Shown: positions 1-64,000, counted from the first letter of the stretch. The stretch is DNA of 64,000 nt from an uncultured virus (IMG/VR IMGVR_UViG_3300036944_000852) (IMGVR_UViG_3300036944_000852); one strand, 5' to 3'. Numbers and translations: made by a program. The notes: generated by a model not told the origin, from the letters alone.

Positions 1-345
1 AGTTGCAGAGAATGTGTGCATGTTCCATATGCCAGCCCAGATCGGGTTTACATACTCTACATGTTCCATGTGCCAAGGCAGGAAGACTTCGTCTGGTCGT
101 CTATCCCAAGTGACTTCTTGCTCGTGACTACAGGTGTAGAAATCCACCTTAGTTTCATGGGAATTGTTCGGCCACCAACCTAGATCATTGCCCAATTCCC
201 GTATGAGCCAGTCCTGATCAGCGTACTCAAACTTAAAGTCAGAGATGACTAAAATACCGTCAGATAGAAAAGAATCTAGAATCTCTTCTTTTATATTTAG
301 TATGTCTTCTCTACTGGAGACACTGAAAGATTTAGGAACGAGCAT
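1..345 (-). CDS. TauD/TfdA-like Fe(II)/2OG dioxygenase, N-terminal part (runs off the window)
   Basis: Not in the ORF track. Manual translation from ATG at 345 gives MLVPKSF...LGWWPNN...LPWHMEHVEY..IWAGIWNMHTF, which aligns by eye with 34981..35814 (LIGWFPNH...LDWHIEHVDY..VAGLWNMQHF). HxE metal motif. Confidence 0.75.
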   Translation of the reverse strand, partial: MLVPKSFSVSSREDILNIKEEILDSFLSDGILVISDFKFEYADQDWLIRELGNDLGWWPNNSHETKVDFYTCSHEQEVTWDRRPDEVFLPWHMEHVEYVNPIWAGIWNMHTFSAT

Positions 346-441
346 TTAATAAATAAACTTGTCTTTTTCATTCTTCTTAGGCGGGAAAATAAACGACTTC
401 ACTTTCAAGTAAATTCGCTCTAAGTAGTACATAAAACTCAT
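346..441 (-). CDS. 31-aa small protein ending KDKFIY, coupled to the carbamoyltransferase
   Basis: Manual translation MSFMYYLERIYLKVKSFIFPPKKNEKDKFIY*. Its ATG overlaps the upstream TGA (ATGA) and its stop abuts the next ATG at 345. Confidence 0.6.
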   Translation of the reverse strand: MSFMYYLERIYLKVKSFIFPPKKNEKDKFIY

Positions 442-1874
442 CTAATTACTCCTTTTTTGTAGAATCTCTCCCAGGCATCGACATCAGCTTCATCGTTAAG
501 TATCGGCTGACCCTTAATGTTTAAGCTGGTATTTAATAGTACAGGAACACCAGTGAGCTCATACCATCGCTTTAGAACTGCATAAAGCCCTGGGTGCTGC
601 TTCTCGTTCACAGTTTGCACTCTAGATGTGCCATCAGCGTGGACAACACTAGGAATTAGTTCTGGCTTAAGGCATTTAGGCGTGAACTGCATATACGGCG
701 ATGCATAGTTCATATCAAACCACTCGCTCGCATGCTCTTCCATAACTACAGGAGCAAAAGGTCTAAACAACTCTCGCTGCTTAATCTTGTTTACTTTTTC
801 CTTAATATTAGGATCGCGAGGATCAGCAAGAATACTGCGGTTCCCCAATGCTCTTGGCCCATACTCGGCCCTTCCTGTCGCTACTGGAGCGATCTTATCT
901 TCAATAAGGGCGTTTACAATCTTGTCTACAGGGTACTCACCCGAGATATTAGTTCCAAGATATGGTCCAGCCCAGTCAAGCTTTCTCTCGTAAAAAGCTG
1001 CTGCTGCACCTAGAGATGATCCAGCGTCTCCAGGATTTGGCATAATCCACACATCATCAAACAAATCCCAGAGTTCAGTGTTAGCTTTACTGTTTAACGC
1101 GCATCCGCCCATGAAAACTAGATTGCTCTTACCGGTCTTCTTTTTCGCGTATCGCATGAAGTCCATAAGGCGAAGTTCATAGACCTTCTGCACTGCTGCA
1201 GCAATATCAAAGCGATCCTGCTCTGTTATCTCCTGGCCCCAGTTATCTATGCCTTTATGGAAGTTATAGGTTTGATAGTTAAAGATAGGAAAGTAGTGAA
1301 GAACTTTGTAGTAGTACTTAGTCCAGTCGCCATAGGCGGCCATCCCCATCATGATGTACTCTTCTTCATTTGGTTTAAGTCCAATCAAATGAGTGAAGCC
1401 AGAGTAGAACAGTCCATAGCTGAACGGGTACTTCCAGCGCTTAACTTGCTTAAGGTCGTCGCCTTCACCAACCCAGATAGAGCTAGTGGTAAATTCACCT
1501 ATAGCATCTAAGACAACAACTACAGCATCATCAAACGGCGATGTGTAGTAGCCAGCTGAAGCATGTGAGTGGTGGTGATAAGCAACATACGTAGGGATGC
1601 CTTTAAGTTCAGGCATGCTTTTGTAGAATGGTTTGCCGCCACCCAAACCACCGCGTGAAAGAATTCGCCACTTCTTTAGCCAGCGGTCTTCGTAGTAAGC
1701 GATTTTGTCTGGTCTACCGTAGGACAGCGCCTCAAGAATTAGTTCGCGATTGGTGTACCAGTCGTTCTTCTTTTTAGAGTAACGCTCAGCATGAGCAGCA
1801 AAGAGGACTTTACCGTCTTCTATGACGCAAACAGCAGCATCATGCGTAGTCTCATTTATACCAAGAATTCTCAT
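438..1874 (-). CDS. Carbamoyltransferase, NodU/CmcH family
   Basis: ILGIN..HDAA, HH.SHA, DAIGE, MGMAAYG, GGCALN, GDAG, EYGPRALGNRSILADPR, FRPFAP, HADGTSRVQTV and LNTSLN motifs. Confidence 0.95.
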   Translation of the reverse strand: MRILGINETTHDAAVCVIEDGKVLFAAHAERYSKKKNDWYTNRELILEALSYGRPDKIAYYEDRWLKKWRILSRGGLGGGKPFYKSMPELKGIPTYVAYHHHSHASAGYYTSPFDDAVVVVLDAIGEFTTSSIWVGEGDDLKQVKRWKYPFSYGLFYSGFTHLIGLKPNEEEYIMMGMAAYGDWTKYYYKVLHYFPIFNYQTYNFHKGIDNWGQEITEQDRFDIAAAVQKVYELRLMDFMRYAKKKTGKSNLVFMGGCALNSKANTELWDLFDDVWIMPNPGDAGSSLGAAAAFYERKLDWAGPYLGTNISGEYPVDKIVNALIEDKIAPVATGRAEYGPRALGNRSILADPRDPNIKEKVNKIKQRELFRPFAPVVMEEHASEWFDMNYASPYMQFTPKCLKPELIPSVVHADGTSRVQTVNEKQHPGLYAVLKRWYELTGVPVLLNTSLNIKGQPILNDEADVDAWERFYKKGVIR

Positions 1875-1883
1875 GGTACAAGT

Positions 1884-3467
1884 CTACATTCCTTGATACC
1901 CGACGATCCCGATGACTTTTTTAGAGCCGTCAGATAGAGTGACACTGACTTTAAGTAAGTATTGAACAGTAAGGCCAGCAACAAACTTAATACTTGTACC
2001 AGTAGTTGATCGGAGCAACAACCAACTTTCACCGTTAGTATTCGAGATCTCTACATCGTATTTAGTTGCGCCAGTAACAGGAGTCCAAGTAATGTCACCG
2101 ACACTAGACCCAGCTCCACCTCGTTGTGTAGCCACTACAGAACTATTAGTTGGAGGAGCTACTAGAACCGGGGGCGTTATCAGATTGGCAGCTGATGCAC
2201 CAGAGTTACGGATACCGTCAGTAGCTGGTCCAAATCCTTTAGGGGTCTTAGCCAAAACTCTGTATATAGAAGAGTCAGTGGTGCTTCCTCTAGGTAGGGC
2301 ATACATCAGGTTGCCAGTTTCAGCTATAGTCACCCACTTGTCAGATACATACTGCTGAACTACGTAAGTAACCCTTGCATAACTTGACGAGTAGGTAGGC
2401 CTAGTCCACGTTAGTTTGTTGTACTTGATCGTAAATTTACCTGGAGACGAAATGCTTTTATCAATAGCCATGGTGACAACAGGTGATTCAGGAAGCGGAG
2501 ATACCGGAATTACGATTGGCGTATCGGCAACAACCTTTGCCACGTTAAGAAGGTCACTCGCTCTAGACCTAGAGTCAGAAACTACAGACTTCTGGGAGAA
2601 AGAATTTATGGCATTTAGTGCACCAGAATAGTTAGATACATACCCGGCCGACACGTAGGTGGCCATTGCTCCAGAAACAAAAGCAGCTGCCTGGGAGGTG
2701 CCGCTTTTCTGTGACAACCGTCCGCCCATCGCACTGGAAGTTATCTTAGAGCCGGGTGCAAAGATATCAATACAATCTCCCCAGTTGGAGAATGGTGACC
2801 TAGCATCTTGTTCGTTTACAGATCCAACGCTAATAACCCCAGGGGTACTTGCAGGGGAGAATGTACAAGCATCCGACGTGGCGTTTCCAGCAGCTGCAAT
2901 CACTATCATTCCAGCTTCTATCAGCCGAGAAGTAGCGGCGTTTACTGCATCGTCTTTTGGCCCACCAAGACTCATGTTGATAATGGCAGGCTTACCAGCC
3001 GGGTGGTTGCGCAAAATCCAACTAATTCCAGCGGTCAGTGTCGAGGTAGTTCCCTGACCAGAGCAGTTCAACACCCTAACCGGAACTATAGTTGCAGCCT
3101 TTGCCACACCGTAAATGGAGCCACCGACAATCCCGGCAATGTGAGTGCCATGTCCGTTACAGTCTGCTTGATCTAAGTTTTGATTGAAAGCATCAAAGCC
3201 GTCTAGTACTCGTCCGGAGAAATCAGAATGAGTAGCGTCTACTCCCGTGTCTACAATGTAGATGCGTACGCCAACGCCATCACTTAAGTATTCATAGGAA
3301 CCATTGGCGGTTCCATCTATCCTGTCTAGACCCCAGGTTGGCCCAGCTTGGACCTCCATAGTGGTATATATGTTCTCGCTGTAGGCAGTAGTCACTGGAC
3401 CGCCACTTATGGCAGTTCCGACTAATAGAGCTGAAGCACCTACAATGCTGCATATTTTTCTAATCAT
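1884..3467 (-). CDS. S8 subtilisin-family (proteinase K/aqualysin-like) serine protease with signal peptide and C-terminal Fn3-like domains
   Basis: WGLDRID, IVDTG (Asp), NGHGTH (His), AAGN oxyanion Asn, GTSQA (Ser); hydrophobic N-terminus; LTWTRP and ITWTPV Fn3-like strands. Confidence 0.92.
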   Translation of the reverse strand: MIRKICSIVGASALLVGTAISGGPVTTAYSENIYTTMEVQAGPTWGLDRIDGTANGSYEYLSDGVGVRIYIVDTGVDATHSDFSGRVLDGFDAFNQNLDQADCNGHGTHIAGIVGGSIYGVAKAATIVPVRVLNCSGQGTTSTLTAGISWILRNHPAGKPAIINMSLGGPKDDAVNAATSRLIEAGMIVIAAAGNATSDACTFSPASTPGVISVGSVNEQDARSPFSNWGDCIDIFAPGSKITSSAMGGRLSQKSGTSQAAAFVSGAMATYVSAGYVSNYSGALNAINSFSQKSVVSDSRSRASDLLNVAKVVADTPIVIPVSPLPESPVVTMAIDKSISSPGKFTIKYNKLTWTRPTYSSSYARVTYVVQQYVSDKWVTIAETGNLMYALPRGSTTDSSIYRVLAKTPKGFGPATDGIRNSGASAANLITPPVLVAPPTNSSVVATQRGGAGSSVGDITWTPVTGATKYDVEISNTNGESWLLLRSTTGTSIKFVAGLTVQYLLKVSVTLSDGSKKVIGIVGYQGM

Positions 3468-3473
3468 GTCTAG

Positions 3474-3502
3474 AAACTAGCACATAATTAGTAATTGCGC
3501 AA
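3474..3502 (-). promoter_or_regulatory. SigA-like leaderless promoter of the protease gene
   Basis: TTGCGC-N17-TAGTTT-N6-ATG(3467) on the minus strand. Confidence 0.55.
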
Positions 3503-3505
3503 GAA

Positions 3506-4459
3506 CTAGATACAACCTAATTCTTCGAGCTTTTGGTGGAATCTCTCGGCAACATGTATGTTGGCGTGGTACCCCATATGGGACGTTCCGTAGATGTTAC
3601 CATCTGCAGCATAGTCGAAGAGATCTCCGGCTCCGTGCCTATGCTCTTCATGGCAGCCCTGTTCAAGGTCTACATGTGTAGCCTCACACATCGAGACATA
3701 TGAGCCACTATCAATAGGAATACTCCTGTAGAAATCATCAAAGATTATGTTCTCAAATAGGTAGCAGCTATCACCATGCCAAGAGCCCCAGACGAGTTCT
3801 ATATCTACATCTTTACAGTAGTCAACTAGTCTCTGAACAGCGTAAATTGCATCCGCAATAGGGAATTCATACGGCAGAATTTCTTTTAAATTATGAGGAG
3901 TTTTAGAGTACTTAGGGACAACTCGGTCTAACTCTAGGGATGTTCTCATTATCCCGGCAGAAGCGTCAGTTATGTCTGGGCGGGTACCTTCTACCCAAGG
4001 TACTGCGACATCTGTGTTGTACGGTATAGCAAGCCTATACGGGTCAGGCAGCATTACTGCTATGACCTTAGGCTTACCATACCGCCTAATGTAATTGAAG
4101 ATATTTAATACTATTGTCCCGATAGACCAGCCAGAAAATGAAAGATTTACATTTCTTTCAGTGCCAAGCTTGCTCGCCAGTAGGTTCCCCCACATATGCT
4201 CTTCAAGAATCCCCTCGCCAAAAGTCTGAGAACACCCAGCAACTAATAAATCTGGGTTATCTAAAAATTCTCTAGAGCGGTACCCCATGGAATTCACCAT
4301 ATAGCTTTTAACTAGTGGGTGGTCAAATGCCAAATTATCTTTACGGACGCCGGCACTATTGTCTTCTAAATCAAATCTGTTCCAAAAGTTACCCTTTAAA
4401 TACTTACCCTTAAATAGATGCCATATATTAGGAAATTCTCGGGAGTATATTTCTTCCAT
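3506..4459 (-). CDS. SGNH/GDSL-like protein (paralogue 1)
   Basis: NSMGYRS.EF, AGCSQTFG (block I-like), NLS..G.S and a C-terminal D..H.G...H. Paralogous to 4476..5393 and 7298..8290. Confidence 0.6.
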   Translation of the reverse strand: MEEIYSREFPNIWHLFKGKYLKGNFWNRFDLEDNSAGVRKDNLAFDHPLVKSYMVNSMGYRSREFLDNPDLLVAGCSQTFGEGILEEHMWGNLLASKLGTERNVNLSFSGWSIGTIVLNIFNYIRRYGKPKVIAVMLPDPYRLAIPYNTDVAVPWVEGTRPDITDASAGIMRTSLELDRVVPKYSKTPHNLKEILPYEFPIADAIYAVQRLVDYCKDVDIELVWGSWHGDSCYLFENIIFDDFYRSIPIDSGSYVSMCEATHVDLEQGCHEEHRHGAGDLFDYAADGNIYGTSHMGYHANIHVAERFHQKLEELGCI

Positions 4460-4475
4460 TTGTTCTGGAGTGAAG

Positions 4476-5393
4476 TTAATTTTTGCTCACCTGTTTCATA
4501 AAAGCCTCAGCAATGTGAATATTATTATGATACCCCAAGTGCTGGGAGTCCGCGGCTTTATCAAATAAGTCACCAGAGTTTGGCTTTTCTTCGAGGTGGC
4601 ACGATCGCTTATCAGTATCTACCTCAGTAAAAGTATCAACATAAGATGACAAATCGAAATGCAGGCCAATAGCAGGTAGAAACTCTAAAAACGTACGATG
4701 CGTGTCTGTATCCCAAGTTCCCCAAGTCAGATCAATTCCGCTTGCGGTGCAGTATTGGATTAAGTGTTGTATGGCTGTTATGGATAGATATATAGGCAGC
4801 TCTATAGGGGTGATGTCATATTGATTGTGCGGCCGTTTAGAGTAATTAGGTACAGAATATCGATTACGTAGGTGCACGGTCTCCACTCCAGAGTGCGGGT
4901 GCATATCTGATTTTTTAGTTCCAGGAACCCATGGAGTGGTTATCTCGGAATTATATGGAGACACGTATCTAAGCATGTCTGGGAACAGTACATATATCTT
5001 TTTAGGATGCCCATATAGAAGAAAGTAGTTCATCAAACCATTAACTGTGCCCTGAATAGATTGCCCCGGCTGAGACAAGTTTACGTACTTGGAAACACCC
5101 AATCTTTTCGACATTATGTTCGACCACATGTACTCTTCAGGCACTCCAATTCCATAGGTCTGAGAGCAGCCAGAGTAGATAATTTTCGGGTTTTGTGTAA
5201 ATTCAGGCGACCTATACCCGTTGGAATTTAGGTGGTACTTGCTTATCCTAGGGTGCGAAAAGTCCAGGGGACTATTCTTCATGTAAGACTTATCTTCAAA
5301 AGATAGCCACCTATCGAATGTGCCCTTTGAGTACTTACCTAAAAATACACTTTCAACGGTGTACTCATCGATAGGGAAATCTCTTTCCCCCAC
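4476..5393 (-). CDS. SGNH/GDSL-like protein (paralogue 2)
   Basis: NSNGYRSPEF, SGCSQTYG, NLSQPGQS, DSQHLGYH. Confidence 0.6.
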   Translation of the reverse strand: MGERDFPIDEYTVESVFLGKYSKGTFDRWLSFEDKSYMKNSPLDFSHPRISKYHLNSNGYRSPEFTQNPKIIYSGCSQTYGIGVPEEYMWSNIMSKRLGVSKYVNLSQPGQSIQGTVNGLMNYFLLYGHPKKIYVLFPDMLRYVSPYNSEITTPWVPGTKKSDMHPHSGVETVHLRNRYSVPNYSKRPHNQYDITPIELPIYLSITAIQHLIQYCTASGIDLTWGTWDTDTHRTFLEFLPAIGLHFDLSSYVDTFTEVDTDKRSCHLEEKPNSGDLFDKAADSQHLGYHNNIHIAEAFMKQVSKN

Positions 5394-5821
5394 TATGACT
5401 TAATCCCGGTGGAACCAAATCCACCTTCGCCTCTGTCACTTTCAGTAAGGGCGTCTACAACTTTAAACTCTGCAGTCTCAACCTTTTGGATGACCAGCTG
5501 TGCAATTCGATCTCCGGCTTTCACCTCAAAGTCAAGCGACCCAGTGTTTAGCAAGATAACGCCGACCTCTCCGCGATACCCAGCATCGATTGTCCCAGGA
5601 GCATTAAGCACCGTAATGCCATGCTTGAGCGCCAATCCACTACGAGGGTGGACAAGTCCGACATAGCCCTCAGGGATTGCAATCTTGATTCCAGTCTTAA
5701 CTAGAACTCGCTGATGTGCAGCAATGCGAACATCTTCTGCTGAAACTAAATCAGCACCAGCATCTCCTGCAGTTGCGTACTTAGGGACGTTTTCCCCTAC
5801 AACCTCAATTAATACGGACAT
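5393..5821 (-). CDS. dut: Trimeric dUTPase
   Basis: [28 protein letters not shown] and [10 protein letters not shown] motifs. Confidence 0.97.
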
Positions 5822-5939
5822 ACTTTGCCTCCTCGATCAGTTTCCCTCGACATATTGGACATAGTCCATGCATAAGGGCGTTTATTTTGTACCATACGCC
5901 ACATTTGTGGCAGCAGTCTTTGTCGTCATTCATCGTCAT
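5805..5939 (-). CDS. 44-aa putative zinc-finger protein
   Basis: Not in the ORF track. [44 protein letters not shown], two CxxC pairs, fills the gap between neighbours. Confidence 0.5.
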
Positions 5940-6276
5940 TATTTTCTAATTCAGCTCGCTTAGCGGCAAGTTTTTGTTTATGTTCAATAGCTAAATTTGC
6001 TACTGTCTGGTTCTTGTAGTGTACACGCTTAATGCGTTCCATGTAAAAGCTTCTGCAGTTCTCTGCACCCTTAGGGCCACCCCAAACATCTACCCATTCC
6101 ACGCCCTTGTGGTTAGTGACCTGCTGTATGAATCTGAATCGACCACGTTCGCCAGATATCTTTAGCTCGGTGCCAGGGGATACATTTCTACCGTTTATTT
6201 GAATTTCAGTCTGGTAGATCCAGTCATCGTTTGGCTTTGGCCCTTGTTGAATCTGGGATTTCTTTTTTCGCCCCAC
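5926..6276 (-). CDS. Hypothetical phage protein
   Basis: 116-aa ORF in an operon-like run; PGTELKI.G.RGRFRF...WVDV.GG segment. Confidence 0.65.
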   Translation of the reverse strand: MGRKKKSQIQQGPKPNDDWIYQTEIQINGRNVSPGTELKISGERGRFRFIQQVTNHKGVEWVDVWGGPKGAENCRSFYMERIKRVHYKNQTVANLAIEHKQKLAAKRAELENNDDE

Positions 6277-6628
6277 TGATAAAGTCCTCTTCTATTTGCA
6301 TCCACTTAACAACTTCTGGGTTGTCTTTTATGAACGATAGCATAGGTGCTTCCCAAAGTCCAATAAAGTGGTGTTCCCAGATATCGTATTCATCTTTTGG
6401 TTTAGGTTGAACTTGACCAGCGTACACCATAGTTATGACGTGGATGATTTCGTGTAGAAGAGTTTGCTGTTTTTTGTTCAGGGAAATACTGACATCTAAG
6501 ACAATGATGTTCCCCGCATCGAGCGTATATCCGTAAGAATTATCGTTCAGTGTTCCATCTTGCTTGACGGTTCTTTCCTCGATCTTGAAGACCTGACCAC
6601 CGATTTTAACTCTCTTCGGCGTCTCCAT
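6224..6628 (-). CDS. HExxH metallopeptidase-like phage protein
   Basis: TLLHEIIH motif preceded by YG.T....I.LD. Confidence 0.6.
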   Translation of the reverse strand: METPKRVKIGGQVFKIEERTVKQDGTLNDNSYGYTLDAGNIIVLDVSISLNKKQQTLLHEIIHVITMVYAGQVQPKPKDEYDIWEHHFIGLWEAPMLSFIKDNPEVVKWMQIEEDFISGAKKEIPDSTRAKAKR

Positions 6629-7301
6629 TTTGTTCCTCCAGGTTAAGGGCGTCTACGATATTCTTGATACTAGAAGGATACCAGCTGCCCCCTCTAGGGG
6701 TCTGGATGCCGCTTGAATTGAGGGCGTCTGCGATAGCCTGGAAAGAATACCCTAATTTTCTCTTTAAAGCAACTTGATTTCGAACCTCATCCTGGATCAC
6801 CTGCTTAGGGCCTATGTCTCTACCCCAGACTACGCCACGCTGTCTACGGTCCTTGTGAATATCTTTAGCTCGTTCTGCAATGATGCCTCGCTCCATCTCC
6901 GCGAGCGCCGACATAATCGTAACCACGAACCTACCTTGATATGTAGACGTGTCGAGATTCAAATCCAAAAGGATAAGTCGCCAGTTATTCTTGTTGGCCC
7001 TGTCCACAATGTCCAAGAAGTCTTTAGTTGACCTAGCCAGTCTGTCAATCCTAGTGACAATAAGGGCGTCTGCTTCTTTGTTGTCTAACCGCTTAAGGGC
7101 GTTTATTAATTTAGGTCTACCAGAAACATTCTTACCAGAGCGCCCCTCTTCTTTAACTAGCTCACTTTCAGTAAACCCGTACATCTCTCCAGCTTGTCTC
7201 AGAGTTCTCTCTTGAACATCCAACGAGACACCGTCTTCTACCTGCATCGCTGTAGATACGCGTGCATATAGAAGTGCTTTACCAGTAGGGGCGTCTATCA
7301 T
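6606..7301 (-). CDS. Small serine recombinase (resolvase/invertase catalytic domain plus short C-terminal DNA-binding domain)
   Basis: YARVST (catalytic Ser), SG...RP.L, RIDRLARS, AEMERGIIAER, IADALN..G..T.RG..W. Confidence 0.92.
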   Translation of the reverse strand: MIDAPTGKALLYARVSTAMQVEDGVSLDVQERTLRQAGEMYGFTESELVKEEGRSGKNVSGRPKLINALKRLDNKEADALIVTRIDRLARSTKDFLDIVDRANKNNWRLILLDLNLDTSTYQGRFVVTIMSALAEMERGIIAERAKDIHKDRRQRGVVWGRDIGPKQVIQDEVRNQVALKRKLGYSFQAIADALNSSGIQTPRGGSWYPSSIKNIVDALNLEEQNGDAEES

Positions 7302-8290
7302 TTCTTAGCTTTTATGAATGCTTCAAACTGTTCAGCCAAGTGCACATGCTGATGGAGAGTCATGTGACTGCTGTTACCAAAGGATTCATTGAAGTTCTCT
7401 TCATACTGGGCTTTCAGATCAAGATGACAATCCGAGTATTTCTTAGGAAAGTCGCGTCTTTCAGTAGTTTCTCTGTAAATGAACCCGGACATGTCTAGTT
7501 CGTTATAGCCCTCTAGCGATAGGCATTTATATAAGTCCAAAATCGGCTGAGACCAGCTACTCCAAATTAGCTCTATGCCACTAGCGTTGCAGTACGAGAT
7601 GAGCGTAGCCAGAGCCTGCGCCGAGAAATAGAACGGAACCTCGTACGGGGTGACTTCATATAAGTCATAAGGCTTCTTGATGAAGTTATATCTAGGGCCG
7701 TAAGCACTCTTAGGGTTATTGTTTGCGTAATTAAGAGTACTGACCAAGATCTCGTCGGAGGCTTTTTTGTTGGCGGTCTTCCAGCCCAAGAAGCTATTCA
7801 CGTCTCTTCTTAGTGGCATGATCACTCTTTTAAAGTCAGGAATCAGGGCTACAACATATTTAGGTTTACCGTATAGATCGACGTGTCTCATGATGGCATT
7901 AGTTATGTTTTGAACCGACCAGCCAGGAGCAGCGTAGGTTACATAGGACAACCCTAAACTGTCTGCTAGAACCTCGGTCCAGATCTTATCTTGGGCCACC
8001 CCGACTCCAAAAGTCTGTGAACAACCAGCCATTACAAGATCCACTTGCTTCTCCGGTTCGGGAGACCTAAATCCGAACGAGTTTACGGTGTAGGTGTTCT
8101 TCGAGTCCCCGTAAACACTCTCCCCGCTTGGAGGCATTTTATTTTGTTTCGTCGTAAGTTCTGTAAAATTGAAAACTATGTCATCCACAGAAGCTCCCTT
8201 AAACACTCGATCGGATAGGTTTAGCTTGGTGGCTATGCTCTTTTCTCCCGTGAATAAGTTAGGGTTTGGCAGCTTTCTATTAGATCTCAT
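7298..8290 (-). CDS. SGNH/GDSL-like protein (paralogue 3)
   Basis: NSFGFRS, AGCSQTFG, YGKPK, C-terminal SHMTLH.H; leaderless TATACT-N6-ATG start. Confidence 0.6.
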   Translation of the reverse strand: MRSNRKLPNPNLFTGEKSIATKLNLSDRVFKGASVDDIVFNFTELTTKQNKMPPSGESVYGDSKNTYTVNSFGFRSPEPEKQVDLVMAGCSQTFGVGVAQDKIWTEVLADSLGLSYVTYAAPGWSVQNITNAIMRHVDLYGKPKYVVALIPDFKRVIMPLRRDVNSFLGWKTANKKASDEILVSTLNYANNNPKSAYGPRYNFIKKPYDLYEVTPYEVPFYFSAQALATLISYCNASGIELIWSSWSQPILDLYKCLSLEGYNELDMSGFIYRETTERRDFPKKYSDCHLDLKAQYEENFNESFGNSSHMTLHQHVHLAEQFEAFIKAKK

Positions 8291-8334
8291 AACTACAGTA
8301 TAATATAGTTAGGCCCCCATATCTAAGGAGTGAA

Positions 8335-9009
8335 GTGGACAATCAAAGCTCGTATCATATAATTGAAGACTTCCTAACTAAAGAAGAGTGCGCCCAGTTC
8401 ACCGAGATAGTTTTGGCTAATCAGGAGAAAGATCACGACAAGTATCCGCTATTCGACTGGATGAAGATGCAGAACTTCTCGATTTTAGGCGAAATACCTA
8501 GACCATGGGATCCAGACGTCGTCTTTATAAAGAAGTTAAACGAGGCTATTAAAATCTCCTACACCTTCTTTGCTGATAACTACAAAATGAGCGGAACCAA
8601 GTTCGGGTTAAACCGTATTCACGGAAACATCATGACTACAGGGGCAAGCTTTGAGACTCACGTGGACGAGCAGCCAAACGAGCAAGGCATCTATGATGGC
8701 CAGAAGAAGACATATGTAGCCGCATTGTTTCTAAACGATGACTATGTTGATGGCGAGTACTACTTTAAAGATCAAAAAGCCGAGTTCAAGCCAAAGGCCG
8801 GAAGTATTGTTCTTTTCCCGGGCTACTGCACTCCGCACGAAATTCGTAAGATTACCGGGGGAACCAGGGTTAATGTCTTAATCGTGTTTTATGACTATTT
8901 AAAAGACAACTACGAAGAGCTACTTTCATATTACGCTTCGGATGACGGCAAGATGGTTTTTTCTGTTGACATCGAAGATGAAATTAACCAGTACTACCGC
9001 AGATATTAG
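8335..9009 (+). CDS. Prolyl 4-hydroxylase-like 2OG-Fe(II) oxygenase
   Basis: HVD, FLNDDY..GE..F, PKAGSIVLFP, H.I.KITGGTR. Confidence 0.85.
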   Translation: MDNQSSYHIIEDFLTKEECAQFTEIVLANQEKDHDKYPLFDWMKMQNFSILGEIPRPWDPDVVFIKKLNEAIKISYTFFADNYKMSGTKFGLNRIHGNIMTTGASFETHVDEQPNEQGIYDGQKKTYVAALFLNDDYVDGEYYFKDQKAEFKPKAGSIVLFPGYCTPHEIRKITGGTRVNVLIVFYDYLKDNYEELLSYYASDDGKMVFSVDIEDEINQYYRRY

Positions 9010-9626
9010 CTAGTACCTAAACCACCAACAGTGTCATAAGTATTCGGATCAAACTCCGAGATTATGACTTCGTCTGCTGGATCATAGTCCTTAAAGAATA
9101 GAACGTAATTCATTCTTCTGCCTGAAATAACGGCGTTTACTCCGTGGTGGTTCTTGCCCTCAAACAAGATAAGACTTCTAGCTGGGGGCACCAGGCTTAC
9201 ACCAAATTCTGGGAAAAACAGTTCCCCGCCCTCATAATCGTCAGTCAGAAACAGCAACCCCGAGTAATGCTTCTCATTCTTCCTGCGACCTTGGTAGAGG
9301 TCGTCGTCATCGCTGTGCTGCTGAAGGCTAGCCCCATCCGCCATGCTCCCCATAAAACCGCGTTTGTACTCAAAAACATCATTCATCTTGTAGTTGTCTA
9401 AGAAGTACTGCTTACCCTGCTCGATAACCCTAAGCAATGGGAGCACCTCTGGCTCTACAGTGTCCAACTTAGCTAGCCCATTAGTGTACTGGTGCATGTT
9501 AGCGATAGGACAAAACTCCCACCCTGGGCGCGGATCCGGCTGCTTCTTGGCCTCGAAGAACTCTAATAAGCCAGCTAACTCGTCCTCCGAGATGGCGTCT
9601 TCAATCAAATGGTACGGCTTAGTCAT
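9006..9626 (-). CDS. Prolyl 4-hydroxylase-like 2OG-Fe(II) oxygenase
   Basis: HSD, FLTDDYEGGELFF, HGVNAVISGRR. Confidence 0.85.
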   Translation of the reverse strand: MTKPYHLIEDAISEDELAGLLEFFEAKKQPDPRPGWEFCPIANMHQYTNGLAKLDTVEPEVLPLLRVIEQGKQYFLDNYKMNDVFEYKRGFMGSMADGASLQQHSDDDDLYQGRRKNEKHYSGLLFLTDDYEGGELFFPEFGVSLVPPARSLILFEGKNHHGVNAVISGRRMNYVLFFKDYDPADEVIISEFDPNTYDTVGGLGTS

Positions 9627-9661
9627 AAGTTAAGTCTATATCAAGGAAGTGCTCCATATTT

Positions 9662-9744
9662 ATACAAGCTTAGGTCTAAGTTTGTATGACATTTATGTAC
9701 ACAAGCTTTTGTACATTAACCAACAAAATACTGGTATACAGTAT
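9662..9744. repeat. Three tandem palindromes in an AT-rich divergent intergenic region
   Basis: 9662-9687 ATACAAGCTTAGGTCTAAGTTTGTAT; 9695-9716 ATGTACACAAGCTTTTGTACAT; 9728-9744 ATACTG-N5-CAGTAT. Confidence 0.6.
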
Positions 9745-9807
9745 GCTATATTTAGTACCTTATTGATTACTACTAATATAGTATATTTAAGCAGATATAC
9801 TAGAGAC

Positions 9808-9849
9808 ATGAAAATATCCGTGACGCTAGTAGGCAACCATGAGAAATAA
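9808..9849 (+). CDS. Putative 13-aa leaderless upstream ORF (MKISVTLVGNHEK)
   Basis: TATACT (9796-9801)-N6-ATG; overlaps the start of 9839 in another frame. Confidence 0.3.
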   Translation: MKISVTLVGNHEK

Positions 9850-10456
9850 TAACTTATATTATCTGGTCAAAAACGCACTCTCGCCAACTGAGATAGAGGC
9901 CTTACACAAGTATGTTTACGTAGATACGGAACCGGACAGACGTCCAAACTATACCCATAAAGGGATCACAATCCAAGATTTCTACGAGGCGGCTTCACCA
10001 GAGGTAGTGTCACTCCATAAAGCCATAGAGACTTGCTATAGAACGTTTACTCAAAATTACACATTCAACTACAACAGGTTTGAGCTAAAAAGGCTGTTTG
10101 GAAATATCATGGGCCCAGGAGCAATCAACGATGCTCACGATGATGATGGTGATGTCTACCCGGGCAAGCCAGAGATCGAGGAGCACTACTCCGCGATACT
10201 TATGCTCACCAGCGACTACTCGGGCGGGGAGCTGTATTTCGAACACCACGGGGTCGAGCTGAAACTAGATGCCGGAGACTTGATAATGTTTAGAGGTAAC
10301 GCAGATAACCTTCACGGTGTCAGGGAAGTCATCTCTGGACAGCGAGCCAATGTGATCATCTTCTTCAGGAACTACCCGATGGATATGGATATAGATGATG
10401 ATAAGTGGTTGGAGCTAGTTTCTGACTGGGAGAAGGCTGATAATGGTTCACTATAG
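9839..10456 (+). CDS. Prolyl 4-hydroxylase-like 2OG-Fe(II) oxygenase
   Basis: HDD, DYSGGELYF, HGVREVISGQR; close paralogue of 9006..9626. Confidence 0.85.
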   Translation: MRNNNLYYLVKNALSPTEIEALHKYVYVDTEPDRRPNYTHKGITIQDFYEAASPEVVSLHKAIETCYRTFTQNYTFNYNRFELKRLFGNIMGPGAINDAHDDDGDVYPGKPEIEEHYSAILMLTSDYSGGELYFEHHGVELKLDAGDLIMFRGNADNLHGVREVISGQRANVIIFFRNYPMDMDIDDDKWLELVSDWEKADNGSL

Positions 10457-11468
10457 GAGCAGCTCACTACCCTCCAACTGGGACATCTCAGCGGTGCCAA
10501 AGTCTTTGGATATGTCTTATATCTGTTTAGAACTACAAAGTGAAGACTTTTACTGCGAGCCACTTAAAGATATAAAAGATAAAACAGGCCATAATTTCAG
10601 GTTAGAATCTAATGATTTATTCAAATCAGCAGTTACTAAATACTTAATAAGACTAGAAGACCCGTTCTTTCATGTTATTTACGATTCTTTAGCGTTAATC
10701 TTGACGTTGCATAAGCTTGATCCAGATGCAATCTTTATTCTCTATAGACCGAGAAGAGAGTCAGAGAGTAGCACGAAGATATACGACTACTTTGAGGAAC
10801 TTTTTAATTTTAAATCTCTAAAGTACGTAATGCTGCATCCAGCTAAGGATGAAACAACAAACGACATGGGGTACTACTCTCCTGTTATAGAGACATTTAA
10901 TTATTTAGATATAGTTAAATACTTAAACCGAAATGACATGTACTTTACTCTTGATGACCATCTACTAGTGTCCAGGGAAATCCTGAGCCACTTAGGGCCC
11001 AGTTCAGTTAGCCCTTATAGAAAGGTCTACCTTTCTCGATCCCACATAAATCACAGGCGTTATAAAACAAGAAAAGACCACGTGGGACACAAGGATGACA
11101 TAAGACTTGACAACGAGGAGCTTTTAGAAGACTTTTTTACGTCTAAAGGGTATGACATAGTGGTCCCAGAAATGAAGTTCAAAACTTTCAGGGAGCAGCT
11201 AGAGTACATGAGATCTGTAAAAGTTCTGGCCTCTGTGACTAGTTCAGGAATAACAAATGCTCTTTTTATGGAAGATGGTCAATTTGTTATTGAGATAGTA
11301 GCAGAGTTGGTATTCCCGGCTGAAAATCTAACCACAAAGCAAACACTTTTTAGCAACTACATTGAAACATCATATGAAAAGCTGCATACACACATATATC
11401 TGCCCTCAAGGCGTGACCCAAAACCAGTAATAGAGGTACTAAAAACTCTAGTGGACGCTCTCAACTAA
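10443..11468 (+). CDS. Glycosyltransferase family 61 (DUF563)-like
   Basis: KVYLSR...R..NEELLE.FF...GY.IV.PE...F.EQL.....VLASVTSSGITNALFM..G..VIEI. Confidence 0.7.
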   Translation: MVHYRSSSLPSNWDISAVPKSLDMSYICLELQSEDFYCEPLKDIKDKTGHNFRLESNDLFKSAVTKYLIRLEDPFFHVIYDSLALILTLHKLDPDAIFILYRPRRESESSTKIYDYFEELFNFKSLKYVMLHPAKDETTNDMGYYSPVIETFNYLDIVKYLNRNDMYFTLDDHLLVSREILSHLGPSSVSPYRKVYLSRSHINHRRYKTRKDHVGHKDDIRLDNEELLEDFFTSKGYDIVVPEMKFKTFREQLEYMRSVKVLASVTSSGITNALFMEDGQFVIEIVAELVFPAENLTTKQTLFSNYIETSYEKLHTHIYLPSRRDPKPVIEVLKTLVDALN

Positions 11469-12091
11469 TGAACCCGGCAATCATTTTTGATTTAGATGGT
11501 GTACTTATAGACAGCAAAGAGCTTCACTACGATGCTCTAAATCTTGCGCTAAAGAGCATTAATGAAAAGTACATGATCGCTAGACAAGAACAAGATTCCA
11601 TCTACGAAGGTCTAACTACTAGATCAAAGTTAGATATTCTTACGCATACCAAGGCGCTGCCAAGAGATCTTCACGAACATATCTGGAGACTTAAGCAGCA
11701 ATACTCGTCTGCAATGTTCGAGGATATGCCATTGGACTTAGAGCTAGTAGATATCTTTAAATCTATTAAAAAGCAAGGAATTGCTCTAGGGATAGCTAGC
11801 AATAGCATTAGAGAGACTCTAAATAACTGTTTACGCTCAATAGGCGTTTACGAATACGTAGATGTGTGTCTAAGCAACGAAGATGTAGATAACCCAAAGC
11901 CTAGCCCTGAGATATACAATCTCTGCATGTTAATGCTGGGCTCAGCCCCGGGAAGCACTGTCATTTTTGAAGATAGTAATATTGGTAGAGAAGCCGCCAG
12001 ACAGAGCGGTGCATTTCTGGTAGAAGTTGGTAGTAGGCAGGATCTAACCATGAGGTTTATCTCTAATAAGATAGCGAGCTATCTTGAATAA
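11468..12091 (+). CDS. HAD-family phosphatase
   Basis: FDLDGVL, ASNS, KPSPEIY, FEDS..G..AA. Confidence 0.9.
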   Translation: MNPAIIFDLDGVLIDSKELHYDALNLALKSINEKYMIARQEQDSIYEGLTTRSKLDILTHTKALPRDLHEHIWRLKQQYSSAMFEDMPLDLELVDIFKSIKKQGIALGIASNSIRETLNNCLRSIGVYEYVDVCLSNEDVDNPKPSPEIYNLCMLMLGSAPGSTVIFEDSNIGREAARQSGAFLVEVGSRQDLTMRFISNKIASYLE

Positions 12092-12800
12092 GCTAAATAT
12101 CCTAATTCCAATGGCGGGTCTAGGGAGTAGATTTGCTGATAAAGGTTACGAGCTACCAAAACCGCTGATTAAATTTCTTGGTAAACCGATGATTCAGCAC
12201 GTGGTGGAGAGTTTAGCCATTGACGGTCATTACATTTTCTTGGTGCAGAAGGCTCATCGCGTTACTTATCACTTAGACGACGTGCTAGATGGGATTGCCC
12301 CGGGGTGCTCGATTGTAGAAGTAGACGGACTGACAGAGGGTGCCGCAAGTACTAGTCTTCTAGCCAAACACTTAATCAACAACCAAAACCCGCTAGTCAT
12401 CGCTAATTCTGACCAAATAGTTACCTGGGACTCATTATATTTTCTAGAGTTGCTAACTGCCTCTGATGGCATTACCGCCGTCTTCGAGGCTAACGACCCT
12501 AAGTGGTCTTACGTAACCTCAGATGACGGAGTATCTGTGACGGGTGTAGTGGAGAAGCAAGTTGTCAGTAACATCGCTAATGTTGGAATCTATGGCTGGG
12601 CTAGTGGAGCCGAATATGTCCGAGCTGCAGAGAGGATGATTGCTAAGGATATTCGTACAAATAGTGAGTTCTACATTGCCCCTGCATACAACGAGGCTAT
12701 AGCTAACGGTGCACACATAGTAACGTTGCAAGTAGAAGAGATGCATGGCGTTGGGACACCTGAAGACCTGGACAAATATATTAGGAGCACCGTTGATTAA
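12084..12800 (+). CDS. Sugar-phosphate nucleotidyltransferase-like protein
   Basis: IPMAGLGSRF...GY..PKPLI...GKPMI, TEGAA, ANSDQ, VVEK, GTPEDL. Confidence 0.85.
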   Translation: MNKLNILIPMAGLGSRFADKGYELPKPLIKFLGKPMIQHVVESLAIDGHYIFLVQKAHRVTYHLDDVLDGIAPGCSIVEVDGLTEGAASTSLLAKHLINNQNPLVIANSDQIVTWDSLYFLELLTASDGITAVFEANDPKWSYVTSDDGVSVTGVVEKQVVSNIANVGIYGWASGAEYVRAAERMIAKDIRTNSEFYIAPAYNEAIANGAHIVTLQVEEMHGVGTPEDLDKYIRSTVD

Positions 12801-13272
12801 GATTGCACATCGAGGCAACTTGAATGGCCCGTCTCATAGAGAGAATCAGCCGTCATACCTAATGGAGGCTATTGAAGCCGGTTACGAAGTAGAACTTGAT
12901 TTATGGGTGGCTAGCAACCGCCTATGGCTAGGGCATGATGGACCATCCTACTTAGTCACTGAAAGTTTTTTATTGGAGATTGGCCATGCTGCATGGATCC
13001 ACTGCAAGAACTTAGAGGCATTGCACTTCTTAGCGACAACCTTCCCGCAGCTTAGGTATTTCTGGCATCAAGAAGATGACTTTACTCTTACCAGTGACGG
13101 ATACATTTGGACATACCCAGGTAAGCCAACGACAGATAGATCGATACTAGTTAGTTTAGGCAAGACCCTGCCAGAAAGCAGCCCGTACGGAGTCTGTTCT
13201 GATTATGTGGTGGACCTGGCGGGAATTGAACCCGCGTCCAATGAAAGTTCCATCGTTCTTCTACAAGCTTAG
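12793..13272 (+). CDS. Glycerophosphodiester phosphodiesterase-like protein
   Basis: IAHRGN, EN.P, VELDLW, LGHD, WIHCKN, GVCSD. Start moved to TTG 12793 after an AGGAG RBS; the 3' end overlaps the tmRNA antisense. Confidence 0.75.
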   Translation: MIKIAHRGNLNGPSHRENQPSYLMEAIEAGYEVELDLWVASNRLWLGHDGPSYLVTESFLLEIGHAAWIHCKNLEALHFLATTFPQLRYFWHQEDDFTLTSDGYIWTYPGKPTTDRSILVSLGKTLPESSPYGVCSDYVVDLAGIEPASNESSIVLLQA

Positions 13273-13531
13273 GCTTTACCAGCCACGGTGGTGCATGTTG
13301 CGCAACGCGCAACGCGTACGGTTTAGGTCGTCACCTTTGGTTGTTCTACTTATTTAAGACCTAACTGCCCACCTAGAACTAGTGCTTTGTTAGGGGCGTC
13401 TAGCAGTTTTTAGGCTGCTAGTGCGAATGCTGAACGTGAGTTTGCATTTATTGCTTTGCCCGATTTAAGAGGTACAGGCTTCTCTGCTTGCTTCACCGAC
13501 TTCAGTTTCACTGTCGAAACCAGTCAGGCCC
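13208..13531 (-). ncRNA. ssrA: tmRNA, tag (A)ANSRSAFALAA*
   Basis: 5' GGGCCTGA..TTCGAC; 3' GACGCGGGTTCAATTCCCGCCAGGTCCACCA; G3.U70 Ala identity pair; tag ORF 13445..13410 after ATAAAT, ending ALAA-TAA. Confidence 0.93.
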
Positions 13532-13556
13532 ATATTTAGTTGTTCTTTAATTATAG

Positions 13557-13628
13557 CTCCCCTCCATGGATTCGAACCATGAACCTACGAGTTAACAGCT
13601 CGTTGCTCTGCCGTTGAGCTAGAGAGGA
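13557..13628 (-). tRNA. tRNA-Asn(GTT), CCA not encoded
   Basis: Acceptor TCCTCTC/GAGGGGA, D arm GCTC..GAGC, anticodon arm ACGAG-CTGTTAA-CTCGT, T loop TTCGAAT. Confidence 0.92.
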
Positions 13629-13658
13629 TTGATTGTATCTGTATTCTATACTATATTT

Positions 13659-14243
13659 ATGGATCAAATTGAAATCATTAAAACTGTAAAGAACTTCTTA
13701 ACTAAAGAAGAGATGCAGCTGTGGGTAGACTTTTGCGACTCTGCAGTTGAATCTAGGCAATCCGAGATGGCAATCTATGCCAACGGACTTAGGTATATCT
13801 TTCAATTTGGAAAAGATAAGTGCGACACCCACTACGCGTCAAACACTGATCTAAGTGCCATACCGGAGCTTGAGTCCGAGTCCAGAGATCTATTTTCTCG
13901 GATCATCTCCACTAGCAAAGACTTATTCGAGGACAACTCAGAAATTTATATGACAGGATTCTGGGCTTCTAAGCAGCTACCTGGTTCCTACGTGGGGGAA
14001 CACGAAGATACAGACGAAGGGTTGAACGATCACTTTAAATATAGTGCTGTCTTGTATCTAAACACTTTAGCCACCACCGGGCAGCTGTTATTTACAGATC
14101 TTGGGTTAACCATCAACCCCGAAGCCGGAGACTTAGTTATATTTAAATCACTGCCATCCGGAAAGCATAAAGTTGACCCGATCAATGAAGATAGATATAC
14201 CTTAGCCTTCTGGATGACAGAAGATGAAAATTATGCTATTTAG
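13659..14243 (+). CDS. Prolyl 4-hydroxylase-like 2OG-Fe(II) oxygenase
   Basis: HED, YSAVLYLN, PEAGDLVIF, HKV....DRY; start reset to the ATG after TATACT-N6. Confidence 0.85.
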   Translation: MDQIEIIKTVKNFLTKEEMQLWVDFCDSAVESRQSEMAIYANGLRYIFQFGKDKCDTHYASNTDLSAIPELESESRDLFSRIISTSKDLFEDNSEIYMTGFWASKQLPGSYVGEHEDTDEGLNDHFKYSAVLYLNTLATTGQLLFTDLGLTINPEAGDLVIFKSLPSGKHKVDPINEDRYTLAFWMTEDENYAI

Positions 14244-14370
14244 CTGTAACTAAGCGACGCTTCTGAGCGTCCCATACCTTTGGACGCTTCTTTACTGCCT
14301 TACCATTTTTGCGATCTGCACCAGAAGTGTTCTTAACTGGAGCCGCAGCTCCACCCTTGCCTTTTGCCAT
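14236..14370 (-). CDS. 44-aa Lys/Arg-rich small protein
   Basis: Not in the ORF track. AGGAGAG RBS; MAKGKGGAAAPVKNTSGADRKNGKAVKKRPKVWDAQKRRLVTAK*. Confidence 0.65.
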   Translation of the reverse strand: MAKGKGGAAAPVKNTSGADRKNGKAVKKRPKVWDAQKRRLVTAK

Positions 14371-14388
14371 TTTCTCTCCTTGTTTTGA

Positions 14389-14628
14389 TTAAATATCTAT
14401 GCCGCGATTTGTTGCACGCCAAGTAGACGGCGAGTGGTTTGCTTCAACCGCCTCTTTGTGGGTAGGGTCCTCGTATAGCCTAATGACATGGATGCAGGGG
14501 TCTCCGCCATCTTCGAATTCGGCATCTTCCGGCTCTGACGTAGGCAGTCCATCATGGGTGTTACATACGGCTGGGCCGCACCAACCCATAGTTATACCGT
14601 GGGTTAACCACTCTTCAAAATCTTGCAT
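14389..14628 (-). CDS. Hypothetical phage protein (Cys/His-containing)
   Basis: 79 aa, WCGP.VC.THDG.P...DPC.H.IRL; leaderless TATTAT-N6-ATG start. Confidence 0.7.
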   Translation of the reverse strand: MQDFEEWLTHGITMGWCGPAVCNTHDGLPTSEPEDAEFEDGGDPCIHVIRLYEDPTHKEAVEANHSPSTWRATNRGIDI

Positions 14629-14687
14629 ACATAAATAATAACCCCCACTGGACAGGACGTCAAGCGGGGGCTGTTATTGATTTAGGT

Positions 14688-14963
14688 TTATAGGCCAGTT
14701 TCTTCAGGCGAAGCTGTCTCAGACTTCTTACCCTTACCAGCTTGACCGCCGAATGCAGAGTTGATCTCGTCAACATCTAGCTTTCCGTCAATCATGTAGG
14801 CGCGTGACAGGTTCTCTGCAACGTCCATTACACCGATAAATGCAGCCATAGCGCCTGCTTGCCAGAGTTCAACTCCAGCGATCGAACCACCAGCAAAAGT
14901 ACCACTTACGCGAAGGATAATTAGTGCTGCAGTTCTTCTAAATACTTCAGGAAATACTCCCAT
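14688..14963 (-). CDS. Small membrane protein (possibly holin-like)
   Basis: GGAG RBS; two hydrophobic segments and a charged C-terminus. Confidence 0.55.
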   Translation of the reverse strand: MGVFPEVFRRTAALIILRVSGTFAGGSIAGVELWQAGAMAAFIGVMDVAENLSRAYMIDGKLDVDEINSAFGGQAGKGKKSETASPEETGL

Positions 14964-15024
14964 TTTAGCTCCTAGGATAGATGCGATTAATATGCTTCTC
15001 TCCCAAGCAGTTCAATTGTACCAC

Positions 15025-15351
15025 TTACCAGAGGTTAGGAGTAGGAGCCTTCCTTTTTAAGGTGATATTGGTTCTCTTTCTGAGCGACTCCCGCTGCGAT
15101 TCGGTAGTGCCACCCCAGATACCAATCTCTGCGTTTTTAAGCGCATACTCCAGGCACTGCATAGCTAGGGGGCAGCCGGCACACACTCGTTTAGCCTCTG
15201 ATAAATTTGAATATTTAGATACAACTTTATTCGGACCAACTTCAAGTTCCTGGGGGAAAAACAGTTCAGGATCGACATCAGAGCAAGCTGGAGTATTGTC
15301 TCCAATAAATTGAGGAATTGACAGATCTCTAATACCTACCCGTTGTGTCAT
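15025..15351 (-). CDS. whiB: WhiB-family Fe-S transcription regulator
   Basis: C...DPELFFP, AKRVCAGCP...QCLEYAL, GIWGG, basic tail. Confidence 0.93.
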   Translation of the reverse strand: MTQRVGIRDLSIPQFIGDNTPACSDVDPELFFPQELEVGPNKVVSKYSNLSEAKRVCAGCPLAMQCLEYALKNAEIGIWGGTTESQRESLRKRTNITLKRKAPTPNLW

Positions 15352-15354
15352 TAA

Positions 15355-15540
15355 TTATCCTCGTTTTGCGCTGAACCCAGTTCCGTTAAACGTGATGGGC
15401 GGTGTACCGAATATACGTAATAGCTTACCGTTACACTCAGCCTCTGCGCAAGTCGATCTAGTAGCTTCTTCTGACATTCCACGTTTTTCTGAGAACGTGT
15501 GCTCAGGGTTCTCTGAGCATTTATATTCGTACGTAGGCAA
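15355..15540 (-). CDS. FmdB-family zinc-ribbon protein
   Basis: MPTYEYKC...H.F...C..C.....RIF....I.F.G.GF; TTG start after GGAG. Confidence 0.8.
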   Translation of the reverse strand: MPTYEYKCSENPEHTFSEKRGMSEEATRSTCAEAECNGKLLRIFGTPPITFNGTGFSAKRG

Positions 15541-15601
15541 GGCATCTCTCCCGAACTGGTAGCATTGATATTATAAATTGTATCAATAGGAGAGAGCGCC
15601 A

Positions 15602-16900
15602 GTGGCAACTACCTACATCCTCGACACCAGTGTATTACTGTCTAGCCCAAAATCTATATTTTCTTTCGAGGAGCACGAAGTTGTTCTCCCGTTAATAGTC
15701 ATAAAAGAGCTAGAGACTAAAAGAAATGATCCAGAGATTGGATATCTAGCCAGACAGGCACTCCGTTCTTTAGAAGAGCTTAGACAATCTAAAGGTGACT
15801 TAAAAACTGGTGTTGTAGTCAATGCCGACAGTGGCACTTTACGAGTAGAGGTTAGCCCGGGAGATAGATCCCTATTGCCAGAAACTTTGAGAGACAGCTA
15901 TTCTCACGACACTGCAATACTTTCTGTAGCAGCTACCTTGTCTAGTAGCGGGCAGAAAGTTGTACTAGTAAGTAAAGATCTTCCAATGCGGCTTTTAGCC
16001 TCAACGGCAGTTAATATTGTTGCAGAAGACTACAGAGCCGACATTTTGCCAGACTCCGGATACACTGGATTGGTTCAGGTCCAAGTGACCAAAGAAGTTT
16101 TGGACTCTTTATACGAAAATAAAACACTAAGAACTAGTTCCGTGAGCGAGGAACTAAAAGATGTTCCAGTTCATACGGGAGTTATTCTGAAATCCGGTAG
16201 ATCATCAGCTATTGCCAGAATTACCACTAGCGGCTCAGTTGAATTGATTCCGCAAGATCTTGAAGCTTTTGGGGTTCGCGGTAGATCTGCAGAGCAGAGA
16301 ATTGCTCTAGCTCACCTACTAGACCACTCTATTGGCGTGGTTTCCATGAGCGGAAGCGGCGGAACCGGAAAAAGCATGCTGGCTTTAGCAGCTGGCCTAG
16401 ATTCCGTCTTAGAGCAGCGGACTCACAAAAAGATAGTTGTGTTTAGGCCACTGTTTGCAGTTGGTGGTCAGGAGCTTGGCTTCTTGCCGGGTAGCGAAGC
16501 CGAGAAGATGAACCCTTGGGCTGCGGCTGTTTATGATGCACTAAGCGCTTTTGCGTCTAAAAATGCCATTGAAGACGTTATGGATCGAGGAATTATTGAG
16601 GTTCTACCATTAACTCACATTCGTGGTAGAACTTTCACTGACACAATCATAATTGTCGATGAAGCTCAGAACCTAGAGCGCAATGTACTACTCACCGCTC
16701 TAAGTAGGACAGGTGATAATACTCGCGTCTTTATAAGCAGTGACGTTGCTCAGAGAGATAACCTGCGCGTGGGTCGCCACGATGGCATTGCCTCAGTGGT
16801 AGAGAAGCTTAAGGGAGAAGAGCTATTCGCTCACATAAAGCTGACCAGATCTGAGCGCAGTAGAGTAGCAGAGATGGTAACCAGACTACTCGACGAGTAG
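15602..16900 (+). CDS. phoH: PIN-PhoH (PhoH2-type) ATPase
   Basis: N-terminal PIN (ILDTSVLL, LVSKD); GSGGTGKS, LGFLPG, HIRGRT, VDEAQN, Q.D motifs. Confidence 0.92.
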   Translation: MATTYILDTSVLLSSPKSIFSFEEHEVVLPLIVIKELETKRNDPEIGYLARQALRSLEELRQSKGDLKTGVVVNADSGTLRVEVSPGDRSLLPETLRDSYSHDTAILSVAATLSSSGQKVVLVSKDLPMRLLASTAVNIVAEDYRADILPDSGYTGLVQVQVTKEVLDSLYENKTLRTSSVSEELKDVPVHTGVILKSGRSSAIARITTSGSVELIPQDLEAFGVRGRSAEQRIALAHLLDHSIGVVSMSGSGGTGKSMLALAAGLDSVLEQRTHKKIVVFRPLFAVGGQELGFLPGSEAEKMNPWAAAVYDALSAFASKNAIEDVMDRGIIEVLPLTHIRGRTFTDTIIIVDEAQNLERNVLLTALSRTGDNTRVFISSDVAQRDNLRVGRHDGIASVVEKLKGEELFAHIKLTRSERSRVAEMVTRLLDE

Positions 16901-16910
16901 CCCCCAACGA

Positions 16911-16942
16911 GAAAACCCCCTCTTTCGAGGGGGTTTCTTTTT
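16911..16942. terminator. Bidirectional rho-independent terminator
   Basis: AAACCCCCTC-TTTC-GAGGGGGTTT hairpin with A/T runs, between convergent genes. Confidence 0.85.
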
Positions 16943-16991
16943 AGTTGTCCTTACCGCACGGGCAGGTTCCACCGCATTTGCAGCCGTCCAT
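16941..16991 (-). CDS. 16-aa Cys-rich micropeptide MDGCKCGGTCPCGKDN
   Basis: AAGGAGG RBS overlapping the nrdF stop, ATG at 16991, TAA directly before the terminator. Confidence 0.55.
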   Translation of the reverse strand: MDGCKCGGTCPCGKDN

Positions 16992-17000
16992 GATTCCTCC

Positions 17001-20031
<3,031 letters not shown>

Positions 20032-20059
<28 letters not shown>

Positions 20060-20448
20060 AGTAGGTCGAGCCTCTCTTTTACTTGTTCTACGTCGTCTGG
20101 TGTTCCCATAATTTCAACGCGATACAGCAAAGGTACACCAGTTTTTGCTGAAATCATTTCGGCAGCCCGACAATAGTGGTCACCAAAATTTGTATTGCCC
20201 ATTCCGACAACACCGCGTAGCAGCTCTCTGTTGGCCTTAAAATTTAAAAACTTCTTGACCTGAACAGGGATTGTAGTTCCCTCATTGCCACCACCATAAG
20301 TGGGGACTACGAGTATGTACTCTTTTGTAGCCATAAGAGGCTCGTCACCGTTCCACCGGATAGGTATCCTGTGGTTTGGTAGGTCTAACTTCTCTACAAA
20401 CCTGTGCGTATTGTTAGAGACATTAGAAAAATATACAATGTCATACAC
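20032..20448 (-). CDS. nrdI: NrdI flavodoxin-like protein
   Basis: YFS.VS.NTHRFV.KL, PTYGGG, GNTNFG, E.MGT. Confidence 0.95.
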
Positions 20449-20450
20449 TT

Positions 20451-20669
20451 TTACGCAAGTGCAGATAGCTTGTCTGGGCGGAAACCGCTCCAGTGCTCAT
20501 CACCAGCAATCACAACGGGGGCAGCCTGGTACCCCAAAGACTTTACAAGTTCCATAGCCGCGACATCTTCGCTCAAATCTACAACCTCGAAAAATACATC
20601 CTTGTTTGTCAAGTATTTCTTAGTGCTTTCGCATTGAACACAAGCAGGAAGGGTGTACACAGTTACCAT
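20451..20669 (-). CDS. nrdH: NrdH glutaredoxin-like protein
   Basis: CVQC, APVV, WSGFRPD. Confidence 0.95.
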   Translation of the reverse strand: MVTVYTLPACVQCESTKKYLTNKDVFFEVVDLSEDVAAMELVKSLGYQAAPVVIAGDEHWSGFRPDKLSALA

Positions 20670-20755
20670 TTTATTGGTACCTTTCGATGTTTAGACGAGA
20701 AATCCTGACGCTTATCGACCAATAAATTGATCACGTCAGGACTGATTGGATAACC

Positions 20756-20777
20756 AGTATAGAACAAAATCTAGTAG
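20756..20777 (-). promoter_or_regulatory. -10 box (TATACT) of nrdHIEF with an adjacent NrdR-box-like site
   Basis: Minus strand ctaCTAGATTTTGttc resembles the acaCwAtATaTwGtgt consensus and abuts TATACT. Confidence 0.4.
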
Positions 20778-20784
20778 TTGATTT

Positions 20785-21015
20785 TTATTCTTCTGCTAAG
20801 AATAGCGATTCAACGATCTCTTTGCAAATTGGGCAGACTGGAAACTTTTTTGGGTCCCTACTCGGGATAAATAGTTCGCCGCAGAGAGCCAAGACCGGTT
20901 TACCCATGACGTACCCTTCGGTCACTGACACTGATTCAGCATAGTGAGCGTACTTAGGTACTGCCGTATTTGCAGTTAGCTTCTCTGTAGAAGTGTCTTC
21001 AAGAGCAATGTTCAT
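20785..21015 (-). CDS. DUF3039-like actinobacterial protein
   Basis: YAHY......EG.VMG.PV.ALCG..F.P.RDP.KFPVCP.CKEI; start reset to ATG 21015 after TATACT-N6. Confidence 0.8.
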   Translation of the reverse strand: MNIALEDTSTEKLTANTAVPKYAHYAESVSVTEGYVMGKPVLALCGELFIPSRDPKKFPVCPICKEIVESLFLAEE

Positions 21016-21099
21016 GCTCTTAGTATAGGGCTTATCAATTATCTGGCGGTGCGGTACAATTAAAGGGACTCCAGCCCTCTCCCGTCGAAATGAGTTAAG

Positions 21100-21462
21100 T
21101 TGAGCTCCCCCGCAGGTCTTTACAATATAATCGCCGATCAAGGTTCGACACTTTCGCGCGTGATTTATTACAAAGATCCAGCTAAAAAGCCTATTAAGTT
21201 CAACGGATACACCGCCCGAATGCAAGTCAGACCCTCTGTCGAGAGTTCTAACATTATTTTGGAACTAACAACCGAAAATGGCGGAATAGAGCTCGGAGCT
21301 ACGGACGGAAGCATAGCCCTGTACGCGGAAGATAGCACAATGATAGCTATCCCCGAGGGTATCTACGTATACGACTTAGAGCTTATTGCCCCATCAGCAG
21401 AGCTTTTTGTCTACAAAATTCTTCAAGGCAATTTCGCAGTTAGGTCGGAGGTGACCAGATAG
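21100..21462 (+). CDS. Virion fibre adaptor-like beta-sandwich protein (copy 1)
   Basis: DQGST...GYTARMQVR...TTENG...YVYDLE...ILQG.F.VR.EVT; paralogue of 37941..38315. Confidence 0.65.
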   Translation: MSSPAGLYNIIADQGSTLSRVIYYKDPAKKPIKFNGYTARMQVRPSVESSNIILELTTENGGIELGATDGSIALYAEDSTMIAIPEGIYVYDLELIAPSAELFVYKILQGNFAVRSEVTR

Positions 21463-22268
21463 TGGCTGGTTATACAGTTAGCTCAGTTACATCCGGTAAA
21501 TACGCCAGACAGGTTTCAGTAGCAGCTTCAGGTCCTCAAGGTGCCGCTGGACCGACTGGAGCTACCGGTCCCGCTGGAGCCGCTGGAGCCGCTGGTGGGC
21601 TCTCTGCTAGATATAAATTTCTAAACAACTACAACGCAGCTAACCCTGGTGGCGGATACTTTGCTTTTAACAGCTCAACTTTTATGTCAGCAACAGAGCT
21701 GTATGTGTCGCAAAACGATATGGCTACTGACTCTCAGGCAGCGCTTTTAAGTGCAGTCATCCAGTCTACTAACGGCTATAAGTCTGTCATCACTGTGCAA
21801 AAAGTTAGTGATCCGAGAAAAACGGCACGATTCTATGTAACTGGCGGAACTGACAATTCCGGCTGGTGGGATTTCCAAATAGAGTACATTGGCGGATCCA
21901 TACTAAGTTGGACCTACAACGAACAAGTAGAGATTCTTGTCGCCCCGATTGGAGACGCTGGAACTGTTGGAGCTACCGGCCCCACTGGTGCAGCTGGCCA
22001 AGGTGTGCCACTTGGAGGTGCCACGGGTCAAATTCTTAGGAAGACTTCGGATGCAAGCTACGCAACCGAATGGGTAGACCCAGAAGCAGTTCAAGACGTC
22101 TCGTTAAATGAATTAACAGACGTTAATTTAAGTTCATTAACCAACGGTCAAGTCCTTGTTTACGATCAAGACACTAACGCTTGGATTCCAACCTCTCCCG
22201 AAAATCTCCCTCAATCGGCCGGATATCTCTCTGGTACACTTGAGGGAGGATCCGCATCTACTTTTTAA
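21462..22268 (+). CDS. Virion protein with short collagen-like segments
   Basis: [34 protein letters not shown]......NGQVL.Y...W. Confidence 0.65.
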   Translation: MAGYTVSSVTSGKYARQVSVAASGPQGAAGPTGATGPAGAAGAAGGLSARYKFLNNYNAANPGGGYFAFNSSTFMSATELYVSQNDMATDSQAALLSAVIQSTNGYKSVITVQKVSDPRKTARFYVTGGTDNSGWWDFQIEYIGGSILSWTYNEQVEILVAPIGDAGTVGATGPTGAAGQGVPLGGATGQILRKTSDASYATEWVDPEAVQDVSLNELTDVNLSSLTNGQVLVYDQDTNAWIPTSPENLPQSAGYLSGTLEGGSASTF

Positions 22269-22278
22269 GGGTTAAATA

Positions 22279-22653
22279 ATGGCCATACAGATACAACTTC
22301 GAAATGATACTGCCGCCAACTGGACCTCAGCTAACCCGACGCTAGCTCGCGGCGAAGTGGGCGTTGAGATAGATACCAACAAGATGAAAATTGGTACAGG
22401 ATCTACCACTTGGGCTAATCTTCCATATACGGGCGTAGACTCCGAAGAATTGATTCCGCTTGTCTCCTACACACACAATCAGGGACAAACCAGCTCTACA
22501 TGGGAAATAGAGCACAACCTAGGCTTCTACCCGTCAGTCAACGTCTTTATGTCGTCTGGTGATGTTGTAGAGGGAGCAATCGAGCACCAAGACGTAAACA
22601 ATCTAACGATCACCTTCTCGGTAGCCATTTCGGGTACCGCTTACCTCTCCTAA
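22279..22653 (+). CDS. Fibre protein with Mtd_N-like N-terminal domain
   Basis: IQLRNDTAANWTSANP.LA.GE.G.E.DT.K.KIG.G...W..LPY; W.I.HNLG.YP.V C-domain. Confidence 0.7.
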   Translation: MAIQIQLRNDTAANWTSANPTLARGEVGVEIDTNKMKIGTGSTTWANLPYTGVDSEELIPLVSYTHNQGQTSSTWEIEHNLGFYPSVNVFMSSGDVVEGAIEHQDVNNLTITFSVAISGTAYLS

Positions 22654-22668
22654 GGAAAATAAGAAAAA

Positions 22669-25071
22669 ATGGCAAAACAGTTCTTAACGAACCTGAACCT
22701 CAATAAGAATGAGCTTCAAAATGCAAGAATTCAAAATCTTGCTTCTGCTCCCTCATCACCTGTTGTTGGTCAGATTTACTACAACACCGTCGACGGTCAA
22801 CTAAACGTATACACAGGCGTAACTAACGGCTGGGTATCTCTAGCAGCTGGTGGCAACGTAACAGAGGCAATCAACGCCGCTATTACAGCCCTAGATCTAG
22901 ACAACACTTATGACTCACTCGGTTCTGCAGATACTGCAGAGCAGAATGCTAAAAACTACGCTGATGATCTAGCTGTCAACTATGACGCAGCCGGTTCAGC
23001 AGCTAGCGCAGCAGCCACCGCATACAGCAACGCTGTTAGCTACGCCGATGGCCTAGCATCTAACTACGACGCAGCCGGTACAGCTACCACAGCCTACAAC
23101 AACGCTGTTAGCTACACAGATGGCGTAGCCCTAGAGCTAACCTCAGACATCGCTAACGCTAAGTCTGAAGCCATCACTGCAGCAGAAGGTTACACTGACA
23201 ACGCAATATCTGCTCTTGTAGACTCTGCTCCAGATCTACTAAACACCCTTGGTGAACTGGCAACAGCACTTCAGGAAAACCCAGACATTATCTCTGACTT
23301 GCAGGATATTGCTGCAGGTAAGCAGGACACTCTAACCGCAGGAACTGGCATCACCATCCTAGGTGACACCATCTCTGTAACTGAAAACACTTACGATGGC
23401 TTCGGCTCTGCAGGTGCAGCTCAGGAAAATGCAGAAGAGTACGCCGATGGTGTTGCTCTAACTGCAGAAAACAACGCAAAGGCATATGCTGACGGTCTAG
23501 CTGTTAACTATGACGCTGCTGGTGCTGCCGCAACTGCTTACACAAATGCTGTTTCACACGCAAACACTGTTGCTGCAACTGCCTACACAAATGCTATTTC
23601 ACACGCAAACAACGTAGCTGCAACTGCTTACACAAATGCTGTTTCACACGCAAACACTGTTGCAGATGCTGCTTACGACAACGCAGTTAGCTATGTAGAT
23701 GACGCAATTGGCAACATCGACCTTACCTACACAACTGATGATGTTACCGAAGGCACCAACCTATACTTCACCCAGGCTCGCGCCCGTGGTTCAGTAAACA
23801 CCGGTGACTCTACATTAGATTACAACTCAACTACTGGTGTATTCACTGCAAACACTGCAGTTATGGCTACACGTAACTACGTTGATGGTGAAATTACTGA
23901 TGTAACTTCTTATGTAGACGGCGAAATCACTGACCTATCGTCAGAGCTAACAACTGCTTACCAGGATGCAGACACTGCACTTGAGACCAGCCTAACCACT
24001 GCTTACCAGAACGCAGACAGCGCACTTGAGACCAGCCTTACTCAGGACTTCAACGATGCTGACAACGTTGTTCTTACAACCTTGCGTTCGGAAATTGCGG
24101 CAGCGTCTGAGGGTCTAAATGTCCACGCAGCAGTTAAGGCAGCAACCACCGAGAACATCAACCTTGCTGATGCATCAGGCCTAGTAGTTGATGGTGTAAC
24201 CATTAACAGCGGCGACCGCGTTTTGGTTCGCGCTCAGACTACTAGATCACAGAACGGTATCTACGTATCTAACGGAGTTGCACTTACTCGTGCAGCTGAC
24301 TACGACTCAGTTCCAGAGATTAGCACTGGTGACTTTGTATTCGTAGACCAGGGTACTTTATACGCTAACACCGGCTGGGTACAGCAGGATGCTGTAGTAA
24401 CCGTAGGCACTGACTCGATTGACTTTGCTCAGTTCTCTGGTGCGGGTACTTTCTCTGCAGGTAACGGTCTAACCCTAACCGGCGGCGAATTCAACGTAGT
24501 TGGAACCGCAGGTCGCATTGATGTAAGCGCTAACGCTGTTGACATCTCTGAAGACTACGTCGGTCAGACTTCGATCACCACAGTTGGAACCATCACTACT
24601 GGTACATGGAATGGCTCGACCATTGATGTTGCTCACGGTGGTACTGGTGCAACTACCCTAACTGGCTACGTAGTTGGAAACGGTACAGACCCACTAAGCA
24701 CCGTATCTGTAATTCCTGGTTCAGACATTGATGGTGACATTGATGGCAACGCCGCAAACGTAACCGGAACCGTAGCCGTTGAAAACGGTGGTACTGGAGC
24801 TACTACAGCTGCAGGTGCTCGCGCTAACCTAGGTGCAACTACCAAGTATGCAGAGAACAACGGCAGCCTAACCCCTGCCAGTGGTATCGTAACTTGGACT
24901 GTATCTCACGCGCTAAACACCACAGACGTAACCGTCCAGATGCGCGACACTTCAACCAACGCAGTTGTTGAAGCTGACATCGTAATCACCAACGCTAACA
25001 CAGTAACTATCGCCTGGAACTCTTCGACCACTGTCTCTGCAGACAGCTACCGTGTCGTAGTTACTGGCTAA
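22669..25071 (+). CDS. Long tail/head fibre protein
   Basis: Ala/Asn-rich helical repeats, APDLLNTL.ELA.AL, TDDVTEG.NLYFT, GDRVLV..QT...QNGIY, V..GGTGATT repeats. Confidence 0.75.
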   Translation: MAKQFLTNLNLNKNELQNARIQNLASAPSSPVVGQIYYNTVDGQLNVYTGVTNGWVSLAAGGNVTEAINAAITALDLDNTYDSLGSADTAEQNAKNYADDLAVNYDAAGSAASAAATAYSNAVSYADGLASNYDAAGTATTAYNNAVSYTDGVALELTSDIANAKSEAITAAEGYTDNAISALVDSAPDLLNTLGELATALQENPDIISDLQDIAAGKQDTLTAGTGITILGDTISVTENTYDGFGSAGAAQENAEEYADGVALTAENNAKAYADGLAVNYDAAGAAATAYTNAVSHANTVAATAYTNAISHANNVAATAYTNAVSHANTVADAAYDNAVSYVDDAIGNIDLTYTTDDVTEGTNLYFTQARARGSVNTGDSTLDYNSTTGVFTANTAVMATRNYVDGEITDVTSYVDGEITDLSSELTTAYQDADTALETSLTTAYQNADSALETSLTQDFNDADNVVLTTLRSEIAAASEGLNVHAAVKAATTENINLADASGLVVDGVTINSGDRVLVRAQTTRSQNGIYVSNGVALTRAADYDSVPEISTGDFVFVDQGTLYANTGWVQQDAVVTVGTDSIDFAQFSGAGTFSAGNGLTLTGGEFNVVGTAGRIDVSANAVDISEDYVGQTSITTVGTITTGTWNGSTIDVAHGGTGATTLTGYVVGNGTDPLSTVSVIPGSDIDGDIDGNAANVTGTVAVENGGTGATTAAGARANLGATTKYAENNGSLTPASGIVTWTVSHALNTTDVTVQMRDTSTNAVVEADIVITNANTVTIAWNSSTTVSADSYRVVVTG
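23530..23664 (+). repeat. Three 45-bp (15-aa) tandem repeats inside the fibre gene
   Basis: ATAYTNA(V/I)SHAN(T/N)VA x3. Confidence 0.8.
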
Positions 25072-25110
25072 TAGTAAAATAAGTAAGACTCAAGAAAGAG
25101 GTCGCCCCAG

Positions 25111-25341
25111 ATGGCAAGCAAAAAGTTCCTAACGCCAATTAACATTGTGCAAGGCGCTACGTTCCCAGTAGATGCTGATCAAGGCGACCTCTTTTTTAGG
25201 TCTGACATAGGTTCCATGTACACCTACGATGGCACCGGTTGGATTTCTATGACTGGCAGTGACATCACAAACGTGGACGGCGGAGACGCCTCAAGCTCAT
25301 ACAACATCAACTACGACGGTGGCGGACCGTCCTCTTTCTAG
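25111..25341 (+). CDS. Small virion protein
   Basis: KKFLT start like 22669; GDLFF.....Y.YDG..W; DGG motifs at the C-terminus. Confidence 0.6.
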   Translation: MASKKFLTPINIVQGATFPVDADQGDLFFRSDIGSMYTYDGTGWISMTGSDITNVDGGDASSSYNINYDGGGPSSF

Positions 25342-25359
25342 GAATAGGGAAATAAGACA

Positions 25360-27744
25360 ATGGCAGTCAGAATTCAATTTAGACGCGGTACCGCCGCTGA
25401 ATGGGCCTCGGCCAATCCAATGCTAGCCGCTGGTGAGCTCGGTTACGAGACAGATACCGCTCAGATGAAGATTGGTAACGGTTCTCTTACCTGGAGCGCC
25501 TTACCATACAGCGCAGTAAACGAGGCATACGTAGATAACGCGATTGCTAACGTAGTAGGTTTGGCCCCGGAAACACTGGACACCCTAAACGAGCTAGCTG
25601 CCGCCATGGGAGACAACCCAAGTTTCATCTCTGACATAGAGGACGACATTGACAGCGCCAGAGCTTATGCTACTGGTTACACTGATAATGCAATAGCTAA
25701 CCTTATAGCTTCCGCTCCTGCAGCTTTAGATACACTAAACGAACTAGCTGACGCTCTAGGGTCCGACGCGAACTTCAGTACTACAGTCTCAACAGCTCTA
25801 TCAGAGAGACTTCAATTTGTAGCTGACAACGTAGCCAACTACGAAGCTAATAACCCAATCATCGATGCAAATATTCTAGCTATCGAAGTAGACAGCGGAA
25901 ACATTAAGATTGGCGATGGCGTAAACGCTTGGAACACTCTAGTTTACGTGAATCAGGCATTCTTCTCTGGCATGTTAGATACTCACATCTCTGACACAAC
26001 CCAGATTCACGGAATAGCTAACACTGCAGAATTAGTGACCTCTACTGAACTGACAGAGGCCCTAGGTGACTACACAACAACCGACGACCTTGCTAACGGA
26101 TACGTAAGCACCGGTGAGATAGCAAACTACGCTCTGTTAACTGCCCTAGATTCATATGCCACTAACACCGCCCTAGCCCTGAAAGCTCCACTAGCTAGCC
26201 CTTCTTTCACTGGTACGGTGTCGCTTCCTGCAAGCATTGAGATCAACAACATCAGCATTGGCAACACCACAGCAACAGAGATCTCATACCTTGCCAACGT
26301 GTCATCTGACGTACAAAGTCAAATTGACACTAAAGCCCCACTAAACTCTCCTTCATTTACCGGGACTGTCGAACTTCCGACGACAACCAGCATTGGAGAC
26401 ATCACTTCTGCTGAATTGGAGCACCTGGATGGGGTAACCTCAGCTATCCAGCCTCAGCTTGACGGAAAACTTGCATCTTCGACCGCAGCCACCACCTACG
26501 CACCACTAGCGGATGCAACTTTGACTGGTACCGTTTCTCTTCCAGCAACTACCTCTATTGGTGATGTTTCGGGCACAGAGATAGGTTATGTAAATGGCGT
26601 AACCTCGGCTATTCAAACCCAACTAGATGCAAAGGCTCCCACAGAGAGCCCGACCTTCACAGGTAACGTTTCTGGTGTTACAAAAGCTCACGTAGGTCTC
26701 GGAAACGTGGACAACACCGCTGACGAAGACAAGCCAATCTCTGATGCAACTCAGACTGCATTGGATGCAAAGCTAGATCTTGCTGGCGGAACTCTTACTG
26801 GCCCATTGACCCTCTCGGGCGCACCAACCTCTGACCTACATGCAGCTACAAAGCTATATGTTGACGGCCTAGCAGCTGGAATTAACTTCCACCAGCCAGT
26901 GGTTGCCGCAACCGCTGGTAACCTAGCTGGTACATATGACAACGGAACCGCTGGCGTAGGTGCAACCCTTACCAAGGCATCGAACGGTGCAATCGGTACA
27001 ATTGACGGTGCATCGGTTTCTGTAGGTAACAGAATCCTTCTACGCGCACAGACTGACGCTAAAGAAAACGGCGTCTACGTGATTACTGCAGTTGGAAGCG
27101 CGAGCGCTCCATGGGTTATAACTCGTGCAGCAGACGCAGACAACAACCCAGCGGGCGAGTTGGCTAACGGAGACTTTGTATTCGTAACAAGCGGTTCAAC
27201 CAACGGATCAAAGGGCTTCATCCTAAACACCACAGGCACAATCACAATCGGAACAACAGAAGTTGCTTACGCACAGTTCAACGCATCTGAAGCGGTTATT
27301 GCTGGAACAAACATCAGCAAGGTCGGCGAGACAATCTCGGTTGTATCAAACCCAACATTCGCAAATGTTGTGACAGTGAGCGCTGGGGTTAAGTTCTCTG
27401 ACAACACTATTCAGACATCTGCTGGTGTTCCGTCTTTGACTCAGTTTATCCAGAAGACATCAAGCTACACTCTTAATGACCTAACTCTGATTGATGAAGT
27501 GATTGAGGTAGACAGCTCGTCTGCAACCACTATCACAATTCCAACTAACGCGACTCTAGCTTGGCCAGTAGGCGCGTCTGTGGACATCCTTCAGATAGGA
27601 ACCGGACAGGTGACAATTGCCGCTGCAGGTGGAGTTACCTTGAACTTTACGCCAGGAAACAAGCTCAGAACACGTTGGTCAAGCTGTACTATAATGAAAC
27701 GTGGTACTGACAGCTGGATCCTATACGGCGATCTAACAGCATAA
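25360..27744 (+). CDS. Long fibre protein with two Mtd_N-like units
   Basis: RIQFRRGTAAEW..ANP.LAAGE; AP.TLDTLNELA x2; KAPL.SP.FTG repeats; C-terminal ...W.LYGDL domain shared with 38315. Confidence 0.75.
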   Translation: MAVRIQFRRGTAAEWASANPMLAAGELGYETDTAQMKIGNGSLTWSALPYSAVNEAYVDNAIANVVGLAPETLDTLNELAAAMGDNPSFISDIEDDIDSARAYATGYTDNAIANLIASAPAALDTLNELADALGSDANFSTTVSTALSERLQFVADNVANYEANNPIIDANILAIEVDSGNIKIGDGVNAWNTLVYVNQAFFSGMLDTHISDTTQIHGIANTAELVTSTELTEALGDYTTTDDLANGYVSTGEIANYALLTALDSYATNTALALKAPLASPSFTGTVSLPASIEINNISIGNTTATEISYLANVSSDVQSQIDTKAPLNSPSFTGTVELPTTTSIGDITSAELEHLDGVTSAIQPQLDGKLASSTAATTYAPLADATLTGTVSLPATTSIGDVSGTEIGYVNGVTSAIQTQLDAKAPTESPTFTGNVSGVTKAHVGLGNVDNTADEDKPISDATQTALDAKLDLAGGTLTGPLTLSGAPTSDLHAATKLYVDGLAAGINFHQPVVAATAGNLAGTYDNGTAGVGATLTKASNGAIGTIDGASVSVGNRILLRAQTDAKENGVYVITAVGSASAPWVITRAADADNNPAGELANGDFVFVTSGSTNGSKGFILNTTGTITIGTTEVAYAQFNASEAVIAGTNISKVGETISVVSNPTFANVVTVSAGVKFSDNTIQTSAGVPSLTQFIQKTSSYTLNDLTLIDEVIEVDSSSATTITIPTNATLAWPVGASVDILQIGTGQVTIAAAGGVTLNFTPGNKLRTRWSSCTIMKRGTDSWILYGDLTA

Positions 27745-27761
27745 CATCAGGGAGAATTTAA

Positions 27762-29096
27762 ATGGCAAAGAAAGAAGCAGGCGCAAAGTCCTCTCAGCAG
27801 AATGACTTTTTGGCTCCGTTACCTGCAGAAAACGTCACAGCTACAGATGTTGGTACTAACAGACCATACAACAATGGAACGCTGACTGTTACTTGGACTA
27901 TAAACAGCCTATCTCCAGCTGCAACTACCTACACAATTAAAGACTCCAACAACAACCAACTAGGTACAGGCTCGCTACCGGCTCCAGTGAGCGGGACATA
28001 CTCCGTACAAGTTTCTGGATTGCTGTCAAACACCACATACACAGTGAACGTGACACTAACTAATGCGTCCGGTGACTCTGCTCCGTCTGCTGCAGCGCCA
28101 GTTTTAGTTACAACAGTCCCTCAGACTCCAGCTGCTCCAATAGCCAACACTACAGTTGCAGACCAAGACAGTGTAACTTGGGTTGCGCCAGCTAATGGTG
28201 GTAAGGCCATAACACTGTACGCATGGGCTTGTGATGACGGTAAACAGGACAGCACCGGACTAACCTCTATAACAGTGGCCCAGGAAGGTGTTGGTCCATC
28301 GACTAACGCTTACAGAGTTAGGGCAATTAACGCCAACGGTACATCAGAGTTTTCAAATTTCTCGAACTCCGTAGACACTCTCCCTCCATTCTTCCCTCCA
28401 TTCTTCCCGCCGTTCTTCCCTCCATTCTTCCCTCCATTCTTCCCGCCGTTCTTCCCCCCATTCTTCCCACCGTTCTTCCCTCCATTCTTCCCTCCATTCT
28501 TCCCACCGTTCTTCCCACCGTTCTTCCCACCTAGATTCCCATTCTTCCCACCGTTCTTCCCACCGTTCTTCCCACCTAGATTCCCATTCTTCCCACCTAT
28601 CTTCCCTGCGCACCGTTGTATTGCAGAGGGAACTTTGGTTGACACTCCTCGCGGTAAGATTCCGGTTGAGCAGCTACAAGCTGGCGACATGGTTCTGTCT
28701 GTCATAATTGACGAACTATCTGTCGAGGACAACACTCCAGGGGCATTCTCAATTGGTTCATCACTAACTCTGTCAGGTGCAAAGCCTGTAGAGACTCAGG
28801 TGACTGCGATCCTTGAGAGCATCAAGACTGCAATCGTCTACTTCAACGGTAACGAGTCAGCTAGATACTCTGCAGAGCAGCCACTGTTCGTAAAGGTCGG
28901 TGACTCATACGAAGTGAGACTAGCCGGTAAGCTGGCCGTAGGAGACTACCTAATCAAGGTGGACGAAGACGGATCATCTTCTGAAGAACTAATCACAGAA
29001 GTTACCACTCTAGACACCCCAACCAGGGTGTACCAGATATCCTGTGACCCATACCACTGGTTTATTGCTGGTGGATATCTATCCCACAATAAGTAA
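27762..29096 (+). CDS. Fn3-like domains + (PPFF)n tract + C-terminal Hint (intein-like) domain
   Basis: VTW..P.NGG..IT.Y...YRVRA.NANG.S (Fn3); PPFF repeats; Hint from Cys286 CIAEGTLV..P.G...VEQL..GD.VLS to VY.I....H.FIAGG.LSHNK*. Confidence 0.85.
   Translation: MAKKEAGAKSSQQNDFLAPLPAENVTATDVGTNRPYNNGTLTVTWTINSLSPAATTYTIKDSNNNQLGTGSLPAPVSGTYSVQVSGLLSNTTYTVNVTLTNASGDSAPSAAAPVLVTTVPQTPAAPIANTTVADQDSVTWVAPANGGKAITLYAWACDDGKQDSTGLTSITVAQEGVGPSTNAYRVRAINANGTSEFSNFSNSVDTLPPFFPPFFPPFFPPFFPPFFPPFFPPFFPPFFPPFFPPFFPPFFPPFFPPRFPFFPPFFPPFFPPRFPFFPPIFPAHRCIAEGTLVDTPRGKIPVEQLQAGDMVLSVIIDELSVEDNTPGAFSIGSSLTLSGAKPVETQVTAILESIKTAIVYFNGNESARYSAEQPLFVKVGDSYEVRLAGKLAVGDYLIKVDEDGSSSEELITEVTTLDTPTRVYQISCDPYHWFIAGGYLSHNK
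28383..28607 (+). repeat. 12-bp CCN-CCN-TTC-TTC coding tandem repeat
   Basis: 12 consecutive PPFF units (28383-28526), then PPRFPFF-PPFF-PPFF-PPRFPFF-PPIFP. Confidence 0.95.
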
Positions 29097-29101
29097 TAAG
29101 C

Positions 29102-29141
29102 AAAAAAAAGTAGCCGCCCCCAACCGGGCGGCTATTTTTTT
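29102..29141 (+). terminator. Rho-independent terminator after the fibre module
   Basis: TAGCCGCCC-CCAACC-GGGCGGCTA followed by a T run and preceded by an A run. Confidence 0.85.
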
Positions 29142-29203
29142 ATACTAAGATTGCAGTAAGCTATAGGATAGATAAAGCAATCATTAAACCCAAAGGAAAA
29201 ACT

Positions 29204-29938
29204 ATGAACCACTGGTTTACGAAAGATCGTTCAGAGACAGTCACAAACACAATGGGAGATAGAAAAATCCATAGCGGTATTTCTGTCATAAACCCAGCTA
29301 TGGGCATAAACATTTACAGGGGAGCCATATCTAAAGAAACTGGGCAAAAGCACATTAACACCTTGGAGTCGAACCTAAACGGACAGACTTCATTCTCGTG
29401 GGCAGGGGCCCAGGTAACAAACTCGGATGAAGTTGATTTAGAGGCTAGAAATGCAAAAGATTTTAAGTTTAATTCCAAGGGATTAGGACCTAGGAATGAC
29501 GAAAATGGAAAACTTTACGACATGCACGAAGAAGTTTTTCAAGCAGTTCGCGCATGCGTGAATGATTATGGGGATTACTGGGGCGTAGGAATGAACTTCT
29601 ACGAAGCGTTTAATTTTGTTAAGTATGAAGGCACCGGGACTCACTTTAAGGTCCATGCGGACCATGGTCCAACCTACGTGTGTACTGTTTCAGTTGTTGT
29701 GTATTTAAATGACGACTATGAGGGCGGAGAAATTATTTTCCCTCGATTTAATCTGACTCACAAACCTCAAGCGGGTGACATTATTATTTTCCCGTCAACA
29801 TATGTATACGAGCATTCATCTGAAGACATGATCTCTGGCACCAAGTACGCAGTTGTGATTATGACAGACTATAATGACAGAGACGAAGTAAACCACAGAG
29901 TGCCGCAAACAATCCAAGAATACGAACTTAAATACTAG
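29204..29938 (+). CDS. Prolyl 4-hydroxylase-like 2OG-Fe(II) oxygenase
   Basis: HAD, YLNDDYEGGE, PQAGDIIIFP, H.....SGTKY. Confidence 0.88.
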   Translation: MNHWFTKDRSETVTNTMGDRKIHSGISVINPAMGINIYRGAISKETGQKHINTLESNLNGQTSFSWAGAQVTNSDEVDLEARNAKDFKFNSKGLGPRNDENGKLYDMHEEVFQAVRACVNDYGDYWGVGMNFYEAFNFVKYEGTGTHFKVHADHGPTYVCTVSVVVYLNDDYEGGEIIFPRFNLTHKPQAGDIIIFPSTYVYEHSSEDMISGTKYAVVIMTDYNDRDEVNHRVPQTIQEYELKY

Positions 29939-29949
29939 ATCGAGGAACC

Positions 29950-30720
29950 GTGTCAGAAGAATCCCTAAAAACCTCAGAAGACTCTGCTGCAGAAGCAGAA
30001 AAGAAGAGTCAAGAGGAACAAAAAAATATTCAAAATCGACTAGCGAACTGGTACCAAGTAGACGAGGTCACATGGAGCTCCGCCGAGGAAGTGTCTCCCG
30101 GCAGCGGAATCTGGGTCTATCACGATGTTCTACCCAAAGAGATGAACATCATTCAAAGGATCGAAGAAGTCATCGACAGCCCAGATAATAATTATCACTA
30201 TCAAGAGGCAATGGTTGGGTATTCTATGAAGATCCCCGAGTACAGAGACTGCGTAGATTTTAAGTATAAGGAAAATGATTTTGATGACGATCAAACTGAG
30301 TGGGGCGATAAGCTAAGACAGCTAGCTAAAGATACTAAGTATCGTCAGCTACAAATTGTAAAAGACTATACAAGACGCTACAACGTAGGAGAGCTTCGCT
30401 ACTGGGAGGCAACTAACTACGTCCGTTATGGCGTAGGCCAGCACTTCCAAGAGCACCATGATCACGGCTACTCGTATAATTGCGTAGTATCTCTAGTCGC
30501 ATACCCGAATGATGACTACGAAGGCGGAGAGCTTTTCTTTAGGCTACAAAATATAAGCGCAAAAGCTCGCGCAGGAGATGTCTTTATTTTCCCGTCAAAC
30601 TTTATGTACCCTCACCGCGCCATGCCTGTCAGATTTGGAACCAAGTACTCGATGGTTACCATGCTGGACTATTCGGATAAGTACCACAGTGCAGAATTCT
30701 TTAGGGACACAGACAGCTAA
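29950..30720 (+). CDS. Prolyl 4-hydroxylase-like 2OG-Fe(II) oxygenase
   Basis: HHD, NDDYEGGELFF, FPSNFMYPH.A.PV..GTKY. Confidence 0.88.
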   Translation: MSEESLKTSEDSAAEAEKKSQEEQKNIQNRLANWYQVDEVTWSSAEEVSPGSGIWVYHDVLPKEMNIIQRIEEVIDSPDNNYHYQEAMVGYSMKIPEYRDCVDFKYKENDFDDDQTEWGDKLRQLAKDTKYRQLQIVKDYTRRYNVGELRYWEATNYVRYGVGQHFQEHHDHGYSYNCVVSLVAYPNDDYEGGELFFRLQNISAKARAGDVFIFPSNFMYPHRAMPVRFGTKYSMVTMLDYSDKYHSAEFFRDTDS

Positions 30721-31466
30721 TGAAGCAAATTTCAGTACAAAAACTGTTTCCGCCCGGAGGGAATGCTGACATATATCAGCTGCCGGCACGTAGGCCATGG
30801 ATGGATGATACGGAAGATAAGCACGCATACATGTGCTTCCCTCTAAATATCACTAACCGCTTAGGTTGGGCAATATCGTTCCCTGAAGATATTAGATTCA
30901 TCTGGGATGGCATCACAGACACAACGCCAGATCACATCACGATACTTGAAGGTGAAAAATTTTTAAGTAGATCTAGAGGGAACGCTACCATTGGCTTTCT
31001 CACTGGTTTGAAGTTTACAACCGATGAGAAAACAACAATGTTGGCAATGCCAGTGCCGAACTTATTTGTACGTGGCGCTCAGTGCTACACCACCCTAATG
31101 AGCACCTCCTTCTACTTTCATATGCTTCCAGTTGCTTGGAGGCTTACCGAGCCTAACGTAGAGATTTACATTCCTGCAGGCACCCCCGTGGCGACTGTTA
31201 TTCCAATATCACTAACTGACCTAGAAGAGGATTACGAGTTGACTGTAAATGAAACGCCGGCATCTTCCGAGTACTGGGAAGAAGTGACTAAGTATGGGGA
31301 TGCTAACGAAATAAAGAATGGCGTAGGAGACTGGTCAAAAATGTATAGAGAAGCAGTTGACTATACCGGCGCCTCTGTCGGCTCCCACGAGACAAAATCT
31401 ATAAAGCTAAAAACTGTTACATGCCCATTTACCGGGGACTCCTATGAGGTAGAGGACGTGGAGTAG
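30720..31466 (+). CDS. DUF6065-like protein
   Basis: R.WMD.T...HAY.C.PL...N.LGW; P.PN; W.LT.P. Confidence 0.7.
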   Translation: MKQISVQKLFPPGGNADIYQLPARRPWMDDTEDKHAYMCFPLNITNRLGWAISFPEDIRFIWDGITDTTPDHITILEGEKFLSRSRGNATIGFLTGLKFTTDEKTTMLAMPVPNLFVRGAQCYTTLMSTSFYFHMLPVAWRLTEPNVEIYIPAGTPVATVIPISLTDLEEDYELTVNETPASSEYWEEVTKYGDANEIKNGVGDWSKMYREAVDYTGASVGSHETKSIKLKTVTCPFTGDSYEVEDVE

Positions 31467-32207
31467 GTGGACACTAAAAAAATTAAGTTTGTAGTCAACA
31501 GACCGTGGCTAAATAGAGACAGTGATTCTACCCCCAAGCCGATAATTAAAACCATTCCCGACTGGTATAGAAACGGGGACAGGTTTGCCAAACACCCGAT
31601 GACAGGGGAGTATTGGAAAGACCCGCAAAATGGCGGAAAAATCCCTACATGGAAGTCATGCCCGTCTGTCTACGACATCATGGGGTCCGGGTATGCGTAC
31701 AGAACCCCTTGCGATATCGAGTTTAAGGAAAACTCTTACGGTCAAATAGAGGCAAAAGTCTTAGACGAAAAGAATAAAGATTTTATACAGGTCAGAATGC
31801 CTATGCCAGGCTTTAAAGCACCGATGGGTTACCACGAAGTTCACTTCGCATGGTGGGCAGACTGGGCAGTAGAGCTGCCGGCGGGCTATAGCGCACTGTA
31901 CTCGCAGCCTTTCAATAGATTTGAGCTACCTTTTATAACTACAAGCGGCATCATCGATAACGATAAGGTTCACTTGCCTGGAACAATGCCGTTCTTTGTG
32001 GCTAAAGGGTTTCAGGGGATACTTCCTGCAGGCACGCCATATGCTCAAATTATCCCGTTCAAGCGGGAGAACTGGGAGTCAGAAATTGTAGACTCTATCG
32101 GCTATGAAGACATGCTCAAAAAGAACATGGAAAATAGCGATAAATATAGGGTTCCAGATGGTGGCGTATACCAGAGAGATGTCTGGGAGAGACGCAAGTA
32201 TGAGTAA
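31467..32207 (+). CDS. Hypothetical protein, DUF6065-related type
   Basis: IPDWY; T.K.CP...D....GY; P.GYS.L...P.NRF.LPF...SGIID.D; GTP.AQIIPFKRE.W. Confidence 0.55.
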   Translation: MDTKKIKFVVNRPWLNRDSDSTPKPIIKTIPDWYRNGDRFAKHPMTGEYWKDPQNGGKIPTWKSCPSVYDIMGSGYAYRTPCDIEFKENSYGQIEAKVLDEKNKDFIQVRMPMPGFKAPMGYHEVHFAWWADWAVELPAGYSALYSQPFNRFELPFITTSGIIDNDKVHLPGTMPFFVAKGFQGILPAGTPYAQIIPFKRENWESEIVDSIGYEDMLKKNMENSDKYRVPDGGVYQRDVWERRKYE

Positions 32208-32221
32208 GGTAGGATAATCTA

Positions 32222-32890
32222 GTGAATAAAGAATATGCAAATGACGACATAACCCCCTACCAGTCGATAATTCCATCAGGTTTTTTCGGCGACTCCGTGG
32301 ACAATATTGTCGCAATAGAGAACTTTATGACAGATGAAGAGCTAACTTATCTGAATAATTTTGCAAAAAATAACCAGCTATGGGACGTCACAGAGACCCA
32401 CTACAGTGAAGATGGCACTGTAATCTACGATTCAAGCTACTGGGACCACCGAGTAGCTACAGCTCCTCTCTTAAAAGAAGCTGATCCAAAAGTTGTAGAG
32501 CTGATTTCAAACATGCAAGCTAGACTAAAAGAAAAAGTGGATCAGTTCTTTAACGTGGACGCCCACCCAACTAGTCCAGCGATTGTCCGATGGCTCCCAG
32601 GTCAGCGCCAGCAGCCACACGCGGATAAAGAGCTACACGAAGGCGAAGGCAGAGGAAAGCCAAACGACTTCCCTTACTACGATATTTCAGGACTTTTCTA
32701 CTTAAATGATGAGTATGAGGGCGGAGAGCTTTACTTCCCTAACCAGGGGATTCAGTTTAAGCCAAAGGCTGGAGCCGCATATTTCTTCCCGGGTGACATG
32801 AATTATATCCACGGTGTGACAGAAATCAAGTCCGGGATTAGGTATGTTTGCCCATTTTTCTGGACTGTCAAATCCAACCAAATTAAATAA
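32222..32890 (+). CDS. Prolyl 4-hydroxylase-like 2OG-Fe(II) oxygenase
   Basis: HAD, YLNDEYEGGELYF, HGVTEIKSGIRY; leaderless TAGGAT-N6-GTG start. Confidence 0.88.
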   Translation: MNKEYANDDITPYQSIIPSGFFGDSVDNIVAIENFMTDEELTYLNNFAKNNQLWDVTETHYSEDGTVIYDSSYWDHRVATAPLLKEADPKVVELISNMQARLKEKVDQFFNVDAHPTSPAIVRWLPGQRQQPHADKELHEGEGRGKPNDFPYYDISGLFYLNDEYEGGELYFPNQGIQFKPKAGAAYFFPGDMNYIHGVTEIKSGIRYVCPFFWTVKSNQIK

Positions 32891-32930
32891 CATATAGAAT
32901 TAGATCAGACAAAGAGAGTAAGGGTTTAAA

Positions 32931-33710
32931 TTGCATTTAGCGAAAAAGCTACACGAAGAAGTTTTCCTATACGAAGATGTTTTTGCTGATCCAGCTGGAC
33001 TGATAAGCCTAATCGAAGAGCTGGACGAAGACGAGACTACCCACTCTGTCATCCCAGAATGGGGATTTTGGTTCTCAAATAGCCGAGATGGTCACAGCTT
33101 TGGTAGCAAGAAGGACTTTGCTCCGGAAAGACTCTCAGAGCTAGAGTCATCACGCAAGGCTGATGTAGAGAAGGTAGTTAGCACTATCCAAACAGCAGTC
33201 AGTGATGTGGCGCACGCTTACTATCGCGACCGCGGCCTTGAGGGCGAGCCAAACATGTCACCATTTGCTGGTGTTATGAAGTACCGCCCAGGCTGCGAGA
33301 TGGGTGCACACTTCGATGCTCAGGCTGGTGACAGAACCCTCAAGTACTCTATTGTCCTTTATTTGAACGAGGACTACGAGGGTGGAGAGATTTCTTTTAT
33401 TGTCCGCCCTTACGACTTAAGAAATCCAAAAAATTTCCACCTTCAGCCAATCCCGGACGCTGATGACGAAAGAAATGCAGATCTTGTTGACTTTACCCTA
33501 AAACCTAAAGCCGCATCTGCTCTAATCTTCCCATCGACACATCCTTTTAAGCACCAGGTTCACATCGTTAAGAGTGGAGATAAGTACATCTTCCCTGGTT
33601 TTGTTTTCCAAGAAGACTTTAATCCAGAGAACGAAGACTCAAGACGCGAATATAACGCTGGATCTTTATTCGAGACACCAGAAGAAGGAAAGTACTTCGA
33701 CGAAGAGTAA
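32931..33710 (+). CDS. Prolyl 4-hydroxylase-like 2OG-Fe(II) oxygenase
   Basis: HFD, YLNEDYEGGE, FPS..P..H.V..VKSGDKY. Confidence 0.88.
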   Translation: MHLAKKLHEEVFLYEDVFADPAGLISLIEELDEDETTHSVIPEWGFWFSNSRDGHSFGSKKDFAPERLSELESSRKADVEKVVSTIQTAVSDVAHAYYRDRGLEGEPNMSPFAGVMKYRPGCEMGAHFDAQAGDRTLKYSIVLYLNEDYEGGEISFIVRPYDLRNPKNFHLQPIPDADDERNADLVDFTLKPKAASALIFPSTHPFKHQVHIVKSGDKYIFPGFVFQEDFNPENEDSRREYNAGSLFETPEEGKYFDEE

Positions 33711-33716
33711 GTCTTT

Positions 33717-34334
33717 ATGTACGAAGTATTATCCCCTAAGGTTCTTTATTTTCCAAAATTTTTAGTAGATCACGAAAGATTTCTAGAGATCGTAGAGAAG
33801 ACTTCCACTTGGTCAGAGTGGAAGCCTAGTGATTCCAGCGCAGCCGAGTTCTCCTACGGATCACTAAAAACTTTTGGTACGCAGGAGTATAAAAATACCT
33901 TAGAGCCGAACAGTAAAAGCCAGATTAAATACATTGTCAACACAATAAAAAAAGTTAATCTAGCCTGCGGATACGAATATCTAAAGAGTCAAAATGCATC
34001 CGACTCAGAGTTGCTCAATTTGAAAAGATCTGTACTTTTAGATGACATAACTATAGGTATTAAGAAATACAGGGAAAACGGCCCAGCACTCGGGCCACAC
34101 CCGGATACTGACCTAGAGAATCCCCGAGATGAGTTCAGTATAACTTTCTACCCTAATGATAATTACGATGGCGGCGAGTTGAACTTCCCTGAGATTGATC
34201 TAAAAATAAAGCCAAAAGCCGGCAGTGTGGTAGTATATCCATCGAAGCACATACATGAATCTCTACCAGTATTTTCCGGCGAGAAGTATGTAACTAATTA
34301 TGTATATCTAGCAGCGGAGAAATTGTGGAATTAG
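33717..34334 (+). CDS. Prolyl 4-hydroxylase-like 2OG-Fe(II) oxygenase
   Basis: HPD, NDNYDGGELNF, HESLPVFSGEKY. Confidence 0.88.
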   Translation: MYEVLSPKVLYFPKFLVDHERFLEIVEKTSTWSEWKPSDSSAAEFSYGSLKTFGTQEYKNTLEPNSKSQIKYIVNTIKKVNLACGYEYLKSQNASDSELLNLKRSVLLDDITIGIKKYRENGPALGPHPDTDLENPRDEFSITFYPNDNYDGGELNFPEIDLKIKPKAGSVVVYPSKHIHESLPVFSGEKYVTNYVYLAAEKLWN

Positions 34335-34981
34335 AGTACAAGATACCGTATGAAAATGTAGTGTATTTTCCGGGCATAGTCGACAACGTTGACGAGATTA
34401 TCGAGGCAATAGAGACCACGAACAGCATTGCAATATCCCCCTGGGAAGTCTGGTACGCAAGCAGCGACACCTCTGGATATGCTTACGGCGAAGTTAAGTC
34501 TATGAGCAAGCACCTACTCAGACAAGAGTCGGACCCAGCTATCGTCGAGAAATCTGAATATATAATTTCTACCCTGGTAGACGCGATGTCGATCGCAGCT
34601 AAGAAGTATTCTGAACTATACAATATTGACGATGCGTCACTAGATTACGCACTGCATGCGCTAAACATGGAAGGCACGAAGTACGGCATAAACAAGTACT
34701 ACGAACGCATGTACATGGGGCCGCACGTTGATTGGAATGAGCAAAACTCAGACATCACTTACACAATCGTGGTCTATCTAAATGATAATTATGAAGGTGG
34801 AGAACTCTACTTTGTAGATCCCGATATCGACATAAAAATAAAGCCAGAAAAGGGAAGTATCGTGATGTTCCCATCCACCTTGCCGTATCTACACCAATCT
34901 TGCGACATCATTAACGGCAGAAAGATGCTCATAACGCATCACTGGAAAAATGATTCGCTAGTAAAGAGAGACGAGTTTTAA
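34325..34981 (+). CDS. Prolyl 4-hydroxylase-like 2OG-Fe(II) oxygenase
   Basis: HVD, YLNDNYEGGELYF, FPS..PYLH......GRK. Confidence 0.88.
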   Translation: MELEYKIPYENVVYFPGIVDNVDEIIEAIETTNSIAISPWEVWYASSDTSGYAYGEVKSMSKHLLRQESDPAIVEKSEYIISTLVDAMSIAAKKYSELYNIDDASLDYALHALNMEGTKYGINKYYERMYMGPHVDWNEQNSDITYTIVVYLNDNYEGGELYFVDPDIDIKIKPEKGSIVMFPSTLPYLHQSCDIINGRKMLITHHWKNDSLVKRDEF

Positions 34982-35814
34982 TGGAAATCCCGGTACTTAA
35001 CTTCAGCAGCAAGCCAGAGCTATACTCCGAGCTCGAATCAGTAAAGGATAAGTATGTCTCTAACGGGATCGTAGTGCTTAGAGGTCTACACTTTACTGAA
35101 GCAGAGCAGGGCGAATTGACCCTATCTCTTGGGGACTTGATTGGGTGGTTCCCCAACCACAGTAGCAGCGATATCGGAAGAAAGTACACAGAGAGCCACT
35201 CCGGTAATCAGAATGTTGCTGGATCAAAAGGTGATCAGGTTATCTTAGATTGGCACATAGAGCACGTAGACTACGACCAGCAGTGCCCATTAGTGGCAGG
35301 GCTTTGGAATATGCAGCATTTTAATTGCGCTCCAGGGACTGGGTTAACCTACTTTGTCGACACCACAGAAGTTTTTAAGCTCCTAACAGAAGAAGAGCAG
35401 AGCTTCCTATCTTCCAGTGAGATTTCATGGGTAGACGCATACGGATTTGGCCCCCACCAAGGAGTCGCAGTGGTGCCTCACTGGTTGAACGGAAGCCCAA
35501 CCATACGTATAGAAATAACAAAGCATGTGAAGACAGAGCTAGTTTCGGTGCATGGAGAAGTGCCAACTGACCTTCAAACCGCTGAGTTCAAACGTATCTA
35601 CAAAAAGATCATTGATCTTATCGAGAATAATACAGATATAAGAATGACGCACCAGTGGGAACACGGAGACGTCGTAATTCCAGACTTATTCAAACTCGCG
35701 CACGCAGTTACTGGTGGATTTGATCCTAAAGATCGAACATTTACTGGGCACTGGTTATTCTCTAAAGATCCAACCATACTTACAGACGAGGAGCTCCCTT
35801 ATGCCTGGAGATAG
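34981..35814 (+). CDS. TauD/TfdA-like Fe(II)/2OG dioxygenase
   Basis: G.VVLRG, WHIE, G.T.FVD, HQW..GD.VI.D....H......R. Confidence 0.75.
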   Translation: MEIPVLNFSSKPELYSELESVKDKYVSNGIVVLRGLHFTEAEQGELTLSLGDLIGWFPNHSSSDIGRKYTESHSGNQNVAGSKGDQVILDWHIEHVDYDQQCPLVAGLWNMQHFNCAPGTGLTYFVDTTEVFKLLTEEEQSFLSSSEISWVDAYGFGPHQGVAVVPHWLNGSPTIRIEITKHVKTELVSVHGEVPTDLQTAEFKRIYKKIIDLIENNTDIRMTHQWEHGDVVIPDLFKLAHAVTGGFDPKDRTFTGHWLFSKDPTILTDEELPYAWR

Positions 35815-36682
35815 TGAAGTAGAGATCATCGGAGACTTTACTGTAAAGAAGTTATACCCCAAAATCTGGGTATTTAGTAAAGCAATCCAGAACCCGGATA
35901 AGTTGATTGACTACTATGTTAATGACCCAATCAATGTAAACAGATGGGTGCCTTGGTACACATTCGGGGATATGATCAGTGACTTTGGGCTGGGCTTTGG
36001 GAATATAGACCACTTTCCCAGTAAAGAAGAGTGGACTTCAAATTTTGCTGAGTGCGATGACTTGTATAAATTAGAGCTAGCTCACACATTTTATGATGCA
36101 TCAGCTCTATATGTTGAAAGTACTAAAGCTACATTGCCGAATTGGGAGTCACCTAACTGGGGGATTGCTAGGTATTTCCCGGATGTAGAGGATTTTTCAG
36201 GTGGAAGAACTATGCAATACCACACTGATTATCAGCAGGATAGAAAAGAGTATCCCGGCGCAAAAAACATGATTACTGCGGTCGGCTACCCTAATGACGA
36301 TTACAAAGGTGGGGAAATTTCATTTCGCATCGTAAAAGAGGGGACAAAAGATGAAGTAGAAAGAGAAATTATCTACAAGCCAGAAGCTGGCGATTTAATC
36401 ATCTTTCCTTCGGTGTTTCCTTACTATCACGGCGTCCTAAACGTAAAGAAAAATCCTAAGTACATCATAAGATTTTATTGGAACTCTGTAGAAGAGGCCA
36501 CTGAAGACTACGAGTACTTCTCTAATAAATATGGAGATAACTGGGATCAACTAGAGCTAGTCAGACGCAAGAGAGACAAAGCTATGGTGGAGGACCCCGT
36601 GTTGAGGCTTCGGTTGTCCATGCGGGAGTACTATGAAATGCTAGAGGCTGGCACTCTAGATGAATACTTTGAAGAGGTATAA
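35801..36682 (+). CDS. Prolyl 4-hydroxylase-like 2OG-Fe(II) oxygenase
   Basis: HTD, NDDYKGGEISF, KPEAGDLIIFPS..PYYHGV.....KY; start reset to ATG 35801 after GAGGAG. Confidence 0.85.
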   Translation: MPGDSEVEIIGDFTVKKLYPKIWVFSKAIQNPDKLIDYYVNDPINVNRWVPWYTFGDMISDFGLGFGNIDHFPSKEEWTSNFAECDDLYKLELAHTFYDASALYVESTKATLPNWESPNWGIARYFPDVEDFSGGRTMQYHTDYQQDRKEYPGAKNMITAVGYPNDDYKGGEISFRIVKEGTKDEVEREIIYKPEAGDLIIFPSVFPYYHGVLNVKKNPKYIIRFYWNSVEEATEDYEYFSNKYGDNWDQLELVRRKRDKAMVEDPVLRLRLSMREYYEMLEAGTLDEYFEEV

Positions 36683-36684
36683 GT

Positions 36685-37146
36685 ATGTCTGATCTAAATA
36701 TGACAAACCAGACGATGGTAGACGAGTTTAAGGCTAGAGCAGCCGCCGGTAGAGGCGACTCTTATATGTTGACTATATCCAGAGATGGCGAGTCACCAGT
36801 ACGGTCCATATACTTCTATGACAACGCGATAGACGCCACTACTGGATACACAGCATATACAGACTGGGGGTTTGCTAAGGACTTCCTAACCGTAGAACTC
36901 TATGAACCAACCGGTAGAGTGCACAGTAAAGTTCTTAGACGCCCGCGAGGCGGCGAGTGTGTTTTTGAAAGAGCACAGTATTACAAGGTAGCTGAAATAC
37001 TAAACGCCACTAAGCCAAAAATTGATGAAGAAGTGTTCAACTATCTGACCTATGAGTTTGCTAAGCTATTCTCAAAGGACAACCAAAGATTTCAAGTAGA
37101 TCGCTTTTTCACAGATCTAGGGTATACAGGAGAAATTCATGACTAA
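36685..37146 (+). CDS. Hypothetical protein
   Basis: 153-aa ORF with GAGG RBS inside the oxygenase operon; no motif recognised. Confidence 0.65.
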   Translation: MSDLNMTNQTMVDEFKARAAAGRGDSYMLTISRDGESPVRSIYFYDNAIDATTGYTAYTDWGFAKDFLTVELYEPTGRVHSKVLRRPRGGECVFERAQYYKVAEILNATKPKIDEEVFNYLTYEFAKLFSKDNQRFQVDRFFTDLGYTGEIHD

Positions 37147-37876
37147 CATCGAGACCACACCAACAGAGTTTGGCGATAAAGGCTACTTAAAAGATGACAT
37201 TATCTTTTACGATAACTTTCTCACTGAAGAAGAGGCAGAAAAGATCATAGCTTTCTTCGAGGACCCAGAGCAGCCATGGAGCATGTCTGCATTCTTCGAG
37301 TCATACGGCATGAGTATTATGCCCCAGGACCCTTTGCTAGAGAAGTATGGGCTATCGATTGACTACCTAGGGACCTTGGCAGACCGCATGCACAAGGCGG
37401 TAGAGGATGCTCACCTGCGTCCAGTAAAGTCAGTATCTTCTCACGCCCAGAAGTGGAATGTTGGCGCATTTGCCCCTTTCCACTCGGACAACACCGACAT
37501 GGAGGGGAACTGGTCGGCATGGGAGAAGAGTAAGCTTGTCTGCCTCCTCTACATCAACGATGATTATGAAGGCGGCGAGTTAAACTTCAGAGACCACCCT
37601 ATCAAGCTAAAGCCAAAGGCCAGGCAGCTAATCACGTTCCCTGGTGGCATCAACAATGTCCACGAAGTTACAGTAGTCGAAGGGTCAACCCGTCATACAA
37701 TTGGCGCTTTCTGGGACTACGCCGAATCCACATACTCCGAAGAACGCATAAAGGAGTGGGAGGACGAGATTTCCAAGGTCCGTGAAGAACAGAAGGTTAT
37801 GCAGGACGAGTGGAAAGACCAGCTAGATAAGGGTGTACACCCCCTTACAGAAGGCGGAAGCCAGGGCGGCTACTAA
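37139..37876 (+). CDS. Prolyl 4-hydroxylase-like 2OG-Fe(II) oxygenase
   Basis: HSD, YINDDYEGGELNF, HEVTVV..STR. Confidence 0.88.
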   Translation: MTNIETTPTEFGDKGYLKDDIIFYDNFLTEEEAEKIIAFFEDPEQPWSMSAFFESYGMSIMPQDPLLEKYGLSIDYLGTLADRMHKAVEDAHLRPVKSVSSHAQKWNVGAFAPFHSDNTDMEGNWSAWEKSKLVCLLYINDDYEGGELNFRDHPIKLKPKARQLITFPGGINNVHEVTVVEGSTRHTIGAFWDYAESTYSEERIKEWEDEISKVREEQKVMQDEWKDQLDKGVHPLTEGGSQGGY

Positions 37877-37940
37877 CTAGGTTTAGTAAAACTGCGGTAA
37901 AATTATAGGGACTAGTCAAGCCCCCCTGTAAGGACTCGCA

Positions 37941-41698
<3,758 letters not shown>

Positions 41699-41699
41699 A

Positions 41700-42707
41700 A
41701 TGCCTATTCCAATGGCCACAGCGGCATCTTCTTTTAAGTTGAACACAACGTTTGACCTTGAGTATCTAATCGTAAACGGTGGTCAACCTTCCTATGGCAC
41801 AGTTGCTGGGGCAGGCGGAGAGGTTACTAGAGGACTAGTAGATCCATCCACCGGCACTCCTCCGTTAAGGCTTACTTCCGGTGGTTCATTGAATATTTCA
41901 ATTGGATCTGGTAGCGACTCAATTGGGGTAAGAGGTAGCGCTATTTTGGCGCAAGACCCTAATACGTATAGCTACATAGCACCAGTATCCTTCGAGAAAG
42001 CTGGATATAGTGCTTACACAGAAAAAATTGGCTCTGGGGCAGCGACTACTACTGAAACAGAGCCGGGATACATAAATGGGGCTTTTACTATGGTAACCAC
42101 TTCTAGCACTGGATTCGCAGGAACCAACGGTAATAATTTTAGTGGCGACGGAACGGCCCAGCAACTAACCAACTATTTTCATGGAGGTGCTGGTGCTGGA
42201 GGTAGCGCTGCAACCGTATCTTTGTACGCTTCCAGAGTATTTCTCGGCTTTCATACGAGTGGTCCTACCACAACACGAAGGAACTGCTACAGAGCTTCTA
42301 TAGAGTTTGACACTACTAACACGAGCGGCTCTGGCGTTGCTAATTTCACCGGAGGGACAGTAAGTAGAGGCGGAGCCGGAGGGGTGCGCATCAGTAGAAC
42401 TTATTATGATGGTCACACCGGCAGCGAAGTGAGCACTGGCTCATTGACTAATAGAGGCTTCTCAGGGGAACCTATAAACGGTTCTACTAACAGCGGCAAC
42501 GGTGGAACTCCTTATATAACCAGCACTACATCAGAATTTGGTGGTCAATTTTCGAATAGAATAGAGGGCTCCGGCGGCAGCGGTGTAGTCCAGATTAGAT
42601 ACCCAAACACTATGCCACTGCTGCCCAAACGCGGATCAGCAGTGTACACAAACTTTGGTGGATATCACGTTTACACCTTTAATCAATCAACTTCAATAGT
42701 CATATAG
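41700..42707 (+). CDS. Glycine-rich fibre tip-like protein
   Basis: EYLIV.GG...GAGG; N.G.GG...GGSGVV.IRYP; GGYHVYTF. Confidence 0.65.
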   Translation: MPIPMATAASSFKLNTTFDLEYLIVNGGQPSYGTVAGAGGEVTRGLVDPSTGTPPLRLTSGGSLNISIGSGSDSIGVRGSAILAQDPNTYSYIAPVSFEKAGYSAYTEKIGSGAATTTETEPGYINGAFTMVTTSSTGFAGTNGNNFSGDGTAQQLTNYFHGGAGAGGSAATVSLYASRVFLGFHTSGPTTTRRNCYRASIEFDTTNTSGSGVANFTGGTVSRGGAGGVRISRTYYDGHTGSEVSTGSLTNRGFSGEPINGSTNSGNGGTPYITSTTSEFGGQFSNRIEGSGGSGVVQIRYPNTMPLLPKRGSAVYTNFGGYHVYTFNQSTSIVI

Positions 42708-42725
42708 GAATGGTAAAATATAACT

Positions 42726-42983
42726 ATGGCCGCTACTAATTTCCCGAACTCCCCTTCAATAGGGCAGCGCGTAACCACCGATGGAGTGGTCCGCGAGTGG
42801 AACGGCGTCGCCTGGGTGTCAGTCGGATCTACCGTAGTCGGACCTACCGGTCCTACTGGACCTACTGGCCCTGCCGGTCAAGGTGTACCAACCGGAGGCA
42901 CAACTGGTCAAGTTTTGATTAAAGCTAGTAATGATGACTATGATTTTATCTGGTCTGACACCATTGACGGAGGAACACCCTAA
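42726..42983 (+). CDS. Short collagen-like virion protein
   Basis: NFP.SP..GQ...W.G..W, (GPT)3, GVP.GG.TGQVL.K; leaderless TAAAAT-N6-ATG start. Confidence 0.7.
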
Positions 42984-45900
42984 TGCCACTGAATTTTCCA
43001 GATAGCCCGAGTGTTGGTCAGCAGTTTTCATCTGGCGACTACGTGTGGGAGTGGACCGGCTCAGTTTGGTCAGCAGTTGTTACCGAATCGGCTGTCGGAC
43101 CTACCGGCCCAACTGGTGCAACCGGCGCGGCTAGCACCGTACCTGGACCAACAGGGTCAACAGGACCTCAGGGTGCGACTGGTCCTCAGGGTATTCAGGG
43201 TGCGACTGGCCCACAGGGCGTGCAAGGAGTCACTGGACCAACTGGAGCTCAAGGTATCCAGGGCACTCAAGGCGAGCAAGGCTTACAGGGAGTCCAAGGC
43301 GCGACCGGCCCAACAGGGTCAGTAGGTCCAACTGGTGCACAAGGTACCACCGGACCAATAGGAGCTACAGGACCGCAAGGTGTTCAAGGCCTAATTGGAG
43401 CTACAGGACCACAGGGTGAAGTAGGGCCAATTGGCGCAACTGGAGCTACCGGACCTCGTGGGGAGATTGGTGAAACCGGTCCTCAAGGTGACGAGGGAAT
43501 TCAAGGCGAGCAAGGAATCCAGGGCGAAACTGGTCCTACAGGTGCTACTGGACCGCAAGGCGAGCAAGGTATCCAAGGTGTCACCGGCCCAACCGGCCCA
43601 ACTGGAGCAACTGGTCAGGGAATTGAAGTCTTGGGTAGCTACGCAACTATCGAAGATTTACAAGCTGCGCACCCTACCGGCAACCCAGGAGATGCTTATC
43701 TAATTGCTGGAGACCTATGGGTTTGGGACGTACACACCAGCGCATGGTTGCTTATCGGTGAGATTCAAGGTCCAACTGGAGCTACCGGTCCTACTGGACC
43801 TCAGGGAGACCAAGGTATACAGGGCGAGCCTGGCCCAACCGGTGCATCTGGAGCAGATGGTGTTGATGGTTCAGAGGGTGCAACGGGCCCAACGGGACCT
43901 CAGGGTGATCAAGGTATTCAGGGAGAAACTGGCGAAACCGGCCCTCAGGGCGAAGTTGGAGCAACTGGACCTACTGGAGCAACTGGCGAGCAGGGTGCTC
44001 AAGGTGTTCAGGGTTTGCAGGGTATTCAAGGTGACACCGGGCCAACAGGGTCTGCTGGTTTAGACGGTGCCTCGTTCCAAATCCTAGGCACGTTCGCCAC
44101 TGAAGAAGAGTTTAATTTATCCATACAGTCCGGCGAGGCGGGAGTGGCTTACATTGTTGCTGGCCACTTATTCTTCTGGAATACTTCAACTGAAGTTTAC
44201 GATGATTTAGGTTCTATCCTAGGACCAACTGGCCCACAGGGCGCAGTCGGCGCAACTGGTTCGACTGGCGAAACTGGCCCAACGGGTGCTGCTGGTATAG
44301 ATGGCTCTACAGGTCCAGCCGGTGCTACTGGAAACACTGGACCAGCCGGACAAACCGGACCAGCAGGTGGCACAGGTCCAACTGGAGCAACAGGAGATAC
44401 TGGTCCAGCAGGTCCCGCAGGAGATACTGGTCCAGCAGGCCCTACCGGGAACACTGGTCCAGCAGGGTCGGGAATAGAGGAGGATGTTTATCCTCTAGGC
44501 TCTGGTAGAAATACGATAGTTGGACCATTTACCGAAGGTGACTACATTCTCTCATTCGAGGGTAGCGGCGAGGTAGTGTTGCACAGCTACAACGGAAACT
44601 TGCCTAGCCTATACCCAGTAGCTGAGATACCTAACGTCACGGAGTACGCTAAATATAGAATTACTTTAACTAGTGGCGTAGACGGGTTTGTCTCCCTCTC
44701 GACATTTGCTGGTAACGTATCTGTCCAGGCAGCAGCAGCTGACGTAATCAATGCCTCAATCGGCACTATAGCCATTCCAGCATCAACATGGACAGCTCAG
44801 CCTTCAAGAGTGTTTATACCAGGAACCTCTGATGTGCAGCTAAGAATACTTGAATACTTCAATGAGTTCGGCTTCGTGGGTATGAACACCGGACAGTTTA
44901 ATGGAGTCTTTAGATCTACAGACGGCTACACCTGGACTTATCAGGCTGTCATAGGCATGAGTGGTAGCGCATCTGGAATTGCTTACGGCTCTGGCAAGGG
45001 AATTGTAATAACTACATACACCGGTGGCTTTGCATTCTCCGAGGATTCAGTTGCATGGACTGCAGTTGCACACCCTGGCACAAGTAATGACTATGTAGCC
45101 AGCGTAGCTTTTGCGCAAGGAGTATTTGTCGCAGTAGCGGGTAACGGGACAATCTTCAGGTCTACCGACGGACTCAATTGGGCATCTAGCACCCCGCTAA
45201 CCTCTGGTGCATATAGATACAAAATTCTGAGCAATGGCACACGTCTTGTAGTTATCTCTAGTGGCAAGGTCGAGTACTCAGATGACGCCGGCCTCAGCTG
45301 GGTAGACATTTCGGTAGCTAACATATCATCTGACGCTAGTGCTAGATATATGAATAACATATTCGTAACCTATGGTGGCTCGTCTTCACCTGGATCAAAC
45401 ATCTACCACACGTCTCCAGATGGAGTTAACTGGACCCAGAGAACCATGCCAGCAACATCAACCTGGTATAACATTGCCTACGGCAACGGGCTATACTCAG
45501 CTGTCAGCTATGACGGAGCATACTCCTACACATCGACCGACTTAATCTCTTGGACTCAAAGAACTTCACCATCGTCTGTAGGTCTAGTCACGATTGCAAT
45601 GGGCTACGCCTTTGGTGCAGGTAGGTTTATAGCTGGTGGCTGGTGGTCACCGCTATGGGTGACATCAACTGACGCTTCTTCGTGGTCAGTTCTAGGTAAT
45701 GTACCAGGCCAGCTTACGTACTATGGCTTGTCAGTTGCAGGGTCTCGCTTGTATCTATGTACTGACACTGTAAATGCGTTCTACTCTGATGATAGCGGTT
45801 CAACCTGGACCACCATAACAATGCCAGCAGACGAGCTATACTACGTGGCCTACAAATCTGGAATATACGTCGCTATTGGTTACGGCAATCACGTGTACAC

Positions 45901-47488
45901 CTCTGCAACTGGAACAGGTAGCTGGACTCAGCGCAGCTTCGCTGGACTACCTAACAGCGGGACTTGGTATGCGAATGGTTTAATCCACAACGGTACGACA
46001 TTCGTTACATATAGCTACTTTGGAAACTATACTTACTACTACACATCTACGGATGGCATTACTTGGACTCAGCGCACTTGGCCGAGCCTATCCCAGAATA
46101 CTGGCCCAAATAGCGCCATCTGGGACGGATCTAAATTTGTAGCCCCTATGTATGGCGACAACTCTGTTTACACCTCTACTGATGGCACTAACTGGACAAG
46201 AACTTCACTCTCGTATAGTTATGGAAGTATCGCATACGGTAACGGCAAGTACGTGATGACGCGGTCTAGTGGAAGAATAGCGTATTCATCTAATGGCACT
46301 TCTTGGACAGAGACAACAATATCTTGGCCAGACTCTAACAGCCACACAGTGTCTTTCGGTGACGGTGTATTTGCTCTAACCAGTACGGAAACCACGGCTG
46401 CTGCCTACTCTGCAGACGGCATAACTTGGCAATCAGTTACACTCCCAACTATAGGTAGATTCTGGCACACACTAAAGCCATCAGCTGGTGATACGGTGCC
46501 TTCTGGTAAATTGTTGGTAGCTGGCTATGCAAGTTCTATTATAGAGAGCTCCAACTCAGGCGTAACTTGGTCAACATTCCATGCCCCATCTACTTATGGT
46601 GGAGGAAAAATAACATACTCCAATGGAATGTTTATGGGGGCGTCCGGCTCGGCCTCGGATTATATTTATGTTTCTGGTGACGGAATCAACTGGAGCAGGC
46701 AGACAATGCCTGGATCACAGATTTGGATTCCTGGTGCATATAATCCTCAAACTAAGAAGTATGTATTTGTAGGTAAAAATACATCATCTGTTGCTTACAA
46801 CTCATCGTCATCTACGACATGGTCAACTGCAACACTACCTAGCTCCCAAGCGTGGTCAGAAGTTACTTACAGCAGCGAATTGGGTATATACCTAGTGTCT
46901 GCAGTCGGATCTACCGCGGCAGCTATATCTAGTAACCTCACGAACTGGACCTCGGTGACACTACCAGTTTCACCTAGCAGTCCCGTGTCTGCAGTTGATG
47001 GTAGATTCTACTTATTCGTAGATAACTCGGCAACAGCATACTATTCAAGCAATGGCTCCACTTGGGCTTCGATGTCAATCCCATCTACGGTCACATGGAC
47101 TCAGGTATTCGGTGGAGTAGATAATACAAACTATGTAATATTTAGCCGAACCAGCCTAACTTCCATGTACTCAAGTAATGGTACTACTTGGCTACAAGCG
47201 CCGCTAAAAACTAGATTTGATGCAGTAACTAACACAAACTGGATTAAAGGCGCATATTTCGGTAATGTCTATGTTGTAGTTGGTTACGGAACTTACTTGG
47301 GTGAAACCTATAACATTGCAGCAGTATCGTACGACGGAGTTGACTGGGAGTTTGTCCCTATGGGCCTAGCTAATGGGGGTACATCCCTAATTGTTGGTAC
47401 CGACGGGGTATCTAAACTCTCAGTAGCAACATCAAGACCAGAAAGATCTTACACTGCATCTAGTGTTGGATCAGTAACTATAGCTTAG
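42983..47488 (+). CDS. Collagen-like fibre with C-terminal Asp-box/BNR-type beta-propeller region (1501 aa)
   Basis: About 490 aa of Gly-X-Y stalk, then many S.DG..WT and IAYGNG repeats. Confidence 0.85.
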
Positions 47489-47497
47489 GATTAAACT

Positions 47498-47752
47498 ATG
47501 AGATATAACGTAGATCAGAGCACAAAAGAAGTAAGAGTGTACGACTCTAATGATGTTGAAATCTTGTACCAGCCAACATGGCCAGACGGTACAGAGTGGG
47601 CATCTTCAGCTGAAGCTGAAACTTGGGTTAGTCAGTATCTGTTAAGCAGATCAGATATGTCGGCAGAACTAGCAGGCCCTTCTCCAGACAGACCTACGGT
47701 ACCTAGACCGCCAGTACTGCCGAAGCCAATTATCCCTGGAACAGAAGAGTAA
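47498..47752 (+). CDS. Small protein after the fibre gene (possible assembly chaperone)
   Basis: AGGA RBS; QP.WPDG..W....AE.W; position directly after the fibre. Confidence 0.55.
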   Translation: MRYNVDQSTKEVRVYDSNDVEILYQPTWPDGTEWASSAEAETWVSQYLLSRSDMSAELAGPSPDRPTVPRPPVLPKPIIPGTEE

Positions 47753-48148
47753 TTAACTAGCCTTCTTGCGTCTAATTGGCCTACTAATAGGTCGGTCTAC
47801 TGGTTCAATTAGATTGCCATCGTTAGAAGCATAATTTTGCTGAGATGTAATTGAAGTTGAAGCGTTGTGCAGGCCTAAAGTTAAGTCTTTAATAAACTCG
47901 ATCTCAGTCGAGACCTTAACAACATGCTTCTCGATATTGTTGACTCGATCGGCTAGAGAGCTTCCGCCATTCTCCCAAAGCTGGTGCTCTACCCGCTCCA
48001 TTCGATCAGACATTGTTCTGCCCTTTTGATCTATACCGAGAGCGCCATCAATTCTTTTGGCAATTCGATACACAGCAACTACCGCGCCTATTAGTACACC
48101 AAAAGATGTGATTGTGGCAGCGACGGCCATGATTAGTTCGTTAGTCAT
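47753..48148 (-). CDS. Single-pass membrane protein (holin/lysis-associated type)
   Basis: N-terminal transmembrane helix followed by NGGSSLADRV and a coiled coil. Confidence 0.6.
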   Translation of the reverse strand: MTNELIMAVAATITSFGVLIGAVVAVYRIAKRIDGALGIDQKGRTMSDRMERVEHQLWENGGSSLADRVNNIEKHVVKVSTEIEFIKDLTLGLHNASTSITSQQNYASNDGNLIEPVDRPISRPIRRKKAS

Positions 48149-48378
48149 GTATACTAGTTCCTACTGGATCCTGCGATTAGATTTGCCTTGATCCATTTTA
48201 CCCTATTAGGGTCCCCCTGATTGGGAGAGGTCTAGCCGTTAAGTCGGTCACAACTCCAATCTTCTTAACATCTTTCGCGTTTTAATTTGCAAACGCAACT
48301 GAAGGGTGTATGCTGATTAAAGATTTTGAGTTGGAGAGAAAAAATGCGCATTTCTTGCACCATTAAGGCGGCCCAGTT

Positions 48379-51054
48379 ATGGAGCTAAACGCCTGGGACA
48401 AAGCCAATGGAAGACTATTGCCTGCTGCTAAGTGGTATGCAGAGCATGGCTGGCACGTATTACCAGTACATGGCATACAGGGCGGGAAGTGCACCTGTGG
48501 CAAATCCCACATGGATGCCAAAGAGCGCGGTAAGCACCCAGCATCGCAGAGCGGTCAAAAAGACGCCACTACTGACATAGCTAAGATCGAGCAGTGGTGG
48601 AGCGACAACCCAGAGTTTAATATCGGAATGTACGCCGGTCCTTCTGGATTTTTTGTAATCGACATTGACCCGCGGCATGACGGCGATAAGTCGTTTGACA
48701 AGCTTATGGATCGAGCTTTAGGTGAACTACCGCCAACTGTAGAAGCCGTCACTGGCGTTTGGGGCGAACGCGGAACTCGTGGCCGTCACCTAATATATAA
48801 GTGCGATCCTAACGAGAAATTTATTGGAAACTTCAACAAAGAGGGTCTTCCAGGTATTGACATTAAGCACAACGGTTATGTGCTCATTGCTCCCTCAAGG
48901 CACGCTTCTGGTGTTTGTTATGAATGGAAGCCAGGTCATGCACCGTGGGAGATGGAAGTAGCCGAAGCTCCAGAAGAACTACTAGCAGTAATTCGCGCAA
49001 AGAGTCTAAGAAGTAACGGAACTAGCACTTCATACCAAACCGGCAGCTGGGACTTCTTGTATGACCTAACGGTTAAGGGCGAGAAGCTAGACATAGATGG
49101 GATGCTAGCTGAAGGCCTACAAGAAGGCGAACGTGCGATCGGTCTATATAAGTTAGCCTGTGGTCTATCTAATAAATTTGGAACAGACGAAGCAGGACGC
49201 CACGCTGTTGAGTCCACAATGCTTAGATTTAATGCCGAGATGGTAAATCCACCTATGCACGTTGAGGGTCAAAACGGAGTTTTGATGCACACTCGGCGAG
49301 CACTCGACTGGGTCTCAAACAACCCTAAGTATGACTTGTTCTGGAACGATCTTAGCGACTGGGTTAAAACTCAGGGCATGTCATGGGCCGGCAATGTGAC
49401 AGATGCGTTCTCTAAGCCTTCAACATCTAAAGATGCATTCGACTACAGCACCTCTATAATCATCACTACAGATGACGATAGCGTATCTATACCTACAGCC
49501 AACGCAGTAGGCGAGCAGATGGCCTCGTTTGCGGCTCAAGGTAAAGGTCTTAAAGAAGTAGCTCTAGGTGGAAACTTAAACCTACCAAAAGATGTTGACG
49601 CTATCTCCAGCGAAGCTGGTGGACGCCCTGGATATCGAAGCTTAACTGATGTTGGAAACGGCAGACGCTTAGTTGACTCCTTTGGCGCTAGCGTTAGATA
49701 CACTCCCAACGTGGGTTGGTTTGTTTGGGACGGCAATTATTGGAAGCCTGACACCCAAATGAAATCCGTTAAAGAAGTCAGCAAGATGGTTTCCACTGTT
49801 GTGGCTAGTGAAGTTGCACTATATCCGTCTGACGACCCAAAAGCCGCGGACCTTGTTAAGCACGCAAATAAAGCTAAATCCAACTCAGGCATCGAAAATA
49901 TGATCTCCCAGGCGTCTTCTGACGAGAGAATTCAGGTAGTAGTAGAAGAGTGGGACAACAACCCCTACCTACTCGGTGTGAAAAATGGAGTTGTAGATCT
50001 TCGTACCGGAGAGCTTAAAGCCGGTAGACCAGATTTGCACCTAACAAAAAGATCCCCTATCCCTTACACTCCAGGCTTAAGAAACATCAGATGGGAATCA
50101 TTCCTAACTGAAGCCACTAAGGGCGATGTTGAACTTCAGGAGTGGCTACAACGAGCAGTTGGCTACACACTTACTGGCCTAAATAGCCAGGATATTATGT
50201 TTCTAATTTATGGTCCGCCAGGATCCGGTAAGAACACGTTTATCGAAACAGTATTTGAAGCTCTAGGAAAGTCTGAATACGCGTGGGCCCTGGACTCAAA
50301 CATCTTAGCGTTGGGTGATCGAATAAGCTCAACAGATGAGTACCACATGGCGGAGCTCCGAGGACGCCGCATGATCTGGGTCGACGAGCTGCCTGAGTCA
50401 GAACGCATTAAAGAGAACCAGGTAAAGAAGTTGACGGGTTCTGGGACTATTCAAGGACGTTCACCGGGCGAGCGACCAATTCAGTTCACGTCTCAGGGTA
50501 AGCTTTGGATTTCTACTAACCACAGGCCGATCATCACTGACGATGCAATGTGGCGTCGTATGCGTCCAATTCCTCTAATCAATAAGCCAGAAAAGCCAGA
50601 CACTACTCTTAAGCCTTATCTGGCGGATCCAGAGGGCGCACTTCCTGCAGTCCTATCGTGGGCAATTGATGGCGCGGTTAAATACTTAACATCGAGTCAG
50701 CTAGACCCGCTCGGATGGTGTTCGGTTGTCAAAGAAGCGCATGATTCGTATAAAAAGAATGAAGACAGAATTGGTGCATTCCTAGAAGAAGAAGCCAGAG
50801 AGTCACCAGAGGGCAGCCTAAATCTGAGCGATCTCTACAGGTTATACAAAATGTGGAGCGAAGCCAGAGGCGAGAGGCCGCTTTCGCAGATAGGCTTCAC
50901 TAGAAAATTTGCTGACAGAGGCTTAATTGTTGAAGGTACAGGAACCAGGGCGATATTGAAGGGCTACATAATGATGCCTAGAGAAGTGCCTCAAGCCCCC
51001 GTGATAGACTTTAGCCAGCACGTAAAATACGCAGCCCCCAACGTAAGTATCTAG
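48379..51054 (+). CDS. Bifunctional primase/polymerase + D5/P4-type SF3 helicase
   Basis: GKHP, NIG, VIDID, RHL.Y, GIDIK..GYV..PS.H; LTD.GN..R; GPPGSGKNT, VDE, STNH.P. Confidence 0.92.
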   Translation: MELNAWDKANGRLLPAAKWYAEHGWHVLPVHGIQGGKCTCGKSHMDAKERGKHPASQSGQKDATTDIAKIEQWWSDNPEFNIGMYAGPSGFFVIDIDPRHDGDKSFDKLMDRALGELPPTVEAVTGVWGERGTRGRHLIYKCDPNEKFIGNFNKEGLPGIDIKHNGYVLIAPSRHASGVCYEWKPGHAPWEMEVAEAPEELLAVIRAKSLRSNGTSTSYQTGSWDFLYDLTVKGEKLDIDGMLAEGLQEGERAIGLYKLACGLSNKFGTDEAGRHAVESTMLRFNAEMVNPPMHVEGQNGVLMHTRRALDWVSNNPKYDLFWNDLSDWVKTQGMSWAGNVTDAFSKPSTSKDAFDYSTSIIITTDDDSVSIPTANAVGEQMASFAAQGKGLKEVALGGNLNLPKDVDAISSEAGGRPGYRSLTDVGNGRRLVDSFGASVRYTPNVGWFVWDGNYWKPDTQMKSVKEVSKMVSTVVASEVALYPSDDPKAADLVKHANKAKSNSGIENMISQASSDERIQVVVEEWDNNPYLLGVKNGVVDLRTGELKAGRPDLHLTKRSPIPYTPGLRNIRWESFLTEATKGDVELQEWLQRAVGYTLTGLNSQDIMFLIYGPPGSGKNTFIETVFEALGKSEYAWALDSNILALGDRISSTDEYHMAELRGRRMIWVDELPESERIKENQVKKLTGSGTIQGRSPGERPIQFTSQGKLWISTNHRPIITDDAMWRRMRPIPLINKPEKPDTTLKPYLADPEGALPAVLSWAIDGAVKYLTSSQLDPLGWCSVVKEAHDSYKKNEDRIGAFLEEEARESPEGSLNLSDLYRLYKMWSEARGERPLSQIGFTRKFADRGLIVEGTGTRAILKGYIMMPREVPQAPVIDFSQHVKYAAPNVSI

Positions 51055-51061
51055 GAGAGAT

Positions 51062-51898
51062 ATGAAACTATTTATTGCAACACCAATGTATGGCGGAATC
51101 GCTAAAAATAACTACACTATCTCCTTACAAAACTTAATAGTAAAATTAAGCAAAGCCGGATACTCTGTAACTACTACGACAGTAGGAAACGAGAGCCTTA
51201 TTACTAGAGCGAGAAATACTCTTGTTCACAAGTTTATGAACTCTGATTGCGAAGCACTGCTGTTTATTGACGCGGACCACGGCTGGAATGCAGACGATGT
51301 TCTAAAAATGATCGAGTCTGGCAAGGACTTTATTGGCGCGATTTACCCGATGAAGGGCATCAACTGGGAGAACGTACGGTTGGCGGCTCAACTAAATAAG
51401 GAAAATCTAGAGGCATACTCGGGACATTTTGCACTTAACTTTTTAGATGAAGAGCAGAAGTTCGAAGTCAATGAGCCATTTAAGGTAAAAGATATCGGCA
51501 CTGGAATGCTCTTCTTGACTAGAAAAGTGTTTGAAGACTTAAAGCCGCACTGCAAGCAGTACAAAAACAATAATGTCGGCAATACCGGAATCGAGTTCGG
51601 TGGGATGGTGACAGAGTACTTCACTACTTTTGTTGACGAGAATCAGATTCTTTTGTCTGAAGACTATGCCCTATGTAGAATGTGGCAGGCAATTGATGGA
51701 GAAGTCTGGTCAGCGCCGTGGGTAAGAATCACTCACTCGGGTGACTACAACTTCTCTGGTCAGTTCGCCAATATGCTTGAGATAAACCAGGAGCGACAGA
51801 ATATCCTAAAGAAGATTGAAACCGACATGGGGCAAGCACCTGGCGATCTAGTAGAAGAACCTACAGAAGCAGAAAATAAAGAACCTTCAGAGCAGTAA
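51062..51898 (+). CDS. GT-A fold glycosyltransferase-like protein
   Basis: IATPMYGG, ESLITRARN, LLFIDAD (DxD), GTG.L...R.VF, LSEDY..C..W. Confidence 0.6.
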   Translation: MKLFIATPMYGGIAKNNYTISLQNLIVKLSKAGYSVTTTTVGNESLITRARNTLVHKFMNSDCEALLFIDADHGWNADDVLKMIESGKDFIGAIYPMKGINWENVRLAAQLNKENLEAYSGHFALNFLDEEQKFEVNEPFKVKDIGTGMLFLTRKVFEDLKPHCKQYKNNNVGNTGIEFGGMVTEYFTTFVDENQILLSEDYALCRMWQAIDGEVWSAPWVRITHSGDYNFSGQFANMLEINQERQNILKKIETDMGQAPGDLVEEPTEAENKEPSEQ

Positions 51899-51985
51899 GA
51901 CATCGCCTAAATATTTCAAAAAATATTGCATGATTTGTTCGTGTGTGTAGTAGCATAATCTTAAGCTCTAATTTAAGGAGAGACC

Positions 51986-52252
51986 ATGGCTCTAGCTGAA
52001 CGCCTTCGTGCAGCTACAGAAACCTATCACAATACCTTTATCTGTAAGTTGATGCAGGTAACCTTAGACCCCAAACTCACTCGGGATGACGTAGACGCCC
52101 TGATTAAGATTATTAACTCAAGACCACTTGACGAGGAGCATGTGCCGAACGTTCGACTCTCACAGGCTCTGCGTGACGAGGGTTATGATATAAGCGCAAG
52201 TGCAGTAGATAGACACCGTCGCGGTACATGTTCATGCAATAGGCTAAAGTAG
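51986..52252 (+). CDS. Hypothetical protein
   Basis: AAGGAG RBS; L..EG..IS...V.RHRRG.C.C. Confidence 0.65.
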   Translation: MALAERLRAATETYHNTFICKLMQVTLDPKLTRDDVDALIKIINSRPLDEEHVPNVRLSQALRDEGYDISASAVDRHRRGTCSCNRLK

Positions 52253-52260
52253 GGAGACTC

Positions 52261-53457
52261 ATGAGCCTGTCAGAAAAATTAGAAAAGTTACGCTCACCGG
52301 GGCAGAGCGGATCTGACGTTAGAGTTACAAAAACACCAGAAGACTGGCGTCCCCGAATGGACTTGGACACAGCTAGAGGTGGTTTTGTTGTAGGAAGCCC
52401 TAGAGCAGCTGGAGAAATTACAGACGCCTCTACGGTACTAGAAGAGTTTGGTCTTAGCCACCAAGAGTGGTCCGTAACCTCTATGCGAAGAGGCAAGTGG
52501 CAAAAACACGATGGCGACTGGCTAGAGTCAGTCCGTGTGAATTTAGTACCTGCTACAGGCTCGGTTGGGGATCAACTAGATGTAGAAAAACTATCAGATC
52601 AACTAAAAAAGTGGCGTCCAGCTAAAGGTATAAAGAAATCTACCGGCTCTGGCGCTTTTTTAATTGGAGCTGCAGACCAGCAGATTGGTAAAAAAGCCAA
52701 CGGCTCCGGGACAGAACAATCAATAGATAGAATTTTAACCCTGACAGAGAAAGCGGTGAACAGGTTTGAAGCTTATAAAAAGGCTGGTATTTCTCCTGGA
52801 ACTATATGCTTGGCGCTACTCGGCGATCACGTGGAAGGAAACGTCAGCCAAGGCGGACGACTCCAAGGATTAGCAGCATCTGACTTAGGTCTAACAGAGC
52901 AGACTAGAGTTGCACGTCGCCTTCTACTTGCACAAATAAAGGCACTAGCACCTCTAGTTGACAGACTTATTGTTCCTGTAATTAACGGAAACCACGACGA
53001 GGTAACTCGTCAGGTAGCTGCAGATCCAGCAGATGGCTGGAACGTAGAGATTGCTTCTGCGGTGCAAGACATATGTGCGGAAAACCCTGAACTAGCTCAC
53101 GTTGAGTTTAGGTATCCAAGTTCTGGACACCAGACCCTAACAGTGGACGTTGAAGGCACAATGCTGGGCCTATTCCACGGGCACCAAGCAAACCAAAACA
53201 ACGTTATGAAGTACCTTTCACAGCAAGCAGCCGGCCAGACCGCACTAGGCGGGGCCGATGTTTGGATCTCTGGACACTTCCACAATTTCAGAGCTATGGA
53301 CATCGGAGAACGATTGTGGCTCCAGTGCCCAACCACAGACCCAGGGAGCGAGTGGTTCCGCGATAGAGCAGGTATGGAATCTAAGCCAGGACTGCTGACA
53401 ATGGTAATCGGCGGAGAGTATAACTCTAGAGAGTTCATATCGGTACTAGGCTTATAA
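52261..53457 (+). CDS. Calcineurin-like metallophosphoesterase
   Basis: AD.QIGK, LGD.VEG, GNHD, FHGH, GHFH. Confidence 0.8.
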   Translation: MSLSEKLEKLRSPGQSGSDVRVTKTPEDWRPRMDLDTARGGFVVGSPRAAGEITDASTVLEEFGLSHQEWSVTSMRRGKWQKHDGDWLESVRVNLVPATGSVGDQLDVEKLSDQLKKWRPAKGIKKSTGSGAFLIGAADQQIGKKANGSGTEQSIDRILTLTEKAVNRFEAYKKAGISPGTICLALLGDHVEGNVSQGGRLQGLAASDLGLTEQTRVARRLLLAQIKALAPLVDRLIVPVINGNHDEVTRQVAADPADGWNVEIASAVQDICAENPELAHVEFRYPSSGHQTLTVDVEGTMLGLFHGHQANQNNVMKYLSQQAAGQTALGGADVWISGHFHNFRAMDIGERLWLQCPTTDPGSEWFRDRAGMESKPGLLTMVIGGEYNSREFISVLGL

Positions 53458-53458
53458 A

Positions 53459-54091
53459 GTGGAAAAAAACTTTTTTAAAATACACGTAGGCAGTCTCGCT
53501 AGAAGTGGTAGCACTTACTTAAGATACTTAATAGAAAACCAGTATGATTCGCCGCTTAAGACTCAGAAGAGCCACAACCCAAAAGAGCATGAAGCTAGAG
53601 CTGATAGAGATTTTAGCTGTGATGAATTTGTCTTTGCAGTTAGAGCCCCAATAGACACTTTGAAGTCGCAACTAGTGTGGAGATTGGTTGATAAGCCACT
53701 TGATCGCGATTTAGTCAGATCCGTATTAAATGAGGCTTCGCACCTCTGGGAGGTAGTGCTCAGTGCCCCCGAGGAGTTTTTTATCGTTGACTTCGAGGCA
53801 ATTACATCAAAAGAATCAGAGATAATGGCTGCTCTAGAGGCTAAACACCCTTCCTTGCTGGATCTAAAGTCAAAAACGTCTTTAACTACAGATAATGTTA
53901 AGTCAAAGCTTGAGTACTCTAGTAAGGACGGCCTAGGCCCTATCGAATACATAGAGCGAGGACACTTACCTAGACAGGCGTCCAATAACAGTGATTTGGT
54001 GGAGTCCGAATTGGCTTCTAAGTTCTATACTCACAGAATTAATTACCTAGAAAGTCTTTATCAAGAATTAATTAGCCGCAAGGAGGCGTAG
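53459..54091 (+). CDS. Sulfotransferase-like protein
   Basis: ARSGSTYL (5'-PSB-like), KSH, VR.P.D..S (3'-PB-like), V.FE. Confidence 0.5.
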   Translation: MEKNFFKIHVGSLARSGSTYLRYLIENQYDSPLKTQKSHNPKEHEARADRDFSCDEFVFAVRAPIDTLKSQLVWRLVDKPLDRDLVRSVLNEASHLWEVVLSAPEEFFIVDFEAITSKESEIMAALEAKHPSLLDLKSKTSLTTDNVKSKLEYSSKDGLGPIEYIERGHLPRQASNNSDLVESELASKFYTHRINYLESLYQELISRKEA

Positions 54092-54092
54092 T

Positions 54093-54857
54093 TTGATAGT
54101 TTTACTATTCGGCCTACCAGGATCAGGAAAAACTGCGCTAGCCGAAAAGCTCCTTGAGCATGTTGACGCTATCCACATCAATGCAGATCAAGTTAGAGCC
54201 GATCTTAGCTCAGATCTAGGGTTCTCCATAGCGGACAGGCTAGAGCAAGCCAGAAGAGTAGGCGCGGTATCTAGGCTACTATCCGATCAAGGCAAAGTTG
54301 TGATTGCTGATTTCGTAAACCCAACCTCGGAAACACGGGCAGCATTTGGCGAAGCCGCCCTTAAGGTCTGGGTCAATAGGATAGATAAAGGTAGATTCGA
54401 AGATACGAACTCTATTTGGCAGGTACCAGCCACCACTGACTATGATCTAGAAGTAACTAGCGGGCTGTCGCTAGAAGAAGAGAAAAATCTAATTTTAGAA
54501 AAGACCGGTCTCATTGACTGGAAAAAACCAACAACACTGATGCTGGGCAGGTACCAACCTTGGCACGAGGGACACGAGGCACTGAAGGATGAAGCACACA
54601 AAAGAACCGATCAAGTCCTCGTGGGTATCCGGGATACTCACGGCACTTCGGAAAAAGATCCACTTACTTATGACGAAGTTGTCGGATACATACATCAAAA
54701 TAGCAAAGGACGAGTGGGGACTCTAATCCTGAAGCTCCCCAACATCACAAACATCGTGTACGGCAGAGATGTCGGTTACAAGATTGAAAAGATTGAACTT
54801 AGCCCAGAGATGCAGGAAATCTCTGCTACTAAGAAGCGCGAGGAACTAGGGCTATAA
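54093..54857 (+). CDS. cysC: Adenylylsulfate kinase-like domain fused to an HxGH nucleotidyltransferase domain
   Basis: GLPGSGKT, NAD.VR..L..DLGFS..DR; C-terminal LGRYQPWHEGH. Confidence 0.75.
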   Translation: MIVLLFGLPGSGKTALAEKLLEHVDAIHINADQVRADLSSDLGFSIADRLEQARRVGAVSRLLSDQGKVVIADFVNPTSETRAAFGEAALKVWVNRIDKGRFEDTNSIWQVPATTDYDLEVTSGLSLEEEKNLILEKTGLIDWKKPTTLMLGRYQPWHEGHEALKDEAHKRTDQVLVGIRDTHGTSEKDPLTYDEVVGYIHQNSKGRVGTLILKLPNITNIVYGRDVGYKIEKIELSPEMQEISATKKREELGL

Positions 54858-55060
54858 TGCTTTACTCTAGAAAAATTTCTATCACTAAAGCCTTAACTTA
54901 CAGACTTTGGCAAAGCATAAATACTTTTTTGATTGCCCTACTTTTTACTGGCAAATTTGAAACAGCTGCGCAAATAGTCAGCGTCGAGGTTGTTGTAAAA
55001 GTTGTGGTGTACTATTGGCACGAACGCATCTGGGCAAGGATAGGCAAAAACAAGAAGTGA
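54857..55060 (+). CDS. DUF2061-like small membrane protein
   Basis: S..KA.TYR......T......TG...A......E...K..YY.HERIW. Confidence 0.75.
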   Translation: MLYSRKISITKALTYRLWQSINTFLIALLFTGKFETAAQIVSVEVVVKVVVYYWHERIWARIGKNKK

Positions 55061-56118
55061 AAGTAGCAGTCTACACAATCGCACTTAATGAAGAGCAGTT
55101 TATACAGCGCTGGTATGAAAGCGCTAAAGAAGCTGACTATCTCTTAATTGCAGATACAGGTAGCACAGATGGTACCCGAGAAACTGCAATTAAGCTTGGG
55201 ATCAATGTGATAGACGTCTCTATTAAACCTTGGAGATTTGACGATGCTAGAAATGCTTCTCTAGCCGCTCTTCCAGTAGACATAGATATGTGCGTGCAGC
55301 TTGACATGGATGAGATTCTTCTCCCAGGGTGGCGCACTGAAATTGAAAGCGCCGCTAACCAGGGCGCTACTAGAATTCGATACAACTACACCTGGAACTG
55401 GAAAGACGAAGCTCAGACAATTCCAGCTACAACATTTGGTGGAGACAAGATTCACGCAAGGCACGGCTATAGATGGAAGCATCCAGTGCATGAGGTGATA
55501 GTTCCCTACGGCAACACCGTAGAGAAGCAAGTGTGGACTAAGTTGGAGCTTCATCACCATCCGGACAATACAAAATCTAGAGGGCAGTATCTCCCACTTT
55601 TGAAGCTATCTACGGAAGAAGACCCTCATGACGATAGAAATGCGTACTACTACGCTAGAGAGCTGTTCTTCTATAGAAACTATGAAGCTGCGGCCAAAGA
55701 GTTTAAACGTCATCTAGATCTTCCTAGGGCTGTCTGGCCACCAGAAAGAGCGGCTTCAATGAGATACCTAGCAAAAATCGAAGTAGAGCATCGAGAAGAT
55801 TGGCTACTCAAGGCTTACATGCAAGCTCCAGGGCGTAGAGAGCCCTTAGTGGAGCTAGCTCAGCACTTCTACGAGCTAGAATCATGGGCATCGTGCTTAC
55901 ATTTTGCTCGCAAGGCCTTAGAAATAGAAGAGAAGCCAATGGACTTTCTCTGCGAGGATTTCGCATGGGGCTACCTGCCATGGGACTTAGCCGCAATATC
56001 CTCTTACTACCTCGGTGAAGTGGAAGAAGCTAGAATTTACGGAACTACCGCTTTAGACCTAGATCCAGAAAATCCTAGGTTATTAGCTAATATGAAGTTT
56101 TATACTAAAGAAAATTAA
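55057..56118 (+). CDS. GT2 glycosyltransferase with TPR repeats
   Basis: IALNEE, DTGSTDGT, FDDARN, LDMDE, W..PVHE, helical TPR-like C-terminus; GTG start overlaps the upstream TGA. Confidence 0.85.
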   Translation: MKVAVYTIALNEEQFIQRWYESAKEADYLLIADTGSTDGTRETAIKLGINVIDVSIKPWRFDDARNASLAALPVDIDMCVQLDMDEILLPGWRTEIESAANQGATRIRYNYTWNWKDEAQTIPATTFGGDKIHARHGYRWKHPVHEVIVPYGNTVEKQVWTKLELHHHPDNTKSRGQYLPLLKLSTEEDPHDDRNAYYYARELFFYRNYEAAAKEFKRHLDLPRAVWPPERAASMRYLAKIEVEHREDWLLKAYMQAPGRREPLVELAQHFYELESWASCLHFARKALEIEEKPMDFLCEDFAWGYLPWDLAAISSYYLGEVEEARIYGTTALDLDPENPRLLANMKFYTKEN

Positions 56119-56576
56119 TTCTCTTCTTTTTTAGAATTAATAACGTGAAATGCATCAACCGCATTAGCACTTGTTCTGCTTTGCCAAGTAAACTGACAGC
56201 TATTGCATCTGACAACTCTCATGGTTGCCCAGCGGCCACCGTCAGGGCGCTCTACAGTTGCGGTCTGTAGGTGGTCTGTCTTTGCTCGGCAACTAGGGCA
56301 TAGCGGGAAGCGCTTGTATCGCATCTCTTGACCGTCCCAATTTACGGAAAGAGTGTTTCTGATTTGGCCAGAGTCTAGGCCACCCCAGATTCCCCATATT
56401 TGCTTGTTATCTAGCGCCCATTTAGCGCAGTCGCGTTTAACGGGGCAACTGTTACAGAGCTTTTTGGCTTCCCATTGCTGGGCAGGTTTGTTAGCAAAAA
56501 AATTATCTATTTTATCAAAGTTCTCAGGTTTAGCACACTGAGCGTCCTCATGCCAATCGGGGCCATTAGTCCACAT
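56115..56576 (-). CDS. whiB: WhiB-family regulator with a C-terminal zinc ribbon
   Basis: W...A.C, AKKLC.SCPV..DC..WAL, GIWGG; then CPSC...CNSC; start reset to the ATG after GGAGG. Confidence 0.85.
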   Translation of the reverse strand: MWTNGPDWHEDAQCAKPENFDKIDNFFANKPAQQWEAKKLCNSCPVKRDCAKWALDNKQIWGIWGGLDSGQIRNTLSVNWDGQEMRYKRFPLCPSCRAKTDHLQTATVERPDGGRWATMRVVRCNSCQFTWQSRTSANAVDAFHVINSKKEEN

Positions 56577-56904
56577 AAGCGACCTCCACAAAAGTGGCAT
56601 CGTAATCTAAATCTGGATCATTGTCATCGCAGTAGATCGGGACAATATCGTCTCCGTCGTCATATCTATATCCGGCCCTGGTTACAGTAGAGCTTTCAAT
56701 TAAGCCATACCCCTGACCCGTGGAAGTTGATATGCCTTCTCTAAGTAGGCTTTTCACTAGAGAACGTCTAGCTAAGTCGTCATCGTCTAGGTACACATGC
56801 TCGTTTAAGTAGAAAACAATAGAGTCAGAGTGAAGTTCCCGGGGGAAATCGTCACCCTCCCATATAATCCAGACAGGCTCGGATATAGCTTTTTTACGTA
56901 TCAT
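56566..56904 (-). CDS. Hypothetical acidic protein
   Basis: 112-aa ORF; leaderless TAGTTT-N6-ATG start. Confidence 0.6.
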   Translation of the reverse strand: MIRKKAISEPVWIIWEGDDFPRELHSDSIVFYLNEHVYLDDDDLARRSLVKSLLREGISTSTGQGYGLIESSTVTRAGYRYDDGDDIVPIYCDDNDPDLDYDATFVEVAYVD

Positions 56905-56953
56905 AGTTATAAACTAACTACAATAAGCAGTAAGTTTACCGTAAATTACAATT

Positions 56954-57445
56954 TTACTTTATAGGCCAGATATAGTCATAAGATTCCGGCCTACGTCCAG
57001 TATCTTCCGGCCAGTCAAATTGCGAGTACCATTCATAGTCTTTGTTTAGCAGGGCCATCCTGTGGCTAGCAGCAATTTCATCGAAGAGCTGCTTATTTTT
57101 CATCCAAGCTGGCAATCTATGATTTTCTTTAGTTATACGTCCAAGCTTTATTGCTTGAATATATGTAATCAGAGTTTTCTGCCCGATAGTTGTTTTATAT
57201 CCACGCTTCTCCCATTCCATAGTCATCTTGAGGATGTATGAAACTAAAGCACCCTCGTGCCCACGCCACATCTTCACGGCTGGGTGGTTACTCCAGCCTT
57301 TAGATACTCGGTGATTACCTTGAGGGTCTAGCTGAACCAGGTTCATAAGAATCTGCCACCCCTCTAGAGCTTGCTTATTTAGGCGAGCGCGGTCTAGTAC
57401 TTTGGCTGTGTCTGCTGAGCCTAGCAGCGGTACAAATGTTTGCAT
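56954..57445 (-). CDS. MSMEG_6728-like / pyrimidine-dimer glycosylase (endonuclease V)-like protein
   Basis: MQTF.P....A..LD..RL.KQ..E; HPAV.MW.G; SH...LL.KD...Y; Y.WP. Confidence 0.75.
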   Translation of the reverse strand: MQTFVPLLGSADTAKVLDRARLNKQALEGWQILMNLVQLDPQGNHRVSKGWSNHPAVKMWRGHEGALVSYILKMTMEWEKRGYKTTIGQKTLITYIQAIKLGRITKENHRLPAWMKNKQLFDEIAASHRMALLNKDYEWYSQFDWPEDTGRRPESYDYIWPIK

Positions 57446-57451
57446 AACTAA

Positions 57452-57480
57452 AAGTTAGCAGCATTTATATTTTTTGTCAA
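57452..57480 (-). promoter_or_regulatory. Near-consensus SigA promoter, leaderless
   Basis: TTGACA-N17-TAACTT-N6-ATG(57445). Confidence 0.75.
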
Positions 57481-57735
57481 CTACAACCCAAAAGGTTTTA
57501 CAGTGCTCTGCTTAACTGAACCAAATACCGTAATTTGGAAAATCTCAGCTGCCAACGTTTGCTCGATCTCATTGATGGTTTCGGCTTTAGGGTAAGAGAC
57601 TTTAAGCTCTATGCTAACTTTTTCAGCCACGTCAGAAAGCTCTACACCTAAGAACTTAGCAATCTCTTTAGTGGCCAACTCCTGCGCTTCAGCTAGAGTC
57701 GATGCTACAAGCTTTAGCTCAAAGGATGTTCTCAT
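57481..57735 (-). CDS. Hypothetical protein
   Basis: 84-aa ORF coupled to the upstream gene (TAATG). Confidence 0.6.
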   Translation of the reverse strand: MRTSFELKLVASTLAEAQELATKEIAKFLGVELSDVAEKVSIELKVSYPKAETINEIEQTLAAEIFQITVFGSVKQSTVKPFGL

Positions 57736-58172
57736 TAGTTGGCCTTTCTTATGCGCTTTTCTAGCTTGTAAGGCGAGTAGTGGACGCCCTTAAGTTCTGG
57801 TTTCTTTCCGTCAGTATCGTTGAGGATAACGTCACCATAGCGAACTGCAACCACTGTACCGCGGCGACCATTGTGGATAGGCCCGAGCTTATCTGTGAAA
57901 GCGTCTGCCTTAACGCGAACAACATCTCCAACCGTGATCTGTCCCGGCTGGAGTGGGATCCACGTATAGTCATTCTCGTCTTCATCTACTTTAAGCACAA
58001 CTCCGCGTGCAATAAGCGGAAATACCTTAAGGACCTCATCTTTGATGTTGTCACTTAGGTCTGGGATAGTTTCCCAGGCATCGAGAAGCTTCATGATAGC
58101 TTTACCCGATCCGACTTTAATTTTGGCAGCCTGAAGTTGTTCGACTACCCATTCTCTGTTAATTTCTGGCAT
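57735..58172 (-). CDS. Hypothetical protein with SH3/KOW-like C-terminus
   Basis: VGDVVRV.......HNGR.G.VVAVR.G; TAATG coupling. Confidence 0.6.
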   Translation of the reverse strand: MPEINREWVVEQLQAAKIKVGSGKAIMKLLDAWETIPDLSDNIKDEVLKVFPLIARGVVLKVDEDENDYTWIPLQPGQITVGDVVRVKADAFTDKLGPIHNGRRGTVVAVRYGDVILNDTDGKKPELKGVHYSPYKLEKRIRKAN

Positions 58173-59182
58173 TATGTCCTCTCCTGAATAGATTCTAGCA
58201 GGTCTTTTCGTAGCATAGTCACTACCTCATTGGTACTCGGCAATGCGTCCATGTAATCTCTAAACTGATTGCGAGCAAGTTCTTGTCTGTCATATTGGTC
58301 CATATCTTCTACTTGATATGCCAACTGTGACCAGGATTCCGAGAAGCCAGCTGTATCCTGCCAATATGTCACAATTGGGACATTTAAATTCAGCCCCTGT
58401 ATGTATCTATAGCTCCACCATGTGCCAACCTTACGGTCCTGAGGGGCCACTATTAATCCTATTGATTTAGATATACTGAGATCCACCTCTAAATCGCGAG
58501 GTTTCTTGCCCTCGGATACTGGTGTACCCGGAAGTCTAAGTGTCTTAGCGAGAGCACCCCACCAAGAGCTTTTATAGTTATCTACTGCCCATAGCGAGTT
58601 TTTTGCCGCAATCAAAATAGACTGTCTATCTATCAAAAATGAATCAACGTTTACCCCTATAGCCCTAGAAACCGGGACAATTCCGGTTGCTTCAGAAACT
58701 TGATCGACTGATCTCCATGGAAGCAGTGGTACGTAAGTCTTAGGCCATGGAATTGATTTTAATTTGTCGGCAAGATTTACGAAAGAGTCCGCGTATTTAG
58801 CTCTTGCAATAGAGTAGTCCTTTCTAGAACTATACATCGAGCCAAAGATTTGAAGCGGGTTCTTTATAAAAGAATTAAAACTGTTTTTAAATTGCCAGAT
58901 CTGCGGCCCATCTACCACGACTCTAAGTTTCGGGGACTCGTACAGCAGATTCAATATGTGCAATGCGCCATATATTTTATTGGCGGATAGTGCCGTTGGA
59001 GGGGTCAACCCAACTACAACTAAATCGTAAGATTCTAAGTCGGACCTAGTCCAGGAGAGATTTGGCTCGCATATAGTGACTTCAGCAAACTCGGAGAACG
59101 CTTTCAGCAATCCCCTGAAAAAAGTCATATTGCCCTTGTCAGAGCAATGAGCAGATGCCATACCAGTCATTAGAATTTTCAT
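58172..59182 (-). CDS. Hypothetical protein, possibly a GT-B glycosyltransferase-like fold
   Basis: MKILMTG start, YDLVVVG, TWWSYRY.Q; function inferred weakly. Confidence 0.45.
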   Translation of the reverse strand: MKILMTGMASAHCSDKGNMTFFRGLLKAFSEFAEVTICEPNLSWTRSDLESYDLVVVGLTPPTALSANKIYGALHILNLLYESPKLRVVVDGPQIWQFKNSFNSFIKNPLQIFGSMYSSRKDYSIARAKYADSFVNLADKLKSIPWPKTYVPLLPWRSVDQVSEATGIVPVSRAIGVNVDSFLIDRQSILIAAKNSLWAVDNYKSSWWGALAKTLRLPGTPVSEGKKPRDLEVDLSISKSIGLIVAPQDRKVGTWWSYRYIQGLNLNVPIVTYWQDTAGFSESWSQLAYQVEDMDQYDRQELARNQFRDYMDALPSTNEVVTMLRKDLLESIQERT

Positions 59183-59195
59183 TTTTATTCCTTAG

Positions 59196-59224
59196 AAAAA
59201 AGCGGGGTGGTTTCCCACCCCGCT
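59196..59224 (-). terminator. Rho-independent terminator
   Basis: AGCGGGGTGG-GAAA-CCACCCCGCT followed by a T run on the minus strand. Confidence 0.85.
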
Positions 59225-59235
59225 CAATCATTTTA

Positions 59236-59790
59236 CTAGAACGGAGCATCCTCCACGCCAGCTACCGGTGAAGCTGGTGCTGGTGCTGGTGCTGGTGCTG
59301 GAGCTGGTGCCGGTGCTGGTGCAGCAGCTACTGGAGGAGAGGCAACTGCTGAAGCTGTAGTAGGTGCTGCAGCTCCTGTAGCAGGGTAGTATCGCTTGAT
59401 CTCGTTGCTCTGGTTGCCGTTGTAGGTACGGACTCCCAGGGTGCCACGGAAACCGCGACCGATAAGGGCCTGCTCAATCTGAGCTGGTGACGGGTTCTGC
59501 TCGAAGTAGCTGGTAGGTAGACCCATTGCGGTGGCCTTCATGAAGAACATGTTCATCGCCTTAGGGTTTTCCTGAGTCACAACCAGCTGGTCCCAGACGC
59601 GACGCTTGTCGTGTGCGCCACCCTGAACCTCGTTGGTGATCTTAAACATCAACTTGCCGGTCGATGTAGTTGTTGCCTGTGCCTCGATTACCTTTAGGTC
59701 GTAGTCGCCGTCTGGTAGCGGTGCATAGTTGTTGCTAGTTGCTGCAGTTCCTGCTTGCTTTACTAGATCTGCGAAATTGACAGTAGTCAT
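59236..59790 (-). CDS. DUF669-type ssDNA-binding protein
   Basis: PLPDG.Y...V, GK.M, Y.G...NEIK; Pro-Ala linker and acidic ...EDAPF tail. Confidence 0.75.
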   Translation of the reverse strand: MTTVNFADLVKQAGTAATSNNYAPLPDGDYDLKVIEAQATTTSTGKLMFKITNEVQGGAHDKRRVWDQLVVTQENPKAMNMFFMKATAMGLPTSYFEQNPSPAQIEQALIGRGFRGTLGVRTYNGNQSNEIKRYYPATGAAAPTTASAVASPPVAAAPAPAPAPAPAPAPAPASPVAGVEDAPF

Positions 59791-59800
59791 TTATTTATCC

Positions 59801-60571
59801 TTAGTTAGTTTTCTTTGTTGTTGATGTTTCTGTCTTCTTTTCACCGAAGACGATATCCAGCATGCGTTCGACCCCGAGGTCTTGCTGCTCGACTACTTTA
59901 CCTAGACGCCCCTGCACGCGCTCTCCAGCTTCATAGTCTGGAGTTCGCTCTACATACATGCGACGCACCTTGTATGGCGGCTGCATTGGGTCCGGGTTCG
60001 GCATAGTTTCTACCGTGATTGCGCCCAGGATGTCATAGAAGTACGGGGCCTGAATTGCTAGCTGGCCCTGTAGGTAAGGACGGTATACGCCATCCTGCCC
60101 CTTACGTGCCATAGCAGTCAGTACGACAGCTTCTAGTGCCTGTGTCGGGTGCATTGTCAGATCACGAAGGTCACGAAGTAGTGCACCCATGTGGCGAAGC
60201 AATTCGCCCCACTGCTGCATCTTCATCTGTTCGGTTCCTGCAATGTTGTCCATGCACTTGACCTGCAACTCAGAGATTGAGTCGATGATCAAGGACTTGA
60301 ACTGGTGCTTACCTGACTGAAGCCACTGGAACGTCTTCATAACAACGTCGTACTCACGGACCTGGACAACAACAGTGTCCCAAGTTCCGTCAGCCAATGG
60401 TGGTTCCTCTGTCATCGGATCCCAATACTTAACGTTGATAGGTAGGAATCGGTGTCCACCCTCAACGTCGAGCATTAGGCGTGGGTAAGGTGCTGTAACG
60501 GCAAAGGTTGATTTACCAACCTTCGATTCGCCATAAACCATAATTGTTAAACTGCGATCGACTTCCGACAT
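59801..60571 (-). CDS. Sak4/AAA_24-type ATPase (recombination)
   Basis: YGESKVGKST, LDVEGG, IIDSISE. Confidence 0.8.
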   Translation of the reverse strand: MSEVDRSLTIMVYGESKVGKSTFAVTAPYPRLMLDVEGGHRFLPINVKYWDPMTEEPPLADGTWDTVVVQVREYDVVMKTFQWLQSGKHQFKSLIIDSISELQVKCMDNIAGTEQMKMQQWGELLRHMGALLRDLRDLTMHPTQALEAVVLTAMARKGQDGVYRPYLQGQLAIQAPYFYDILGAITVETMPNPDPMQPPYKVRRMYVERTPDYEAGERVQGRLGKVVEQQDLGVERMLDIVFGEKKTETSTTKKTN

Positions 60572-60573
60572 TC

Positions 60574-61506
60574 TTACTCACTTCCTTTCTCTTCTGTAAT
60601 TCCGTAGTAACCGTATGGGTCGGATGACACAAACGCGTCGCTCAGAGCGGCCTCTGCTGCCGAGCCGTCGTCAAACAGCGGGCAGATAGCGAAGAATTGA
60701 CACTTCCACTTGCAGTCTTTGCTTGGTTTAGGGTAGACGTGCTTAAAGTGACTCTCTCCGTCATTCAACGCGTCACGGACGCGAAGCATGTCTTCGAGGG
60801 TGCCTTCTAATTGTTCTAGAAAGGCACGAAGTGCAAACCTATTGTGACGAACCTCAATCTGGTCGTAGAACGGTGGCTTAGCATAAGCGCCGCGCTTAAC
60901 CTTACGAAGCATAGTAAAGATTGCTCCGTCAGTTCGAGTTCCGTCTTCCTTGTCCTGGACTTCGTCTAGGAGCATGTAAGTTTTGACCTGCTCATTCATG
61001 TGAGCCATAGCGCCGAAGTCAGCAAATGAGCCACCAACAGTCTTGAAGTCACGGATCATACGAGCGCCATCAATCTTGCGACGGACGCGCATGTCAATCT
61101 TTCCTTGGAGGATAACCTTGCCATCCATCATTGGACGCTCAAGGATCTCTTCTGTGGAGATCATTTCAAGCTCTGCGTCGATGCCCTCGTGCTCTACCCA
61201 CTCAAGGTAGCCCTCAAGCATGATTCGACCCAAGTCAGCATCGGCCTCCAGTCCAGAGGTATCTCTGTACTCATCGTTTAGCTTCTTCATGTCTTCTTTG
61301 ACTAGGTCAGCGTGAGCCTCTAGCAGGTCCTGACCGGTCGAGTAGTGCCTGTCCAGGGCCTCGTGGATCCTAGAACCTAGAGCTAGTGCTCCAGTGAATT
61401 CTGTGACCTTAGGACGCATTCTGCGGTAGTACGTAAGCCACCATCTGCGACGGCAGTCTTTAAAGGTTTGAATCTCTGAGTTAGAGATTCTGATTGGATC
61501 TGTCAT
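60574..61506 (-). CDS. PD-(D/E)XK (RecB/Cas4-like) exonuclease
   Basis: S.S.I..F..C.R.W, G..IH, GKID, DFKT, Q...Y, C.WKC.F..IC. Confidence 0.85.
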   Translation of the reverse strand: MTDPIRISNSEIQTFKDCRRRWWLTYYRRMRPKVTEFTGALALGSRIHEALDRHYSTGQDLLEAHADLVKEDMKKLNDEYRDTSGLEADADLGRIMLEGYLEWVEHEGIDAELEMISTEEILERPMMDGKVILQGKIDMRVRRKIDGARMIRDFKTVGGSFADFGAMAHMNEQVKTYMLLDEVQDKEDGTRTDGAIFTMLRKVKRGAYAKPPFYDQIEVRHNRFALRAFLEQLEGTLEDMLRVRDALNDGESHFKHVYPKPSKDCKWKCQFFAICPLFDDGSAAEAALSDAFVSSDPYGYYGITEEKGSE

Positions 61507-63335
61507 TACAGTCCTTTCTTGTTGTCGTTCAGTAGCTTGAGGAGCTGTTCCTTGTCGCGTACTACCTGCTGGAAGTTCTCTGACTTACCATCTAGTGCTT
61601 CAATTACTCGCTCTTCAATCGTTCCCTCGGTCACGTAGTCAGTAATGAGAATCGAATCGTGAATCTCAGAGCCAATGCGGTGAACTCGGTCCAGGGCCTG
61701 CTTGTAATCTACAAGTGACCATGGTCTTTGAAGCATAACAAGTCGACGTGCAGTTGTCAAGGTAACTCCAACACCACCAGCCTGAGCCGTGAAAAGAATC
61801 CACTTTGTGCGCCCAGCCTGGAAGTCGTCAATAGCTCTTTGACGCTCATCGCCACTCTGAGCGCCAGTGATAAGCCCATGAGCAATCTTTTCCTTAGTTA
61901 GACGAGCACTTAACAACTCGATGAGCTGGCGAGACACTGCGCATACTGCCACAGAGTCGTCACCGAAGTCTCCACTTTCAATATCATCCATCAGAGCATC
62001 TACCTTACAAGAAGGGTCTGACAAAATCATTTTCTCTTGTCCATCTACAAGTTCCATAGTTCCGTACGAGCTAGCAAACTGAAGTAGACGCATTGTCTGA
62101 GTTAGCGGGTTAGGTGCAACAACAATATCTGTCTCGCCCTGCTCGAAAGCTTCATGGAATCGCTCCTCGGGGGTGGTATTAAGTTCAGCAATCATGTTCT
62201 CAAGCATCTGCTTGTAGGCCTTAGCCTGCTTAGCACCCATCTCAACATCACGGCGGTCATTGATTACTTCTGGTAGCCACGGGAGCACCTTCTGCTTCAA
62301 CATACGACGCATGCGAGGATGGATTCCAGCAAAGAACTCGGATTCCATAGCAGGCTTTAGGCCTAAGATCATCAGGCCACCGAAAGCATTCATCATGGTG
62401 TTGACGTAGCGATCTAGCCATTTCGTTTTGCTTGGCCACTCTTTTGCGTCTAGCCAGTGAAGAATTGGCCACAGGTCAACTACGGTATTTGCAATTGGAG
62501 TACCTGTAAGCGCAAATCTGATATCAGCATTGCCAGAGGCTGCCCAAAAAGCACGAGTCTGCTTAGACTTAGGATCCTTTGATCGGTGAATCTCATCTGC
62601 TACAACTGCCTTGAAGTCAATTGTGTTTAGCTCACGCTGGTGTACTTCACAGCGAGATGCCGTGATCTTAGAGTCGTGGCCACCACATTCGGTGCATCTA
62701 GCTAACGCAATAGAGCCGTAAGAAAGAAGTTTTGAGTGCGTGCGCAGCGACTCCCAGTTGATCACGTAGACCTGGGCCTCGTGGTCGAAAGCTTTCCTGC
62801 GCTGAGTTGCAGAACCTTTAATTACCTGAACATCGATACCAGGCCACCAGCGGTCAAACTCTCGCTCCCAGTTGGTCTTTAGAGTGTTAGGGCAGATAAT
62901 CAGGGCTGGAAAAACCTGCTCTCCGCGGTCCTGTAGGCGCTTTAGGGCTCTAATAGCCTGAGCAGTCTTACCTAGACCTGGTTCATCCGCTAGCAACGCC
63001 CTACGGGCTGTAGATAGGAATTCTACGCCAGCACGCTGGTGCGGGAACAAGTCTGCATCGCCATCATCCATAGTCTCCACTTCCCTTAGGAAGTTAGACG
63101 GGTCAATTCTCGTAGACTTCTCGTTCTTAGCCCACTCGGCAAGTTTAGGCCCGATTTCTAGCTGCTGCCCGAACGTCGAGCGAAGTGATAGACATCCAGT
63201 CCATGAGACAGGGATACGCCAAACATTCTTATCCGAATCCCACTTGGATCCAGGAAGAGCACGGCAAACTTCTTTCAATCGCCATTCGGCGTTGATGATG
63301 ATGTGCTCACCCTCAAGTTCTACAAAAACGCCCAA
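61506..63335 (-). CDS. SNF2-family helicase
   Basis: LADEPGLGKT, DEIH, LTGTP..N, GVG.TLT.A, QA.DRVHRIG. Confidence 0.92.
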   Translation of the reverse strand: MGVFVELEGEHIIINAEWRLKEVCRALPGSKWDSDKNVWRIPVSWTGCLSLRSTFGQQLEIGPKLAEWAKNEKSTRIDPSNFLREVETMDDGDADLFPHQRAGVEFLSTARRALLADEPGLGKTAQAIRALKRLQDRGEQVFPALIICPNTLKTNWEREFDRWWPGIDVQVIKGSATQRRKAFDHEAQVYVINWESLRTHSKLLSYGSIALARCTECGGHDSKITASRCEVHQRELNTIDFKAVVADEIHRSKDPKSKQTRAFWAASGNADIRFALTGTPIANTVVDLWPILHWLDAKEWPSKTKWLDRYVNTMMNAFGGLMILGLKPAMESEFFAGIHPRMRRMLKQKVLPWLPEVINDRRDVEMGAKQAKAYKQMLENMIAELNTTPEERFHEAFEQGETDIVVAPNPLTQTMRLLQFASSYGTMELVDGQEKMILSDPSCKVDALMDDIESGDFGDDSVAVCAVSRQLIELLSARLTKEKIAHGLITGAQSGDERQRAIDDFQAGRTKWILFTAQAGGVGVTLTTARRLVMLQRPWSLVDYKQALDRVHRIGSEIHDSILITDYVTEGTIEERVIEALDGKSENFQQVVRDKEQLLKLLNDNKKGL

Positions 63336-63409
63336 TTAGGGTCTCCAATCTGTTGCTATATCTATATTATCAGAAAAAACTACCAGTGCAAGTGTTTTTT
63401 GATAATATT

Positions 63410-63877
63410 TTAATCTTTTAGCAATCCTACAGGTTTCCAGCCTGAATTCACTGCCCGCAGTAGGGCGTGTCGGATTGCATCCAGTGCATGGCCAGCGCCA
63501 CCACGGTGCCAGTAGCCTAGTTTCTTGAGCTTCTCATTGGTAAACATTGCCATCGCATTTGCTGGAGACTGAAAATATATGTCATCTCCAGACTTACCAA
63601 TATCGAACAAGCACTGCTTTAAAATGCCAATAACTTCGAGCGAGTATGGAGCCTGAGAGTTACGCACAGTCTGAGCATTGATAACAAAACGCTCACATGC
63701 AATGTCTATGTTGTCTTTGATGGTTGGGTTCCATATTACTTCTCGGACAATCTTTGCAACTTCATGCTGCTCCAGCTCCCAAGAATTCTCTAAAACTGGA
63801 TCCGATCCCTGCTCGATTCTAAGTAGTGCAACTCCAGTTATTTTGCCTGGGTCCAAGGACAATACATATTTAGACAT
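63410..63877 (-). CDS. RuvC-like Holliday junction resolvase
   Basis: LSLDPG..TGVA, ACE.F, HA.DA.RH. Confidence 0.7.
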   Translation of the reverse strand: MSKYVLSLDPGKITGVALLRIEQGSDPVLENSWELEQHEVAKIVREVIWNPTIKDNIDIACERFVINAQTVRNSQAPYSLEVIGILKQCLFDIGKSGDDIYFQSPANAMAMFTNEKLKKLGYWHRGGAGHALDAIRHALLRAVNSGWKPVGLLKD

Positions 63878-64000
63878 ACTTGGCTCCCCAGTTTTCTAGC
63901 GGTCCATCAACATCAGCAGTCAGCGGGACCGACCAGTTGTCCGTGGTTGTCATACACTTCCTAACAAGTTGTTTAATCTCTTCCGCATCTTCTCTAGGTG
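63870..64000 (-). CDS. Family A DNA polymerase, C-terminal end (partial)
   Basis: Manual translation ...EEIKQLVRKCMTTTDNWSVPLTADVDGPLENWGAKYV*, matching the M...VPL..D...G..W end of PolA. Confidence 0.6.
   Translation of the reverse strand, partial: PREDAEEIKQLVRKCMTTTDNWSVPLTADVDGPLENWGAKYV

What the first reader, a model, noticed from the sequence alone, without database searches (positions are those of the whole stretch)
27762..37876. Candidate new system: PPFF-repeat/Hint virion protein followed by a battery of nine Fe/2OG oxygenases
Seen: the last gene of a fibre module encodes Fn3-like domains, a 75-residue tract of almost only Pro and Phe, and a terminal Hint domain. The next 12 genes, all co-oriented, include 8 prolyl-4-hydroxylase-like oxygenases, 1 TauD-like oxygenase and 2 DUF6065-type proteins, sitting between two structural modules. 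Established: this oxygenase fold hydroxylates peptidyl Pro and other residues, and Hint domains autoprocess. Inference: the PPFF tract is a repetitive substrate that is hydroxylated (possibly then glycosylated or cross-linked) and exposed or ligated by the Hint domain. That would be a RiPP-like modification system for a phage appendage, for example an adhesive fibre tip. Caveat: a terminator at 29102-29141 separates the gene from the oxygenases, so the link is positional only.
Basis: partly seen in the sequence, partly recalled or inferred. Interest (0 to 1): 0.9.

Follow-up and report, generated by a model that had tools for sequence, protein, structure and literature searches.

The report
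Phage Pro-Phe tail with matched hydroxylases
A large uncultured phage encodes a fibre-region protein ending in a greasy Pro-Pro-Phe-Phe polymer capped by a self-cleaving domain, followed by a conserved set of collagen-type hydroxylase-like enzymes found in related phages only where the polymer is proline-rich, so the polymer is their likeliest, still untested, target.

Summary
Gene 27762-29096 encodes Fn3 domains, a 77-residue PPFF tract and an intein-like (BIL/Hint) domain starting at Cys286. A strong bidirectional terminator follows. Then come 12 co-oriented genes: 8 P4H-type 2OG oxygenases, 1 TauD, 2 DUF6065-type proteins and 1 unknown.

New evidence:
- In 100 non-redundant related viral loci, a Pro-Pro-rich tract and a downstream battery of at least 3 oxygenases coincide without exception (40 with both, 60 with neither). 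There are about 10 switches on the tree and 6 of 6 independent pairs agree (p=0.03).
- Starting from a battery oxygenase, 59 of 61 observable loci have the tract gene upstream. The other 2 are cut inside the gene.
- FG-type tracts are followed by a different, unnamed oxygenase-fold family.
- The collagen-like fibres are a poor alternative substrate. Pro is almost never at the Y position, and near-complete relatives have batteries but no collagen.
- DUF6065 has a dUTPase fold. It matches the conserved-Cys dUTPase-fold protein that Iyer et al. 2010 noted in the cyanophage Syn9 dioxygenase array.

No chemistry has been shown. This scan found the same pairing earlier on four other genomes. Verdict: a well-supported candidate for a tailoring system acting on a virion protein. 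Interest is high.

The parts
27762..29096 (+). Fn3-Fn3-(PPFF)n-Hint protein (P0001, 444 aa), the candidate substrate
   Evidence: Translation; Pfam fn3; more than 518 homologues in the protein database; 479 and 620 relatives in viral contigs.
28383..28613 (+). Pro-Phe tract, aa 208-284, encoded by a degenerate 12-bp tandem repeat
   Evidence: TRF finds period 12, 16.6 copies, 84% matches. Pro codons vary and Phe is always TTC.
28617..29093 (+). Hint/BIL-like autoprocessing domain, Cys286 to Lys444 (ends HNK)
   Evidence: Profile A3 against PDB: 2lwy bacterial intein-like domain E 3.4e-10, gp41-1 mini-intein 8.5e-9. Cys286 is the only invariant C-terminal residue in A1. Across A3 the first residue is Cys in 27 of 32 and Ser in 5 of 32; block B is S-x-x-Q in the window.
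29102..29141 (.). Bidirectional intrinsic terminator between the substrate gene and the battery
   Evidence: A8, stem TAGCCGCCC, loop, stem GGGCGGCTA, T7, read directly. The scan lists it on the - strand.
29204..29938 (+). Battery oxygenase 1 (PF13640); core member in PPFF-type loci
   Evidence: Pfam 42.7 bits. HxD...H plus Lys. Nearest solved structure is B. anthracis P4H, 3itq/5hv0, E 2e-5. Orthologues 56-69% identical.
29950..30720 (+). Battery oxygenase 2 (PF13640); core member in all Pro-Pro loci
   Evidence: Pfam 47.9 bits; catalytic triad; orthologues 42-75% identical in conserved order.
30720..31466 (+). DUF6065-a: dUTPase-fold protein with invariant Cys39; the IIDxD motif is lost
   Evidence: Pfam 86.4 bits. 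AF2 pLDDT 90.2. VIA Z 9.4, rmsd 2.7 A over 118 residues to dUTPase 5y5o. Motifs.
31467..32207 (+). DUF6065-b paralogue (phrog_7084); keeps SGIIDxD and PAGTPxAQ motifs
   Evidence: PHROG E 2.8e-32; alignment A2; divergent copies also follow some FG-type genes.
32222..32890 (+). Battery oxygenase 3 (PF13640), the most conserved core member
   Evidence: Pfam 36.7 bits. Orthologues 49-77% identical with 59 invariant columns. At least 592 relatives in viral contigs.
32931..34981 (+). Three further PF13640 oxygenases (32931-33710, 33717-34334, 34325-34981); accessory members
   Evidence: Pfam 42.1, 41.9 and 52.6 bits; triads intact. Close orthologues occur only in the nearest relatives L024 and L037. 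For 34325, the nearest solved structure is B. anthracis P4H.
34981..35814 (+). TauD/TfdA-family oxygenase; accessory member
   Evidence: Pfam 74.8 bits. Homologues in only 4 ORFs of the first 82 loci searched.
35714..36682 (+). Battery oxygenase (PF13640); core-like member. The listed GTG start overlaps TauD, so the true start may lie later.
   Evidence: Pfam 36.9 bits; orthologue-like hits in most Pro-Pro loci at 26-40% identity.
36685..37146 (+). Unknown 153-aa protein inside the battery
   Evidence: No Pfam or PHROG hit. Homologues in L024 (64%) and L077 (36%).
37139..37876 (+). Battery oxygenase (PF13640); core member, last gene of the battery
   Evidence: Pfam 34.6 bits; orthologues 35-66% identical in nearly all Pro-Pro loci.
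22279..27744 (+). Upstream fibre module (Mtd_N adaptor 22279-22653; 800-aa protein 22669-25071; Mtd_N fibre 25360-27744): context
   Evidence: Pfam Mtd_N E 2e-15 and 6e-18; PHROG tail-fibre families.
37941..47488 (+). Downstream fibre module (fibre-assembly-like 37941-38315; collagen-repeat fibres 38315-41698 and 42983-47488): context and rival substrate
   Evidence: Pfam Collagen E 7e-85 and 2e-48. Pro at X in 65 and 38 triplets, at Y in only 4 and 1.

Best explanation
This is a substrate-plus-tailoring-enzymes module of a large, probably actinobacterial, phage. The fibre-module gene makes a protein with a conserved N-terminal peptide, two Fn3-type domains and a C-terminal (PPFF)n polymer. 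An intein-like Hint domain caps the polymer.

Inferred steps:
1. The Hint domain performs an N-to-S acyl shift at Arg285-Cys286 and removes itself. This leaves the polymer as the free C-terminal tail. Hint-less relatives end exactly there.
2. Before or after that, the conserved core battery (P4H-type oxygenases like 29204, 29950, 32222, 35714 and 37139, plus the two dUTPase-fold DUF6065 proteins) oxidises the tract. The most likely chemistry is hydroxylation of the Pro-Pro prolines. Other members may act on other positions or on Phe beta-carbons.
3. The product is a stiffer, more polar, possibly adhesive or cross-linkable tail on a virion appendage.
4. The terminator lets the structural substrate be made in excess over the enzymes.

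Shown here: the anatomy, intact catalytic residues, the conserved operon, and the strict co-variation of tract chemistry with enzyme set. Inferred: every chemical step, the cleavage, virion location and function.
For: 1. Association from the gene side. Among 100 non-redundant loci with at least 4 kb downstream, 40 have a tract with Pro >=28% and at least 3 oxygenase ORFs downstream. The other 60 have a tract with Pro <=19% and fewer than 3. None is discordant (first set 31/29/0). Oxygenases lie downstream and almost never upstream.
2. The link is not simple inheritance. Each trait changes 10 times on the N-terminal-domain tree. Independent pairs on supported branches agree 6 of 6 (sign test p=0.031). 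The Hint-domain tree, from the region between tract and battery, also shows 6 changes in each trait.
3. Association from the enzyme side. Of the 80 loci taken from the 32222-like oxygenase, 59 have a Pro-aromatic tract ORF upstream, and 57 of those are Fn3 homologues. Another 19 have under 1.5 kb of upstream sequence. The remaining 2 are cut inside the Hint domain. All 4 of the MAG contigs with visible upstream sequence have the tract gene as well.
4. Whole contigs. Pro-Pro-type contigs hold 4-14 PF13640 hits clustered after the gene (15 contigs). FG-type contigs hold 0-5, far from the gene (14 contigs).
5. The core order is conserved at 40-77% identity, so these are distinct enzymes rather than recent duplicates. 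All 12 window oxygenases keep HxD...H and the basic 2OG-binding residue.
6. The nearest solved relatives are B. anthracis collagen-type P4H. The second Pro-Pro tract type, [SA]PPGFF, contains the X-Pro-Gly motif.
7. FG-type tracts are followed by another tandem family in 48 of 60 loci, against 3 of 40 Pro-Pro loci. That family also has the oxygenase DSBH fold. The enzyme set therefore switches with repeat chemistry.
8. Hint-less homologues stop right after the tract.
9. There is viral precedent: PBCV-1 P4H hydroxylates Pro-Ala-Pro-Lys repeats (PMC3634087, one passage read).
Against: - No mass, activity or expression data exist. No RNA run is listed for the locus.
- A strong terminator separates the gene from the battery in this window.
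- The window's tract (PPFF) lacks the X-Pro-Gly motif of collagen P4H substrates.
- It is unexplained why a monotonous repeat should need 5-10 different oxygenases.
- DUF6065 has a nucleotide-enzyme fold, and its distant homologues sit beside thymidylate synthase or RNR in other viruses. That hints at non-protein chemistry.
- Tract, Hint domain and battery are adjacent, so exchange as one cassette could produce co-variation without a functional link. The Hint tree that argues against this is poorly supported (only 1 starred pair).
- Trees were built with the 'quick' method. The Pro and oxygenase thresholds were chosen after seeing the first 80 loci.
- The block B His of the Hint domain is Gln in the window, so cleavage may be slow or absent.
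- Four more oxygenases elsewhere in the window, and oxygenase clusters far from the gene in FG-type contigs G004 and G005, show that such enzymes also have other uses.
Confidence: 0.6

Rival explanations
1. The battery hydroxylates the collagen-repeat tail fibres encoded just downstream (38315-41698 and 42983-47488), as P4H does for collagen. The PPFF gene is merely a neighbour.
For: Two very large collagen-repeat fibres start 440 bp after the battery. The nearest solved relative is a collagen-type P4H. The closest relatives with the extended battery (G013, G014) also have large collagen ORFs right after it. Iyer et al. 2010 proposed collagen-like proteins as dioxygenase substrates in bacteria (PMC2938197, passages read).
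Against: In the window's fibres Pro sits at the X position (65 and 38 triplets) and almost never at the Y position (4 and 1) that collagen P4H targets. Only 5 of 15 Pro-Pro-type contigs have any collagen hit. G009 (100% complete), G010 (92%), G020 (80%) and G025 (82%) have 6-14 oxygenases and no collagen hit. By contrast, 11 of 14 FG-type contigs have a collagen-like ORF but no battery. This could still hold for the accessory members (32931, 33717, 34325, TauD) seen only in collagen-bearing close relatives.
Confidence: 0.08
2. The battery makes or modifies a small molecule, free amino acid or nucleotide (secondary metabolite or DNA precursor). It co-varies with the tract only because both travel in one hypervariable cassette.
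For: Iyer et al. 2010 read the homologous Syn9 array (10 dioxygenases plus a dUTPase-fold protein with a conserved Cys) as secondary-metabolite synthesis. DUF6065 has a dUTPase fold, and the b paralogue keeps IIDxD and AQ motifs. Distant homologues lie beside thymidylate synthase and RNR. TauD-family enzymes often act on small molecules.
Against: Co-variation is perfect in 100 of 100 loci across about 10 switches. A different oxygenase-fold family replaces the battery when the repeat changes. No peptide synthetase, halogenase or nucleotide-modifying partner is present in the battery. The oxygenases are P4H-type, not TET/JBP (only one weak sub-threshold Tet_JBP hit).
Confidence: 0.17
3. The oxygenases are host-directed auxiliary genes. 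They would hydroxylate host proteins such as translation factors, or scavenge nutrients, as is assumed for the many 2OG oxygenases of aquatic phages.
For: Four more oxygenases lie among auxiliary-type genes at 8335-14243. FG-type contigs G004 and G005 have oxygenase clusters far from the fibre gene. Structural neighbours of the fold include EF-Tu-directed P4H (for the HKFF family).
Against: This does not explain the strict, directional adjacency to Pro-Pro tract genes, or the switch of enzyme family with tract type.
Confidence: 0.08

Closest known systems
Chlorovirus PBCV-1 prolyl 4-hydroxylase acting on virus-encoded Pro-rich repeats
   Same: A virus-encoded P4H-type 2OG oxygenase that hydroxylates prolines in short tandem repeats such as Pro-Ala-Pro-Lys (PMC3634087, one passage read).
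   Different: That is a single enzyme in a eukaryotic virus, with no Hint cap and no aromatic repeat. Here there are 5-10 distinct enzymes plus dUTPase-fold proteins, next to one dedicated substrate gene. I did not compare the sequences directly.
Tandem dioxygenase array of Synechococcus phage Syn9 (Iyer, Abhiman, de Souza, Aravind 2010, PMC2938197)
   Same: A phage array of many non-identical classical 2OG dioxygenases, plus a protein with a conserved Cys and the dUTPase fold (passages read). The window's battery has the same two components.
   Different: Syn9 also has a JmjC member and Trp halogenases. Its array was read as metabolite synthesis, and no substrate protein was named. Here the array is tied to a repeat-tract protein. 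I did not inspect the Syn9 locus.
Bacterial intein-like (BIL) domains, A and B type
   Same: The best solved match is a BIL domain (2lwy). The domain has an N-terminal Cys/Ser nucleophile and a C-terminal His-Asn without a +1 nucleophile, as described for A-type BILs. BILs occur in hypervariable regions of non-conserved proteins and cleave rather than splice (PMC7765530, passages read).
   Different: The domain sits at the extreme C-terminus of a phage fibre-region protein, after a polymer tract. Block B His is Gln in the window. Variants ending in VIS or VIA lack HN.
Bacillus anthracis collagen-type P4H (3itq, 5hv0)
   Same: It is the nearest solved sequence relative of 29204 and 34325 (E 2e-5 to 5e-5), with the same triad.
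   Different: Similarity covers only about 60-90 residues. Its known model substrate, (Pro-Pro-Gly)n, is recalled from memory and not from any call.
Self-cleaving C-terminal chaperone domains of phage tail fibres and spikes (Peptidase S74; recalled, no call)
   Same: A C-terminal domain that removes itself from a phage fibre protein after doing its job.
   Different: Unrelated fold and chemistry (Ser-Lys dyad, not a Hint thioester). No Peptidase S74 hit is among the Pfam matches listed for P0001.
Hydroxyproline-rich adhesive or wall proteins (plant extensins; mussel foot proteins, the latter recalled)
   Same: Pro-rich repeats with aromatic residues are hydroxylated by P4H and then glycosylated or cross-linked (extensins: abstract of PMC4769139 seen in the search listing).
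   Different: These are eukaryotic secretory-pathway systems. The resemblance is functional speculation only.

Membership tests
2OG-Fe(II) oxygenase, P4H-type (PF13640) | Pfam score above the gathering cut-off | tested here: met
   All 8 battery genes score 34.6-52.6 bits against a cut-off of 27.
2OG-Fe(II) oxygenase, P4H-type (PF13640) | HxD/E...H iron triad and a basic residue for 2OG about 10 residues after the distal His | tested here: met
   H, D and distal H are invariant in all 12 window oxygenases, and Lys or Arg is present in all 12. Assigning that residue to 2OG binding is inferred from alignment position.
2OG-Fe(II) oxygenase, P4H-type (PF13640) | Peptidyl-proline hydroxylase activity | not testable with these tools
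   The only support is the nearest solved relative being B. anthracis P4H.
Collagen P4H substrate | X-Pro-Gly motif in the substrate | tested here: not met
   The window's tract is PPFF with no Gly. The [SA]PPGFF tracts of related loci do contain Pro-Pro-Gly. The window's collagen fibres have Pro at Y in only 5 of 338 triplets.
Hint superfamily (BIL/intein-like) | Profile or sequence match to Hint domains | tested here: met
   Profile A3 hits 2lwy (BIL) at E 3.4e-10 and mini-inteins down to 1e-4. Pfam Hint_2 is just under its cut-off at 26.7 against 28.4.
Hint superfamily (BIL/intein-like) | Cys/Ser/Thr nucleophile as first residue | tested here: met
   Cys286 is invariant in A1. In A3 it is Cys in 27 of 32 and Ser in 5 of 32.
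Hint superfamily (BIL/intein-like) | Block B Thr-x-x-His | tested here: not met
   The window has Ser-Ala-Glu-Gln. Across A3 the fourth position is Gln 15, His 12, Glu 5. The motif definition is recalled from memory.
Splicing intein | C-terminal His-Asn followed by a Cys/Ser/Thr +1 residue and a C-extein | tested here: not met
   His-Asn is present, but the next residue is Lys and the protein ends there. It is therefore not a splicing intein. This matches the description of A-type BILs.
DUF6065 (PF19541) | Pfam score above the cut-off | tested here: met
   30720-31466 scores 86.4 bits against 26.6. 31467-32207 has no Pfam hit but aligns with it at 16% identity, shares the invariant W, C, G and P, and hits the local two-sequence HMM family.
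dUTPase superfamily | dUTPase beta-fold | tested here: met
   VIA Z 9.4, rmsd 2.7 A over 118 aligned residues. Ranks 1-21 are dUTPase or dCTP-deaminase superfamily members or viral dUTPase-related proteins, then Z falls below 5. Foldseek E 5e-4.
dUTPase superfamily | Catalytic motifs and dUTP hydrolysis | tested here: inconclusive
   The b paralogue keeps IIDxD-like and AQ-like stretches; the a paralogue lost the first. The motif definitions are recalled, no C-terminal P-loop-like arm was identified, and activity is not testable here.
TauD/TfdA (PF02668) | Pfam score above the cut-off | tested here: met
   74.8 bits against 27, covering 239 of 267 profile positions.
RiPP biosynthetic cluster | Short precursor with a leader and core peptide, recognised by tailoring enzymes | tested here: not met
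   The candidate substrate is a 444-aa multidomain protein. Its conserved N-terminal 20 residues have no shown leader role. The resemblance is in logic only.

The most novel reading that the evidence does not exclude
These phages carry a modular 'repeat-tail tailoring' system that has not been described. A virion-appendage protein (N-peptide, Fn3, Fn3) ends in an aromatic polymer. The polymer's chemistry (Pro-Pro-Phe-Phe, Pro-Pro-Gly-Phe-Phe or Phe-Gly type) dictates which family of non-haem iron oxygenases is encoded next to it. For Pro-Pro tracts that is P4H-type enzymes plus dUTPase-fold partners; for FG tracts it is a new unnamed DSBH family. The enzymes would convert the polymer into a poly-hydroxylated, extensin-like or mussel-glue-like material. 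The Hint thioester would then not merely be hydrolysed: it would ligate the modified tail covalently to another virion protein or to the host envelope. The same logic would explain the long-unexplained dioxygenase arrays of cyanophages.
Probability: 0.3. Interest if true: 0.9.

Novelty: new variant of a known kind. Interest (0 to 1): 0.78.

Why it matters
Aquatic phages carry many 2OG oxygenases, often in tandem arrays. These arrays were described in 2010 and no substrate has been assigned. This locus, together with hundreds of relatives, offers a concrete and testable substrate: a genetically adjacent Pro-aromatic polymer whose composition predicts which enzyme set is present.

If confirmed, it would be the first multi-enzyme oxidative tailoring pathway for a phage structural protein. 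It would give DUF6065 and a further unnamed oxygenase-fold family a working context. It would also add a new use of Hint domains, capping a polymer tail. Finally, it would point to hydroxylated aromatic-proline polymers as a new kind of phage adhesion or stabilisation material. Synthetic peptides and co-expression make the test straightforward.

Tried and rejected
- Near-identity DNA search of the region against 50,697 phage records found no match.
- A tblastn of P0001 against the same records found only 8 weak hits to the Hint part and no full-length homologue.
- The window's own assembly is not held. G001 is a near-identical 24-kb fragment, not independent evidence.
- DUF6065 and TauD gave no sequence hit in the PDB. 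The HKFF profile gave none either.
- I expected DUF6065 to be a cupin or oxygenase and rejected that: it has a dUTPase fold.
- I first suspected several exceptions in the reverse test. They came from printing only two ORFs per locus. The three remaining cases (L159, L160, L171) are cut inside the Hint domain.
- Expression: no RNA holder is listed for window 27000-33000. There are only 3 DNA runs, two holding 0.94 of the words. I did not lay reads.
- A genome-contig scan with alignment A1 failed for lack of a conserved stretch. The scan with A4 found only 9 short MAG contigs binned to unrelated phyla, probably mis-binned phage DNA, so no host could be named.
- Promoter-like sites in the region are no more frequent than in shuffles (15 against 15.8).
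- Complex prediction was not used: an enzyme with its substrate is a poor case for it.
- Literature searches for DUF6065 (0 papers) and for phage + hydroxyproline + tail fibre + prolyl hydroxylase (11 papers, none on this) found no prior description. Subscription journals are not covered.

Full report
**What is there**

The window looks like part of a large phage of actinobacteria. Its primase-helicase is 48% identical to those of ~190-kb Microbacterium phages and 54% to Actinomycetia phage DSL-LC01. It also carries WhiB, PhoH and RNR genes.

Gene 27762-29096 (+) is the last gene of a fibre module whose upstream genes carry Mtd_N adaptors and tail-fibre PHROG families. Its 444-aa product has:
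- a conserved N-terminal peptide
- an Fn3 domain at aa 37-112, over the Pfam cut-off, followed by a second conserved region
- a 77-residue tract (aa 208-284) that is 96% Pro plus Phe in its core
- a 159-residue C-terminal domain beginning at Cys286 and ending His-Asn-Lys

The tract is encoded by a degenerate 12-bp tandem repeat (84% matches) in which Pro codons vary. It is the only Pro-aromatic tract ORF in the window.

**The C-terminal domain**

Pfam Hint_2 falls just under its cut-off. A profile of 32 family members finds a solved bacterial intein-like (BIL) domain first (2lwy, E 3.4e-10), then mini-inteins.
- The first residue is Cys in 27 of 32 members and Ser in 5. Cys286 is the only invariant residue of this domain in alignment A1.
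- His-Asn at the end with no +1 nucleophile fits the description of A-type BILs, which cleave but do not splice (PMC7765530, passages read).
- One defining motif is not canonical: the block B His is Gln in the window (family: Gln 15, His 12, Glu 5).
- Homologues of 238-330 aa lack the Hint domain and stop right after the tract.

I take this as the best sign that the mature product is Fn3-Fn3-tract with the polymer as a free C-terminal tail. That is an inference.

**The battery**

Eight are PF13640 oxygenases, all above the cut-off. There is one TauD, one DUF6065, its 16%-identical paralogue and one unknown.
- All 12 oxygenases of the window keep the HxD...H triad and the basic residue after the distal His.
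- The nearest solved relative of two battery members is the collagen-type P4H of Bacillus anthracis.
- DUF6065 is not an oxygenase. A confident model (pLDDT 90.2) has the dUTPase fold: VIA Z 9.4, rmsd 2.7 A over 118 residues, with ranks 1-21 all from that superfamily or its viral relatives (Foldseek E 5e-4).
- DUF6065 has an invariant Cys. The b paralogue keeps IIDxD-like and AQ-like stretches that the a paralogue has lost.

**Is the neighbourhood more than chance?**

The family is large: more than 518 proteins in the protein database, and 479 and 620 relatives in viral contigs. I fetched the best 80 loci for each of two family alignments with 10-kb flanks. I scanned all ORFs with HMMs built from the window's own enzymes.

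The tracts fall into two chemistries:
- Pro-Pro tracts: PPFF/PFF/PYF with about 42% Pro, and [SA]PPGFF with about 33% Pro. The latter contains Pro-Pro-Gly.
- FG-type tracts: F[ST]PFG(A)FG and kin, with Pro at most 19%.

Among 100 non-redundant loci with at least 4 kb downstream:
- All 40 Pro-Pro loci have at least 3 oxygenase ORFs downstream, and all 40 have at least one DUF6065-type ORF.
- All 60 FG-type loci have fewer than 3 oxygenase ORFs.
- No locus is discordant (the first set gave 31/29/0).
- Oxygenases lie downstream and almost never upstream.

On a tree of the N-terminal domain, with the tract columns excluded, each trait changes 10 times. The six independent pairs on supported branches all agree (sign test p=0.031). 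With 60 rows the result was 4 of 4. A tree of the Hint domain, which lies between tract and battery, also shows 6 changes in each trait, but only one supported pair.

Whole-contig searches with PF13640 confirm the local HMM. The 15 Pro-Pro-type contigs have 4-14 hits clustered after the gene. The 14 FG-type contigs have 0-5 hits, tens of kb away or beside an RNR.

**The reverse test**

I started from the most conserved battery oxygenase (32222-like; at least 592 relatives). The best 80 loci, at 65-92% identity, gave:
- 59 with a Pro-aromatic tract ORF upstream, 57 of them Fn3 homologues of P0001
- 19 with too little upstream sequence to judge
- 2 cut inside the Hint domain, whose sister loci show the whole gene

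In 185,579 species genomes the oxygenase occurs only on 9 short MAG contigs. Of these, 4 show the tract gene, 1 is cut inside the Hint domain, and 4 have under 200 bp of upstream sequence.

Limits: these samples are the closest relatives only, and the thresholds were fixed after I had seen the first set.

**Anatomy of the battery**

Across Pro-Pro loci the order is conserved at 40-77% identity: (29204-like), 29950-like, DUF6065-a, DUF6065-b, 32222-like, then 35714-like and 37139-like. These are therefore distinct, conserved enzymes rather than recent duplicates.

The window's extra members (32931, 33717, 34325, TauD, 36685) have close orthologues only in the nearest relatives L024 and L037.

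**The enzyme set switches with the repeat**

FG-type genes are followed, usually 21-60 bp downstream, by 1-4 tandem paralogues of an unnamed ~220-aa family. It has an N-terminal HKFF motif and invariant His and Glu residues.
- It occurs in 48 of 60 FG loci against 3 of 40 Pro-Pro loci.
- It is absent from the window and from all 80 oxygenase-ascertained loci.
- Its model (pLDDT 83.6) has the double-stranded beta-helix oxygenase fold. The best matches are 3bvc and 2rg4 (TM 0.64-0.70), then ThoJ, PHD1/2, a Pseudomonas P4H and FtmOx1.
- In the first sample, the FG-type loci that lack it have a divergent DUF6065-b-like gene right after the tract gene.

Each repeat chemistry therefore has its own accessory set. 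That is what a substrate-enzyme relation predicts.

**Rivals**

*Collagen.* The battery is followed by two huge collagen-repeat fibres. However, their Pro sits at X (65 and 38 triplets) and almost never at Y (4 and 1). Only 5 of 15 Pro-Pro-type contigs have a collagen hit. Near-complete genomes G009, G010, G020 and G025 have 6-14 oxygenases and none. By contrast, 11 of 14 FG-type contigs have a collagen-like ORF without a battery. The accessory members of the window could still serve the collagen fibres.

*Small molecule or nucleotide chemistry.* Iyer et al. [quoted passage not shown] Distant DUF6065-b homologues lie beside thymidylate synthase in halovirus HSTV-2 and after RNR in cyanophage S-RIM4. 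This reading does not explain the strict co-variation with tract chemistry, unless tract, Hint domain and battery are exchanged as one cassette. My weakly supported Hint tree argues against that but does not exclude it.

*Host-directed auxiliary enzymes.* This fits the window's second oxygenase group but not the battery's adjacency.

**Mechanism proposed**

The following is inferred except where marked.
1. The structural gene is transcribed strongly and mostly terminated at 29102-29141. Read-through or a separate start supplies catalytic amounts of enzymes. In many relatives the first oxygenase follows within 4-30 bp.
2. The core oxygenases hydroxylate the tract, most likely the Pro-Pro prolines. 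The several conserved enzymes may serve different ring positions, the two Pro positions, or Phe beta-carbons.
3. The DUF6065 pair has an unknown role.
4. The Hint domain then removes itself at Arg285-Cys286.

The result would be a stiff, polar-decorated aromatic tail on a fibre-associated protein, plausibly for adhesion or cross-linking. Virion location and function are not shown.

**Known or new**

The components are known kinds: P4H-type oxygenases, a viral P4H acting on viral Pro-rich repeats (PBCV-1; one passage of PMC3634087), cyanophage dioxygenase arrays and BIL domains.

What I did not find in print (searches; DUF6065 in 0 papers):
- the pairing of the arrays with a Hint-capped aromatic-proline polymer
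- the repeat-matched switch of enzyme family

This scan had already noted the same pairing on four other genomes. Those notes gave me the leads to the Iyer and BIL papers and to the idea that the enzyme type follows the repeat type. I re-tested all of this here on independent loci.

**Verdict**

I give 0.6 for the tract being the battery's oxidised substrate. Interest is 0.78.

Noticed in passing
window 8335-9009 (+), 9006-9626 (-), 9839-10456 (+), 13629-14243 (+): A second, scattered group of four 2OG-Fe(II) oxygenases with intact HxD...H triads lies among auxiliary-type genes (HAD hydrolase, PhoH, RNR), away from any fibre gene. FG-type relatives G004 and G005 have a comparable remote cluster. 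These enzymes therefore have at least one other use.
   Followed up: partly
loci L005, L009, L036, L041, L080 and others, 21-60 bp downstream of FG-type tract genes (e.g. L009:8032-10027): An unnamed family of ~215-240 aa tandem paralogues follows FG-type tract genes. It has an N-terminal HKFFxRxLxNDL motif, invariant His and Glu residues and no Pfam hit. Its AF2 model has the DSBH oxygenase fold (best matches 3bvc and 2rg4, TM 0.64-0.70).
   Followed up: yes
L083 (halovirus HSTV-2, gene 40) and L084 (cyanophage S-RIM4, RW110999_204): Distant homologues (24-33% identity) of the DUF6065-b paralogue occur in about 49 haloarchaeal tailed virus records and one cyanophage. They sit next to thymidylate synthase or after RNR. 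This suggests that the family's ancestral role is in nucleotide metabolism.
   Followed up: partly
window 54093-54857 (+) and 55015-56118 (+); 438-1874 (-): Three further enzymes lie elsewhere in the window: an APS-kinase-like/cytidylyltransferase-like protein, a GT2 glycosyltransferase with TPR repeats, and a Nol-type carbamoyltransferase. Any of them could decorate hydroxyl groups (sulfation, glycosylation, carbamoylation). This is pure speculation and no link was tested.
   Followed up: no
L106 (~10974), L114 (~10755), L131 (~14100), L138 (~17639), all + strand: Some loci have a second ORF with a Pro-aromatic tract (34-82 residues, 39-47% Pro) several kb downstream of the battery. A battery may therefore serve more than one tract protein.
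   Followed up: no
window 38315-41698 and 42983-47488: The collagen-repeat fibres use Gly-Pro-Thr and Gly-Pro-Gln triplets (Thr or Gln at Y, Pro or Ala at X) in runs of up to 32 and 53 triplets.
   Followed up: partly
window 6606-7301 (-): A serine recombinase (integrase/invertase PHROG families) lies in an otherwise lytic-looking large phage genome.
   Followed up: no
L165-L173 (genome contigs): Battery-bearing contigs are binned into MAGs of unrelated phyla (Bacteroidota, Verrucomicrobiota, Actinomycetota, Alphaproteobacteria). This most likely reflects mis-binned phage contigs and is not host evidence.
   Followed up: partly
L022, L033, L039, L070, L076, L081 (Hint start): Some family members have Ser instead of Cys as the first Hint residue, and endings without His-Asn. 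Others end in VIS, VIA or TIA. The family therefore spans both A-type-like and B-type-like BIL endings.
   Followed up: partly
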